A DNA stretch of 58,819 nt, the filler included, from Basidiobolus ranarum (lineage: Eukaryota): assembly GCA_040143965.1 (NCBI GenBank). It is 5 parts of 5 records of this genome, joined end to end, with 100 filler letters (N's around TTAATTAATTAA, not from the genome) between each part and the next. Parts side by side here need not be neighbours in the genome. Positions count along the whole stretch, not along the records: positions 1 to 11,710 come from JASJQH010007468.1; 4 more parts are not named here. One strand, written 5' to 3'. The first letter of the stretch is position 1. Each line of letters opens with the position of its first letter. Below are positions 1 through 58,819 of the stretch, piece after piece. A program made the translations under genes and the position numbers. Below the pieces are notes generated by a model. The model was not told the origin of the DNA and did no database searches. It saw only the letters and a list, made by a program, of their open reading frames with translations.

Positions 1-461
1 TGGCACAAAAGGGCATCGATTTAAATTACTGTTGAATGCATTTATAATCATGCTGTATTGAGTTCAGAAAGGTTCTGGGGATAGTTTTGAACTTTCATAT
101 AATCTGGATACTGCAATATAGTTTGAAGTTGGATAGAGTCAAGATACAATGCATGATGATTCGGTGATTAAGTCAGAGATACCCAAGGTTTTGGGAAAGA
201 GCTTTACCAGGAACCAAAGAGTTAAATCCGATTTAAAAATACTTCAAGTCGGGAATGCTAGTTACTCTTGTTGGGAACTGATTAAACTAAAAAATAGGCT
301 GGCTTAGCCGAGGCTATGCGGGGTATTGATGCTAAAATTAGAGTATGAGAAAGTTATGGTGCAACATATATAATTTGACTCAGATTAACATAAATGCTAC
401 GTTAAAGTCACGTCTTAAATCGAGTATAAATATTCCAGTGATTTCCTTTATAGATCAGCAA

Positions 462-3353
462 ATGAGTAAGGTTGAGTTCAGAGAGAAAGATAGGCAAGCG
501 CTTGAGATTCAGAACTGCATTTCTCTAGCTTGCGCTATTTCTGGAAATAAATTTGATGCCGTGAACACTCATCTTTCGCGACCAGGAACTACCATACATA
601 GCGTGGTAAAAACCGCCTCGGAATCACACCACAAATATGTTATTGCTGAATCTGAAGAGAATGGCCTAAAGACAATCTATGTGGCATTTAAGGCTACAGA
701 AACCAAGAAGGATATTCTTACTGATGTAAGTATTGCCAAGTATACACCACTAGGAAGCTTCGATGGAAACATTCACACTGGCTTTTATTGGGAGGCAATG
801 AAAATCCCCTTGGGCTTCTTTATATCTAAGTTAACTCAGAGAAATCAGGAGAATATCAAACTTATCTTCACGGGTCACTCTTTGGGAGGTGCAATTGCCA
901 AATGTGTCGCTCTTACCCTATTACAAACTCCTGGAGTCAGACAAGAACGAATTTCTGTGTATACTTTTGGTTCACCACCCATTGGAGATGAAAAACTCGC
1001 AGAGTTTTGTAATACGAATTACTCCCGGGCTTTTATCGCATTCCGCAACCAGAATGATATTATACCTAACGCTACCAAGGTGGCTCTCATTACGACCGCA
1101 ACGCTACTTAATGCTCTTGGTGGAAACATGTACAACTTTCTCCACAAATCAAGTTGTGCATCGATAGAGTCTCTACAATATTTTATGGACAAAATTAGTA
1201 AAATCACCGATATAGACGATTTTTTCCACTTCGGGCAACATTATACCTATTCTGACGTAACAGAAACGTGGTCTCTTATGTCCAAGGTAGAAATTGATAG
1301 AAACGCTCGAGAAAGCATCGATACCAACGAATTGCTTAAGAAAGGAGTTAAAAGAATAATCAAACATCACTACGTGAAGGAATACTACAATAATCTAGAT
1401 CAGTTTCCTGGAATAAGAGATATTAGAAAGCGCTACTCAAATACTTCACCCATTTCAAATTATACTGGGTGTCTACCAGACATATCTGAGGTTATCATAC
1501 TCTCAAAATACAAGATCGACCGGCAACTCTACTGTGATCTCATCATTAGGGGAACAAACATTTGCCATACTGTCTTCTGGCACAAACAGAAGCGATGCCC
1601 TTGGAAATTAGAAAACACTTTTGCATCAGAAATAACCAAGAGAACTTTAAAGATAGTTTCTAACGATATCTCAAGAGAACAGCTCACGTATGAATCAATC
1701 TTTGGTTCGGTGCGAAAGACCGTGAACATAGTTGACCAAACCTCCAGGAGTTGGAAAAGACGTATTGAAAGCATGGGAATAGGAGAATTACTTAACATTG
1801 GCTTCATGTTTTCCGCCTATAAATTCATTGATGATCAGCAACGTAATCGACTCTGTGTCATCATGGACGACTTGGAGAAGGTTGCTGGCAATCAGGATAC
1901 TGGAATCGACAAAATAGAACTTGACGAAGCGTATGAGCATTTTATCAAACTACTAACTGGGTTGAGCTCGGTTCAAGATGATCATAGAAACAGTCAGTCT
2001 GATACAGATCTGAAACCATTTTCAACCGGTACTTCTATTATAAATACAATCGTCACTGCAACGAGCGATACTATGACTTATACTGAGGCCAGAAGAAGTG
2101 TTGCAGATATGGGAGCATACGAACTGCAACAACGCCTAGCTAAGAATGTGACTCTTAGAGTTCTCCATTTACTCATGGCAGGCGATATGTCCCGGTTCGG
2201 AAATCTTTTCAAGAAGATTGGAATACGTATGGATATCAATGCTAGTTCCTTGTCAGTGCTTAGACGGTGTGCTGTACATGTATCTAAGTTTCTTGTATGC
2301 CCTTACGCCTTATCTATTGTTCCCTCTGCATACACTTCAAGGTCCACGGTTCGAAAACTCGACCAGGATTATCAATACAAAGCATCCCTATACCTGAAGC
2401 ATGTGGAGAAAACTCAGTTCAATACAATGAGTAAAATACTTGGTAAATTGAGTACTGCCTCTACCAAGTCGTACCCCACAACAAAGAAGATACAAAATAT
2501 AGAGGAGTCTATTTATAAATTTTTACGAGAAAAAGGTCTAGTTACATACGAAGATGTTACACAAATCAGGGTTCGGTATGAGAACCTCGATGATAAGCCG
2601 TACAGGGATTTCATCGCTGGGACAAACCTATGGAGTACCAAGGAGAAAGTAATACCACTACTTAATATCCTGGAAGTTACCATGATGGTACACGAAATAC
2701 GCGACATCATCGGAAGTTATTATGTGGTCGGGATTATTGGAGACACCAGGTCAGGCAAGAGCAGTTTCTTGTACAAATTAGGTTTCGACTCGAATCCCAA
2801 CGCATCAGAAAGAATGCTTGATGTAAAGGTTCACCGAACTCAAACAGATAGTACTAAGCTTGTAATGGTAGATTTTCCCGGGATTGGCCCACATCCAAAG
2901 GCCACTCAAGATAGCATCTATTACAATTCTATGATCATTGGCACGTATGTCGTCATTGAAAACATCGAAAGTGCACACAACAGTTCTGATTTCATGGATA
3001 TATTGGCAAAGCATATGATAAGAACGCAAGACAGCAGTAACTATATAATCTTTCTGAGCCATGTTGATGTATACATACTGGATATTCTCAAGAAGCACGG
3101 CATCCCAACTGCGAAAGAAATACTGGGATCCATGATTGCACAACTCCGAATGAAACTTCAACATCTAACCCCGAATGTTGAAATATATCCAGTGTGTCTA
3201 GTTTTGGACTACAACAACCTCCCTGCAGGGCTCGATGAAGGCATCTTGCAATCATGTGGGGTGCTAGATTCAAGGAGAATGATGAACAAGATTAAATGTT
3301 TGCTGAATAGAGAGGGCATAGCATGTGAGTTGGATCACTTTAACTACAGATAG
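462..3353 (+). CDS. Intronless class-3 lipase / C-terminal P-loop (TRAFAC-like) GTPase fusion protein, copy 1
   Basis: ORF 345..3353. The likely start is ATG 462, which follows TATAAA at 425 and aligns with the paralog start. Lipase motifs IFTGHSLGGA, YTFGSPPIGD, NDIIP and a candidate His in KHHYVKEYY. GTPase motifs GIIGDTRSGKS (G1), MVDFPG (G3) and LSHVD (G4-like). Confidence 0.85.
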   Translation: MSKVEFREKDRQALEIQNCISLACAISGNKFDAVNTHLSRPGTTIHSVVKTASESHHKYVIAESEENGLKTIYVAFKATETKKDILTDVSIAKYTPLGSFDGNIHTGFYWEAMKIPLGFFISKLTQRNQENIKLIFTGHSLGGAIAKCVALTLLQTPGVRQERISVYTFGSPPIGDEKLAEFCNTNYSRAFIAFRNQNDIIPNATKVALITTATLLNALGGNMYNFLHKSSCASIESLQYFMDKISKITDIDDFFHFGQHYTYSDVTETWSLMSKVEIDRNARESIDTNELLKKGVKRIIKHHYVKEYYNNLDQFPGIRDIRKRYSNTSPISNYTGCLPDISEVIILSKYKIDRQLYCDLIIRGTNICHTVFWHKQKRCPWKLENTFASEITKRTLKIVSNDISREQLTYESIFGSVRKTVNIVDQTSRSWKRRIESMGIGELLNIGFMFSAYKFIDDQQRNRLCVIMDDLEKVAGNQDTGIDKIELDEAYEHFIKLLTGLSSVQDDHRNSQSDTDLKPFSTGTSIINTIVTATSDTMTYTEARRSVADMGAYELQQRLAKNVTLRVLHLLMAGDMSRFGNLFKKIGIRMDINASSLSVLRRCAVHVSKFLVCPYALSIVPSAYTSRSTVRKLDQDYQYKASLYLKHVEKTQFNTMSKILGKLSTASTKSYPTTKKIQNIEESIYKFLREKGLVTYEDVTQIRVRYENLDDKPYRDFIAGTNLWSTKEKVIPLLNILEVTMMVHEIRDIIGSYYVVGIIGDTRSGKSSFLYKLGFDSNPNASERMLDVKVHRTQTDSTKLVMVDFPGIGPHPKATQDSIYYNSMIIGTYVVIENIESAHNSSDFMDILAKHMIRTQDSSNYIIFLSHVDVYILDILKKHGIPTAKEILGSMIAQLRMKLQHLTPNVEIYPVCLVLDYNNLPAGLDEGILQSCGVLDSRRMMNKIKCLLNREGIACELDHFNYR

Positions 3354-3575
3354 AGATGTCCATAAAGTCAAAGCACAATAAACAAAGTAATATTTGCTAT
3401 CACCGTTTATTTTCTCTCAAGATAAACCTTATATTCACATTCACTGAGGAACCAATCACCGAATTGTCTGGTGGTTTCAGTAAGTATAATCTATGAAGAA
3501 ATGCTGGCATAATTGTTAAATCACGTGGATAAAGGTAGCTAAGTAGACTCACTATTTATCTGTAATCACGATTGT

Positions 3576-3619
3576 CAGATTCCCACCAGATTCCCACCAG
3601 ATTCCCACCAGATTCCCGC
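3576..3619. repeat. 11-bp tandem repeat (CAGATTCCCAC)x3 + CAGATTCCCGC
   Basis: Read directly in the spacer between the two lipase-GTPase genes. Confidence 0.95.
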
Positions 3620-3917
3620 TGATCTCTTTTGAGAGTTTAAATTGACTGAAACCTCAAACTGAATATATATTAGATCACTTGATTACCCGTATCGTAATGA
3701 AACCTAGCCACCTTAGGGTCAAAACACTTAGTATAGTAATATATACCTTCAGTATATCAATATATAATTTTCAGTATAACTTACTGAATCAATAATCTGA
3801 CAATGATCAACACATGATGGAGGTCTGACGTAGCATCATTTGCCTTGACCAACAACACATGTGTACATTCAGGTCTACAATCAACTGATACCCTTCTCTG
3901 AAAAAAATATATAACTG

Positions 3918-6824
3918 ATGTTGCTTGCGCGAATAAAGAGCATCATGTATGAATTTAAAGAAGAATACAGGAAGTTCCTCGAGGTTCAAAATTGTATTTC
4001 CCTAAATTGTGCTCTTTCTGGAACTAGGTTTGACGATTTGGACACTCATCTTGTGAATCTTGGAACAACTATACACAGCTTCGCAACGACTACCTCTTCA
4101 TCTCACTATAAATATATAATTGCCATATCTGATGAAAATAGCCTGAAAACAATCTATATTGCCTTCAATTCTACGGAAACCATCAAGGAGGCTTTCACTG
4201 ACCGAAGTCTACTAAAGTATATGCCATTGGAGACCTCCGACGCTAATATTCATGCTGGGTTATACCGTGAGGCAATGAAGATCCCGTTGGGATATTTTAT
4301 ATCGAAGTTAACTCAGAGCCATGGGGAGAATGTCAAACTTGTCTTCACGGGCCATTCCCTGGGAGGTATCATTGCTGAATGTGTCGCTCTCATTTTGCTA
4401 CCAATACCAGGTGTGAGGCAAGATAGGGTTTCCGTGTACACTTTCGGTTCGCCTCCGATTGGAGATGAAGCTCTTGCTAACTTCTGTGATGAGAAATATT
4501 CCGAAACCTTCTACTCATTCCACCTGCAGAAAGATATTATTCCAATCATTACCCGGGCAGGGCTCTCCTCAGACGTACCTTTGATTAATGTTCTCGGTGG
4601 GCCTCTGTATGATATTCTTAACAAACCTGGCCTTGGGTTTAAAGAGTCTTTGCAATGCTTCAATGAAAGTATTAGAGGTATTACAAGGCCCAATATTCTC
4701 TCTCATTTTGGGAAGCAGTATATCTGCTCTGCTGCAACAGGAGAATGGTCTCAAATGACCAGAGATGATATTATTACCAGTAATCTTGAGCGTATTAGTA
4801 TCAGTGAACTGGAGAATGAAGGGATGAGACACAAGATCCAACAGCACTGGGTGGATACATACTATAGGCACCTGAGAACATTTGAACAGATAAAGTGTGT
4901 TAGGGACCATCTTTTAAAGTATTACCCTCTAACTACTTACACTAGGTGTATTCCGGAGATATTCGAGGTAGTTGCAGTCTCTAAATACAAAATAAATCGA
5001 GAGTACTATTGCGATCTTGCTATCAGAGGGACAAACATTTGTCACGCAGTCTTTTGGCATCAAGAAAAGCGATGTACTTGGAAATTGGAATACACACCCA
5101 AGCCCAAAATCCTAGTCAAAAATTTCAAGGTAGCATCATTCGACATCAGTAAGGAACAACTCGAATATGGGTCCATCTTCAGTCCGGAGAGAAGGCACGT
5201 AGATATCTTTGACCACATCTCTAGTAATTGGGAAAAACGTATAGAAAGTATGGGAATAGGAGAATTACTTAACATTGGCTTCATGTTTTCCGCCTATAAA
5301 TTCATTGATGATCAGCAACGTAATCGACTCTGTATCATCATGGACGACCTGGAGAAGGTTGCTGGCAATCAGGATACTGAAATCTACAAAATAGAACCTG
5401 AAGAAGCATATGAGCATTTTGTCAAACTACTAACTGGATTGAGTTCGGTTCAAGATGCTCATCGAAATAGTCAGTCTTACACAGATCCCAAATCTGATGC
5501 TTCTAGTACTGCTACTGCAACCGCCACTGCAACAAGTGATACTATGACTTATGCTGAGGCCAGGAGAAAAACTACAGATATCGGGGCATACGAACTGCAA
5601 CAACGCTTAACCAAGAGTGTGACTCTTAGAGTTCTCCGTCTGCTCATGGCAATCGATATGTCCTGGTTTAAAAGTTTCCTTAAGAAGATCGGAATGGGGG
5701 TTAGGCCAGGTTCTAAGTCTATACTGACATTTATGACAGATCTACTGAACTTACCCGAGAAGCTAGTGACTACAGCAACCATATCTACGGTACATCATAT
5801 TTACTCTCTAGGCGCCGAAGAATCGAAATCTGGCCATCTAGAGAAGGCATCGTTATATCTGGAATTGGTAGATCAAACCCGTTTGAAAACATTGACAGAA
5901 ATACTTCGGCAATTTAACGTTACTGTTCCTTCTCCAAACACGTATTCGGTTTCGAAGAAGATATACGATATGGAGAAAATTCTTAAGGAACTCTTGTCAG
6001 GAAATGGTTACGAGACATACGAAGATGTTACACGGATCAGGGTCCAGTATGAGAATCATCATTATAAGTCATACAAGGATTTCATCGCTAAGACAAAACT
6101 ATGGAGTACCAAGGAGAAGGTGGTGCCACTACTTAATATCTTGGAAGTCTCCATGATGGTACACGAAATACGCGACATCATTGGAAGTTATTATGTGGTC
6201 GGGATTATTGGAGACACCAGGTCAGGCAAGAGCAGTTTCTTGTACAAATTAGGTTTCGACTCAAATCCCAATGCATCGGAGAGAACTCCTGATGTAAGGG
6301 TCTACCGAACTCAAACAGACAGTACTAAGCTTGTAATGGTAGATTTTCCTGGGATTGACTCGTATTCAACGGTTGCGGAAGATAATATCTATTATAATAC
6401 GATGCTCATTGGCACGTATGTCGCTATTGGAAATATCGAAGATGCCCTCAATAGTTTGCATCTCACCGATATGTTGGCAAAGCATATGATAAGAACGCAA
6501 GACAGCAGTAACTATATAATCTTTCTGAGCCATGTTGATGTATACATACTGGATATTCTCAAGCAGCACGACATCCCAACTGCGAAAGAAAGAGTGGAAT
6601 CCGTGATTGCACTTCTACTTACGCGAATTCGCTATCTTACTCGACGTGTTGAAATATATCCAGTGTGTCTGGTTTTGGACTACAACAACCTCCCTGCAGA
6701 GCTTGATGAAGACATCTTGCAGTCATGTGGGGTGCTAAATCCGAGGAGGATGATGGACAAGATCAAATGCTTTCTGAATAGAGAAGGTGTAGCATGCCAA
6801 TCTGAGCAGTTTAATTACAGATAA
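3918..6824 (+). CDS. Intronless class-3 lipase / P-loop GTPase fusion protein, copy 2
   Basis: 968-aa ORF (start 3918 or 3945). Motifs VFTGHSLGG, YTFGSPPIGD, KDIIP, QHWVDTYY, GDTRSGKS, ERT (G2), DFPG and SHVD. Full-length paralog of copy 1. Confidence 0.85.
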   Translation: MLLARIKSIMYEFKEEYRKFLEVQNCISLNCALSGTRFDDLDTHLVNLGTTIHSFATTTSSSHYKYIIAISDENSLKTIYIAFNSTETIKEAFTDRSLLKYMPLETSDANIHAGLYREAMKIPLGYFISKLTQSHGENVKLVFTGHSLGGIIAECVALILLPIPGVRQDRVSVYTFGSPPIGDEALANFCDEKYSETFYSFHLQKDIIPIITRAGLSSDVPLINVLGGPLYDILNKPGLGFKESLQCFNESIRGITRPNILSHFGKQYICSAATGEWSQMTRDDIITSNLERISISELENEGMRHKIQQHWVDTYYRHLRTFEQIKCVRDHLLKYYPLTTYTRCIPEIFEVVAVSKYKINREYYCDLAIRGTNICHAVFWHQEKRCTWKLEYTPKPKILVKNFKVASFDISKEQLEYGSIFSPERRHVDIFDHISSNWEKRIESMGIGELLNIGFMFSAYKFIDDQQRNRLCIIMDDLEKVAGNQDTEIYKIEPEEAYEHFVKLLTGLSSVQDAHRNSQSYTDPKSDASSTATATATATSDTMTYAEARRKTTDIGAYELQQRLTKSVTLRVLRLLMAIDMSWFKSFLKKIGMGVRPGSKSILTFMTDLLNLPEKLVTTATISTVHHIYSLGAEESKSGHLEKASLYLELVDQTRLKTLTEILRQFNVTVPSPNTYSVSKKIYDMEKILKELLSGNGYETYEDVTRIRVQYENHHYKSYKDFIAKTKLWSTKEKVVPLLNILEVSMMVHEIRDIIGSYYVVGIIGDTRSGKSSFLYKLGFDSNPNASERTPDVRVYRTQTDSTKLVMVDFPGIDSYSTVAEDNIYYNTMLIGTYVAIGNIEDALNSLHLTDMLAKHMIRTQDSSNYIIFLSHVDVYILDILKQHDIPTAKERVESVIALLLTRIRYLTRRVEIYPVCLVLDYNNLPAELDEDILQSCGVLNPRRMMDKIKCFLNREGVACQSEQFNYR

Positions 6825-7189
6825 AATGATTATATCTAACTCGGTTTAAATGAGCCGGATTTCGTGCTCAGAAAACTTATTTTTACAGTTAAAGTGACTG
6901 TCTATTGGATCAGAATTTGGCTAAACCAAATGAAGCGACAACCAAACAGGAAAAACATATAGCTTTTTTAGTTAACACATTCACTTGACCCTCTTAAGGT
7001 TAAAGGATATGCAATGGCCTTGAGTTGCACTTTTTACGTTAAAGTGTAATAAAGTAACCTAATCGTAGGCATAATGAAGCCAGAGAAAGTAATACACTAT
7101 CACTTATAACTGACTAACTATCCAAGATAGATGGTAACTATTCAACTTATGTGAAGCTAGTAATTACATCATCACATATATAGCTTTAT

Positions 7190-7872
7190 CTACATCCAAG
7201 CAACAGCATAGCGCTGTTTGCATTGCTTATTTCTCAAACCTGCTAATAGCACTGTTGATGGTTTCTTCCTCTCAGCAGCTTCCAGTTGATCAGTGGTTTT
7301 CTCATTTTGCAGCGTGTTATGAAGTGAGTAGATAGAGCATTCCTGCTCATAGAAGAGACATGAGAGGCGGCCTGCTCATCTTTGACTATGTACTTCTCAA
7401 CTTCGCTTTGTTAATCTTGGAGTCACAGAGAACGTTTTCAAGTAGAGCGGAACAGATCTTGACCGAGTTTCTCGAACCTAGCACGAGTTAATGAGGTGTA
7501 GAAATTAATTACCCTCCTATAAGGGGCCAATCTCAGCAGATGAGTGTTCTGGGATGACGGTGAGCACGGGGAATACTAGATAAATTCTTCTTAATCTTGC
7601 GTTTGAACTCTGGGAGAAGTGACTTACGAGATCGTCAAAAGCTTCTCTACCTAAGTGAATGTCACCGACAGTGACCTTGGCTTCGGAAATACCACTTTCA
7701 ATAATTAAAAGAGAGACATCGTAGGCGACACCACCAAGATCGAAGATGAGCACATTATTCTCACTGGCCAAGACTAAAGGCTTTTATCTCACCCTTGTAC
7801 TCGACTTGAATCAAAGGCTTGGTATTATGATCAGCAACTTCGAAAGGCTAGTGCTTCATATCAGATTGAAGA
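7190..7872 (-). pseudogene. Internally deleted cytosolic Hsp70 pseudogene
   Basis: Minus-strand pieces [41 protein letters not shown] and EGINFYTSLTRARFE match Hsp70 motifs but carry stops, frameshifts and large deletions. Ends are approximate. Confidence 0.85.
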
Positions 7873-8994
7873 TAAGACTTTTTGAGTGATGGAAAGCAAG
7901 GAGGAGGGAGTACTTCTATGACCAATGCGATAAGAAGTGGAAAGTGATCCATTAGAGTAATTGCTATATCATCTTTTCCATAAAATACACGAACAAGGCA
8001 GTACTGCCATAATTAGTCTTCTTAATCTAGCACGGATGCCATCTGAACCAATGGGCTACTGTTACCCAGTTTATATATAATGGACCAACTAAAAGGAATA
8101 GGTAGTGGATTGGATAGGTTTTGAGCACGACGTGTAACACTCAATGTGTTGCAAAACCTAAAATAGTTATAATATCTATGAATAACTGGATACTTTTGGT
8201 CGAGACGAATAGAGCTTGTAAGATGAATGTACCATGACCGAGGATTAGAACTTGTTAGGAAATTTGTGCATTATAAGATGCTTATCTTCCTACCAATGGT
8301 TAGATCAACGTTATACTAATTACAAAATGGCAACGTTACATCAATAGGTCAAAATGTAACCCAGCCTTACCCTTGATGAGCTTTCAATGAGTAACTATGT
8401 AGCCTTCAGTTAATCTAGATTTCCGATCAACCAGATCCAGCCTAAGATGCAATTTGATATAGTTACCTGCTTAGAGGTAAAAATGGTCAATGTGCGAGTG
8501 TTACTGTGTGAGTGTTACTCAAAACTATCCTAATAAGTAACATAGTTTAGTGTATCTAGCATGTACTATACAAATGCAACTATCTCCCCCAAAGTCAGCC
8601 AACTAAACTCCCATGGTATGGTGCAACAAAAACGTGTATAGTTACAATGTTGAACTATCACTGAGCAGGAGTGACAAATTAAGGTTTTGTCACTTCTTGT
8701 GTCATGATACATGTTTACTTATTTGATAAGTAATATCCATTTATTGGCTCAACTATTTAGATACTACCAACAACTAACTCTAAGACCATGCGGCCTTCCC
8801 ACTTTCTAGTCTTTACCATACCTCGAATAGGTTGTTCTTGTTGCACTTGGTGTGATTAATACATTATAGCAACAGAATGCTGCTTCCTACCATCATCTGA
8901 TCCGAACGTAACTGTCGCATGACGATTATAAAAGGGTGAAGCTACACCCCGTACTTTTTACACCTACATTTTCCCTCAGACAATTGTATCGAAC

Positions 8995-10668
8995 ATGCGC
9001 CTTTTATTAAGCTTGGTGTCAAGTCTGGCACTGATCAATACTGCTTTTTCCTGGGATGTCTTACAGGTATGTGTTTTGATGTCCAGTCGTAAATAAACAT
9101 CTGCCTGCAATAACTACGAGCTGAATTTAAGTCATCCGAGTACTCCATTAATGCTCTGGTTTCCTGCTAATAACATATGTATTTAGACCACTCGATATGG
9201 CTATCGCTGCTTCGAATTCAAAGGTGGACAAGTAGTTATGCAGCCGTGCCGCTCTGAAAACTCTGGACAACGAATTACCATCCGCAAGTGGGGTCCTAGC
9301 CCATCTGGCCTATTTTACGGTGTGATCTCGGCTCCAGTTAATGGTGTCGATCAATGTATGTACGCTGACGGATTGACTCTCAAGGTAAGTAGTAGAATTA
9401 TGATGTCTTCGTATATAGAAATGTAGAAACTAATCATAATTGTTGTTAATGTAGTATGCAAAGTGCAGCGGTAACGACAATGATGCGGCAAAAAGACATT
9501 ATGCATGGGAAATCTTTCGTAAGTATCAACAATAGTTTCAATGATAGTATCAATGCCAGTTTCAACTATGTATATAAATTCATATCATCATGGATACTAA
9601 TTGATGAAACGCCTTCCTCTGTAGCCATTGGCGAAGGATTATTCCAATGGCGAAATCATTGGTATGATCAACATTGTGTTACCGAAGATGGTGGTTCTGG
9701 TGCTGCTCGCCTTGAGGATTGCAACGCAAGTAGCCACGGCCAACAGTACGTATACAACTCAAGAGTTTTCCCTTCTTTGAAAGCTTCTATTTCTTTTCAT
9801 TCTTGCTCTTTGCACATTGAATTAACACTCTCATAGGCTTAACTGGTTTGATTCAGAGCCAGTCAATGGACGCCAATGGAAAGGCCCCAAAGGTGTTTTA
9901 GATATCATATACCCTGGAGCACACAACGCAGGAACGGAAAGCCTGACCCTCGCATTCCGTACTCAAAAATTGAACATCCGACAGTTGCTGGAGAATGGTG
10001 TTCGCTTGTTTGATATTGATACCTGTTTCAAAGATTCCAGGAGTTATGTCTGCCACACTAACATGGAAAAAAGCCATAAACTCCTTGACGTGTTGAACGA
10101 TATTTCCTCATTTTTGAAAGACTACCCTACTGAAGTGGTCATGATTAGAGCTAGTGATTTTAATGACGACAAGGCGAAATTGGCGACTGCTTTTGTTGAA
10201 GATTTTAAGAGAGCTTTCCCAGAGAATATGAGAATTACTAGTGCCAACATCCTCGGCGGTGCTCAGTTGCGCCAGATGGTGCGATACAGACAACAAGTAT
10301 TCATGACCCTCCCCGCTCTTGACATCTATGCAAACGCTGGGTTATACAACGTCCCTGGAGTGGTCAAATTTGACAGCGATGATGGCGCTAGCATCCAATC
10401 TACCTGGTACTCCACCCCTAGAGAAGATGAGTGGAAGTCCGAATCATACCGTATCTGTACCAACTCCCCTCTCAAACGTGCCATCCTTGATTATTATTCG
10501 CAGTTGGCAGGTTTTCCTTACCCTGACTTAACAAACCAGTTAGGTAACACTCAACTCAAAATAGCAGCAAGTGGGTGCCGAAGCAGGGGCAAGAAGATAG
10601 TAGGAGTATTGATGGACTTTATTGACAGAAAGCAAGTCGATGCCATCGAAAAATTGCAGGCCCCATAG
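8995..10668 (+). CDS. Secreted protein: signal peptide + ricin-B-like beta-trefoil + PI-PLC X-domain (PLC-like phosphodiesterase); 5 exons
   Basis: Manual splicing over four GT-AG introns gives MRLLLSLVSSLALINTAFS (signal peptide), three Cys-pair repeats (RCFE..QPC..GQ; QCMY..AKC..YAW; HCVT..EDC..GQQ), then IYPGAHNAG..TQKLNIRQLLENGVRLFDID..VCH..PTEVVMI. TATAAAA at about 8927. Confidence 0.8.
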
Positions 10669-10985
10669 ATGATAAAACTTCACATTGATATCACTTAATT
10701 TAACCTTATGATTCTCATTTACCTTTTTAATAAATAGTTCTTGCTCTAACCAATTCCGATTTATGTGGTGCTTACAATTATCCATACTTGGTTGTGCTAC
10801 TAGTGGTACAGAAGTTGGTGGCTGCAATAGTAAAAAAGTGAAATTGGCAATGGTAAAGGTGGGGCAGATAGTGGCACTATCGCTTATATACTCTACCACT
10901 TTTGCCGAGCTGCTCTCTTGGTAAGAGAGCAGGATCTTAGCGATTTGATTGGTCAAAGTGAGTTAGAGTCATTCTGGTAGGAGCG

Positions 10986-11710
10986 CACTTTTTCTTAGGG
11001 TTATGCTAAACAGGCAAATTCCTCCAGTCTTGAAGTAGCAATAGAGTTAAGGCTACATACATGAACTCACTGGTTGCTAGGTAACTCAATATTGCACTTT
11101 GAGCAATACTTAGAGTAGGGGGATGAAAAGCACCAGGTGGTGTGGACTTTTATATAGCTTATATACTAATCTAAATAAAGTGACAATCAAGACATCAATC
11201 TTTTAAGATATTGTGACAATACTGAATCATGTCCATACTAAATTGATGACCAATGTAATCAAGTTCAGAGGATGTAAATATAGTGTTAAGGGGCAAAGGT
11301 GGTAAGCAGAAAGGAAGGTACTCAGTACAAACTAAATGGACAATAGGACAAAAACCTGGAATAATGGGGATCAAGAAAGGTGTCTTGGAGGCAAGGTATT
11401 GCTTCCAAAGGCCTAGCTGGGAGTCTATAGCAACAGTTTCAGGCTGTTTTGTTTCATACAGCTATAAAGCTAACTCAGAAACAAGAGGATCATCTTATAT
11501 CAGTTTCTGGCATGATAGTGCATTTGAAGATGGTATGGCTAGCAACTTCTTAATCTGTGGATTTCTGCAGTCATTTAGTTGGAATTTAGGGTTAGGGTTA
11601 GGGGGGATGAAAAGCACCAGATGGTGTAGACTTTATTTAGCTTAAATACTAATCTAAACAAAGTGACAATCAAGACATCAATCTTTTGAGATATTGTGAC
11701 AATACTGAAT
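10986..11710. repeat. CpG-free repeat/TE remnant containing a ~110-bp direct repeat (11118-11227 and 11602-11710) and (TTAGGG)3 at 11586-11603
   Basis: Both copies of GGGGGATGAAAAGCACCAG...GACAATACTGAAT are visible. No CG dinucleotide was found in about 725 bp. The segment runs into an assembly gap. Confidence 0.7.
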
Positions 11711-11810
11711 NNNNNNNNNNNNNNNNNNNNNNNNNNNNNNNNNNNNNNNNNNNNTTAATTAATTAANNNNNNNNNNNNNNNNNNNNNNNNNNNNNNNNNN
11801 NNNNNNNNNN
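11711..11810. other. Assembly spacer (N run with TTAATTAATTAA linker)
   Basis: Identical 100-nt construct occurs four times in the window. Confidence 0.98.
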
Positions 11811-11820
11811 AGAGCTCACC

Positions 11821-13509
11821 ATCATCCCCATAATGCCACACCCGGCTGAGTCACTCGCTACATATTCAATATCCTTGACATGCTTCTTCTTAACATATAT
11901 CATCAATAACATTCCAACCAGTTGTTTGGATTTGAGCTATACATAAAGTAATCTCAGTTGAATGAACGACACAAGATAATGAAGACATAATTGTTTACCT
12001 TTATGTACGAGTCTTCCATGAGAGCCAAAGCTTTCTCAACACTGTAGGTCCATTCCTCTTCCTTGGTTCCATCATTAAGTAAGAAGGCCTCAGGGCTCAA
12101 ATCTAGCTCCTGGAAGCTAGACGCAAGTATCAAACAAATTAGAATGAAATGGAAACACTAACATATGGATACAAGTCACAAACCCTATTGCGATGATATC
12201 AGCATCTACCATTTGTCTCGAAGATTTGAACCAAGGAATCAAGCTTTCTTTTGATGGTCTTCCGTTGACATTCCAGGTACCTACAAATACTCTAACAAAA
12301 TGAAAAGCAGGATTAAGTTCAGTTTTGTTAGTAAAAATCGTGGCATTGCTTACTTTGCATCATCTTCAAGAGTAAACTCCTTTTCTCGTTCCTGCATCTT
12401 CTTCATGATATAGTCTTCTTTGATTTGATCAGAGTTGGGAGGTTCTTCGAGTTCTGTGTTGGAAGTCAATTGAGACATGGTCATAAACGGATTGTCTTCA
12501 CTTAATCTCAACCCTTAGAAGTATCCTGTAAATATTTAACTAGAATGGTGATGGAGAGTCCACTTTCGCTTACCTGCTAACGAGTTCCTCCCTTATAAAT
12601 GTACAAAATACGTGGTAGTTAAGATAACATTCATTCTTGGAATAAAATCATTTCAACATACTACTCTCATGTGCCACTCTCTCGTCCAATTCATGAACCT
12701 TGTAAAGTCTAACCCACTGGTGAGACTTCCCATGGTAGTGCCAATTATTCTTCTCTATTTATCATTTAATTTACCAATTATAATATAAAATTAACTCCAA
12801 ATGATGTTTCCTACTTGCACTCGCTATGTGTGTATTAACCTCATACTGTATACTTTGTACCACTTTAGTGCCCTTGATAGTAAGCATTAGGTGCTTTGGT
12901 CCACTTCTTATATTCACCAAATGACCTAGTACACCAAAAAGAAAAGTTCAAAACCGGTCGAAGAGAAGGAAAAAGAGAAATAACAAACCAGATTTATCTG
13001 ACGCACGATGTTTCTCATCGTCACTATTGTTTTGAGAGATTTTTTCTAGAAATGAGTTTCATCAAGTTTCAATGCAGGGTTAAAGTGGAATAGTAATAAG
13101 GATAAAGTGACTTACTTATGGATAATTCAAAGTCATCGTAGATAGGAAAAGTACCAGCAATGGTTATAATTTCTTTGGATTTTTTAAATAATAATACACT
13201 ATTCGAACGATAACACAAACCGCTTTTAGTTAAGAAAAGGGAAGTATTTCAAGTCTAGTTAAAGTGTCTCGTAAATTACCAAGCTTCTGGTGTCTTATCT
13301 CTTAAACTATTCACGATAATCGCTATCACTCCATATCCTTTTTTACCTGTCTTTGTCTTGTAAGTTACTTCTGTTGAGTGCTAAGAGTTAAAGGTAAACA
13401 ATAAGCAGTAAAAAGTAGGCTATAGAATGTCAATATAAAAGGATATTATCGTGCAGATTTCAGTGGCGCGTAGTTGCGATACTACTTGGTCTTTTGTGGA
13501 GTTCATCAT
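11821..13509 (-). CDS. INPP5B: Inositol polyphosphate 5-phosphatase, INPP5B/OCRL-like (5' part; truncated by gap), multi-exon
   Basis: Spliced translation gives an N-terminal PH-like segment (TFPIYDDFELSI), then VFVGTWNVNG, IAIGFQELDLSPEAFL, KSKQLVGMLLMIY and GCGIMGMM. The first intron is AT-AC. Confidence 0.85.
13378..13446 (-). other. U12-type (minor spliceosome) AT-AC intron in the 5-phosphatase gene
   Basis: 5' ATATCCTTTT, branch-like TTACCTTTAAC close to the 3' end, terminal AC. Removal joins ..EICTI to STEV.. in frame, while retention hits a TAG. Confidence 0.8.
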
Positions 13510-13712
13510 TTACGGTTGCAAGTATACTTGTACCCCGGTTTCGAGGAAGTATGTAACTTTCTTCTAAATAAGGACCGTCACAAGCTACTACGAATAATGC
13601 TAATGAAATGGATCTATAGGAATATACAGATGCATGAATAATGAAATTATAAATCTCCATTTTATTCAGGTTTGTGTAGTTGGGAATTAATAAATAAGAA
13701 TTAACTCCAACG

Positions 13713-14647
13713 CTAATAATATTTCATCTTTTGAGCAAAATCGTCAACTAACTTGGAATTATGTTGTTCAAGTATATCCAAATTTTGAACATCATCTAAA
13801 TGTGTAGAACAATTGGCAAGTAATATATCTCCTTTAACTACATCCAACTGGGAACCAACTTGGATTCTATAAATCGCCGTATTTTTAGCAAGTTTCTTCC
13901 AATTTTCGGCACCGGAACTTTGATATTGAAGCTCTTTGGTTAAATGCGTTAAAAGGTTAACAATTACACCACCGTGAGTAACGATTAGGATCTTGAGTTC
14001 ATCTTTTGTCTGGTCTTTATCCGAACCGTTTTGTGCCAAGTATGTTGAGATAATAGAATCCCAAAACCTAGACACTCTGTCATAAAATTGAGTTGCACTT
14101 TCACCACTCAAGGAAACGTATTCCTCAAAAGTTTGTCCTGCAGCATCGATAATTTGTTGAGCTTCAGACCATAGCACATCTGTCAAGGCTCCAGTGTCCT
14201 ATTAAAACTTTGTAAGTTACACGAACCATACAATGGAGCAACTCTATTGACTAACTCGTTCACGAAGTCTAGGTTCATATACCACTCGCTGCTCCTTCTT
14301 ATATTCCAATAAGGGCTCCAAAGTCTACAAAATGGACAAAACTAAGCAGTTGACCCAAGTATATATTACTTTGGTTAGACTTACCTGTTTTGTACGTGAC
14401 AAATCACTACAATATATCAAGTCAAATTCCTCACTACTTAAGCGATCCCCTAAAGCTTTTGCTTGACGTCTTCCCGTAGCATTCAGAGGTACATCTATCA
14501 GCAATGGGGGTTAGCTTTGAAGGATATTTGTTAGTGAACACATGGACTTTTACCAAGATGTCCTTGTAGCCTGATAGGTGGCTTGTTATAGTCAGTTTCG
14601 CCATGTCTGGCGATAGTGATAGAAAGTCTAGAATATAGCTCAGTCAT
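13713..14647 (-). CDS. Histidine phosphatase superfamily (phosphoglycerate-mutase/TIGAR-like) protein; 4 exons
   Basis: IARHGETDYN..LQGHLDVPLNATG..SDLSRTKQT..RLRERD, and ILIVTHGG in the last exon. Confidence 0.9.
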
Positions 14648-15177
14648 CTTGATAATGTAATCTTACCTGTCTAAGCTCTTCGAATAGCCATTCAAATATA
14701 CTCTTGATTACGCATTTAAGATGACTAAGGCCCACATGCTAGATGTAACTTAAACAAGTGTCTAGCTAAGTGTATAACTTTAAACAACTACGAGAAGTTG
14801 GTTACGCAGAAATAAGCTTAATTGTACTGTGATCAACATCCCAAGAATTAACATATCTGGGCAGAGTAAAAATCCAATGCAGCTGAGATTAAAATAAGCT
14901 TTCCCAATAGAAACTTCTTATTCTATCGAAATATGTACAGTATATATACTTATATACACAAAGGTACAACTTTTTCCTCGGAGGCATTGTGGATTTGTGG
15001 AATTGTGGCAATATTAGGAATTCTAATGCTTCTATTCTTTAATTTTGAGGGGTCTAGTATCGGTACCTACTTTTACCTACCCTGTCATTTCTTTTCAAGT
15101 ATTGCTTAACTCTTTGGTGTTCTTCTTACTAGTTTTCGTTCACATTATCACCACCACCTTTATATTCTTCTGTTAAA

Positions 15178-15569
15178 ATGAAACTGGCTTTCTGTCCTCC
15201 TGCTTGTGCAATTTGTTGTAGCATTGTTAGTGTGATTGGTATTATTTTCTTGGTAAGTTCTCTACGTTTACCCGAAGAAACCTCAACTGGTTACTTTTTA
15301 CTGACTTCATACGTTCAAAACAGGCTGTCCTTGGTCTTCTCTTTAAACTCGAGGTTCACGAACTCACAGAAGGTGATAAAGCTCCCGAGAAACCTCAAGA
15401 CGTTGCTCTAGGTTGCTTTGTTGCTGCTGGAATTTATGTTGCTTGCTTAGCACTGTCACTTTGCCAGGTATATTGAACTTTAATCTTTCGAAACTGGTAA
15501 CTTATATTCTGGTTATTTAATATTTTCTTTTTATAGACATGGCTCCACAAGAAGCAACATAAAGAATAG
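15178..15569 (+). CDS. RNASEK: RNase kappa / V-ATPase subunit f homolog; 3 exons
   Basis: Spliced product MKLAFCPPACAICCSIVSVIGIIFLAVLGLLF..VALGCFVAAGIYVACLALSLCQ.. is a small two-TM protein typical of the family. Confidence 0.8.
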
Positions 15570-15807
15570 CGATAAAAGCTAATTTCCCTTGGTAGAACCA
15601 CCCCTTTGTCGGGCTTACTTTCTCAGCATCAAAATGATAAGAATTTACACATTAATTTTCATTTATACCCTCGTATTCCATTTCAACACTACATCGTTTA
15701 ATAAAACTTAACATGATTTATATAAAAAGAAGAGGAAACAAATGCTCAGATATGAAAGAAAAGGGAGGAAAGGAATTATCTAAAAATTGAAAATATTCAT
15801 ACAAGAG

Positions 15808-17192
15808 TTACAGGAAATAAGGAGTAGCACCTGACCTAGCAGGTGCATTTCGTTCTTGATCTGGTACCGCTTCGAATATTTTAAAACTACTCTCATCGAT
15901 AGTAGAATTTTCTTTTACTTGCATGATACTAGCTACATTTCCACAACGATAACAGTAGTTCGGTGCTGACCATACGGTGACTAAATTTTCATCTGGGAAC
16001 ATGAATTTGTAACCTTCTTGCACCAGTTGATGCGCTCGAGCAATTAAATCAAGTCCGTTCACATGGTTAAACTATCAAAGGAAATATAAATCTTTTGCTC
16101 ACTCGAGTAGCTTCATGAGAATATAGTTACCTCACTAGTGACTCTACCACCGAATAGCCACCCTGCGCCTCTAGGGCTTACTGCCCATCCATCTATTTCC
16201 TCTGGATCCGACCACATCAGATCTAACCATTATACAGTGAGAAATCTATTCAATAAGAATGTAAAGGTATTCTATCTATACCACAAAATGAGCCTTCGTG
16301 GGGAATCTCTTGACAGCGTTGTATCGTTCTAATTTGATCGAGGGTTCTAACATCTGGTGAAAGTCCACCATGTACACATAAAATACTTCCATCAATAACC
16401 TATAAAGAGATATATTTCAATTTAAAAATCCTTCAAACGTTCAATCCGTTAGAATAAAGTTACCGCTGCGATGGTTAAATAATCGAATACTTGACAACAA
16501 TATTTCCAAACGTTCGCATTTCCATATTTCGTTTGACATTCATCTGAAGAATGGAGTAAGATTTAATACATGAAGGGAAATGTTTTTTTTATCAGTCAAT
16601 TTTAGTAAAGAATAATACCATAGAAACCATAAACTTGAGTGATCTGTCTACTTTCATGGTTACCACGTAATAAAGTGATCTTATTTGGATAACAAGCTTT
16701 CAACACCATCAATAACGTGAATGTTTCCAAACTATAATAACCACGATCTACAAAGTCTCCCTAAAAGAACCAAATATTTAGTTATTCTTTCTCTCTTTCA
16801 AAAGGGTAGTAGAAAATAAATCATGTCTCGGTTAAATGTTTACCATGAAAATATAATTCGTCTTGGGAATTTCTCCACCAACACGAAATAACTCTTTAAG
16901 ATCATAAAATTGTCCATGAATATCCCCACAAACAGTGACGGGTGAATGAACTGGTTGAACATTTGACTCTTCCAACAACAATTCTTTAACCTAATGATGA
17001 AAGAATCCCGACGATTTAATGATTAAATAAAAAAGGAAACATCCTCTCAAAGATAATAGAGTTTTTCCATTTCCATTCTCTTTGGAGATAATAGAGCATT
17101 TACTGTACCATTTCACAAAGCTTTTTCATATCTGGTTCCGATAGATGTTGACATTGGAAAATTGTATCCAACCATTGTTCAGGACTACTCAT
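15808..17192 (-). CDS. SIT4: Ser/Thr protein phosphatase 6 (Sit4/Ppe1) catalytic subunit; 7 exons
   Basis: [46 protein letters not shown] and C-terminal TPYFL. Confidence 0.93.
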
Positions 17193-18170
17193 AGTATTTA
17201 AACTAAAATAAAGAAATTAACCAAGAGAAAGTCTTGGATAATTAATAGAAACCAACAAGCTGAAGGAAGGTGATATTAGAGCCAAAGTAAAAAGTTCTTA
17301 AAGTAATAGTTCGTTCCATGTTGTTGATGATGGCATTAAGGTGAATTTGGTGTGCCCATAACTGATTATATACTTGAATTATAAATGGATTAATTTATCC
17401 CCAATATTAATCAATCTGATTAACTCTTGTGCAATAGGCGTGATTTCAGATTATCACTGAACAAGTAACGTGTTCGCTTGTGCGAAAGAAAAAATTGCTT
17501 GGCATTATCGTCGCTATTAATGGATTTCCTATTTATGGAAGAGAAATGAATGATCTTGTAATTTATTCGAAACACTTTCTGTTGAGCCTCGCTATATATA
17601 AATATTATCTAGATTCAACGACTCAAGTACTATTCCATATTGAATATATGCCGATATCCGAATCTGCACATTCACGCACCTTGTACCAGTGATGGGAAGG
17701 CGATGAAGATAAGAAAGCCAAGACTCCAAGCTCAGTACATGGCTTGTGTACCCCTTTAATCCAGTCAAATTCCTTAACATGGAAAAAAGGGAACACTTGG
17801 AAAAAGAAACATAGCTGAGACAGTCTCGAAATGGGCATGCATATAGAAATGTATTATATAAAGAGTTCAGTAGAATCCTCATCGGGATTGTGTTGTCAAT
17901 TTTCAAGATTAAGTTAAGGACAATATGAGTTTATTTCGATGATTTCCGGATTTGGGAATCCAAATCAAGGTACCTTCGCAGGCTGTCGTCCAAAATGGTT
18001 TTCCCATACACATATCTCCATTGTGCCACAAATTAACATACCCTTATAGGGTGGAGGTTTGAACATACTGCGTGCAACTGTATCTAAGCAGACGATTGGT
18101 GGGGTTAAGGCAATTGATTGTAATAAAACTCTCCAGTACACAAATATCATTTATCATTTTTCCTCCTACA

Positions 18171-19607
18171 ATGTCTCCTCCACAGTCCTTGGTGGTAGTT
18201 CCTGCAGTATGCCCTACGTCTCCACCTTTGATGAAAACCTCTAAATCTTCCTCCTTTACCATGGAAGAAGTGAGAACTCGTGTTCAAAACGGCGAGATCT
18301 TAATCGTTTATGATGGTAAGGTTTACAAGCTTAACAAGTGGATCAAGCACCACCCTGGAGGTGAGCTTGCTGTCAGACATATGCTGGGCAAAGACGCTAC
18401 CGATGTTGTTCGAGCAATGCATCCTGAGTGGGTTCTTACGAAAAAAATGAAACATTTTTATGTTGGTGACATGATTGAAGACCCTCTTGCTTCTCTTCAT
18501 CCTAACGCTGACCTCAAAACTCAACAGAGTATCTCTGAAGCTTACAAACGCCTTGAAACTAAAATCCGCGGTCAAGGACTTTACAACACTAACTACATGT
18601 GTTACGCTTGGGAAGCAATTCGCTGTGGTATTGCCTTTGCAATAATGTTATCGTTAATCGTCTGGGGACCTCAAAACTATTGGAATTATTTCATTGCTGC
18701 TCTTGCTAATGCTTTCGTTTGGCATCAAAGTGCTTTCTGTGCACATGATGCAGGCCATAACGAAATCACCCATAACATGAAGTACGACAGTACCATTGGC
18801 ATTCTCCTAGGAAACTACCTTGGTGGCTTATCTATCGGATGGTGGAAGAAGAGTCACAATGTTCACCATATCATTACCAACCACCCCGAACACGATCCTG
18901 ATATTCAACTGCTACCATTCTTTGCAGTTACCTCAAAATTCTTCAACAACCTGTTCTCCACTTACCACAACAAAGTATTGGTATTCGACGGCGCCTCTAA
19001 AGTTCTGATCTCTATTCAGCATTATCTTTATTATCCTATTCTTTGCTTTGGCCGTTTCAATCTCTATGTTCAAGGGCTTATTTTCTTGATCACCGATGAG
19101 CATGCACCACTCCGTAAGTGGGAATTGTTGGGAATGGCCTTTTTCATATCGTGGTACTCGTACCTACTCTCTTTCATCCCAAGCTGGGGAATGATTTTCA
19201 TGTATGTCATGGTTTCCCATGTATTTACTATGATGCTTCACGTTCAGATTACTTTGTCTCACTATGGAATGTCTACTGACGACCACGGACCTGACGAAAG
19301 CTTCGCATCCCGCCAACTTCGTACCACTATGGATGTTGATTGTCCAGCTTGGTTTGACTGGTTCCATGGAGGTCTTCAATTCCAGACAATCCATCATTTA
19401 TTCCCTCGTGTTCCCAGACATAATCTTCGGGCTGTTCGTCCACTAGTGGAGGAGTTCTGCAAGGAGGTTGAGCTCGAATACCATAATTATGGGTTTATTA
19501 AAGGCAATGGAATTGTTATTGGAGCACTCCGAGATGTTGCCAATCAAGTATCTTTCATCATGAAAGTAGCAGCACATGAAGCACGTAACCATGTCCACGT
19601 AGAATAA
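18171..19607 (+). CDS. SLD1: Cytochrome b5-fused delta-8 sphingolipid desaturase (intronless)
   Basis: HPGG haem motif, His boxes HDAGH, HNVHH and QTIHH, plus HPEHDPDIQ and RQLRTTMDV. First ATG at 18171. Confidence 0.85.
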   Translation: MSPPQSLVVVPAVCPTSPPLMKTSKSSSFTMEEVRTRVQNGEILIVYDGKVYKLNKWIKHHPGGELAVRHMLGKDATDVVRAMHPEWVLTKKMKHFYVGDMIEDPLASLHPNADLKTQQSISEAYKRLETKIRGQGLYNTNYMCYAWEAIRCGIAFAIMLSLIVWGPQNYWNYFIAALANAFVWHQSAFCAHDAGHNEITHNMKYDSTIGILLGNYLGGLSIGWWKKSHNVHHIITNHPEHDPDIQLLPFFAVTSKFFNNLFSTYHNKVLVFDGASKVLISIQHYLYYPILCFGRFNLYVQGLIFLITDEHAPLRKWELLGMAFFISWYSYLLSFIPSWGMIFMYVMVSHVFTMMLHVQITLSHYGMSTDDHGPDESFASRQLRTTMDVDCPAWFDWFHGGLQFQTIHHLFPRVPRHNLRAVRPLVEEFCKEVELEYHNYGFIKGNGIVIGALRDVANQVSFIMKVAAHEARNHVHVE

Positions 19608-19795
19608 GTTCCAAGTATTTGGCTGTAAAAATAGGATTCTCTGTATATTACTTCATTCCATTCTGTATTCCGCATCATCAGTTCATATCCAGATTAAGCG
19701 TCTAGATCCCTCACAATTCCTTCATGCCATACCCCTTAATACATCAACATATTTAATTCATACTTGAATAAATCAATGCTACTGGTTACATTAAA

Positions 19796-19819
19796 CTATA
19801 TGTATATATATATATATAT
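19796..19819. repeat. (TA)n microsatellite, one interruption
   Basis: TATATATGTATATATATATATATA-type run read directly. Confidence 0.85.
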
Positions 19820-20163
19820 GGGTCATAATATGCATTTCGACAGTGGAGACAGGTTTCAGTAACCTGTACCATAATATCAATTTAAGATTGCCATATATTC
19901 CATGAGCAGTCATTGAAAAGGGATCCAATTCCGTCTATTAAAATCCTAAAATTCTACGAACTCCCTTGTACACTTGGTTCAAGAGAGTAAAGCCTTTGTT
20001 ATCGACTGTATTTTATTTTGTATTTATTGTATCTCTTTTATCTACTCACCGACTTCTTATTGTATCTATTGAGCCCTTATTATCTACTGTACCAACTTCT
20101 TATTCTGAGCTTTCTCGTTGGATATTTATTGTTTTTGTTTTGTACCAAATTTGAGTAAACATT

Positions 20164-22462
20164 ATGTCTACTCTAGTTAAAAAAGGTTACTTGTCCCTCA
20201 AGGAAGAGGGTCTAAGAGCGTGGATATGGTCGAAGCGTTGGGTGTTACTACGCGAGATGACGCTAACATTTCATAAAAACGAGGTATGTATCTTGCTAGA
20301 AGCAATTTCTTGCCCCTTGAATAATATATTTAGTCGAGCCAAACATGCCGAGTTTATATTCCCTACACTTATACTTTCATTAAAACCAACTTTCTTAGAC
20401 TTCACCGCAACCAGTTGCTTTGATTTTTCTTAAAGAAATATTTGCAGTGAATCGAACCGATCTTAAACCTTATTGCTTCGAGATTGTTACCAAAGATCGT
20501 ACTTATTATTTATCTTGTAAAAGTGATGAGGAAATATATTCTTGGATGGATGCTATTTATCAAGTAAATATTCTATTTGTTGGTTCAATTAAGAAAAACT
20601 TTTCTCTAACTTGAACTAATCTGGCTTGAAATGAAGCGTTCCCCACTTATGGGCGTCTCAAATCCAACCAATTTTCAACATAGGATACACGTTGACTTTG
20701 ATGCTAATACTGGGATGTTCACTGTATGTTTACTTATATGTTCTCTTGATAGAACCATGTTGGTAATAATTCAATGGAATTTATGTTATATAGGGTCTTC
20801 CTGAACAATGGGTAAACCTCTTATCACATTCAGCTATTACTAGAGAAGATTACACCAACAATCCACAAGCGGTATTACAAGCTTTGGAATTTTATACTGA
20901 TCAAACTCAACGCGAAGAAGATACCTACACAAGTCAAGGAAAATGGGCTGGATTACTACCACAGGTAATTGTCTTTTATTGTGAAAATAATCTTTACCTA
21001 TATCTTATCTATGGTTATTTAGAATCCAAATCAAACTATCCCTAATCGTCCACCCCCATCTCCTAAAGCTCCCAACGGATTACCCACTCCTCCAACTGGC
21101 GTAAGTTTATAGCATCATCAATCATGTTGAACTCCATTAACATTTAATTCATTCGAATTAGTCGTCACCTACTTTCAAACTTCCACCAGCTCCAAATCAT
21201 TCAGCTAAAGATATTCAATTACCCCCTCCGCCACCACCGCCAAAGTTGCAACCACAAGGAGAACCACCTAAGACTGCTCCACCTAAACCCTCGAACAAAA
21301 TCAAAGATCAGAGACTTTCTAACTTGACTGAAGCACAAATATTGGAGAAACTGAGTTAGTACCATTTACATAAGAGTTACAGTGAAGAAGTAACTGGTAT
21401 ATTAACATGTTAATTAAGAGACTGTCGTATGCAAGGGAGATCCAACCAATTTGTATCTAAAAATCAAGAAGATTGGTCAAGGGTTGGTCATCTATTTGAT
21501 AGACATTTACCCTTTTCTTCGCTAACATGAACATTATCCTATAGAGCATCTGGTTCAGTATACGCTGCACGTTCTCTCGCTAACAATAAGCGAGTGGCTA
21601 TCAAACAAATGGATCTGGCCCATCAACCGAGAAAAGAACTCATCGTGAATGAAATATTGGTCATGAAAGAGGCTCAACATCCCAATATTGTCAACTATCT
21701 GGATAGTTACTTGGTCAATTCCAATGAGCTGTGGGTGATCATGGAATACATGGAAGGTGGCGCACTCACCGAAGTCATAGATAACAATACTCTCACTGAA
21801 AGTCAAATAGCTACTATATGTCATGAGGTGAACACTCTCTCTAACTCTTCAACCTTAATTCGCTCTAATGATTCTCCATAGACATGTCAAGGTTTACTTC
21901 ATCTTCACAATCAAAATATCATTCATCGTGATATCAAGAGTGATAACGTATTACTCGACTACGATGGAAGTGTTAAAATCAGTAAGTCATATCCATTCTC
22001 TTCCTTTCCTTACTCGCTTCTCTTCTCACTCATGTCATTCTATCAGCTGACTTTGGATTCTGCGCGAAACTGACGGAACAAAAGAATAAACGTGCGACCA
22101 TGGTAGGTACACCCTATTGGATGGCACCCGAGGTAGTGAAACAAAAAGAATACGATGCCAAAGTAGACATCTGGTCACTTGGTATTATGGCGATAGAAAT
22201 GATTGAGAATGAACCACCATATCTTGACGAAGAGCCTTTAAAAGCACTTTATCTCATCGCCACTAATGGTACACCCACTCTAAAACGACCAGAATTACTT
22301 AGTAATGAATTGAAATCCTTCTTAGCAGAATGTCTTTGTGTGGATGTTAAAAGTAGAGCTACTTCAGAACAATTATTATTGAATCCATTTTTAGCGAAAG
22401 CACTTCCTCCCGCTCATTTAGCACCTTTATTGAGATTTCGTAATCCACCAAAATCCAATTGA
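20164..22462 (+). CDS. CLA4: PAK kinase, Cla4 type (PH + CRIB + Pro-rich linker + kinase); multi-exon
   Basis: PH domain ([14 protein letters not shown]), CRIB ([16 protein letters not shown]), kinase motifs [18 protein letters not shown] and GTPYWMAPE. Confidence 0.92.
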
Positions 22463-22559
22463 TCCTATTCTTTTTTTCCCTCATTCTCTCTCATTAATTA
22501 GATCTTTTATCAATAAACCTTCTACTCCATTTTGTTTAATTCTACTGGTTACTATCATA

Positions 22560-23504
22560 ATATGAATTTAAAGATATCTTAGTTGGAATAATAGAATAAC
22601 CTTAAGAATGATACTCCACTACAAGGCCATTAACTTTCAGTGATGTTGGTCTAAGTGAATGATTTTAGTCAATATATTTCTCATTAGTTACTATTGTTTT
22701 TCAAGTCTATATTGGACTCAATATGCTATCAAACAATTTGTGATAAAAAAGAAATTCAACAACTTTAGAATCTAATACTTGCAAATATCTAACTATTATC
22801 ATCATTGGCAATGAGAATAAGCTGTTGAATTTGAGCAAATATTATAAAGAAATTGAGCCGAAATATCTTCAATTTATAAAAATTAAAAAAATGTCCCACT
22901 ACAAGTGGAAATGATACTACTTGAATCTGTTACCCCATGACTAAAACAGAAATAATACATATATACCTCTATCTTACTGGTATATATATAACTTACTTAA
23001 ATGAGATACCTTATACTATTACAGAACCCTATATTCCAAAAAGTGGAAATATATCTATCCACTCTAAAAATTTAAATGGCTTCATTGTTTATATATTTGA
23101 CATCTTAGCATGTTTCTCTATGCTGAGAAATATAGGTTTGGATATACCAATAAATGTTTCTAAATATGGTATTTTTGGTGTGCCTATTTCTTCAAATTTG
23201 TAGAATCTTTTAAGATGAAGATAACCTTGTAGCTCTATATTGAGATATAAATCTAGAAATATTTGTTGGAGGATCTTGACATAATGGGGGTAGACTTTGG
23301 GCATTAGAAACAACTTATGATAGTGTGTTTTAGTTACTTTATTCTTAGGAGTATATGGTGACTTATATAGTAGAAAAGTAAATCAATTGTTTAAGATATT
23401 CAGGAGTTTGTGTAATAAGATATAATAGATAAGTGGGGTAATAAGACATACTTGTTATATAGATATAGAGATATACCTATTTAGAATATAGGGGCTATAG
23501 ATAC
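22560..23504. mobile_element. Degenerate AT-rich, CpG-depleted repeat/TE remnant (family not identifiable)
   Basis: Only one CpG seen between 22441 and 23504, no coherent ORF, and it abuts a gap. Confidence 0.35.
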
Positions 23505-23604
23505 NNNNNNNNNNNNNNNNNNNNNNNNNNNNNNNNNNNNNNNNNNNNTTAATTAATTAANNNNNNNNNNNNNNNNNNNNNNNNNNNNNNNNNNNNNNNN
23601 NNNN
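23505..23604. other. Assembly spacer (N run with TTAATTAATTAA linker)
   Basis: Same 100-nt construct. Confidence 0.98.
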
Positions 23605-24348
23605 CATCCGGGAAAGCAACTAGAGCTAGTACTTCCAATAGCTCTCCAACTAAAGCTTATTCCCATGAGTACCAAAATTCCCTAGAACATCTAGGCATCC
23701 TTGAAGACCATTTCTTACTGAAGTTACACCATGAAATCCGGAATCCTTAGTGTGCTTGGGACGCTGATGTTGCCTGTCATCAGTGTTTTGAACAGATACT
23801 GGTAGGCACCAATTACTTCTGGGGCCATCCTGGGTTTTACCTCAGAAACAACCGTCTTCCTATATTGGACACATCAAATACACCTTGCCTCAGAAGTGCA
23901 AATGGTATACCTAGTGGTTATCATTGGTTGGATTGAAGATACAACTCTGAGTATACATTGTTTCAGAGCAAGTACACGTGTGTTGGATATCTCTCTTTCT
24001 GTATTGGCCATGTAATTTGACAAACTCTACGAATGGGTCTCGTTGAATAATTCAATGACTTGTACTTGACAAAGCCCATCTTTCACGAAACTATCATGTG
24101 AATCATAGTCAACCATTCATCAACTGCCAATATATGCTTACTAGAAAGGGTTGGTTAGAGTGATGTCATATGCGACACATCAGCTAATAATAGTCCAAGA
24201 GGTGTTCGTCATATGGGGTCATCAAACTAACCAATCACCACTCACCTGGACAATGCCCGAAGTCTCGTACATGCGTTTAGATATGAATATAAACCACACC
24301 AGAGCGTAAACTAAATTAACATTATATTACTCAACGTCCTCTATTACA

Positions 24349-24642
24349 ATGATTTCTTTCCCACCCGCAGTCTCCAAAACTCACCATGTTTCAGGGAACC
24401 CTGTAGGTAATAATGACCTGCCCGTTAGCAATTATTATGACCTGGATCTCTACCCCAAACTGCTCAGAGAGTTTGAAAATCACCGGAACCACGACCAGCA
24501 TCAAGTACTATCTACTGCTTCACCAATAAACTACGATCTCTATCCTTCCTTAATGCGAGAAGTGGAGAACCATGGTACACAGAAGCAGCGCGATCAGCTT
24601 CATGACTGGGAATTTCGTAGTACCCATAAGAACTGGTCCTAA
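24349..24642 (+). CDS. Small orphan protein (97 aa) with a duplicated YDLYPxLxRExENH motif
   Basis: TATAAA at about 24288, start context CTATTACAATG, an internal repeat conserved at protein level, and AATAAA downstream at about 24846. Confidence 0.55.
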   Translation: MISFPPAVSKTHHVSGNPVGNNDLPVSNYYDLDLYPKLLREFENHRNHDQHQVLSTASPINYDLYPSLMREVENHGTQKQRDQLHDWEFRSTHKNWS

Positions 24643-25734
24643 TAACCCTGCCAGCCCAAATACTCTTATCTACAGCTATAGTGAAGCACCCGTATGCGTT
24701 CAATTAAATAGACTACTTCCTGAATCTGTTGATTCCATTTGTAATGACAGCTAGTTAGATTCTCTTAGTTAGTCGCAATTAGTACTGATTTTATCCCAAA
24801 TCACTATTACATGAAGTGGTATGAGCTTCAACAGTAAATATTGTTAATAAATATCTGTATTACTCCATCCGATCACTTTCTCTGCATATCTGATGCTTGT
24901 GACTGGAATTTATATGACACTTGAATTACGCAAAAAATGACAGTAACCCCACACACTAAGGCCCCCATATACCCGCGCTTTCACCTAGTTTGCGAAGCGC
25001 AATTCAGAAGAAAATTGTCCAATACAAGCTCGGGTCCCGAAAGGTGTCGGTCAGCGATACGTCAATCATTGGCTTAAGATATCATGCTATTGAGATCGTC
25101 TAGTAAGTACGATAATAACGTTTTACTTGAAATATCGTCGAATATGCTGAATTTGCACCACTTAGTGTAAGCTAATTGGCTCGCTTTTAAGGTTCCAAAT
25201 GAAATGAAATACGATACGTCTCGAGCTACTTTGTGACACTGCAATAGTTCAGACAAAGTTTTAAAGCTAAACTGATAATCGCATACATGATTGCTTGTTT
25301 GTAGACAAGGTAAACAGGCGATTGGATATTGAGCTCCGTTGGGTCGCTTTAATTGGCTCCCCTGCACTATTCTCCTTTCTGTTGAAAAGCGATATTGTGG
25401 AAACGCAGCAATGGTAAAAATAAATTCCAGGATTTAATTCGGTTGGGTCAATGTTGTGAAGCTTGTGGTATTATGCTCTGTCTCAATGATGACATACAAA
25501 CATCTATTTACAAATATGAATGGCTATTGAATAGGTTCCCATTAATAAGTCCACTTATTTGGTGTTAACACTCGACTCGGTATCCAAGGTTATTGGATAG
25601 CTTTCTGTTTTAATCATTGTGAAACGAAACATTCTTTATGCTATCGAGTATGAAGTTTCCTTTTTATATTACTAGGAACGCCCTTCAGTAGTTCCTAGTT
25701 TAGATGCGTTGAGCTCTATCTCTTCCTAACCATA

Positions 25735-27586
25735 ATGAATCATTCACATTCAAACGCCAAACGGGAAGCTAGAGATAATGGTTACGTGGTTTTGAACGAA
25801 CTACACGAGGACTTCATTGGTAAGATTTACTTACACGTTCCTTGTTAAAAGAGACTTTAGGAGAGTTAAATAGTAATGTAAATACAGGGGGATATGGTGA
25901 GCTTGACACCCCATTCGAGCTCAACGAAAACAAACGCACAGGCTCTAACTTTGGTGCCTACTTTAATATAGTGTAACGATTTCACTTTTACTCATCCATT
26001 TGACTACCAACAATGAGTGCTTACTTTCTTGCATCTGTCCAATTTTAGTTGTGTCATTGCTGGTACAGGGACTATATCCTTTTTAACATGACCTGTTAAT
26101 CCCGTTTTCTTTCGTAAGTCTACCATTATGCTTAACAACAATGAACCTGCAGATACCTTTTGCTTTACGACAAGTCGGGTGGCTTGGTATACCGCTCATT
26201 TTTCTTGGCGCAGCAGTGGCAGCATATACTGGTGTTTTGCTGATAAAATGCTTATATTACAAAGGGTAAGTAGTCACATGTCTGATAATTGATGAAAACC
26301 ATATTGAGCTGTACATAGAGGAGCCAGATTGGATGGATTTCCAGCGATTGGTGAAGCAGCCTTTGGAAGTTTTGGGAGGATGCTTGTCAATGTATTTTAC
26401 TATTCAATCCTTGTGGGTGGGGCGTGTGTCTACTTGATTCTTTCTGGTGTCAATATTAATCAGATTGCGGAGGCTCATGGATCTACCGTTAGTTTAACCA
26501 CATGGTACTTCACATTTTGAATGTTATTTCCTATGGGGATTCGTCTTATTTTCTTGAATTTAAGGATTACTGTCGCTTCACTCATAATATGGGCCCCATT
26601 TGTAGCATGTAAAAGTCTTAAAGAAGTTGCCATCTTAGCGTAAGATACTCTCAATAACTGCATCGACATAATTACACAATATACTTAAATGATTTATAGA
26701 ATTTTTGGCGCGGTAGCTACCGGTATAGTGGTCGTCGTAACTGTGGTGGTAGGCCTCAAGGACTTGGCAAATCAAACCAATTTTACTCCGACTCACGATT
26801 TGTTAATCGTGCCTAATATTCCCCTGGCTCTGGGCTCTATTGGATTTTCATTTGGTGGAAACGTAATTTATCCACATGTCGAAGAAACGATGAGAAATCC
26901 TAGAGCTTGGCCCAGGGTTCTTTTTACAGCTATGGCAACGTGTTGTCTCATGTATACACTCATCGGTGTTGTAGGATATTGGGTCTATGGAAGCATGACA
27001 GTGTCTCCGATTCTGCTCAACTTGCCAATAGGTTTGCGGGAGATTTTGATAGGACTAAGTATCTCTTTTATGTAACTGATCTATAACTCTATCTAGGGTT
27101 TGCTACTACTTTGGCTACCATCTTGATCACTCTTCATGTCATTGTTGCCGCCCCCATCTACCTTACGAGCTGTGCTCTCGAGGTGAAATTTTCCTTCTAC
27201 TTGCCTGGAAGACCATGCGTTTTAAACCTACTTGTATTTTTTAGCTAGAAGCTATCCTAAAAATTGACCGAAAGTACCATTCCCCAAGAAATGAATTTAT
27301 CTTCCGATTTCTTCTTCGCACAGGAATCATGATAGCTTTGACGTGTGTAGGAATGACGGTTCCTTTTGTAGACGACTTGATGTCACTCATTGGAGCTTTA
27401 GCGACATGCATGATATTATTTATTCTCCCAATTGTATTCTATTGGAAATTGTTTGGGTTCAAAGTGATGGGCAAGCTCGAGATAGCCTGGTGCGTATTTA
27501 TCATCATTTTTGGGATTATCGGGTGTGTATTTGGGACGCACGCAGCGCTTCGTAAATTGCTGTTGGATCTTGCTTTGCAATCCTAA
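25735..27586 (+). CDS. Amino-acid transporter, Aa_trans/AAAP (Avt1-like) family; multi-exon
   Basis: GSNFGAYFNIVCVIAGTGTLQIPFALRQVGWLG, IGEAAFG, FSFGGNVIYPHVEETMRNP, LMSLIGA. One intron is AT-AC. Confidence 0.9.
26074..26146 (+). other. U12-type AT-AC intron in the amino-acid transporter gene
   Basis: 5' ATATCCTTTT, branch-like ATGCTTAAC about 10 nt from the 3' AC. Removal of 73 nt restores the conserved TM1 motif AGTGT|LQIPFAL in frame. Confidence 0.88.
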
Positions 27587-28413
27587 TTGAACTATAACCT
27601 GAAGTCATCATTCCCCCCTACGTTCTATAACACAACTTTAACAGGAGCACTGGGGACAGCATCCATTCTTACGCCAGTTTATAAAACGACTGGTTTGAGA
27701 ATATTTTTCTTGGTGTTTGTGTTTCTCTCATGCTTGAATTCTATATCATTATCATCGTGCACATTCCTCTTCATTGAGTGTCGACAGAATGTTCCTCTTA
27801 ATAATAGATAGTAGGTTCAATCACTTTATTACATAACAAAAATCTACCTTCATACTAGAGTTTAAAGCAACCATGATCTTTATTTTTCTTGGAAGATCTC
27901 AAACAATAAAAAGTACTATCCTTGAAAGTTGCTTTGACTGAATTAACAAACCAAGATGGCGGTTGTGCTCCTTTTCTATATTTTCACATGTACTTCACGT
28001 TGGCTTTTAGAGTCATGATATACTTGCAGCGAAAACCGCCTTTTCTCACTTGAAATCTAGACGTTTATAGAGGTGAATGCGGGAAGTGTAGGTAACAACG
28101 ATGTGCTACCACTGATGGCTCGATGGTAAGAATGCTGTGTGGGATTTATCACTGTAATTAATCCAATCGTTAAGCTGCCTAGTGTATTCCAACTTCTAGT
28201 ATATTTTTAATCAGGAACCTGGAACCATCCCATCCCATTCCATCGAAATAGGTAGAAGATATAAGCAACTCCCATCATTATATGACCGGAACGGGCAATA
28301 AGCTACCACATATCTAAAAATACTGCAGTATCAAAGGTGGTGTCAGAAATATGTTTTATTAACTAGTATTTACCGCTCTCCATAAATGTTGAAGGGTATG
28401 ATCGACAAGGGAT

Positions 28414-28758
28414 TTACAAATTCTTGAAAAAGTCCTTCACTTTACTCATGATTGGGTTATGTGGGTGCTGATCATCAGCGATGTCTGACATGGTGATGTT
28501 GTTTTGTTGGTGGAAAGAAGCAGTTTTCATCATTCCCGAGTTCTGCTCAATGGGATTGATTATGTGGGCGTGTTCTTCGGTTGCAAGATCAGGTTCATTG
28601 ATAGCACTATGAATGGATGATTGGCCCTGTAGTAAGGTGTTTGTGTCAGTAGTGGGAACCATTTGCTCAGAAGCCAGGGTATTCTTAGGCCGGAAAGAGT
28701 CAGGAGTGTCAGATTTAAGCGCACCAGAGGCGAAATCAAAGTCTTTGTCGGATTCCAT
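28414..28758 (-). CDS. Small hydrophilic orphan protein (114 aa), paralog of 30080..30394
   Basis: TATATAAG about 50 nt upstream. C-terminus MMKTASFHQQNNITMSDIADDQ..KVKDFFKNL is shared with the paralog. Confidence 0.75.
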   Translation of the reverse strand: MESDKDFDFASGALKSDTPDSFRPKNTLASEQMVPTTDTNTLLQGQSSIHSAINEPDLATEEHAHIINPIEQNSGMMKTASFHQQNNITMSDIADDQHPHNPIMSKVKDFFKNL

Positions 28759-30079
28759 GTTGAGATATGCTGGGTTATTGAGCGACTGGGTACAATGTGT
28801 CCTCTTATATATCTCGGTAGCTGGAGCACCAGGTTCCAGAAGGTGACGTAGAGTGGGAGCGAGGAATGGGTACAGTCATGGCTGTATGATTTTGTCCTTT
28901 TTCAAAGCTCAGGATTGCCGATGAAGATCAAGAGTTGAGCGCCAAAATAGGGACTAATTACCTTGAGTACAGCACCTGTCTCTGCCTATATCATTTGAGA
29001 CTCTTTAAAACCCTCACCACTCATCAGTGACAATGACTGATCATCAAGCCATCCTGTTATCGCATCACCGATATGCTAGACAAAATGAAAATTCTCCTCA
29101 GTATCGGTCCAATGACTTGGTCGTCTTGTATTTAGCTACGCGAATCGCTCGATCGTCGAGTTCAGTCAATTCTAAAATCTCGATGATAATGGTCGATTTG
29201 GTACAGTACGGTTGCGTCAATCATATAGTTCGCTTAGATACTGAGAGGGTAAATCAAATACAGTTTGCTTAGGTATTGCACCCAATACCATCCATCGGAT
29301 AAGTGTAGCAAGCACTATACGAGCGCTCACTATCCAGTAGCTAATTCTTGTGACCAAGGATCTACAACTCTCAGCTTCTCTATTCTGATTGACTCAATAC
29401 TGGCTATCCAATCGACCATCGCTTTAGAACGGAGTGTCTTTGGCTCCTCGAGTGACCGTGCGTTTTTCACATGTGACAAGGATGTTTCAGTGTTCTTAAT
29501 CAAACAGCTCCCATTCTTTACACTGTGTTTCATCCAACTTGCTGCTTCTTTCGACGATGAGCTGAAACAGTATGTGGAATGGCTATGAGGCGGGCAAATA
29601 TAGTACGCCTCTGGTCGTGACTGTCATCGAGATGCTACGAGCTAATACGTGCTTCAGCCATCGAGACACCAAATCCCACGCGGCGGGACTGAAAAGTGTT
29701 AACCCATCAATCCTGATTAGCTTGCATATTACTGAGGGTCAATGGATGAAGTCATACCCTTCCACAGGTCGGTCTGTGTTGCATAGGGCACAATGAATGA
29801 GGTCACCATATGTCAGCCTCTGAGAGGAAAGAAAGTCCTCCAACAAGTTAAATGTTAGGAACTACCAATGTAGCAACTACGACGACGATAGTATCAATTC
29901 AACGGATTCTTAGTGGTTTGATGTCTCACTTGGGTGGATATGACGGATCTCTGTGGATGGGACAGGAGGAAATGAAACTAGGGAATGATCAGAGTAGCAA
30001 CGCGATGCATGTGTATATAAGACAGAGAACTGTAGGAGCAATCTCATTACTCATTTATTCTCTATCACCCACTATTACA

Positions 30080-30394
30080 ATGCAGGATTCTAGATTTGAC
30101 ATATTTTCTGGCGTCGCTAGTGAAGAGTTTGGCACCGCTCTCGGTCATGCTGCAGAAAGTTCCGGCAGAAACAACATCGATTCCCATTCAGTTGAGCAAA
30201 CCAGCCAGTTGGAGAGCCTTTCGACTGAAGAGAAACCTATCAAACAAGGGCTGGTTGAGGAACCCGAGTCTACAATGATGAAAACCGCTTCATACCATCA
30301 AAAGAATAATATCACCATTTCTGACATTGCTGATGATCAATATCCGCCCTATCTTACTTTGGGGAGAATCAAAGATTTCTTCAAGAACCATTAA
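30080..30394 (+). CDS. Small hydrophilic orphan protein (104 aa), paralog of 28414..28758
   Basis: TATATAAG at about 30014 places the start at ATG 30080, not 29852. C-terminus MMKTASYHQKNNITISDIADDQ..RIKDFFKNH. Confidence 0.75.
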   Translation: MQDSRFDIFSGVASEEFGTALGHAAESSGRNNIDSHSVEQTSQLESLSTEEKPIKQGLVEEPESTMMKTASYHQKNNITISDIADDQYPPYLTLGRIKDFFKNH

Positions 30395-32605
30395 TCATGC
30401 AATCCATTTGCCATTCAGCCAGAATCCGTGAGCTACTTTGTTAAAAATTTGTCCTACTTGTCCTTCTTCTTACATACTGTGTATAGCTATTACCAAGTGT
30501 TAAATAAATTCTTTGAAAACTGTCTTTTACCCCAGTACCTTGTGTCTAAACTAAGCATCTGCTATGGGACACGGTCATAAGATATTTGATGTGTTGATGG
30601 ACTAATGGGTATACTATATAACTAATAGTGCTGCAATAACCATACCAACAAAATACTTTAGCTGACCTACAGAAGTACTTGTGCAAAAATAAAGTGGGAA
30701 ATGATAGGCTCTTCGGGCGTGTGTTCGTTTTGGCGTGCCAGGTGGAAATGAGAACTTTCGAGAAAATCGATTTTGTTTTTATTCCTTGGTTACTAGCGAA
30801 TCCTCATCTGTATAGATTTGATTGTTCAGGGTAACATTAAAACCACCTAAATAATCTCCTATCGATCTTACATCTAACCCTTTGAATTTTGCAGTTGCAT
30901 TAGCTACTAGACTGCGAGCATACTATAATACAGAGAAATGGCGTTTTGTCGGTTAGGTACATGGCTCTAACACTTGTAATTAACTTAAAACCCGTGTGAG
31001 ATTTCAATACTATGGAGATGCATGTTAGCCAACCACTAATATCGATAATAACTCAAACTAGCAGATTGACTGCTCATCAGCAAAGCTCATGATTATTGGA
31101 GTGATTGGGTCAGAGATAAGTACTGCTGCCTGTACTAAAAGTAGTAAGGTAAAATGCACGCTCAAGAATCACGATTCAATGCTTCGAATTACATAACTAC
31201 ACGTTACACCGCGACTTCGTGAACTAGAGTCTCATCTATTGATGGAGGCATGCAACAAGCCTGAAAAACCACTACCTATAATACTCATCGTGACGGCTAT
31301 CGTTTGTAGCTCAAATCCACTCACTACCTTTGAGTTATTACTTAACGGCGGCGCAATCGCAGGAGAAAAGTGGCGTAGAGCAGCTCTGACATGTTGAAAA
31401 GTGAAGACTCAACAGGGATATGTTTGTAAGTGAAGGGGAAACACGATTTCACCATTGATCTATGCATTGGTCTGGTACGCTCAGCCAGCATTTTTATGGC
31501 AGATTACTAAGGATTCTTCGCAGTACTTCGTTAGGTGTTTTGTAGCATAGCCATCTATAACCTCATGAATATGCCCTGAAACAGCTCACCATCGATTTCA
31601 ATTCATTTATCACTACTCTTACAGGTTTGGAAGTCATTCTTATCTAAGAGATGTTACCTTTGTTTCAACTTGGGAACATTTCAAACTATGAGCAGCAGAG
31701 CAATCTTTATAGTCACGATTTGACAAAGTTCAATGAACGAGTGGCCTATCACTGCTGGTGGGGATGGATGCTAGCCAACACATGCAAGTCTACAAAAGCC
31801 ATTCTTTACTAATTAAAATAAAATCACATTTAGTTGGGAACTAGACTGCAAGTGTTACAATCCATTGTTCACAGCATCCTTCAGCATATCCAAGAGTGGT
31901 TAAATATTGATGCTCGGAAATCATCTCATGGGTTTCGGATGATTATTCAAATACGCATAAGCACGAGCAAAGAAGAGGTGATACTACGTGCATTGGAAGC
32001 CAAAGTGAGCACTTGGACGGGAAAACATTCAGAAATCTATCTCCACATCTATTTCTGTACGACCTAGGTTGTTCTAACCTCTGCTGCATCGCATTGCATC
32101 GTTTAACGATATCCGCGAACTTAGTCATAATTCTCAAATATCCTCTTCCGTATTTTCCCCGCACCTTTCTCCAACTACGTTGAGATTGCCAGACATTTGC
32201 GTTTGAGCGGAGTAAGGATCTTACCAATAAAACCAAGTATCATTATCGTCTGATTTTATTTTAGTATACTCAATTGACCAATATGTGCCTCCTTAAAATA
32301 TACTTGGATACTTATTTTAGAGTATCACTGGATTTCAATCGTCCGTTAGGAATTAATATGTTTTTGTCTGTTTGTGTCGCATCCTATGTGACTTGCCAAA
32401 TTCTCCAGCAGTACAAATACCACATCGCCCCCGTATTCTTGAACTCTAGACTTTTTGCAGTGTCGTCTCTACTCTCTACTTTCTGAGCCTTAAGACGTTT
32501 CAAGTACTTTCTTCTCGACCCTAGCTTGCCGCCACCAGGAGTCAGCATTCTATATTCAGTCCTTACCTTGCTACTCTTTGAATTCCCTTAATAATTGTCT
32601 AGATC

Positions 32606-33844
32606 ATGTTCCAATTCGGCAGATTTGATGAGATTTGTAGTACATTATCGTTAACCCTATGTCCCTTAGTGGGCCCTGCCACCACTCGAACAGTTCCCAT
32701 GTGTTATTCGCGGAACGTTGACATTGGAGGATTCCTGATATTCCAGCCTGGTTCGCATTTGTTAAATTTGGTAGAATAATCACCAGTTGAGTTGACTTGA
32801 TTTCTTTGAACATATAGGCTCGTTTGCCATGTATATGGTCACTCTTGTGATGACCATTATCATGATTTATAACATCAAAGTCAAATACACAGCAGTGGGT
32901 TAGTGTCTGCTACAGCTGATTTTTATTTGGTCCAAACCACTAATTCGCCTGTTGACTACTTCCGTTTCAATAGGACGAAAAGAGATGGTGATGTTCTTTT
33001 ACTTTTACACCGCAACAACGTTGCTGGAGATGCTCCTTATAGCCGGGATCATACCCATCAGCTCTATACTCTACAAGGTAAGAGGCGGTTGCTAATATTA
33101 GTGATCCCATTGCGTATCTGATGTGTATATTAGTACTTCGCAGCCGGCCACATGGGACTCATTTCTGCCACTGTCTGGTGCCTTCTCTTAAATGGATTCG
33201 TGGGCTTTCAATGGGCTGAGGATGGAACTCCACTATCACTCTGGGTAAATAGACTTTATTTATGAATCACAGCGTCGTCAGTCATTAACACAGATGCTAT
33301 TGTATCTAGTCCATGCGTGTTTCTTCATTCCTGGTGCTAGGAGTTATGTCCTTCATCGCATTTGCAACTTTTGATGATTTACTGGGAATCTTCGATTCAA
33401 ACAAACCATTGATCCTATGGATAGTGTACTTTTTCTTCAACGGTGCCGCAATGTGTATCTATTTCATTCTCCAGGTTCTCCTGGTAGTCAATACTTTGGA
33501 CGATCTTTGGCCTTTAGGTAAGCAATCATAACGATCTATATTCTTCAACATTCCTTTTCTTCTTTACTAATGAGAGTATATTGGGGGTTCTAGGTGGGAT
33601 TATCTTCGCTGGAATTTCCTTTGTAGCTGGACAAGTGGCATTACTCTTATTCTCTAGAGAGATCTGTGAGACTACGTCCCATTACCTTGACGGTCTGTTC
33701 CTTAGTGTGTTATGTTCTCTATTCGCAGTCATGATGATATATAAGTACTGGGATTCCATCACCCGTGATGACTTGGAATACACTGTTGATTGTAGAACCG
33801 ATCAATGGGAGTTAAACGGAGCGATGAACTCAAGTAAACAATAG
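32606..33844 (+). CDS. CHS7: Chitin synthase export chaperone Chs7; multi-exon
   Basis: [62 protein letters not shown] and [16 protein letters not shown]. Confidence 0.93.
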
Positions 33845-34599
33845 TAACCTTTTTATTTCAAAAAATGTACCAAACATACAGCTACCAACACTCTAATCCT
33901 CTACTTCAACTACGTTGATATGCCGAATTTTGGAGTTTCTTCCTCTCACTTGGCTTCTCTTCTGCTCTTTCTTTCCCTTTTTAAACAATCCCAAATTTTG
34001 TGTATCGAAAGTAACCTACTTTCTCTTCAACATTTCACCCCTTTAACTTATTGTCGTAAGCACAGACGTGCGTGTAATCTATCTCACCTTTATTTACTTT
34101 TAAACCAGTGGTTTTCTGGTTACGAATTATTAATCTCTACTTGAAAAAGGACCCTTTTGAAGTCAACATAGACTCATCATTCATGACTATCTCATAGTAT
34201 TTACCTTCAATATCTCTCTTATATAAATGAGGTATTAAATCAAAGTGCAGCGCAGTTAACCATTTGTATCAAGAGCAAAGCAAAAATTATCATAACTTTG
34301 AGCAAGTTAACATCAAGCGGAAGCTCAATCTAATCTAATCTAATCCGATTTATTTACAATTATTTTAGCTTTAACTACATGCATGTGGCTATTTATATCT
34401 ATGCATATATATATTCCTGGATTCACTCCCCCCTCCATCTTCCCCACTCTTTTTCTCACAAATCCATCATCTGTGAATACGAATTTGAAATATAAAAAGA
34501 ATTTAATGAAAAACTGCTCTGAAGTTGCTAAGCCATTCAAGAACATCGATAACGTATCTATTATCTAGCTTCTATTTCTCTTAACTTTTTATTACAGCC

Positions 34600-35283
34600 A
34601 TGCCAAACCCTCAAAACCTACCACTTCCTATATTAGATTTCCAACAGTTTCAAACCGACCCTACCAATTTCGTTCAACCGCTAAAAGAGGCCTTATTCAC
34701 CACAGGTTTCTTCTATCTTAAGAACCACGATATACCAAAAGAGAAGATTCAAAAGCAGTTCCAAAGGGTATTTGTATTGGTTCCCAAAAACAAGAATATA
34801 TATATTTTTAATCAAGAGGAATTTCTCTAACATCTCTATAACTTTCTTTCCAGAGTAAGGACTTCTTTCAACAAGATAAAAGCGTTAAAAGTGAAACCCC
34901 AATTAGTTCTAATAATGCCGGTTACTCTGCCGCGGGTGTAGAGAAGTAGCGAATATGGATTCGGGTATTCTAGTATGTCTTTCAGTGTAAACTAATCTCT
35001 CTCTTATAGACTTGACCCAAAACTGGGTGTGGATTTGAAAGAGTATATTTTAATCTAGAAAAATGACTGATCTATTTAGATTAACCCTAACTAACTACTT
35101 CTATATAGAGCCTTCAACTTTCGACTCTTCCCAGAAAGTGAACGAACCAGACTCCCAACGATATTTGCAGAGCACGAGGAGGAGATAATAGGATTCTATA
35201 AGGTGGTTGAAGAATGATTTGGGAGATTTCTTTGAAGATACTAATCAATTATCCGAATTTAGGCGTGCCACAACCTATGCTCC
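34600..35283 (+). CDS. 2-oxoglutarate/Fe(II) dioxygenase (DIOX_N type), 5' part, truncated by gap
   Basis: LPILDF..LKEALFTTGFFYLKNHDIP, then spliced NNAGYSAAGVEKLDP..DLKEAFNF. Confidence 0.85.
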
Positions 35284-35383
35284 NNNNNNNNNNNNNNNNN
35301 NNNNNNNNNNNNNNNNNNNNNNNNNNNTTAATTAATTAANNNNNNNNNNNNNNNNNNNNNNNNNNNNNNNNNNNNNNNNNNNN
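35284..35383. other. Assembly spacer (N run with TTAATTAATTAA linker)
   Basis: Same 100-nt construct. Confidence 0.98.
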
Positions 35384-35971
35384 TTTTATACGTTTATGAA
35401 CAGTTGTCATTTAGCACACTTTTCCATCTCATAAACTATTTCTTGCACTGACAAGTGTTTTTTTTAGCAAACTTATACTTCAAAGTATATAGGACTATAC
35501 ACGAGCCTGTACCCTATACTAACACTTCTCTAATAATCTTTATATGTAAATCACCACTTTTATGTATTTGATATCAAACCTAAAGCTTCTAACAACTCTC
35601 CTTTGCGACTTTTGGCGTTTCATCAGCTCGAGGTAAAATAGTATCACTGACTGGGAAGTCATGTTTTGATCATTGTTAGTAAAACTGTTGCATATCGTAA
35701 CATGCTAATAGAGAATTTCCCGTATCCTAACACTTATAATAAAGGTGCAAATAATTGGACTGGAAGCATGTTTGAGAACTCGTTGGAGAGAGTAAGACTA
35801 TAGATGTTTTACTCTCGATTTAAACCATAAATATTTGGAATATATTATTAGAAATATGAGCTTGATACAATTCACATTTGGGCTCATGTTTATTGTAATT
35901 GAGTAAGCATGATCATAGATACAGCTATCAGGTTATACTGGCATAGGGAATACTGGAGAACTACTTAGAAC

Positions 35972-36598
35972 TCAGTGTCTATTGCCACTGAAATATCTAA
36001 TCTTGAAGGAGCGATGAGCAAATTTCTTGTATTTCTTGTAGGCTCTTCTGGGACGGTACATTGGCCACTGAGGAATGATGATCTGGGGTTGAGGTGGCTG
36101 AGCTGGTTGGTATATAGTCTGGTCAACCAACTGAGCTTGATCAAATTGATTCGAGTTGGACAGTGCCTGACTACCTTGAGATGCGTGGCCTTTCACTTCA
36201 TCTAGTAGTGCTTGTTTAGGCTGTAGTTGGCTCAAGTCAACATTCCATGCAGAAGGAGTGCCTTGGGCCCGATCTTCAGATTGAGATTGTTCACCTTCAA
36301 CCGGGGCCTGGTCCATTTGACCTTCATCCAGGGTGGACTCCTCGTCTGCTGGCTGCTCTTCACTCTGTTGGTACATGGGCATCACTTGTGGTTGAACATA
36401 ACTATACTCCATTTCTTGTGGGGCTGCCTTATATTGTGGTTGTATATCGCAAGAGCCAACCTGTTGCCCACAAGATCTATCCTTGTAAGTGGTGCGTGCA
36501 ACTGCATTTGCAAATCCCGGTAAATTGTGGAGTGGTGCTGCCAATGTTCCTTGAGCCAAGATACATGAAGAGACCAAGAGAGTTAGGACGGTTTGCAT
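35972..36598 (-). CDS. Secreted Q/P-rich prepro-protein with cationic C-terminal tail, array copy A (208 aa)
   Basis: Start MQTVLTLL at 36598 by alignment and TATA position. Signal peptide, and tail RPRR-AYKKYKKFAHRSFKIRYFSGNRH. Confidence 0.85.
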   Translation of the reverse strand: MQTVLTLLVSSCILAQGTLAAPLHNLPGFANAVARTTYKDRSCGQQVGSCDIQPQYKAAPQEMEYSYVQPQVMPMYQQSEEQPADEESTLDEGQMDQAPVEGEQSQSEDRAQGTPSAWNVDLSQLQPKQALLDEVKGHASQGSQALSNSNQFDQAQLVDQTIYQPAQPPQPQIIIPQWPMYRPRRAYKKYKKFAHRSFKIRYFSGNRH

Positions 36599-37081
36599 GA
36601 TTGAGGTATATAGAATACGAAAGAAGCAGACGCTGTATAACGGAAAGGACCGACGAAGTTGTATTTTATACGTTAATGAAGAGTTGTCATTTAGCACACT
36701 TTTCAATCTCACATACTATTTCTTATATTAACTATTAGTCGCTGTATCTTGTACTTTAAAGTGTATAGACTATACGTAATCTTGCACCATATTCTAGTGC
36801 TTATCCAATGTGCTTTATATTAGAGTTAGTACTTATACGTATTAATTATCAAACCTTGAGCTACAAACACCTTTATAAATTATATCACTTGACTGGGTTG
36901 AGATTCAATGATATTAAGCCATAAAACTTAGATTCAACATACAAATAAGCAATTCTTCATGTCCATAGATCCGTAAGCTGATATATTATAAACTGTGTTT
37001 AAGCCAGAATTTATTGATATGAAGTAAACTTAATCGTAGCTACTGTGATCAGGTACTAACATGGGATATATTAGGACTCTG

Positions 37082-37219
37082 TGCTGTTACCACTAAAATA
37101 TCTAATTTGAAGGAACGATGAGCAAATCTCGTATTTATATAAGCTCTTCCGGGTCGGTATGTAGACCATTGAGGAAAGATTATTTGAGGTAGCTCAGAGT
37201 TATTTTCATAATGACCATG
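37082..37219 (-). pseudogene. Internally deleted remnant of the array gene
   Basis: ATGAAAATAACTCTGAGCT is joined directly to PQIIFPQW..RPGRAY..FAHRSF..YFSGN with frameshifts. TATA and TGACTC are retained upstream. Confidence 0.75.
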
Positions 37220-37865
37220 TTATCAATAAGAATGCTCTGAATGTAGAATACCTGATAGTACACGATAGAACAGTCCTTTATAAATATATCCGGAGGAAGA
37301 GTCAATAGCTATAGGTCATAACCGAGAAAGATCAAACGTCATAGTTGAGGTGATTTATCGTGTCCTTAGATAGGTTGTGGCACTTGGTCTGGCCAATATA
37401 TTAACAATTACATAGAGTCTCTGGGTATATTCCATTTGTTACTAATTAAATAATCCTGTCAGATATGAATGACTCTCTAATACTCTTCATCAAATGATGT
37501 TAAGAATTGGGAGTTAATCATTATATTTACACAACGATCGGTATTTTGAAATCACTGTATCTAAGCTGGACTCCTTCAAGGAAAGGTGTAAAGGTAAAAA
37601 TTACCATACGAATTGAAGAAATTCTATTTTCTTATACTCGTTTGCCAAACTTAGAAAGTAAAACCAAAATTAAGTTATGCCATTTTCTTTATCAACTATA
37701 AAAGTATTCAGTCCCTTTTTATCCGCTATGAATATTGCTAATTACTAGTTAGAATCCAGATGAATTTTAAATCATATTTTGGCTGATTTTTATTGACGCG
37801 AGGTAAACAGAGCTGCTGCCATCATATTATATGAATATGAAAAATACTGATAACCGGCTGAGAAC

Positions 37866-38492
37866 TTAATGTCTATTCCCACTAAAATATCTAATCTTGA
37901 AAGAACGGTGAGCAAATTTCTTGTATTTCTTGTAGGCTCTTCTGGGTCGGTGCATTGGCCACTGAGGAATGATGATCGGAGGTTGAGGTGGCTGAGCTGG
38001 TTGGTATATAGTCTGGTCAACCAACTGAGCTTGATCGAATTGATTCGAGTTGGACAGTGCTTGACTACCTTGAGCTGAGTGACCTTTCACTTCATCAAGT
38101 AGTGCTTGTTTGGGTTGTAGTTGACTTAGGTCAACGTTCCATGTAGAAGGAATACCTTGGGCTTGGTATTCAGATTGAGACTGTTCATCCTCAGCTGGAG
38201 CCTGTTCCATTTGACCTTTATCCTGGGTGGACTCCTCATCTGCTGACTGCTCTTCACTCTGTTGGTACATGGGCATCACCTGTGGCTGAACATAACTATA
38301 CTTCGTTGCTTCTGGAGAAGTCTGATATTGAGGCTGAATATCGCAAGAACCGCCATGTTGTCCACAAGACCTATCCTTGTAAGTAGTTTGCGCAACTGCA
38401 TTCGCAAAACCTGGTAGATTATGGAGTGGAGCTGTCATTGCTCCTTGAAGCAAGATGCATGAGGGGGCCAAAAGAGTTAGAAAATTTTGCAT
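37866..38492 (-). CDS. Secreted prepro-protein, array copy B (208 aa)
   Basis: Intact ORF and full-length paralog. Confidence 0.87.
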   Translation of the reverse strand: MQNFLTLLAPSCILLQGAMTAPLHNLPGFANAVAQTTYKDRSCGQHGGSCDIQPQYQTSPEATKYSYVQPQVMPMYQQSEEQSADEESTQDKGQMEQAPAEDEQSQSEYQAQGIPSTWNVDLSQLQPKQALLDEVKGHSAQGSQALSNSNQFDQAQLVDQTIYQPAQPPQPPIIIPQWPMHRPRRAYKKYKKFAHRSFKIRYFSGNRH

Positions 38493-39022
38493 AATTGTTA
38501 AGATGGTAATAGCTATTATTCCAGTGTAGAATAACTGATAGCAAATGGGAAAACATCCTTTTTATATAGATACAACGTGGTCGTTTCGTAAACCCGACCC
38601 CTTTAATTGCACTAACTTTTCATTTTATTTGACACTCAGATAAACAAAATTTTAATTTTGAGATGACTAGTATGTATTTTAAGTGTGCTGTTGTACTGAG
38701 TTCGACTAAGATATTATTAGTAGTATCAGAGTGTCTAGCTACCTTTCATTACAAATAGAAGATCAATGAAATTATCTTGTTTCTCATAAGCGTTAGCACA
38801 AAGATATCTAAAAGTGAAAGGGTTTTTAGCGTTTCTTGATCGCTCAACTTCGCCTTCTCGGTATTTTACTTGTATGTATCGAGTAATTAAATTGTATGAG
38901 CTTAATTCTGATTTACTAATATTTATTATAACTGTTTGGTTGCTAGGAGGCCTGAATATTTCAAGTAAAGACAGTAGTCAACTAAATGAAAAAACTGTTC
39001 TTTGGTAGTTGATATACCACCA

Positions 39023-39667
39023 TTAGTGTCTGTTTCCACTAAAGTATCTAATTTTGAAGGAACGATGAGCAAATTTCTTGTATTTCTTGTAGGCTCTTCT
39101 GGGTCGGTGCATTGGCCACTGGGGAATGATGATCTGAGGTTGAGGTGGCTGAGCTGGTTGGTATATAGTCTGGTCGACCAACTGGGCTTGGTCGAATTGA
39201 TTTGAATTGGACAGAGCTCGACTACTTTGAGATGCATGGCCATTCACTTCATCCAGTAATGCCTGCTTGGGCTGCAGTTGGCTCAAGTCAACATTCCACG
39301 AAGTAGGAGTAGTGGTGTAAGAAGGAGCGTCTTGAGCTTGATCCTCAGACTGTGATTGTTCGTCCTCAGCTGGAGCCTGTTCCATTTGACCTTCATCCGG
39401 GGTGGAATCCTCGTCTACTGGCTGCTCTTCACTCTGTTGGTACATGGGCATCACCTGTGGTTGAGCATAGCTATACTCCATTACTTGAGGTACTGCCTGA
39501 TATTGTGGTTGTATAACGCAAGAGCCGCCATGTTGTCCACACGATCTATCCTTGTAAGTGGTGCGTGCAACTGCATTTGCAAAGCCTGGTAAATTGTGGA
39601 GCGGTGCTGCCAATATTCCTTGAGCCAAGATACATGAAGAGACGAAAAGAGCTAGGACGGTTTGCAT
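39023..39667 (-). CDS. Secreted prepro-protein, array copy C (214 aa)
   Basis: Intact ORF and full-length paralog. Confidence 0.87.
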   Translation of the reverse strand: MQTVLALFVSSCILAQGILAAPLHNLPGFANAVARTTYKDRSCGQHGGSCVIQPQYQAVPQVMEYSYAQPQVMPMYQQSEEQPVDEDSTPDEGQMEQAPAEDEQSQSEDQAQDAPSYTTTPTSWNVDLSQLQPKQALLDEVNGHASQSSRALSNSNQFDQAQLVDQTIYQPAQPPQPQIIIPQWPMHRPRRAYKKYKKFAHRSFKIRYFSGNRH

Positions 39668-40321
39668 GATTGAGGTGTACAGAATACGAATGAAGCAGAA
39701 GCAGTATAATCAGAAAGGACCCACAGAGTCGTATTTTATACGTTTGTGAAGAGTTGTCATTTAGCACACTTTTCAATTTCGCATACTATTTCTTATATTG
39801 GTAAGTATTTTTTTCGCTAATTTGTACTTTAAAGTATGTAGGGTTATACATTCGCTTGTATCATACACTAGTACTTACTTAATTGTCTTTATATATAAAT
39901 CACTACTTATATGTATTTATTATCAAATCTCTAATAATTTTCCATTGTGAGTTCTGACGCTTGGTTGAGGAAAGGTACAATAGTATCAGCGACTGGCAAG
40001 GCATATTTAGATCATTGCTAGTAAATTTTGCCATTGCATAGCACGTTAATAGAGAATATCTCATATCCATAAATCCATAATATTAGTACAAATAATTGAA
40101 CTTGAAGCAACAAGTGTTTCTTTCTGAGAACTTCTTGAAGTGGGTAAGATTATTGATGATTTACTCTCGATTTGGATTATATAATTTAGAATCTGTCATT
40201 GAAATTTGAACATGCTAAAATTCATATTTGGACCCATGTTTATTGTAACAGAGTAAGCATGGCCATAGATACAGCTATGAGGTTATATTAACATGGGAAA
40301 TGCTGAGGAACTACTTAAAAC

Positions 40322-40966
40322 CTAGCGTCTATTGCCACTGAAATATTTAATCTTGAAGGAACGGTGAGCAAATTTCTTGTATTTCTTGTAGGCTCTTGTA
40401 GGGCGATGTATTGGCCACTGAGGAATGATGATCGGAGGTTGAGGTGGCTGAGCTGGTTGGTACACAGTTTGGTCAACCAACTGAGCTTGGTCGAATTGAT
40501 TCGAATCGGACAGAACTTGACTACCTTGAGCTGAGTGGCCTTTCACTTCATCCAGTAATGCTTGCTTAGGTTGTAATCGACTCAGATCAACATTCCATGA
40601 AGCGGGACCCGTAGAATATGAAGGGGCCTCTTGAGTCTGGTCTTCAAACTGGGATCGGCCGTCCTCAGCGGGAGCCTGTTCCATTTGACCTTCATCCGGG
40701 GTGGACTCCTCGTCTGCTGGCTGCTCTTCACTCTGTTGGTACATGGGCATCACTTGTGGTTGAACATAACTGTACCTCATTTCTTGTGGGGCTGCCTTAT
40801 ATTGTGGTTGTATATCGCAAGAGCCAGCCTGTTCTCTACAAGATCTATCCTTGTAAGTGGTTTGCGCAACTGCATTTGCAAATCCTGGTATGTTATGGAG
40901 TGGAGCTGCGATTGCTCCTTGAATCAAGATACACGAAGAAACAAAAAGAGTTAGAGCTGTATGCAT
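40322..40966 (-). CDS. Secreted prepro-protein, array copy D (214 aa)
   Basis: Intact ORF with site variant RPTR. Confidence 0.87.
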   Translation of the reverse strand: MHTALTLFVSSCILIQGAIAAPLHNIPGFANAVAQTTYKDRSCREQAGSCDIQPQYKAAPQEMRYSYVQPQVMPMYQQSEEQPADEESTPDEGQMEQAPAEDGRSQFEDQTQEAPSYSTGPASWNVDLSRLQPKQALLDEVKGHSAQGSQVLSDSNQFDQAQLVDQTVYQPAQPPQPPIIIPQWPIHRPTRAYKKYKKFAHRSFKIKYFSGNRR

Positions 40967-41438
40967 CGTTACTGAGTTGTTGATGACAATGATGTTGATA
41001 TAATGAAGGAGGGAGTTGCACTTTTATACATATATAGCGAGGAGGAATCATGAAATACATCACTTTAATCTCACTATTCCGCCATCAACATTATTTACTG
41101 ACGATAAAAATCTCATGCCTCAGATATTTTAATCCAAAACTGTAGTGCAAAAAGATTAGATACTAACTTTCGAAAGTATTAATTCTGTTTTCTATATATT
41201 CAGAATATTTCTGGAAAGTTGTACCGCCAAAAGCCAGTATCTTTGCATTGTATTTAGTGCCTCATTGATGATGCTCTACTATTGAACTAAAACGATATTT
41301 CGAAGTTTTGTTTTTATTGAAATTTAATCATATTGCATGTCATATAGAGACTGGTTTGCTTTGACATAGAGCACTGTGATCATGCTATACCAACATGGGA
41401 AATGTCGTTATGAGAATAATCAATGAAAGAGTGAGGTT

Positions 41439-42143
41439 TTAGTATCTGTTGCCACTGAAGTACCTGATCTTGAAGGAACGATGAGCAAATTTTTTGTATT
41501 TCTTATACTCTCTTTTGGGTCGGTGCATTGGCCACTGGGGAATGATGATCTGGGGTTGAGGTGGCTGAGCTGGTTGGTAAACGGTTTGGTCAACCAACTG
41601 AGCTTGATCGAATTGATTCGAATTGGACAATGCTTGACTACCTTGAGATGCGTGGCCTTTCACTTCGTCTAGTAATGCTTGTTTGGGCTGAAGTTGGCTC
41701 AAGTCGACATTCCATGAAGCAGGAGTACCCTGGATGTGGTCTTCAGGTTGATACTGGTCATCCTCAGCGGGAGCTTGCTCCATTTGATCTTGATCAGGAG
41801 TGGATTCATCATCTGTTGGTTGCTCTACACCTTGAGTATCTTCAGCTGGAGCCTGTTCCATTTGACCTTGATCAGAAGTGGACTCCTCGTTTGCTGATTG
41901 CTGTTCACTTTGCTGGTACATTGGCATCACTTGTGGTTGAGCGTAACTATATTCTGGTGCTGGTGGAGCTACCTGATATTGAGGTTGTATATTACAAGAG
42001 TCAACCTGTTCTCTGCACGAATTATCTTTGTAAGTGGTGTGCGCAACAGCATTAGCAAAACCGGGTAGATTATAAGGTGGAGTTGCTAAGGCTCCTTGAA
42101 CCAAGACATAAGAAGAGATCAAAAAAGCTAGTGTAGTTTGCAT
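41439..42143 (-). CDS. Secreted prepro-protein, array copy E (234 aa; two acidic repeats)
   Basis: Intact ORF with site variant RPKR. Confidence 0.87.
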   Translation of the reverse strand: MQTTLAFLISSYVLVQGALATPPYNLPGFANAVAHTTYKDNSCREQVDSCNIQPQYQVAPPAPEYSYAQPQVMPMYQQSEQQSANEESTSDQGQMEQAPAEDTQGVEQPTDDESTPDQDQMEQAPAEDDQYQPEDHIQGTPASWNVDLSQLQPKQALLDEVKGHASQGSQALSNSNQFDQAQLVDQTVYQPAQPPQPQIIIPQWPMHRPKREYKKYKKFAHRSFKIRYFSGNRY

Positions 42144-42760
42144 GATTGTTGAGGTATCAATGGCAATGAACTAAGTGCAGAATGATTAGCAATTCGCGAG
42201 AGAGCCGCCGTTTTATATTTCTATTACTTGAAAGAGTCATATAGTACACCTTTTTAATGCCACTAACTATTTCTCTATATTCTGGTTGAGGTAAATCACA
42301 TCTGAATGAATATCTACTTTTTGCGATGAACTGGTTGGACTTCGATTCTGACATAAATAATATTATGAATTACTATCAAATATCAATTTGTAATCGAATT
42401 ATATCTTCTAGAGTGCTTATAATAGCAATATAATAACGTTTATACCATGGGACTCCTATCTGACAATGTCTTTTAGCAGGTATAATCGTTTTTTCATATT
42501 TCGAAACTCAATTTTTGCATTCCAGAGATCAGCTGTATATATACGTGTATTCATAGTTTTAAAATGTCTGTGAAAGACTAGCTTTTTGTCTGGACTTATA
42601 TTCCAGTTAGATGATATTCTTTTTAAACAATTCCCCATCAGATATAAGATTAGTCACATTCTACCGGTACATACTTAGATGGACATTTATTTATGTGAGA
42701 TACTTTTGTTGCTGCTATAATAACATATCAATAAGAGAGACATTAATCAATTAACAGAGC

Positions 42761-43381
42761 TTAGTATCTATTCCCACTGAAATATCTAATCTTGAAGGAA
42801 CGGTGAGCAAATTTCTTGTATTTCTTGTAGGCTCTTCTGGGTCGGTGCATTGGCCACTGAGGAATAATAATTGGAGGTTGAGGTTGCTGAGCTGGTTGGT
42901 ACAGAGTTTGGTCAACTAACTGAGCTTGATCAAATTGATTCGAATTTGACAACGCTTGACTACCTTGGGATGAGTGACCTTTAACTTCATCCAGTAATGC
43001 TTGTTTAGGCTGTAGTTGGCTCAGGTCAACATTCCATGCAGTAGGAGTGCCTTGGGCCCGATCTTCAGATTGAGATTGTTCATCCTCAACCGGGGCCCGT
43101 TCCATTTGACCTTCATCCTGGGTGGAATCCTCGTCTACTGGTTGCTCTTCACTCTGTTGGTACATGGGCATCACTTGTGGTTGAACATAGCTATGCTCCG
43201 TCGGTACTGCCTGATACTGTGGCTGTATATCGCAAGAGCCAACCTGCTGCCCACAGGACCTATCCTTGTAAGTGGTTTGCGCTATTGCATTTGCAAACCC
43301 TGGTAGGTTCTGAAGTGGGGCTGCCAATGCTCCTTGACCCAAGACACATGAAGAGATGAATAAAGCTAGAACAATTTGCAT
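42761..43381 (-). CDS. Secreted prepro-protein, array copy F (206 aa)
   Basis: Intact ORF and full-length paralog. Confidence 0.87.
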   Translation of the reverse strand: MQIVLALFISSCVLGQGALAAPLQNLPGFANAIAQTTYKDRSCGQQVGSCDIQPQYQAVPTEHSYVQPQVMPMYQQSEEQPVDEDSTQDEGQMERAPVEDEQSQSEDRAQGTPTAWNVDLSQLQPKQALLDEVKGHSSQGSQALSNSNQFDQAQLVDQTLYQPAQQPQPPIIIPQWPMHRPRRAYKKYKKFAHRSFKIRYFSGNRY

Positions 43382-43764
43382 GATTGTAGAAATGTCGATG
43401 ACAATGAACCAAATGGAGAATGATTAGCAATAAACGAGCGGCCGCCCTTATATACATCTCTTGTGAGAGTCATAAAGTAAACCTTATTCATTCCACTAAC
43501 TCTTCCTTTAGTTCTATACTAAAAATTCTGGTTCAGGTAAATCAAATTAAAATGAGTAACTAGTTTTTGCAGTAAGATCTTTGAACTTAATTCGATTCTG
43601 ACGTAGGCTACGCTATGAAATGCAACCAAGTACCAGCTCGTAATCAATTTCTTTATTCTAAAGTGCCAATAATAGCAATATAAGGATGTCAATTATATTG
43701 TCTTTCATGATTGTCTCGGACTTTTAGTAACACTCATTTCAAAGTGAGGCTGTTCAAATGAGTG

Positions 43765-43838
43765 AGTTCATTATCGGCAGAGTGTTCAGTACTTTGAGCA
43801 TCTTCAGCGGGAGCCTGTTCTATCTCACCTTGATCAGA
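43765..43838 (-). pseudogene. Isolated remnant of the acidic repeat of the array gene
   Basis: Translates SDQGEIEQAPAEDAQSTEHSADNE with no flanking coding sequence. Confidence 0.7.
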
Positions 43839-44257
43839 TAAAAATAATGATTTCACGTCATATAGAGAACCGCTAATTATTCCAATCCAAGAGCCATGTC
43901 ACCGATGCAAGTGAACTGGATAAAAATTATATATGCAGTTGAATTAGTTCAGGATAATGGGGTAAAATGAGGTAAAATTTGTATAATCAAAACAAGCTTC
44001 ATGACCGTTACTTTCTGCAATGTAATCAAGAGAAGGCAGTTCTCCGATGGATTATGTATACTCTAAGAAACTGGATTGATATCATTGCTTGTTTAGTTTA
44101 CCAGATTCACGGATGACGATGAGCCACTGAAAGTGATTGGTCTGAAATCATTCATAATATAATAACTATGTTTGATTTGGCTTCTTTCTTATCTGAATAT
44201 GGAATGGTAACAGAACATAGGGAGTTTAAATCCACGAATCTTTGAATCAGTGGGATT

Positions 44258-44962
44258 TTGATGTCTGTTACCACTGAAATATCTGATTTTGAATGCACTG
44301 TGTGCAAATTTCTTGTATTTTTTGTAAGCTCTTCTGGGTCGGTGCATTGGCCACTGGGGAATGATGATCTGAGGTTGAGGTGGCTGAGCTGGTTGATAAA
44401 CAGTCTGGTCAACTAACTGGGCTTGGTAAAACTGGTTCGAATTGGACAGTGCTTGACTACTTTGGGATGCGTGACCTTTCACTTCGTCGAGTAGCGCTTG
44501 TTTGGGCTGTAGTTGATTCAGGTCAACATTCCACGCAGAAGGAGTGCTTTGAGTTTGTTCCTCAGACTGAGATTGTTCATCCTCAGCAGGAGCCTATTCC
44601 ATTTGACCTTGATCAGGAGTGGACTCATCACCGGTTGGTTGTTCTGCACTTTGGTAGTCTTCAGCTGGAGCCTGCTCCATTTGGTCTTGATCAGAAGTAG
44701 ATTCTTTGTCGACAGGCTGATATTCTTTCTGTTGATACACGGGCATCGTTTGTAGTTGATCATAACTATACTCTGTAACCGGGGAAGTAATCTGATATTG
44801 AGGTTGTATATCGCAAGGCCCAATTTGTTGTCCACAAGATCTGTCTTTGTCAGTGGTTTGTGCTGCTGCATTTGCAAAACCTGGTAGATTACGGAGTAGA
44901 GCTGCCGATGCTCCTTGAACTAAGACACAAGAAGAAGCCAAAGTGAGTAGAATAGGTTGGAT
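44258..44962 (-). pseudogene. Array copy G, pseudogene
   Basis: Start codon ATG>ATC (44962), CAG>TAG nonsense at 44594-44596, and terminal stop TAA>CAA (44258-44260). Confidence 0.88.
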
Positions 44963-45538
44963 GAATGACGAATAGTTAATACTGATAAGCGAAGAATAAG
45001 ACGAGTATTGACTAATGGAAACTAGGAATATACATATACAAGCACTGCCTAACCAACAAGTTCTATCTGAAGTGCTTCGATAATCTACCAAACGATCCAC
45101 TTCTGATAGGAACGTAATAAGCTATCAAGAAGTATACCAAATTGGACTATATTTACTTAAAGGTCCAAGGAATGAATCAGTTACTTGACGAGCATAAAGC
45201 AGGACAGCAATGGTAATACGAAAACTATGGTTGATGTAGTAACTGGTACTTTTCTGGTGGGAATGATTATTCTTCCTAGTACTACGCGTACTTTTGACTA
45301 TGTTAATGGCATTGAGGTATCTTCTCTTATGGTAGCAGCATTTGTCAAGTATGATCACTTGAACTGAGAACGGTAACTGCTATTTCTAGTAAATCACTTA
45401 TTAACTGATTATAATGATAGGGATACTTGACGATGGTATGCAGATATTAGTGATTGGAATACATCATTGAAAAAGGTTCAAGTTATTTATTCATATTTCC
45501 AAGTCGTTATAAGAAAATTCAGTGAAAAGGATGAAGGC

Positions 45539-46261
45539 TTAATGTCTGTTGCCGCTAAAATATCTGATTTTGAAAGAACGGTGAGCAAATTTCTTGTATT
45601 TCTTGTAAGCTCTTCTGGGACGATGCATTGGCCACTGGGGAATGATTATTGGAGGTTGAGGTTGTTGCGCTGGTTGGTACACAGTTTGGTCAACCAACTG
45701 GGTTTGATCGAATTGATTCGAGTCGGACAGTGCTTGACTACCTTGGGATGCATGGCCTTTCACCTCATCGAGTAGCGCTTGTTTGGGCTGGAGTTGACTC
45801 AAGTCAACATTCCATGAAGCAGGAGTAGTGGTATAGGAAGGAGTTTCTTGCGTTTGGTCCTCAGACTGAGATTGTTCATCTTCAGCGGGAGCTTGTTCCG
45901 TTTGACCTTGATCTGGAGTGGACTCATCATCGGTTGGTTGCTCTGCATTTTGAGCATCGTCAGCTGGAGCCCGTTCCATTTGGCCTTGATCAGGAGTGGA
46001 CTCATCATCCGTTAGCTGTTCCTCATTCTGCTGGTACACTGGCATTGCTTGTGGTTGGACATAACTATACTCTCTCGCCTGAGGAGTTGCCTGATATTGG
46101 GGTTGTATATCGCAAGATCTACCCTGTTGTCCGCAATAACTATCTTTATAAGTGGTATGTGCCACTGCGTTCGCAAAACCTGGTAGGTTATGAAGCGGAG
46201 CTGCCAATGCTCCTTGAGCCAACACACAAGAAGATACCAAAAGAGCGAGAGTGGTTTGCAT
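45539..46261 (-). CDS. Secreted prepro-protein, array copy H (240 aa; two acidic repeats)
   Basis: Start MQTTLALL at 46261, intact ORF. Confidence 0.87.
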   Translation of the reverse strand: MQTTLALLVSSCVLAQGALAAPLHNLPGFANAVAHTTYKDSYCGQQGRSCDIQPQYQATPQAREYSYVQPQAMPVYQQNEEQLTDDESTPDQGQMERAPADDAQNAEQPTDDESTPDQGQTEQAPAEDEQSQSEDQTQETPSYTTTPASWNVDLSQLQPKQALLDEVKGHASQGSQALSDSNQFDQTQLVDQTVYQPAQQPQPPIIIPQWPMHRPRRAYKKYKKFAHRSFKIRYFSGNRH

Positions 46262-46846
46262 GATTGTTGAGGTGTCAATGGTAATGATCCGAGGATAGAA
46301 TGGTTGACAATTAACGAGAGAGCCACCTATATATATTACTTGCAAGAGTCATAAAGTAAACCTTATTAATCTCAATAACTCTTCCTTTAAATTTGGGTTT
46401 AGGTAAATCATATCAAAGTGGATATCTGCATTTCTTAATGAACTCATTAAACTTGATTTGATCTTGACTTTAACGATATTATGAATAACGGTCCAGCACC
46501 AGTTCTTAATCGAACTACCTCTACAAGAGTGCTAAAATAACATTCTAGCAGTAACTTGAACTATTCATGTGGCAAAGATTATTCTCCGAAGGTTTGTACT
46601 ATATGTACTTTCAACAATAGCAATGAGGCATATTTCCTTTCTATAGTAGGATTTGTCAATTATGATCACCTCACCTGAACGTGGTAACTGCTATTTTCTA
46701 GTACACAACCTATTAGTTCGTTTGATGCGGTTGATGCTTTAACGTGGTTTGCTATTGTTCATATTCGAAAATATTTATTGAGGATTGAGGTTTTATATTT
46801 ATACTTGCAAGGCGTTATGAGAATAGTTAATGAAAGGGGCGGGAGT

Positions 46847-47058
46847 TTAGTGTCTGTTGCCACTGAAATATCTGATCTTGAAAGAACGGTGAGCAAATTT
46901 CTTGTACTTCTTATAAGCTCTTCTGGGACGGTGCATTGGCCACTGGGGAATGATGATCTGGGGTTGAGGTGGCTGAGCTGGTTGATACACAGTTTGGTCA
47001 ACCAACTGAGCTTGATCGAAGTGATTCGAGTCGGACAGTGCTTGACTGCCTTGGGATG
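46847..47058 (-). CDS. Array copy I, 3' part only (truncated by gap)
   Basis: Reads ..SQGSQALSDSNHFDQAQLVDQTVYQPAQPPQPQIIIPQWPMHRPRRAYKKYKKFAHRSFKIRYFSGNRH*. Confidence 0.8.
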
Positions 47059-47158
47059 NNNNNNNNNNNNNNNNNNNNNNNNNNNNNNNNNNNNNNNNNN
47101 NNTTAATTAATTAANNNNNNNNNNNNNNNNNNNNNNNNNNNNNNNNNNNNNNNNNNNN
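47059..47158. other. Assembly spacer (N run with TTAATTAATTAA linker)
   Basis: Same 100-nt construct. Confidence 0.98.
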
Positions 47159-47330
47159 AGATACTACACTTGATCTTAGCCAAAAGGCCTGAGAGGATTG
47201 TAATGTTTCCGTAATGTGTGCCAACCTCATTTATAATGATGAATGTTGCATGGGAATTGGTTTAAATTACTAATACTTCTGAATTTTTTACTCATAGATA
47301 TATTTGAACAATTATGCTATATGCATAATC

Positions 47331-47347
47331 TTAGGGTTAGGGTTAGG
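47331..47347 (+). repeat. Short interstitial telomere-like tract TTAGGGTTAGGGTTAGG
   Basis: Read directly. Confidence 0.8.
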
Positions 47348-50300
47348 TACCTATTGTTATCACTACAAGGCATTAAGTACCTGATTTTTTTGCAGTGAAT
47401 AAAGTCCATGTATCAGAATGGTTGAAGTTTAAGAAAATTGGTATAAAACAAATAATTGTTGATAAGATAAGAACTTTATTATAAGTTTGATGGCGGATTC
47501 ACTAGGTCAACTTTTAGCCAATTATCTTGTGATCTTTATGTAATGAACAGAATTTAGTCATCCACAAGGAAAATTTCTTCTGTGAAAATGGTAAATACCA
47601 ATATTCTCAATTTCTGTTCTTCATCTGATGGTATGTTCGTTGATGAACACTCCAATTCAAAATATTATGCTGTAAGTACTTTGGATTTACTGAAACTTTT
47701 AATGAAATAAGGAAGAAAACAGAAGGCACAGGATACTACGGATTCCACTTTGGAAATTTGCAGTGAATATGCATCCTTCATTCTAAAATCCTGCTATATA
47801 ATTCAATTGGACTACAGAATGGGATGTTTAATAAATGAATATACTCCATATCAGATACCATACAAACAGCGACATGATCACAGCCTCCAAGTCATTTGAC
47901 ACTTGCTCGCCATTTGATGCACAATTGCATGCGATTGAGAGGAATATTAATTTGCACATATGCCTCGAATGCCCTTTGCCACTCGCCCTTTATTCATATT
48001 TAATTTGTTGGGCTCCAAACAAGCAAACGGAGATAAGATAAGAGCCCAAGCCAGATCTATATAAGCACAGTTGTATTATATCAGAGATAACTAGAATGTA
48101 GAGGGGATGGACATGGTCGTTACTACTCCAGACCATAGCCAATAATATGGTTACACCCTGGTTATCGCTATAGGATCCTGCACAGTAATGAAGATTGCCC
48201 ATATTTAGTAAGGAAATGGATTATGATTGAAAATAGACCACTTAATATAACCATTGAGGAAATAAAATTGAATAATAGATCTAGGTTAAGCTTCCAACAT
48301 CTAAGGAAATCTTCCTAGCCAAGTCCTCCAACTACTCCAGTCCATCAAACTCTGGATGAATTGAAAGCCGGCGTTGACTTTAGGAATTCCAAAGATCGAA
48401 TACTTGAATCTTCAAATAATCTCATCAAGATAAGGAAACTCGGATTAAGACAATCGACTCCGATCTTCTCAACAAATACTTTCTGAAGCTGATCCATCCG
48501 GTTCCGCCTCATCCTATCATCGCACACTTGCTCGGAATTAATTCCCTTTGGGTGATGTTGGTTTTGAAACCCAGGCGAGCAGGGATAATCCTCATAGGAT
48601 CCACTCACATTCTTTATCCAGCATGCTTATGAGAGGAAAACCCTCGCCTAAGCAGCGACGTTGCTTGAATTACTGGTATCTCTCAACTTGGTCACCAAAG
48701 ATTGATTCATTGACCTTTGATGTCGTTCGATATAACAACATGGTTTAGATATATTTAGATCGGTCTCATGTGATTGGGCATTCAGTGGGACAAGTTCGAG
48801 GTGAAGTGCAAACTTAAGAGATCATTTAACCATATTAGCTTGGCTTTCTGCACGCCTCAAGCAGCAGAAATGGGATCAATATGGTAAATCGTGACCCCCC
48901 TAATAATAGTCTAATTTATGACTAACACCATGGCACTAATGACGATGGCTTGATGGTGACGTTTAGGTTTCCAATTTACACCAGCATTCTGACATATCAG
49001 CAGTTGTACATGTTTACTCATAGGAGAGACTTTTAGAAACCCAGCCTTGATGAAGCATCGGATGCAGGATGAGAATTGTTGACTCAACCGCCTGTGATGG
49101 AATGGGCTCCTGGCCTTGTTAGGCTATAACGACATTCATCAGGAGATTTGGTATCTGATACTAACTGGTTTACTCTTCACATCATTTCCGCACACATGAC
49201 GAGAGGAGAGGTGTCCCGTAAGGTTAGTGATACTTTTTGATGACTTGTACTGGTAGTGCCATTTCTATCCATAAGAAATATTTTCCGAAAGTTAATCTAA
49301 GATACACATAAATATGGCGCGTTGTCTGATTCATGTTTGTTTTCTACCACTACGTTACAATCGGTGCTTCATGGTATATTATACGACCCATCTGGCCTTT
49401 TAACCTCAACTGACCGGATGGCAGTATAGGCTCTGTGTAGAACGTCGTACCTCAGCAATTGCATGGTCTGTGTCACCTTCCTATAACGGCATTCTGATAC
49501 TCTCTGCTATCTAGCAACTCAGTGGTATTCCGCCAAAACCGGTAATCAAACGAGCTTTTGACTGAATGTGGCAAGATGAATGTCAATGATAAACTCATCA
49601 ATTGATCTGATAAACGCTGAAAGACCTGTCCATCCTTAGCGTAGATAAGCCATTACCAACAGTCTGCCCACTACAGCAGAGTTGGTTCCCTAGATATGTT
49701 GTGCTATTTCGGTTGTTGTTGCTCTATTTCTGGGGCAGGAATTGGCACATCAAATGATCAGGAATGAACCTTCCGAACCAGTACTCAGTATCGAATCATA
49801 GCCGGGTTTATTCAGGTTTCCCATGGCCAATTGCTTGAATAACACCGGTACAGGCCGATCTGAAACAATCAAATTAAGACGGAGCAGATGTTGCTTGGAG
49901 ATCAAAGACCATCGAGTCATCACTAATAACCCTCACGCTGCAACGAGTCACGCTGTATACTTATATCGATGCTATTCTAGCTGACAAACATTCCCATCCA
50001 GATCTCCCATGACACCCATATTGCTTGGGAAAGAAGCCAATATCACAATAAGAATATCCCGAATCACTTGGATCCGTAACCAGGCGAGCAGGGTTTCGCT
50101 CATATTCATGGCCTCTGTCTAGAGCTATGTATATGTCGGGATGGATTCAAATTCGATATAATTTTCCATTCCATCTGGAGGAATGCTTCTAAATGGTAGC
50201 AGGTAAATACAAACAAGGTTCGAATCGTTTATTGGTGCTGATTGAGATCTACCGAATACCGATGATCCGGTCAAATAGGGAACCACAATGAGGAAGGATT

Positions 50301-50423
50301 GGACTAATTATATCGCAGGGATATATTATTGAGTTACTAGCATTGTACATGCTCTAGGCAAGTCGAATCTATTTTCAATCAAGTGTGCGTCTCAAGTCAT
50401 TTAGCAGATGACTCTGATGTGCA

Positions 50424-51629
50424 TTAGTCTTCAGATCGGCGCGAACGGACGTCGTTTCGTATTGGGATCTTTAGACCTTGCTTGGCGAAAGCCTTGGATA
50501 GCTCGGTGGACTCTATGCACGAGTATGAAAACAATTAAACAGATATCCACCAATCACAGTGAGATTTGGATTTATAGTATACCGGTCATCCCAGGGAACT
50601 TCTTCGCCGAGAACACTGTAAACGCATCGGAGAAAGCGCATGCCAGTATTTTGGAATTGCTATCCATAGGGGGGGTTTCTCTAAAATTAAGTCAGCGAGA
50701 GATTAACTCCGAAAGTTCACCTTGCCTTCGTAAAAATGATGTATGTTTTGTTACCCTCCAAGTCTGATCAAGTTGAATTTGAGGCAATATCTTCCCTCAA
50801 TACGAATACTAAGATCTGGAAAGCAAAAATAGCAGCCCTGCTCTCCTTCAGGGATCTTCAACAGATTGGCGGAGGCCACCAGCGAGCCCATTAGCACCCT
50901 AGTACATTTTGAATTACTGGTGATGATGTTCCGCTCCTCTTGCCTATCCTCTGACCAAAGTGTGACATGAAGTACATAGAAAGGGTCTTGAACAGCCCTG
51001 GAAGGATGGAGCCATGACTCAATAACACTGTCAGTGAATGATATTTCCGAGGACGTTACTTACGTTGTATCGACTCTTCCCCGCTGATCTCTAACTACCA
51101 ACTGTATTATTGGCGGTGGATCAATGGGTCTTCTATCTTTTTCACCAAATCCACACATTCGTGCGTGATGTGGGTGCTGTCTTACTATTAGCTCGAACGA
51201 TCTTCTATTGGAAGCGGAAGTTAGCTCGACCACGCTGGAATTAACTATCGAAGACTTACTTGAAGTTCTCGGGTTCCGGTTGAAGGCTAGGATTCTTTCG
51301 CATGGATCCTAGGTTGTAGTTCGAGGGGTGCATATTCATGGATATATTGCTATGTGAAAAGCCACTTGTTGTAATCTGCCTCGAGGTATAGAGGGGAGTG
51401 CTGGTCGAAGGGCCTAGAATCCCTGGAGCGATCGGGGATGGGTATGGTGGTCTATCATATTCACGTCTGTGAGTGCTTCCCTCACCCTGCTCCCATTTCT
51501 CTGAATACGTCAGGTCTTGGGCTTCTAAAGAAGAGCGAATCGATTGATTTAGTGAGATATTGCAAGCCTAGAAATGGTATACTGCATACTTTGATGAATG
51601 TTATCAGTGTTTTGAAAGCATGGTCTCAT
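50424..51629 (-). CDS. Velvet-domain transcription factor; about 6 exons (not in the ORF track)
   Basis: Manual splicing gives [64 protein letters not shown] and [36 protein letters not shown]. The start codon is less certain than the domain. Confidence 0.9.
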
Positions 51630-54600
51630 GTTGATAAGGTTGAAATAAACGTGGTTTGTGGAATGGGATTTGTAGGAGGCTGAACAAATAATTGTGTTTC
51701 TATTTGTGAAGTCTGGATCGCAGGATTTTTACTTTGATCTTGGAGCTGTTCATGCAGCTTTTATAGAAAAATCCGCGATGCTTAGTTGATTCGATTGAAA
51801 TTTAAAGATTCTGCTACAGAAGAAAATCTAATGGTGAATATATTGTAAACCCATTTCATTGGCGATGTGACAGCTGGTAAATTAAACGAGTGATTTCCTG
51901 TGGACTGCATATTGCATTGAATTTATTTCTTTAAAGGTACGTCTGTTGAATAGAAATCACTCTTCATTTAGTAATGGATGCAAAATGATGGATCTGGTCA
52001 TAGTATATTTTATAAAGCTGACTAGAATATCAACCAACAAACTCCCACATCCATTCAGGTTTCGGTACCACTTGACTCATCATTTCCCTAGTGGTGTCCC
52101 CTCGTGGGCTACCAGTTTTTTATGCTAAAGATCTGTTGTACCACTTGAAATTAGCTTGATGTAACCTATGTTTGTTAACGAGATTCTTGAGGAACCCATA
52201 GTTCATTCCTCAAGCTACCTTTTTCGACTACTCAGAGGGGCAGGATGAGCCATCATATGCAATCACCTAAGGTTCCCAAACCAAGCAAGGTTTTACATCT
52301 GCTTAGATATAAACAGCGAAACTAACTTACAAAAGCGGTCCAATCACTCTTTCCACTTCCCCATTATACTAAACATGGTGATTTCAAGAGACGACGAAGA
52401 ATCATTGGAGTTCATCGGTTACGCCAACGAAATTTCTCGGTTTTAGAGGACCGACCGTGTCTATTTGGATATTTTCTACTCTGTTTAGACTATGTGATAA
52501 GCGCTTTATTCAACGGTCTATGAAAATCATCTCTACAGCATTGCATGGGTCTGCCCATAGAAACCGAATTCGCCTATCTACGAACCTACATGTAGTGTTC
52601 GCTAGCTATAATGAACTTAGAACAGGTAGGTAGACATCCTAAGTACTAGTGATATGGCTGATTCGCAATTTAGCCTGAAAGAGTCAAAGCATAGACTTAC
52701 TGATGCACTTAACGCCAACATATGACATCTATAATCCCGCGTCTTCTCCGAAGAAATACTGATCGCATATATCAAAAACCATCAGCAACCCCATCACTCA
52801 TGGGATTTTAATTTTGTTGATTCCATGAGTCATCTGGAGTTGTGGCTAGAACCTGAACAGCTGAAGTCTTCGAGATTAATCCGAATGAACCAAACTTGGT
52901 CGCGGGTTTTCGTCGTGGTTCTCAGAAAGGATCTAAAATTAGATATCACAATACTTCATTGGCATAGGAAATTGTAGGTAAAGGCCTTTAGTCGCCCACT
53001 AGAATCCATTTCAAGAATGGAAATGGAGACATTTCCTACAAAAGGACTTTGTTCAACAGAACATTCGTAAATTAGTCAATGTACTTTTGACTTTCAACAC
53101 GATTCAGCACCATCACGAGTTCACCAATGGATTCATTACATCTTAGGTGTAGGCAGCACCACAAATTTGGCTTGGATATGTAATCGACTTGATATTTTGT
53201 AAGCAATTGACACGAGGGAACAAACAACCTCAAGATAACGATGAATAAGAATTCGTAAGCAGAGTGCGATAATCGTAAAACTAAATCTCTAAAGCATATG
53301 CTAAGCGTTGGCTCAATATAGCGTATCCGAGTAGGATCTTGTGGGAATCATTAGGATCGGAGATCAAAACCTCACTGTTCCAAACCTTTATATAGGTATC
53401 TAATCTGAGCACTTCGGAAGCATGATCCACCAGTTCCACCTGTGACCTAGCTCCAAGCGAATTTACCCGAGACCTTGATATACTGCGAACTAAATGAAAG
53501 CAAGAGATCAAGATCTCGAAGCCTATGGCGATGACATATGTACTGTAGCCTTTCCCATCACAGTTAATCAAACCATACCCGTATGTGGCAAGTCTCGGAT
53601 AGAAAGAACGGAGAAATCAAGATCACGTACCACTGCAAATACAAGATTTCGGAAATACCCACCGAATATCGTAAGTGTTAGCAAATGAGAATGCTGGTTG
53701 GCTGTGGCTCTCGATCTTCTAAGCATTGAACTTCGAACAATCTAATGATGAAAATCTTCGGAGAGTATCCCTTGGATAAAGTTGATCTCAAAATCAAGGT
53801 TAGATCGCTTCTCATTGGCGATTCTGTGTCTCTTCGCATCCGCAATAGTCTTGGGAAATTCCGCCTACGTTATGAATATGTCATTTCGATCTCCTAATCA
53901 CAAAGCATTTCATTGATATCTAGGGACCAAGATAGCCGGTATTTATGACCCTTTTATTTCACAAAAAGTGTTCTCAAAAGTTGCTATGCATCCAGATACT
54001 CATGTAAACCAGTATCTCGCCGAATTCGGGCTTTAGGGACTAATTTGGAATGAATGTATTGTTTATAGGGTTTTATTGTAAAATGCTACCAACTGTTGAT
54101 CCGGTCCAATATGAAGAGGTAGTACAAACTTGTATGTAATTAAGTTATGCTCCGATATCCTACCTACGATTAACTATAATAAGGGCGAGAGTTTATGATT
54201 ATTATATTGCAGTGCCTATATACGCAAGCAGTATTAATTATATATGATTCACAATTCGTGGGCTAAACCACTCTCCATTGGAGTTTGACTTTTTTTATAT
54301 AAAGTCTGATAATCCACCAGACTTACGTCAGAGTTAATCAGTAGTGATGTCTGTGGCTATGGTTTGTTTTCATAGATGTTCTGTATCAGATATATACACC
54401 GAGTTTTTCAAAGAACAATACCGTGGTGTCAAGATGGAGCGGCCATGATATGGATATCCTTACTGAAATGCGCTTGTTACAACGAATGCTCATGATGAGA
54501 TACTGAACCGCAAGTGCCTCTTCAACATGATCTTGCTATACCTTGAATCTCCAGGTCAACCTACGTTAAGCCAAGAAGCTCGAATGGCCATCAATACTTT

Positions 54601-57125
54601 GTCTATAGCAAAAGTAATATTCTGTAATTACAATCATCAACAGTTTGTTTGTAATAGAATATCAGTTTCATCACCTGTGATATGACAATAGACTTGGCCA
54701 TTGCTTTAGCTTTAGCCACGTATGATTACAATATTGTAAACGTAGAGAACAAAAGCCAAATATATTACTATTCGGATTAACCAATTTATTCTTGTACTAT
54801 GCATCGAAAATGGTAATTTTATAGGCTATTCAGGGATATCAAGTAATTTCCTTGCTATAAGGTCAGAATTGAATCACTGCGTGGTGAAGGTGGTGCCCGA
54901 AACTTTCCAAGCTGTTTGGCCAACGCTTCTGAGTGTTCGATTTTAAACTGGAGGATTAGTAGTACAGCTGAAGGTTACAGTCAACCTAAGAAAGTAAACT
55001 ACCATCCAACTGGCAACTAGCGGTACTGTGTCTCCTACATAATCAGACTTGTATGAAAAATACCCAAATCATTGAAATGTACGTCGTTAAATCAGTGCTT
55101 AGTGATTGAATCGACATTATAAAAATCAAAATACCCCCTATTTTCTTAACCGGGGTTTATGTCGTACAATGACGATAGATAAAAAAGGGAGCATTATGGT
55201 CAACTGATAAAATCTACTCTTCGTTGGTGTTACATTATACTTGTTAAAGGATGTCAGTCATATTGGCTACTCATTAATGCTTTTAAGGCTAGTTAGTATC
55301 AGCATGATACTTATGCTTACGCTGCTATCATAGGCACTAACATAAATATATAGACTTCCAATTCACCGCCTATCAAGGAGCTACTGTATGAAAAACTGGC
55401 TACATTCTGTACTATTGAGTGTATGCAATAAAATGGTATGCCTGGTATAGCAATGGATATAACTTGTGCATAGTAATTATTTGCTCAAGATGTTGTTGCA
55501 TCACGCATGATATGGAGCAAATTAGAGTGCTTCATTTGCAGCCAAGACTGGGCGAAGGCAATTCATGCACTTGCACTTTCACTACTTTGTTGCAAAATAA
55601 AGCTAAAGTCAAGTAATAAAATATTTGATTTTTGCTCAGTTTAAGATACTAGAACTTATTGCCTATTCCCGTAATTGACGAACAAACATGGGGATGATGC
55701 ATTTTACTCCAAGAAATATATGTTACTGTAGATCCTAAAGATAATCGAAAGAGCGTCCAGCAAGCGATCTTTGGTCACTATACTTCCATTCTGATGGTCT
55801 TGAGCTAACTTATGTAAGATCAAACTACTGTTGGGGAGCTAATCTAATTATTAATATATGTGCCAATAACTGCTCAGCCATATGAAACCTAGGCTAAAGT
55901 ATGTTTCATATCTTAAAACTCACTATACTATGGATATAGCCAGGTTTTGCTGAATAATCACGTACTAATAGTCGCTCTTGACATTAAGAAGACCTCTGTG
56001 ACCAACATAAAGAGGCACACTTGATCATAAAACGATGCGAGTGGAGAGCTTAAGTACCAGACTGATTAACATTCACTAGCATCAGAGTCTAGCCCAGTTG
56101 TTTTTAGACATCGTCATAGAGTTTTCTGAGTGGAATGTGAAGACCGCCACAGATTCATTTACCATTGTGTGCATTTTGGGTATCCTACTCCAGGGTACAC
56201 TTCATTCTTGTCACTAAAAAAGTTCATGAAAAATACTCATAATCAACTGCTCTAGTTGACAAATTGTGGGAGTCTCAATAGGTTAATATATCGCAATACT
56301 GCCTTTTGTGACATGTTTAGCACTGCTTGGAGAGTCTCAATCAACAAATACTGCGGTGTATTAATCTGAGACCCTCCTTGACTACGTTAGTTATCGATTA
56401 CAGTCACTTGGTCAGTCAGAGGCTATCACCTTTGTTGACTTTAAATGGAAGCCACTCCTTGGACTGATGATCGTAGGATCTTCTGCTAGCAAGAGAATGA
56501 TTGAGATTCATAATGTAGGTGTCACGGACGGGCTAACGGGAATTAAGGAATACGTTTCATTGCCGCATGCATGTAAGGTTTCTGTAGGTTTCTCATGACT
56601 GGCATGGTTGATCCTGTCATTGTCATCCTGATCATCTTCATAATAGCCTGTAATCCATTGCATATAGAAAGCATACCATTCTAATGATCCCACTTCATGT
56701 AGCTGATAGCCCTGGAAAGGATATGGTGCTTCCAGTCGTAAGTTTCTTCTGATTCCTTTTCAGGGACTTACAAGCCTCAGAGAGTTTGAGGTGCTGGCTT
56801 CCTGTCTTGGATTTAAGTCCCCAGTTTCACTTTTGAAAATACCGTGGGGTTTACGCCAGGTAATCTGGTTCTTGTTGCATGCATCAAACTAGTTGTTGTT
56901 TCATAGAGTTAAGGCTTTATTTCTAATTAATGGGGTTTATCTACAATGGGGAAATTTAGTCGTGATAAGAACGGATAATGCTAGCAATCATCGTGTTTAC
57001 ATTGGGTGATGGTAGCTTTTGGGAATTTCTAGATAGATAGAATACATCACATCACTAGAATTTAGTTTAGATGGAGAGAATCCTCTAGCGATAATCTTTG
57101 TACAAAACTCAGCCCGCTCTAATAG

Positions 57126-57344
57126 TTAAACTTTACTGGCAACGCACTTCTCGCTCAATAGACGGTCGGCGTAGCGTTCAAACGAATGCTGCTTACATAT
57201 TGTTAGATTTGGACAGGCGTGGGTTTCTGGCAAACGATGTAATCCGCAGAACTTCTGCTCGCAATATCTACACAGTCCTATAATCCGAATGGCACGATCG
57301 TAGCAGCCAACGATATCGCACTTCTGGATCTTCCTATTTTGCAT
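57126..57344 (-). CDS. Stand-alone AN1-type zinc-finger protein (72 aa)
   Basis: C-x4-[18 protein letters not shown]. Close paralog of the tail of 58123..58569. TATAAAA upstream. Confidence 0.85.
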   Translation of the reverse strand: MQNRKIQKCDIVGCYDRAIRIIGLCRYCEQKFCGLHRLPETHACPNLTICKQHSFERYADRLLSEKCVASKV

Positions 57345-57636
57345 GGTATGGTTAAAGTGGTTCTCCTAAGTAGAAGGGAAATTAAATGAAAATGTGGACT
57401 GTTAGGTAAAGTTCGAATAAATGAATCCGAAATTTTATCATTCCCTTTCCAACTGACCACCCCTTTTATACTATCTGAAGAGAGTAATCTCCCGAAATAC
57501 CCGAATTGGAAAGCGCAGTCCCGACACATCCCCAAACTCTCCGAGACTGGTTTCCCTGAAAAAAATCCAGTTACATTCAACGGTTTCGCCTTCCCTTACT
57601 CACCCTTCTTTTTTCTTCAGAACAGAACCGGCGGGG

Positions 57637-57644
57637 TGACGTCA
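57637..57644. promoter_or_regulatory. Perfect CRE palindrome TGACGTCA (candidate ATF/CREB bZIP site) upstream of the AN1 gene
   Basis: Sequence match only, about 290 nt upstream of ATG 57344. Confidence 0.3.
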
Positions 57645-58122
57645 TTCTCGGATTGTGTTTGCTACCTATGAAGATATAAAATTCATTTCTTTTTAATTAG
57701 TCGGGTCACTTGCCCTAGGCGGATGTGGCCTTGAACAGCATGTAGCAGGCTGTTGTGTAAAACTGAAGCAGTCAGGGGTTGCACCTCGAAGGACTCAGGT
57801 AAAGCATGCAGCTATACATAGCTTCTGTACATCTTTACATGAACTACTGAATCTAGAGTCTGGTACCGTTGAATTCCAGATCACCTCTAACTGCAGTCAC
57901 TGATCAACGAAGCAACTCCTTGGTCCCAATTCCAAGAGTAATAAATATATCTCTGTATACATGTAAGCTAAAATTTCCGTTGTACAGGCCACGAACATTT
58001 TATTAGAAGAAAAATTACAATTAATGGTACAATATCAACTAAAGTACAGAAGCGAAATAAGAGTGTTCGGTTGATGACATACAAATCGGATGAGCAATAT
58101 TGGCTTTAATTACAAGCTCAGT

Positions 58123-58602
<480 letters not shown>

Positions 58603-58819
58603 TCAAGGATAGGGTGCTTCGTAAAGGAGCGTAATTGAAGAGTAGTTGTATATTGCATCCAGAAAGAGGTATTGGCTTTATATATTGGATTTAGGATGAA
58701 TCAGAATCAATCTGTAAATACCGATCGGAAATCCTTTGTCAACAATAGCATCTATTTCGTGGTTTGAACGACGCGTAATTTACTCATGTGATTTTGGTGG
58801 AATCATATCACCACTCACA

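Follow-up and report, generated by a model that had tools for sequence, protein, structure and literature searches.

Two long open reading frames lie in tandem on one strand of a 58,819-nucleotide stretch of Basidiobolus ranarum DNA (hereafter the window), and both encode proteins in which a class-3 lipase is followed by a beta-sandwich, a helical linker and a GTPase (Table 1). We assign this four-part anatomy, and membership of both proteins in a wider lipase-GTPase family, with high confidence. The preliminary description of the locus had reported two proteins of ~960 residues that combine a lipase with a GTPase; both are indeed present, and all of the motifs quoted for them are in place. 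For ORF1, translation was begun at the Met aligned with the start of the closest database protein; use of the ATG further upstream, at 345, would lengthen the product to 1002 residues. The gene-caller version of ORF2 (P0003) begins at Met10 and is 959 residues long. The two proteins are 61% identical over 961 columns and co-linear end to end, and the spacer between the genes does not resemble the 5′ flank of ORF1, with which it was compared. Both proteins lack a signal peptide, as described previously. No 19-residue window of ORF1 reaches a Kyte-Doolittle value of 1.6, and the sole ORF2 window that does so is the buried nucleophile-elbow region rather than a membrane-grade segment; the products are probably cytosolic.

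Table 1. Features of the tandem lipase-GTPase genes, with positions counted along the window.
Feature	Position	Strand	Basis or remark
ORF1	462..3353	+	963 aa + stop; lipase - beta-sandwich - helical linker - GTPase
ORF1 class-3 lipase domain, residues 1-325	462..1436	+	EDS1/PAD4-like; Pfam Lipase_3, AF2 model
ORF1 GHSLGG	873-890	+	Motif; contains Ser140
ORF1 predicted catalytic triad	Ser140 879-881; Asp199 (DIIP) 1056-1058; His303 1368-1370	+	Motifs, family alignment
ORF1 Ig-like beta-sandwich, residues 336-426	1467..1739	+	AF2 strands 340-425
ORF1 helical linker, residues 427-752	1740..2717	+	Includes paralogue-identical patch (residues ~444-500) and most diverged stretch (residues ~590-680)
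ORF1 hydrophobic-hairpin remnant, residues 603-621	2268..2324	+	Kyte-Doolittle 1.43, under the 1.6 mark
ORF1 G domain, residues 753-963	2718..3350	+	AF2, Foldseek, VIA, motifs
Intergenic spacer	3354..3917	.	Short 10-mer tandem repeat at ~3577-3619
ORF2	3918..6824	+	968 aa + stop; architecture as ORF1
ORF2 predicted catalytic triad	Ser147 4356-4358; Asp206 4533-4535; His310 4845-4847	+	Motifs, family alignment
ORF2 G domain, residues 758-968	6189..6821	+	Motifs, Pfam
GDTRSGKS (P-loop, G1)	ORF1 2739-2762; ORF2 6210-6233	+	Motif
Switch-I position	ORF1 Met785 2814-2816 (in place of Thr); ORF2 Thr790 6285-6287	+	Alignment
DFPG (G3)	ORF1 2871-2882; ORF2 6342-6353	+	Motif
SHVD (G4 variant)	ORF1 3057-3068; ORF2 6528-6539	+	Motif

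Each gene is a single uninterrupted reading frame of ~965 codons with no stop inside. The preliminary description had contrasted this with an otherwise intron-dense genome, and a neighbouring PAK-like kinase gene (20155-22462) does have at least six short exons; a neighbouring cyt-b5 desaturase gene (18063-19607, 514 aa), however, is likewise one ORF, and the intronless state of the pair is therefore not unique here. The suggestion that it hints at retroposition or horizontal transfer finds little in its favour. A recent event of either kind could explain two intronless 2.9-kb genes near the multi-exon kinase gene, and it would suit a family that, among fungi, was met only in Basidiobolus and in one Fusarium protein. 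However, the base composition and codon use of the pair match their surroundings (GC3 of 0.41 and 0.43 in ORF1 and ORF2, compared to 0.29–0.49 in neighbours; RSCU correlation 0.56; GC equal to that of the rest of the window), and no poly(A) tract, duplicated flank or extra copy is present within the window. The tree also places the Basidiobolus clade together with a protein from a choanoflagellate (SH-aLRT 99), and a search of prokaryote genomes for close relatives of a single protein, P0017, yielded 45 pattern matches, none of which was confirmed. A recent transfer or retroposition is thus a quite improbable origin for these genes, and an old retroposition of the pair may have occurred.

The lipase modules of ORF1 (E 5e-24, 85.2 bits) and ORF2 (E 3e-20, 72.9 bits) both match Pfam Lipase_3 (PF01764; gathering cut-off 22). 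The histidine of the catalytic triad, previously only a candidate, can now be placed at His303 in ORF1 and His310 in ORF2, in a column kept in 30 of the 32 aligned family members; the Ser column is kept in 29/32 and the Asp in all 32. Both lipases are predicted to be catalytically intact. Three of the 32 relatives retain the P-loop and are missing the lipase Ser, and the lipase head is therefore presumably non-catalytic in part of the family. The AF2 model of ORF1 residues 1–440 (pLDDT 79.6, pTM 0.84) has an alpha/beta-hydrolase fold, with VIA Z scores of 17–23 to 13 lipase or lipase-like chains. The highest of these are two matches to EDS1 (Z 23.3 over 272 aligned residues and 23.2 over 268), compared to 19.2 for the Rhizomucor lipase, and EDS1 is the top Foldseek match (5e-11). 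Comparison of the lipase part of the family profile with PDB sequences gives a similar order (PAD4 1e-25, EDS1 4e-25, Rhizomucor lipase 4e-23), although a single-sequence search prefers fungal lipases over EDS1/PAD4 (6e-12 vs 1e-5). By predicted fold and by profile the module is closest to plant EDS1/PAD4, and the likeness to the EDS1 family noted in the preliminary description is strengthened accordingly.

The region between the two enzymatic heads is less readily assigned. The beta-sandwich of ORF1 has only weak matches of the Ig or IPT/TIG type (VIA Z 5.5–6.9), and the helical linker (residues 427–752) matches no Pfam family and has no usable ESM Atlas match; all ESM Atlas feature matches for residues 320–963 are under 0.9. 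Most members of the family have a Gly/Ala-rich hydrophobic hairpin ~150 residues before the P-loop, between the linker and the G domain, and a Kyte-Doolittle peak of at least 1.6 is found 100–185 residues ahead of the P-loop Lys in 22 of the 32. At the same position ORF1 peaks at 1.43 and ORF2 has no peak at all. Judged from these profiles, the hairpin of ORF1 and ORF2 is decayed, and the two proteins are therefore probably soluble or peripheral.

The C-terminal part of ORF1 is modelled confidently by AF2 (pLDDT 85–95) with the canonical strand order of a G domain. Foldseek matches it to Nog1, Gtr1 and EngB (E 1.5e-5 to 1e-3, probability 1.0), and VIA to a RagA-like protein (Z 16.4, 174 aligned, 2.9 Å), Mfn2 (16.2) and EngB (15.1, 159 aligned, 3.0 Å). 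These matches form a flat list, with Z scores of 13–16 over 50 rows, and assignment of the domain to a subfamily is consequently soft. Every Pfam GTPase family scores under its cut-off in ORF1 and ORF2: MMR_HSR1 gives 16.6 and 19.2 bits (cut-off 21.9, which the relative P0006 passes with 35.9), IIGP (PF05049) 19.3 bits at residues 735–855 (cut-off 24; E 6.5e-4) and Dynamin_N E values of 0.12 and 0.009; NCBIfam likewise gives only a sub-threshold small_GTP match. Fold and family profile together nonetheless establish that the domain is a TRAFAC P-loop G domain, in line with the GTPase that the preliminary description saw in its motifs. The G part of the profile matches Der/EngA (2e-18), EngB (1e-11) and Era (1e-9) ahead of Irgb6 (5e-9) and IIGP1C (4e-8), and the domain is closest to EngA/EngB/Era, with a weaker similarity to IRG proteins that is not a family trait. 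The IRG/GIMAP affinity suggested earlier is therefore not sustained: IIGP is matched in 1/36 members, and AIG1 (PF04548) is absent at E ≤ 1 from ORF1 and ORF2, and from the first 25 of the 28 families tallied.

Several diagnostic positions of the G domain vary within the family. The P-loop Gly, Gly and Lys are present in all 32 aligned members, the switch-I Thr in 29 and the switch-II Asp in 30. Position 4 of the P-loop is Lys or Arg in 18/32 (Arg763 in ORF1) and Asn in 10/32. The G4 motif is NKxD in 14/32 and [ST]HxD in 4/32; the SHVD of ORF1 and ORF2, which directly follows beta-5 in the AF2 model, retains the Asp and replaces both Asn and Lys. With this non-NKxD G4 and the missing switch-I Thr of ORF1, guanine specificity and hydrolysis are uncertain.

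A second, co-linear C-terminal stretch is found in 38 of 154 database proteins, in 28 cases at i-E ≤ 0.001. Proteins with co-linear Lipase_3 and GTPase parts, each annotated as hypothetical only, come from rotifers, an acoel, a choanoflagellate, a moss, amoebae, Paulinella, Mantamonas and Willaertia. Organism names are attached to 12 of the 30 clusters looked up, and all 12 are eukaryotes; the nearest relatives of ORF1 and ORF2 are Basidiobolus ranarum proteins. A word-based homologue search gave 10 proteins for the family alignment and one 79%-identical relative for P0006, and with P0001 found only the ORF1 and ORF2 proteins of the window. Among 36 aligned members, Lipase_3 is matched in 34, MMR_HSR1 in 32, Dynamin_N in 7 and SAM in 2, with one weak NB-ARC match. 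The phyletic distribution is patchy, and rotifers hold several subfamilies. The architecture is thus not the rarity or local invention that the preliminary description envisaged, since it extends across many eukaryotic supergroups, and its taxonomic spread leans towards the conserved family that had been set against that view. The fusion can still be called uncharacterised: in those portions of the literature available to us, searches for a lipase-GTPase or Lipase_3 + MMR_HSR1 fusion returned nothing on it, and neither did those on conflict systems, the origin of EDS1, Basidiobolus or Arabidopsis At3g07400, a putative member of the family. Our best reading is that ORF1 and ORF2 belong to an undescribed family of eukaryotic lipase-GTPase proteins, as lineage-specific members that lack the anchor.

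Both enzymatic heads are under purifying selection. Between ORF1 and ORF2, dN/dS is 0.04 at the lipase nucleophile, the most constrained part, and 0.11 at the P-loop; it is 0.17 over the N-terminal half and 0.45 over the C-terminal half, and no sliding window exceeds 1. In the diverged segment at residues ~590–680 it reaches 0.4–0.6, with poor alignment at 17–36% identity. The dS is ~2.0 in the N-terminal half compared to 0.46 in the C-terminal half, and exact runs of 90, 84 and 80 nt are common to the two genes; gene conversion has thus made the two copies alike in patches of their C-terminal halves. These values argue strongly against decaying or non-functional duplicates, as might be supposed from the loss of the switch-I Thr in ORF1, the lack of a hairpin in both copies and the non-canonical G4. 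Both frames are long and stop-free, the constraint holds in each half and all other catalytic residues are retained, so that decay is highly improbable.

The defence or allorecognition role raised in the preliminary description, in which a danger or non-self cue perceived by the GTPase would free a membrane-damaging lipase to act as an immune or cell-death effector, is distinctly unlikely and is unsupported by the present analysis. It would be in keeping with a lipase head nearest to plant immune proteins, a family profile that reaches the IRG proteins, the patchy distribution with its several rotifer subfamilies and the SAM domain added in two members, and the tandem arrangement, the gene conversion and the strongly diverged segment could be viewed in the same way. 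That segment, however, coincides with the decayed hairpin, which relaxed constraint fits better than diversifying selection, and dN/dS exceeds 1 in no window. ORF1 and ORF2 have no sensor or repeat domain, no NACHT or NB-ARC and no PADLOC match, and EngA/EngB/Era outrank the IRGs in the profile. The retention of catalytic residues and membrane anchor across very distant eukaryotes is better suited to a cell-biological role.

We propose instead that the G domain of these proteins would act as a nucleotide-dependent switch governing the time or place at which the lipase head gains access to membrane lipid, and that in typical, hairpin-bearing members both heads would lie on the cytosolic face of a membrane. 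The switch would probably be activated by dimerisation, to which two features point: the residue following DxxG is hydrophobic where a catalytic Gln might be expected, and P-loop position 4 is basic (Arg763). A hydrophobic residue in place of this Gln is a mark of dimerisation-activated GTPases, and a P-loop Arg can serve as a finger in cis. As ORF1 has lost the switch-I Thr and ORF2 keeps it, the two copies may have divided labour. GTP gating of the lipase, for which fusion of the two heads in one polypeptide is the argument, is tentative, with somewhat less than an even chance of being correct. For the combined reading, in which tandem paralogues that are both functional in a Basidiobolus-like fungus encode lipases gated in this way, a blended judgement falls moderately on the favourable side. 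A fuller synthesis would describe a eukaryote-wide family of membrane-anchored, GTP-gated lipases whose head is the nearest non-plant relative of EDS1/PAD4, represented in Basidiobolus by an anchor-less and asymmetric pair of an active and a pseudo-GTPase, the asymmetry being proposed because the switch-I Thr of one copy is broken; taken as a whole, this is unlikely.

The emphasis could also be reversed, with the GTPase at the centre of a membrane remodeller like mitofusin, atlastin or BDLP and the lipase-like head mainly binding or sensing lipid. The EDS1 lipase-like domain, in its non-catalytic use, would be a precedent, the P-loop is invariant while the lipase Ser is not, helices and a hydrophobic hairpin adjoin the G domain in most relatives, and Dynamin_N is matched in seven members; the structural matches to Mfn2 (over 237 residues) and BDLP (over 217, Z 14.9) extend onto the helices preceding the G domain. 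On the other hand, ORF1 and ORF2 have an intact triad with the strongest constraint around its nucleophile and have lost the hairpin, the Mfn2 score is tied with those of small GTPases, and the helical linker has no usable match. We regard this alternative too as unlikely, and favour the GTPase switch acting on a working lipase.

Both types of domain are textbook material, but we found no studied example of a G-protein switch and a lipase joined covalently. The family that joins them is retained in plants (a moss), animals (an acoel and rotifers), fungi, a choanoflagellate and a number of protist lineages. Should the G domain indeed gate the lipase, this would be a new control of lipid hydrolysis at membranes, and the family is a possible outgroup for the origin of the EDS1/PAD4 lipase-like domain. 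ORF1 and ORF2 themselves are of more modest interest, as a diverged, anchor-less, tandem-duplicated pair in which nothing points to an immune role.

Among characterised proteins, EDS1, PAD4 and SAG101 share the Ser-Asp-His triad and are the best fold and profile match to the N-terminal 320 residues of ORF1, and for EDS1/PAD4 the profile match runs beyond the catalytic Asp into the long insert before the His. They differ in what follows, as no EP domain is found in ORF1 or ORF2 at E ≤ 1 and the beta-sandwich, helices and G domain stand in its place. The secreted lipases of Rhizomucor miehei and Rhizopus share Lipase_3, the GHSLGG elbow and the fold (Z 19.2 and 19.1), but ORF1 and ORF2 lack their signal peptide and have ~640 further residues fused; the Asp-to-His spacing is ~104 residues in ORF1 and ORF2 and roughly 54 in the Rhizomucor lipase. 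A cluster of patatin-GTPase fusions in the ESM Atlas (score under 0.9) also pairs a P-loop GTPase with a lipid hydrolase, although by analogy only, as the patatin fold is unrelated to the alpha/beta hydrolase of ORF1 and ORF2. Fungal NLR-type (STAND) receptors differ in having a NACHT or NB-ARC NTPase together with repeats at the C-terminus; ORF1 and ORF2 contain neither NTPase.

On the GTPase side, Era, EngA (Der) and EngB (YsxC) are the top profile matches and share the hydrophobic residue after DxxG. They serve in ribosome assembly and have KH or other RNA-binding partners, which are absent from ORF1 and ORF2, and differ from the SHVD and the P-loop Arg found here; cation-dependent GTPases of this type have Asn at position 4. 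The IRG proteins IIGP1 and Irgb6 are reached by the weak IIGP match and by the family profile, but IIGP is under its cut-off, almost all members lack it and the ribosome-assembly GTPases rank higher. Mitofusin, BDLP and atlastin resemble most relatives in having a G domain that adjoins helical bundles and a hydrophobic hairpin, and share the basic residue at P-loop position 4, which has a parallel in the arginine finger that atlastin and GBP use in cis; in ORF1 and ORF2 the order is reversed, with helices and hairpin position before the G domain, and a lipase head is added.

Both ORFs of the tandem pair (ORF1 and ORF2; see table) encode a genuine fusion of a lipase and a GTPase, borne out by Pfam, by structural models and by co-linear relatives, and all of the motifs quoted in the preliminary description were confirmed at their positions. 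The N-terminal part is a class-3 lipase as proposed (Pfam Lipase_3, E 5e-24 in ORF1 and 3e-20 in ORF2), and the C-terminal GTPase is modelled as a G domain with pLDDT 85-95 and the canonical strand order. The two products share 61% identity (961 columns). Their N-termini are hydrophilic, in keeping with the described lack of a signal peptide; a 19-residue Kyte-Doolittle scan finds no membrane-grade hydrophobic window in ORF1, and the sole one in ORF2 is the buried nucleophile elbow.

Coordinates of the lipase-GTPase genes and other features of the window
Feature	Position	Strand	Description
ORF1	462-3353	+	963 aa counted from the Met adopted here; 1002 aa if the upstream ATG at 345 were the start
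Repeat in ORF1/ORF2 spacer	~3577-3619		10-base unit, ~4 repeats
ORF2	3918-6824	+	968 aa
PI-PLC X-domain protein	9450-10668	+	E 1.3e-5
Cytochrome-b5-fused fatty-acid desaturase	18063-19607	+	single 514-aa ORF
PAK-like kinase gene	20155-22462	+	PH-like start, CRIB-like segment, kinase domain
Tandem array	35972-46348	-	at least 8 copies of a ~200-aa ORF, period ~1.3-1.5 kb
Array copy	44189-45121		split over two frames
Translated ORF	46688-47110		contains X residues
Run of N	~47,05x-47,10x		read as an assembly gap

When 5.8 billion proteins were searched through a word index, nothing came back apart from the two products of the window itself. HMMER, run exhaustively against 1.84 billion cluster representatives, yields 3095 hits at E <= 0.001, only three of them at E <= 1e-30: the paralogue, a Basidiobolus ranarum protein of 375 aa with 88% identity to residues 1-375, and a B. 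ranarum protein of 645 aa with 28% identity. These closest hits make a Basidiobolus-like fungus the most likely source of the window. Many of the weaker hits are proteins of 900-1300 aa matching over two stretches, and in 38 of 154 stored proteins the second stretch is co-linear with the C-terminal part of the query P0001, one of the window proteins (i-E <= 0.001 in 28 of the 38). The family census covers the best 150 of the 3095 hits, which are mostly plain lipases. Among the 36 rows of the family alignment, Pfam identifies Lipase_3 in 34 and MMR_HSR1 in 32, and the single IIGP match is to the window protein itself. The two rows lacking Lipase_3 are the window's lipase-less fragment and a 1126-aa protein of the ascomycete Fusarium chlamydosporum (P0160), which matches the family profile at positions 158-920 and has an MMR_HSR1 match. 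A 635-aa relative (P0022) has a short architecture in which the G domain directly follows the lipase, with neither beta-sandwich nor linker.

Organism names are attached to 12 of the 30 clusters examined, and all 12 are eukaryotic: B. ranarum (two clusters), the rotifers Didymodactylos, Adineta and Brachionus, the acoel Convolutriloba, Salpingoeca rosetta, Cavostelium, Paulinella, Mantamonas, Willaertia and the moss Ceratodon. The remaining 18 are metagenome or assembly proteins, two with an automatic "EngB" label. In a quickly built maximum-likelihood tree (37 rows, unrooted, long branches) the window proteins and the B. ranarum paralogue group together (SH-aLRT 99), nested in a 10-row clade (SH-aLRT 99) that also contains a choanoflagellate protein.

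Residue conservation was counted over 32 aligned members. The lipase Ser, Asp and His are present in 29, 32 and 30 of these, respectively, the P-loop Gly/Gly/Lys in all 32, the switch-II Asp in 30, and the switch-I Thr in 29, including ORF2; ORF1 has Met785 at this position. The G4 motif is NKxD in 14/32 and [ST]HxD in 4/32, both window proteins among the latter. The catalytic centres of both the lipase and the G domain look competent, with G4 and the switch I of ORF1 as caveats. In three relatives the nucleophile Ser is replaced while the P-loop is intact (Cys in P0015, Gly in P0050, Arg in P0057), and their lipase heads may be non-catalytic. The fourth P-loop residue is Lys or Arg in 18 members (Arg in both window proteins) and Asn in 10, and the residue following DxxG is almost never Gln. 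The absence of a catalytic Gln together with Asn or a basic residue at the fourth P-loop position is typical of GTPases activated by dimerisation or monovalent cations, not by GAPs. The last DxxG residue is Gly in 18 members and His in 14; the latter have DxPH at switch II, with His at the position of the Gly that usually touches the gamma-phosphate. These 14 (P0008, P0011, P0015-P0018, P0020, P0021, P0030, P0033, P0050, P0057, P0091 and P0098) form one well-supported clade (SH-aLRT 98).

For a fusion kept in lineages this far apart, the most economical explanation is the one proposed in the preliminary description, that the fused GTPase would control the activity of the lipase. Many family members also have a predicted membrane hairpin: in the segment separating the lipase His from the P-loop, 24 of 32 reach a Kyte-Doolittle value of at least 1.6 (19-residue window), and in 22 of those 24 the peak precedes the P-loop Lys by 100-185 residues, frequently in the form of two or three segments rich in Gly and Ala. 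At the aligned site ORF1 reaches 1.43 (residues 603-621) and ORF2 has no hydrophobic peak. The hairpin stretch (residues ~590-680) is where ORF1 and ORF2 diverge most (17-36% identity) and where model confidence is lowest. Both window copies have lost this predicted hairpin.

At synonymous sites ORF1 and ORF2 have diverged to saturation over the N-terminal half (dS ~2.0), whereas dS is 0.46 in the C-terminal half and as low as 0.08 at residues 451-495. This drop, together with identical stretches of 90, 84 and 80 nt common to both genes, bears the mark of patchy gene conversion. The dN/dS ratio is 0.17 in the N-terminal and 0.45 in the C-terminal half, with values of 0.04 and 0.11 near the nucleophile and the P-loop, respectively, indicating purifying selection on both heads in both copies. 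Over 45-codon windows the maximum is 0.71, and there is no sign of diversifying selection between the two ORFs.

The genome had been described as intron-dense, which is fair since the PAK-like kinase gene has its coding sequence broken up into six or more short exons, and the intronless state of the pair had been taken to hint at retroposition or horizontal transfer. The desaturase gene, like the pair, consists of one uninterrupted ORF. No transfer signature is seen: GC3 (0.41 and 0.43) and codon use are similar to those of the neighbours, there is no poly(A) tract 3' of either ORF and no duplicated flank around them, and no third copy is present elsewhere in the window. The nearest downstream genes, encoding the PI-PLC X-domain protein and the desaturase, are also lipid-related. 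Each ~200-aa ORF of the tandem array opens with a signal-peptide-like stretch, continues through an acidic middle part rich in Gln, Glu and Pro, and ends in a strongly basic tail; the four copies scanned have no Pfam match.

Residues 1-440 were modelled with AlphaFold2 from a 38-row alignment (pLDDT 79.6, pTM 0.84), and the lipase head in this model is closest to EDS1, the best fold match of residues 5-321 (VIA Z 23.3 and 23.2, 272 and 268 aligned), followed by PAD4 and feruloyl esterase (20.4) and the Rhizomucor (19.2) and Rhizopus (19.1) lipases. Foldseek concurs (EDS1, 5e-11), and among PDB sequences the family profile ranks PAD4 (1e-25) and EDS1 (4e-25) slightly ahead of Rhizomucor lipase (4e-23), whereas a single-sequence search prefers fungal lipases. 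Residues 336-426 are modelled as a beta-sandwich with weak Ig/IPT-type matches (Z 5.5-6.9). The EDS1-like head, the tandem duplication, the patchy distribution and occasional SAM domains among relatives constitute a circumstantial case for the proposed immune or allorecognition effector; however, this role is not borne out, as there is no sensor domain and no PADLOC match, dN/dS is below 1, and the predicted membrane anchor and active sites are conserved from moss to heterolobosean.

In a second model (residues 320-963; overall pLDDT 66.8) the helical linker is of mixed confidence. Foldseek with the G-domain model finds Nog1, Gtr1, EngB, Arl2 and mitofusin (E 1.5e-5 to 1e-3), and VIA gives a flat list (Z 16.4 to 12.8) including RagA-like (16.4), Mfn2 (16.2, 237 aligned), EngB (15.1) and BDLP (14.9), so that the modelled fold matches do not single out a subfamily. 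By sequence profile the nearest relatives of the G part are Der/EngA (2e-18), EngB (1e-11) and Era (1e-9), and the IRG proteins follow behind these at 5e-9 and 4e-8; the lipase head, for its part, resembles EDS1/PAD4 in both fold and family profile.

Follow-up and report, generated by a model that had tools for sequence, protein, structure and literature searches.

In animals, the precursors of cationic host-defence peptides combine a signal peptide with an acidic region, a basic site and the cationic peptide itself, and some peptide hormones are made as a conserved C-terminal part of an otherwise variable precursor. Adhesives and matrix proteins tend to conserve composition rather than sequence. 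The Kex2-processed precursors of fungi (alpha-factor, the Rep1 repellents of Ustilago and the KEPs; Umemura 2020, PMC7329392) are, like the Basidiobolus family described here, disordered proteins that start with a signal peptide, carry a canonical KR/RR in front of a short conserved peptide and have expanded into multigene families. The KEPs contain repeated peptide units separated by KR/RR/KK (PMC7329392), whereas the Basidiobolus family contains a single C-terminal candidate peptide. It has no sequence similarity to the named families, and the position of its site differs between species. In a survey of KEPs in 1,461 fungal strains, B. meristosporus ranked top with 43 predicted, which may or may not include members of this family (PMC7329392). 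Basidiobolus is a common fungus of the herptile gut, where its presence correlates with bacterial community structure (PMC10964425).

In our study, the window (the whole stretch of Basidiobolus ranarum DNA analysed, GCA_040143965.1, 58,819 nucleotides, filler included) was found to be made up of five contigs separated by N44-TTAATTAATTAA-N44 spacers. The contig at 35384-47058 (11,675 bp), bounded by such joints, contained only an array of seven intact minus-strand genes, one pseudogene, one tail relic and a further copy that the end of the contig truncates. The features are as follows.

35972-36598, minus strand: intact copy 1, 208 aa, site RPRR
35975-36043, minus strand: copy 1, basic/aromatic 23-aa C-terminal tail, net +8, dN/dS 0.027
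36044-36055, minus strand: copy 1, R-P-R-R candidate kexin/furin site, with cleavage predicted from the sequence
36056-36247, minus strand: copy 1, core, aa 118-181 (WNVDL...IIIPQWPMY), net charge about 0, dN/dS 0.058
36539-36598, minus strand: copy 1, putative signal peptide, aa 1-20 (MQTVLTLLVSSCILAQGTLA, followed by AP), read from the sequence, AlphaFold helix at residues 3-18
37103-37189, minus strand: degenerate tail-coding relic, 60% identity over 30 aa, stops nearby
37866-38492, minus strand: intact copy 2, 208 aa, site RPRR
39023-39667, minus strand: intact copy 3, 214 aa, site RPRR
40322-40966, minus strand: intact copy 4, 214 aa, site RPTR, tail ending KYFSGNRR
41439-42143, minus strand: intact copy 5, 234 aa, two acidic repeat units, site RPKR followed by E
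42761-43381, minus strand: intact copy 6, 206 aa, site RPRR
44261-44962, minus strand: pseudogene that has lost both its start and its stop codon and has one in-frame stop in the spacer
45539-46261, minus strand: intact copy 7, 240 aa, two acidic repeat units, site RPRR
45877-46030, minus strand: copy 7, two tandem 78-bp (26-aa) acidic units of the spacer
46328-46337 (coordinates approximate), minus strand: copy 7, TATA-like element, ~65-75 nt upstream of the ATG
46847-47058, minus strand: contig-end-cut copy, last 69 aa and stop codon intact, RPRR, tail intact

The intact copies (n=7) were ATG-to-stop ORFs of 206-240 aa, all on the minus strand, and they are intronless because their mutual end-to-end alignment shows no break. 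The ORF calls and unbroken alignments agree with an earlier note on this DNA, which had described seven intact, same-strand, intronless genes and one truncated copy; the latter is the incomplete copy at 46847-47058, but the pseudogene and the relic had been overlooked. The array had also been said to run off both ends of the contig. The high-coordinate end does cut a copy, whereas the low end consists of 588 bp of non-coding DNA, and the claim for both ends is therefore unproven. An ATATAA-type (TATA-like) element was present upstream of 7/7 intact copies.

The modules of the protein were found in the order signal peptide, C-x6-C loop block, Q/P/Y-rich stretch, acidic repeats, core, linker and tail. 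A hydrophobic 20-aa N-terminus ending in ..QGTLA before AP, in which positions -1 and -3 are small, occurred in 7/7 intact copies; judged by this putative signal peptide, which is about 20 aa long and not ~19 as first stated, the genes are of the secreted type. The cysteine block, previously given as C-x5-C, reads C-x6-C (SCGQQVGSC). The acidic repeats were 26 aa each, numbered one to three per protein and differed in number between paralogs; this unit was the sole internal repeat and had no dibasic flanks. The linker between core and tail was rich in Pro, Gln and Ile. Charge ranged from -10 to -20 in the spacer, was about 0 in the core and ranged from +7 to +9 in the tail, and the mature protein contained 15% Gln, 9% Pro, 5.3% Tyr and 4.8% Lys. 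AlphaFold gave a mean pLDDT of 52 when the whole protein was modelled and of 62 when only its C-terminal 91 aa were; no secondary structure was seen except the signal helix, and the protein is predicted to be intrinsically disordered.

The earlier note had placed the acidic spacer directly before the RPxR site, but the two are separated by a 64-aa net-neutral N/Q-rich core (WNVDLSQLQPKQALLDEV...SNSNQFDQAQLVDQT.YQP...IIIPQWPMH). At dS 0.4-1.0, dN/dS was 0.027 in the tail, 0.058 in the core, 0.11 in the N block, 0.19 in the RPxR site, 0.21 in the spacer and 0.58 in the signal peptide. These segment-wise values uphold the observation that the tail is near-invariant while signal and spacer drift (0.027 vs 0.58 and 0.21); the core is almost as invariant as the tail (0.058 vs 0.027) and the RPxR site is less constrained (0.19 vs 0.027). 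The description of a propiece with a payload fits the window subfamily as far as the site and the +8 tail are concerned, but omits the similarly constrained core. The core was the only element common to all family members; on the sequences compared, the core and not the tail defines the family, and it must presumably have a sequence-specific role of its own. The dS between copies was 0.7-1.0, and DNA similarity between them was limited to the coding sequence, the intergenic DNA having diverged. The paralogs are old and under strong purifying selection. The term 'dosage-amplified' is apt only in part: paralogs of this age, with diverged intergenic DNA, show no recent amplification. From their ORFs, TATA-like elements, dN/dS and coding-only similarity, the copies are judged to be real genes of a functional type.

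The tail composition of 5 K, 3 R, 3 Y, 3 F and no D/E, with net charge +8, was confirmed; over the 23 residues the net charge ranged from +7 to +9, with 1-2 His. The tails of 18 B. ranarum-type sequences were near-identical, with three single-residue variants, and the last ~16 residues (..A[HR]..FK[IV]RYFSGNR.) were common to the B. ranarum and B. meristosporus types. Most antimicrobial-peptide families diversify, and the invariance of the tail across paralogs is unlike them. The tail was hydrophilic (mean hydrophobicity -0.42), its helical hydrophobic moment was 0.283 vs 0.234 +/- 0.118 in shuffles (32% of which equalled or exceeded it), and no significant amphipathic moment was found as helix, strand or 3-10 helix. 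Since the tail is non-amphipathic, a membrane-lytic helix is unlikely, and the proposal of a 'membrane-active' peptide, taken as a lytic helix, loses ground with a moment no higher than that of the shuffles. As a class, the cationic amphipathic alpha-helical antimicrobial peptides were rejected; the charge fits them, but the hydrophobic moment and hydrophobic content do not. The Tyr/Lys patch was confined to the last 23 aa of the protein, and in this respect the protein does not fit the Tyr/Lys-rich adhesive or extensin-like class, which is marked by Tyr/Lys-rich repeats through most of the protein and by DOPA or isodityrosine modification.

The site of the intact window copies was RPRR in 5/7, RPKR in 1/7 and RPTR in 1/7. 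A canonical [KR]R was present at the core-tail boundary of 6/7 intact window copies and of 16/18 B. ranarum-type sequences; one window copy had RPTR, and P0005 had RPRK. The site noted earlier at the base of the tail is thus upheld, as R-P-[RK]-R, for 16/18 B. ranarum-type sequences, but RPxR is no family-wide feature. The B. meristosporus types carried ...ALRGG... or ...SYGGG... at this position and, in 45/46 records, a canonical KR/RR seven residues further in, inside the '23-mer'; the low-copy divergent members P0029, P0040 and P0043 contained no canonical site. With 16/18 and 45/46 sequences retaining it, a canonical site close to where the tail begins is maintained in each of the two amplified subfamilies. 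This candidate site is probably accessible, since the surrounding protein is predicted to be disordered. Several tails contained more than one canonical site (KR before S plus RR before H in B. meristosporus; CKRCQRRYRRRG in P0054) and would be shredded, given free access of kexin. Further inside the window tail the only basic pairs are KK, which Kex2 cleaves poorly. Among 27-mer shuffles, 3.3% restricted every [KR]R site to the first four residues, in a test that is weak and post hoc.

A profile search of 1.84 billion representatives returned 24 matches, all in Basidiobolus; homologues were kept in a second species, B. meristosporus, and the gene copies number in the dozens. After the core, nearly all subfamilies had a basic C-terminal tail, with or without a dibasic site, and the tails of P0048 and P0054 were Arg/Cys-rich. 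In Pfam, 0/13 family members scanned reached any gathering score, with no match at E <= 10, module B likewise gave 0/8, and no transposon domains were found in the scans. No PDB sequence match (tail included) and no fold match were obtained, and literature searches returned no described family matching these genes. The earlier note's statement that no family was recognised is borne out across Pfam, PDB and the literature, and the genes appear to constitute an undescribed orphan family restricted to the genus Basidiobolus. Public gene models for the family are inconsistent.

The best reading, in which our confidence stays somewhat below even, is that of a kexin-cut precursor yielding two conserved products, of which the tail would be a polyanion-binding cationic peptide. 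The protein would enter the secretory pathway and, from the known specificity of Kex2/furin, would be cut once in the late Golgi by a kexin-type convertase at the exposed, disordered R-P-(R/K)-R. The products would be an acidic core-bearing fragment of about 160-195 aa and a non-amphipathic tail of ~23 aa with charge +8. Speculatively, the tail may then bind polyanions, e.g. microbial or wall surfaces or nucleic acids, much as histatin-type or cell-penetrating peptides do and with no pore-forming helix, perhaps in competition against gut or litter bacteria. In B. meristosporus the cut would fall seven residues further in, and any released unit common to both would therefore be the last ~16 residues and not the full 23-mer. 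In favour of this reading are the retained canonical site, the disorder predicted around it, the charge layout, the gut habitat and the many KEPs of B. meristosporus. The difference in site position between the two species and its absence from P0029, P0040 and P0043 argue against this reading, and a simple peptide-precursor model does not explain the conservation of the core and its wider sharing. The weaker constraint on the site than on the tail, the RPTR and RPRK variants, the tails with several canonical sites, the uniformity of the B. ranarum-type tails and their lack of an amphipathic moment also count against it. The animal cationic host-defence precursors of histatin type share the signal peptide, acidic region, basic site, polycationic aromatic peptide and tandem arrays, and the tail is hydrophilic and non-amphipathic like the histatins. 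In the Basidiobolus family, however, a 64-aa neutral core lies between acidic block and peptide, and the tail is invariant, not diversifying. No homology to histatin/statherin was found (Pfam E <= 10, PDB) and the tail has only 1-2 His, so that the likeness, drawn from general knowledge, is one of composition. It is unlikely, though worth stating, that these genes represent a class of gene-encoded cationic peptides evolved by Basidiobolus, an early-diverging gut fungus, as its own, with dozens of precursor genes per genome, each product kexin-cut in two to give a peptide that shapes gut bacteria and a partner fragment. If this were true, the invariant polycationic peptide would shape the bacterial community of the amphibian/reptile gut, the N/Q-rich fragment would chaperone, neutralise or target it, and the precursor design would have converged on that of animal host-defence peptides, though yielding one functional product more.

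The main rival, a possible but rather doubtful one, is a protein of the extracellular matrix or wall, or an adhesive, that stays uncleaved and acts as a disordered block polyampholyte with acidic repeats and a +8 Tyr/Lys tail. Here the tail might, with similar reservation on our part, anchor to anionic polymers or to the acidic blocks of neighbours and form a gel, coacervate, mucilage or cross-linked layer. The protein could be located on conidia, at the adhesive tip of capilliconidia or in zygospore walls, and its Gln, Lys and Tyr residues could be cross-linked by transglutaminase or as dityrosine. Conservation of the C-x6-C loop, core and tail covers both ends and the middle of the protein, and nearly all subfamilies have a basic tail after the core, dibasic site or none. 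The predicted disorder, the Gln (15%) and Pro (9%) content, the variable number of acidic repeats, the hydrophilic non-amphipathic tail (-0.42) and dozens of gene copies suiting a bulk material are also consistent with it. If the tail were an anchor, however, selection would be expected to remove an exposed R-x-[KR]-R or KR from its base in any protein that a fungus secretes, yet 16/18 and 45/46 sequences of the two amplified subfamilies retain one; residue-level invariance (dN/dS 0.03-0.06) is unusual for adhesives or matrix proteins, and Tyr and Lys each make up only about 5% of the whole mature protein. Mussel foot proteins and plant extensins with Y-K-Y-K share the YKKYKK-type patch, secreted disorder, many copies and charge blocks able to form coacervates. 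In the Basidiobolus family the Tyr/Lys-rich part is only 23 aa, the exact sequence and not just the composition is conserved, and a canonical convertase site lies at the base of the patch. Caseins/SCPP and salivary proline-rich proteins, which likewise form lineage-specific arrays of secreted disordered Pro/Gln-rich proteins, share tandem arrays, P/Q richness and acidic clusters, but lack sequence homology and the sharply conserved core and tail; language-model likeness to alpha-S2-casein and arthropod DUF4794/GYR clusters was 0.75-0.79, below lead level and within the range of shuffled proteins.

It is improbable that the C-terminal peptide is released as a signal (autocrine, developmental, pheromone-like or host-directed) that acts on a specific receptor. 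The peptide is the most constrained segment (dN/dS 0.027), is near-identical across paralogs, follows a canonical dibasic site and has its ~16 last residues in common between two species; but dozens of genes for a single signal are unusual, the core is equally constrained, and a +8 non-specific polycation is atypical of receptor ligands. Much less probable still is the precursor of a ribosomal post-translationally modified peptide (RiPP), in which the conserved core would be the enzyme-recognition leader and the Tyr-rich tail would be cross-linked, as in dikaritins. The order of a 'leader-like' core, a dibasic site and a Tyr/Phe-rich C-terminal peptide fits such a precursor, whereas the tail occurs once per protein, with no KR-flanked repeats. 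The known fungal RiPPs do not resemble a 23-mer in which eight residues are basic. No UstYa/DUF3328 or tyrosinase-type gene, nor any other modifying-enzyme gene, was found on the 11.7-kb contig, which is weak evidence because the contig is short. Basidiobolus does make small cyclic peptides, which would favour a RiPP, though the authors tie them to non-ribosomal synthetases (PMC10964425).

That the genes are non-functional (a decaying repeat, a transposon-borne ORF or an assembly artefact), as the short contig, the pseudogene, the relic and the inconsistent public gene models might suggest, is scarcely credible and is already contradicted by the selection pattern, seven full ORFs having been kept despite dS of 0.7-1.0, with dN/dS down to 0.03, second-species homologues, no transposon domains and TATA-like elements retained.

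The array was found to occupy one entire contig (35384-47058), which contained seven intact open reading frames, ATG to stop, of 206-240 amino acids, all on the minus strand. A tblastn search of the window with copy 7 revealed three extra pieces beyond the intact genes, all on the array contig, and no pieces of the family on the other four contigs.

Genes and gene pieces of the family on the array contig
35972-36598, minus strand, copy 1, intact open reading frame
37103-37189, minus strand, tail relic of 30 amino acids, found by tblastn with copy 7
37866-38492, minus strand, copy 2, intact open reading frame
39023-39667, minus strand, copy 3, intact open reading frame
40322-40966, minus strand, copy 4, intact open reading frame
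41439-42143, minus strand, copy 5, intact open reading frame
42761-43381, minus strand, copy 6, intact open reading frame
44261-44962, minus strand, full-length pseudogene, start codon gone, one in-frame stop, stop codon gone
45539-46261, minus strand, copy 7, intact open reading frame
46847-47058, minus strand, copy cut by the contig end, last 69 amino acids intact

The seven intact same-strand genes and the truncated copy agree with the earlier note; the pseudogene and the tail relic are additional to it. That note also had the array running off both ends; 588 bp of non-coding DNA separate copy 1 from the low-coordinate end of the contig, so the array is seen to exceed the contig at one end only. 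A TATA-like ATATAA element was present ~65-75 nt upstream of the ATG in all seven intact copies, and most of them contained a start context resembling CAATCATG. The window was put together artificially from five ~11.7-kb contigs, with N44-TTAATTAATTAA-N44 spacers between them (11711-11810, 23505-23604, 35284-35383, and 47059-47158), and therefore the contigs adjoining the array in the window are not its genomic context.

The layout of the protein was obtained from an alignment of the seven copies with their relatives. The signal peptide of 20 amino acids was followed by a conserved N-terminal block, APLHNLPGFANAVA.TTYKD.SC-x6-C, then by a Q/P/Y-rich stretch and by one to three units of an acidic repeat of 26 amino acids (78 bp). 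The acidic spacer had been placed directly before the R-P-x-R site, but a core of 64 amino acids, missing from that first layout, stands between the two. The core is N/Q-rich and net-neutral (WNVDLSQLQPKQALLDEVKGH...ALSNSNQFDQAQLVDQT.YQPAQPPQP.IIIPQWPMH). The site was RPRR in five of the intact copies, RPKR in one and RPTR in one, and was followed by the tail of 23 amino acids, AYKKYKKFAHRSFKIRYFSGNRH. The net charge was -10 to -20 in the spacer, ~0 in the core, +7 to +9 in the tail and -2 to -14 in the mature protein. AlphaFold2 predicted no fold for the full-length protein (mean pLDDT 52), where the signal helix was the only secondary structure, nor for the C-terminal 91 amino acids with a 30-sequence alignment (mean pLDDT 62). 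On these models the protein is most aptly called intrinsically disordered. The prediction of a four-copy complex of the C-terminal domain gave no answer (score 0.00), which is evidence neither way.

The substitution rates of each segment were calculated by the Nei-Gojobori method for all pairs of the seven intact copies.

Substitution rates in the segments of the seven intact copies
Signal peptide: dS 0.39, dN/dS 0.58
N-terminal block: dS 0.94, dN/dS 0.11
Acidic spacer: dS 0.71, dN/dS 0.21
Core: dS 0.69, dN/dS 0.058
Four-residue site: dS 0.34, dN/dS 0.19
Tail: dS 0.99, dN/dS 0.027

The segment-wise ratios bear out the earlier impression of a nearly invariant tail with a drifting signal peptide and spacer (0.027 vs. 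0.58 and 0.21, respectively). The nucleotide similarity from unit to unit was 73-84% and lay largely within the coding sequence; this confinement, together with the dS and dN/dS of the segments, indicates that the copies are old paralogs under purifying selection on the protein. The seven intact copies are real genes. The synonymous divergence of the tail (pS 0.55, dS 0.99) is too high for its invariance to stem from recent amplification or gene conversion. Tail and core are exactly invariant even though the paralogs are old, which points to recognition of the specific sequence; charge alone would not account for it.

A word-indexed protein search returned 34 proteins: five from the window itself and 29 named ones, every one of which belonged to B. 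ranarum or B. meristosporus CBS 931.73. Among 1.84 billion representatives, the profile of the C-terminal 91 amino acids gave 24 matches at E <= 0.001, all 24 from Basidiobolus (named in three look-ups of 5, 10, and 9). Five 90%-identity clusters of 22, 8, 4, 3, and 3 sequences were found in B. meristosporus on many scaffolds, and B. ranarum contained more small-contig arrays, e.g., one of four genes (6,715-bp contig) and one of three genes (7,231-bp contig). In the maximum-likelihood tree of 44 C-terminal domains the species label changed 3 times vs. ~15 times with shuffled labels, and the 20 multi-copy B. meristosporus rows formed a single clade (support 87/84). Each of the big expansions is therefore specific to one species.

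The positions invariant or near-invariant in all subfamilies are those of the core, ..P.QALLD.....S.....ALS.SNQFDQ.Q..DQT.YQ. A larger group of members shared the K/Y-type tail, ..KKY....H..FKIRYFSGNR., and in the most divergent relatives from public records (P0048, P0054, P0050, and P0055) the tail gave way to an acidic run and then a basic end rich in Arg and Cys. The low-copy relatives P0029, P0040, P0044, P0048, P0032/38, and P0050 contained a second conserved segment upstream of the core, module B, of ~40-55 amino acids (PLLRQVFTTVTRKH.NLN.ANA.S.K...KYQAGP, extending to KYQAGPS.E.EG). A profile-profile comparison of it with the core plus tail showed no homology (probability 1.6%), the sole aligned stretch being ..NVKYQSGP vs. 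..FKIRYFSGN. Members of the family are annotated only as 'hypothetical protein'. None of three window copies, 10 relatives and eight module-B segments reached the Pfam threshold, and no meaningful match was obtained among PDB sequences, either for the C-terminal profile or for the tail by itself. The best ESM Atlas score of the whole protein (0.79) was sub-threshold and within the range of shuffled proteins, and the C-terminal part had no usable match there. The statement that no described family is recognised was borne out in Pfam, PDB, and the literature searched.

R-P-[RK]-R conforms to the textbook furin/kexin site, and KK pairs are cut poorly by Kex2. The [KR]R pair was found in 16 of 18 B. 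ranarum-type sequences (15 of 17 fetched records and window copy 5), and the basic pairs further inside the window tail are KK. The B. meristosporus types read ...AARALRGG/YKKYKR/SARRHFKVRYFSGNRH or ...ARSYGGGQKKYKR/SAHKYFKIRYFSGNRYID and are devoid of a site at the B. ranarum position; 45 of 46 records contained a canonical KR or RR seven residues further in, where a cut would split the proposed 23-mer. R-P-x-R followed by a 23-mer is thus the arrangement of the B. ranarum types and not of B. meristosporus, and if a released unit is shared at all, it would be the last ~16 residues. No canonical site was present in P0029, P0040, and P0043, Pro followed the conserved Arg in P0040 and P0044, and several tails of the family contained two or more canonical sites. 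The four-residue site was also less constrained than the tail (dN/dS 0.19 vs. 0.027). Internal [KR]R was lacking in the tail but also in 32% of its shuffles, a share uninformative on the avoidance of internal sites. These differences argue against release as a conserved property, whereas the secreted type of the protein, its disorder and the candidate R-P-[RK]-R argue for release; cleavage in the window subfamily appears somewhat more probable than its absence.

The helical hydrophobic moment of the tail was 0.283 vs. 0.234 +/- 0.118 in the shuffles, its amphipathicity as helix, strand or 3-10 helix was never above the shuffles, and its mean hydrophobicity was -0.42. A magainin-type membrane-lytic helix is therefore unlikely. 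The tail resembles a hydrophilic polycation that contains aromatic residues; presumably it would suit the binding of polyanions, in the manner of histatin-like or cell-penetrating peptides, or a role as a Tyr/Lys anchor patch.

Our best, tentative reading is a secreted precursor that kexin would cut into two conserved products, one of which, the tail, would act on anionic targets. This may take place in competition with bacteria in gut or litter; the gut bacterial context is given in PMC10964425. The main alternative is a block polyampholyte that stays uncleaved, i.e., a matrix, wall or adhesive protein anchored by its tail; we consider it somewhat less likely. A signalling-peptide precursor is an improbable minor alternative, and a modified-peptide precursor is more improbable still. 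Non-functional DNA is hardly credible and is contradicted by the selection pattern.

The design of the family is similar to that of Kex2-processed precursors in fungi and of cationic-peptide precursors in animals, with no homology to any named family. Kex2-processed repeat proteins (KEPs) are defined by tandem KR-flanked repeats, whereas the Basidiobolus family is without them. In one survey, B. meristosporus had the most KEPs (43) among 1,461 strains, including a Basidiobolus-only type with seven members (Umemura, 2020; PMC7329392). No description of the family was found in the accessible literature, including that on the capilliconidial adhesive, or in the available part of a zygomycete secretome paper (PMC9391592), although the supplements of PMC7329392 may list some members. 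From its predicted features, the family is an undescribed, genus-restricted, highly expanded, tightly constrained, secreted one, of the kind of lineage-specific small secreted/pro-protein families.

Basidiobolus is common in amphibian and reptile gut communities and occasionally causes disease in humans and animals. The family is confined to this genus, where two species have dozens of copies each, and families like this are often behind lineage-specific biology such as competition with bacteria, the adhesion of spores or the building of walls. Release of the tail would make the family a rare case, for an early-diverging fungus, of a gene-encoded system of cationic peptides; without release, the protein would be a candidate for the adhesive or matrix material of these fungi.

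The public models on the array contig were partly wrong (chimeric or truncated), which matters for secretome surveys. P0011 (K7432_009544) is a chimera of the N-terminal half of copy 5 and the C-terminal half of copy 3, skipping copy 4; P0010 is copy 2 from an internal Met and hence without a signal peptide; and P0019 (K7432_009548) was built on the pseudogene at 44261-44962. No correct models for copies 3 and 5 were among the proteins returned. The B. meristosporus models P0030, P0033, P0034, P0078, P0082, and P0084 appear to be mis-spliced, each fusing a family gene with a neighbouring module-B gene. Antisense open frames of 117-141 amino acids were observed on the plus strand over copies 1, 4, and 5 only (36247-36600, 40618-40983, and 41630-42055, respectively); these are probably by-products of sense-strand codon usage and not genes.

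Outside the array contig, two adjoining frames of ~1,000 amino acids (342-3353 and 3915-6824, plus strand) contained class-3 lipase domains (E 5e-24 and 3e-20, respectively), and the former had a weak IIGP-type GTPase match below the threshold. The open frame at 9826-10668 contained a PI-PLC X domain, and a cytochrome-b5-fused fatty-acid desaturase was present at 18063-19607, both on the plus strand.
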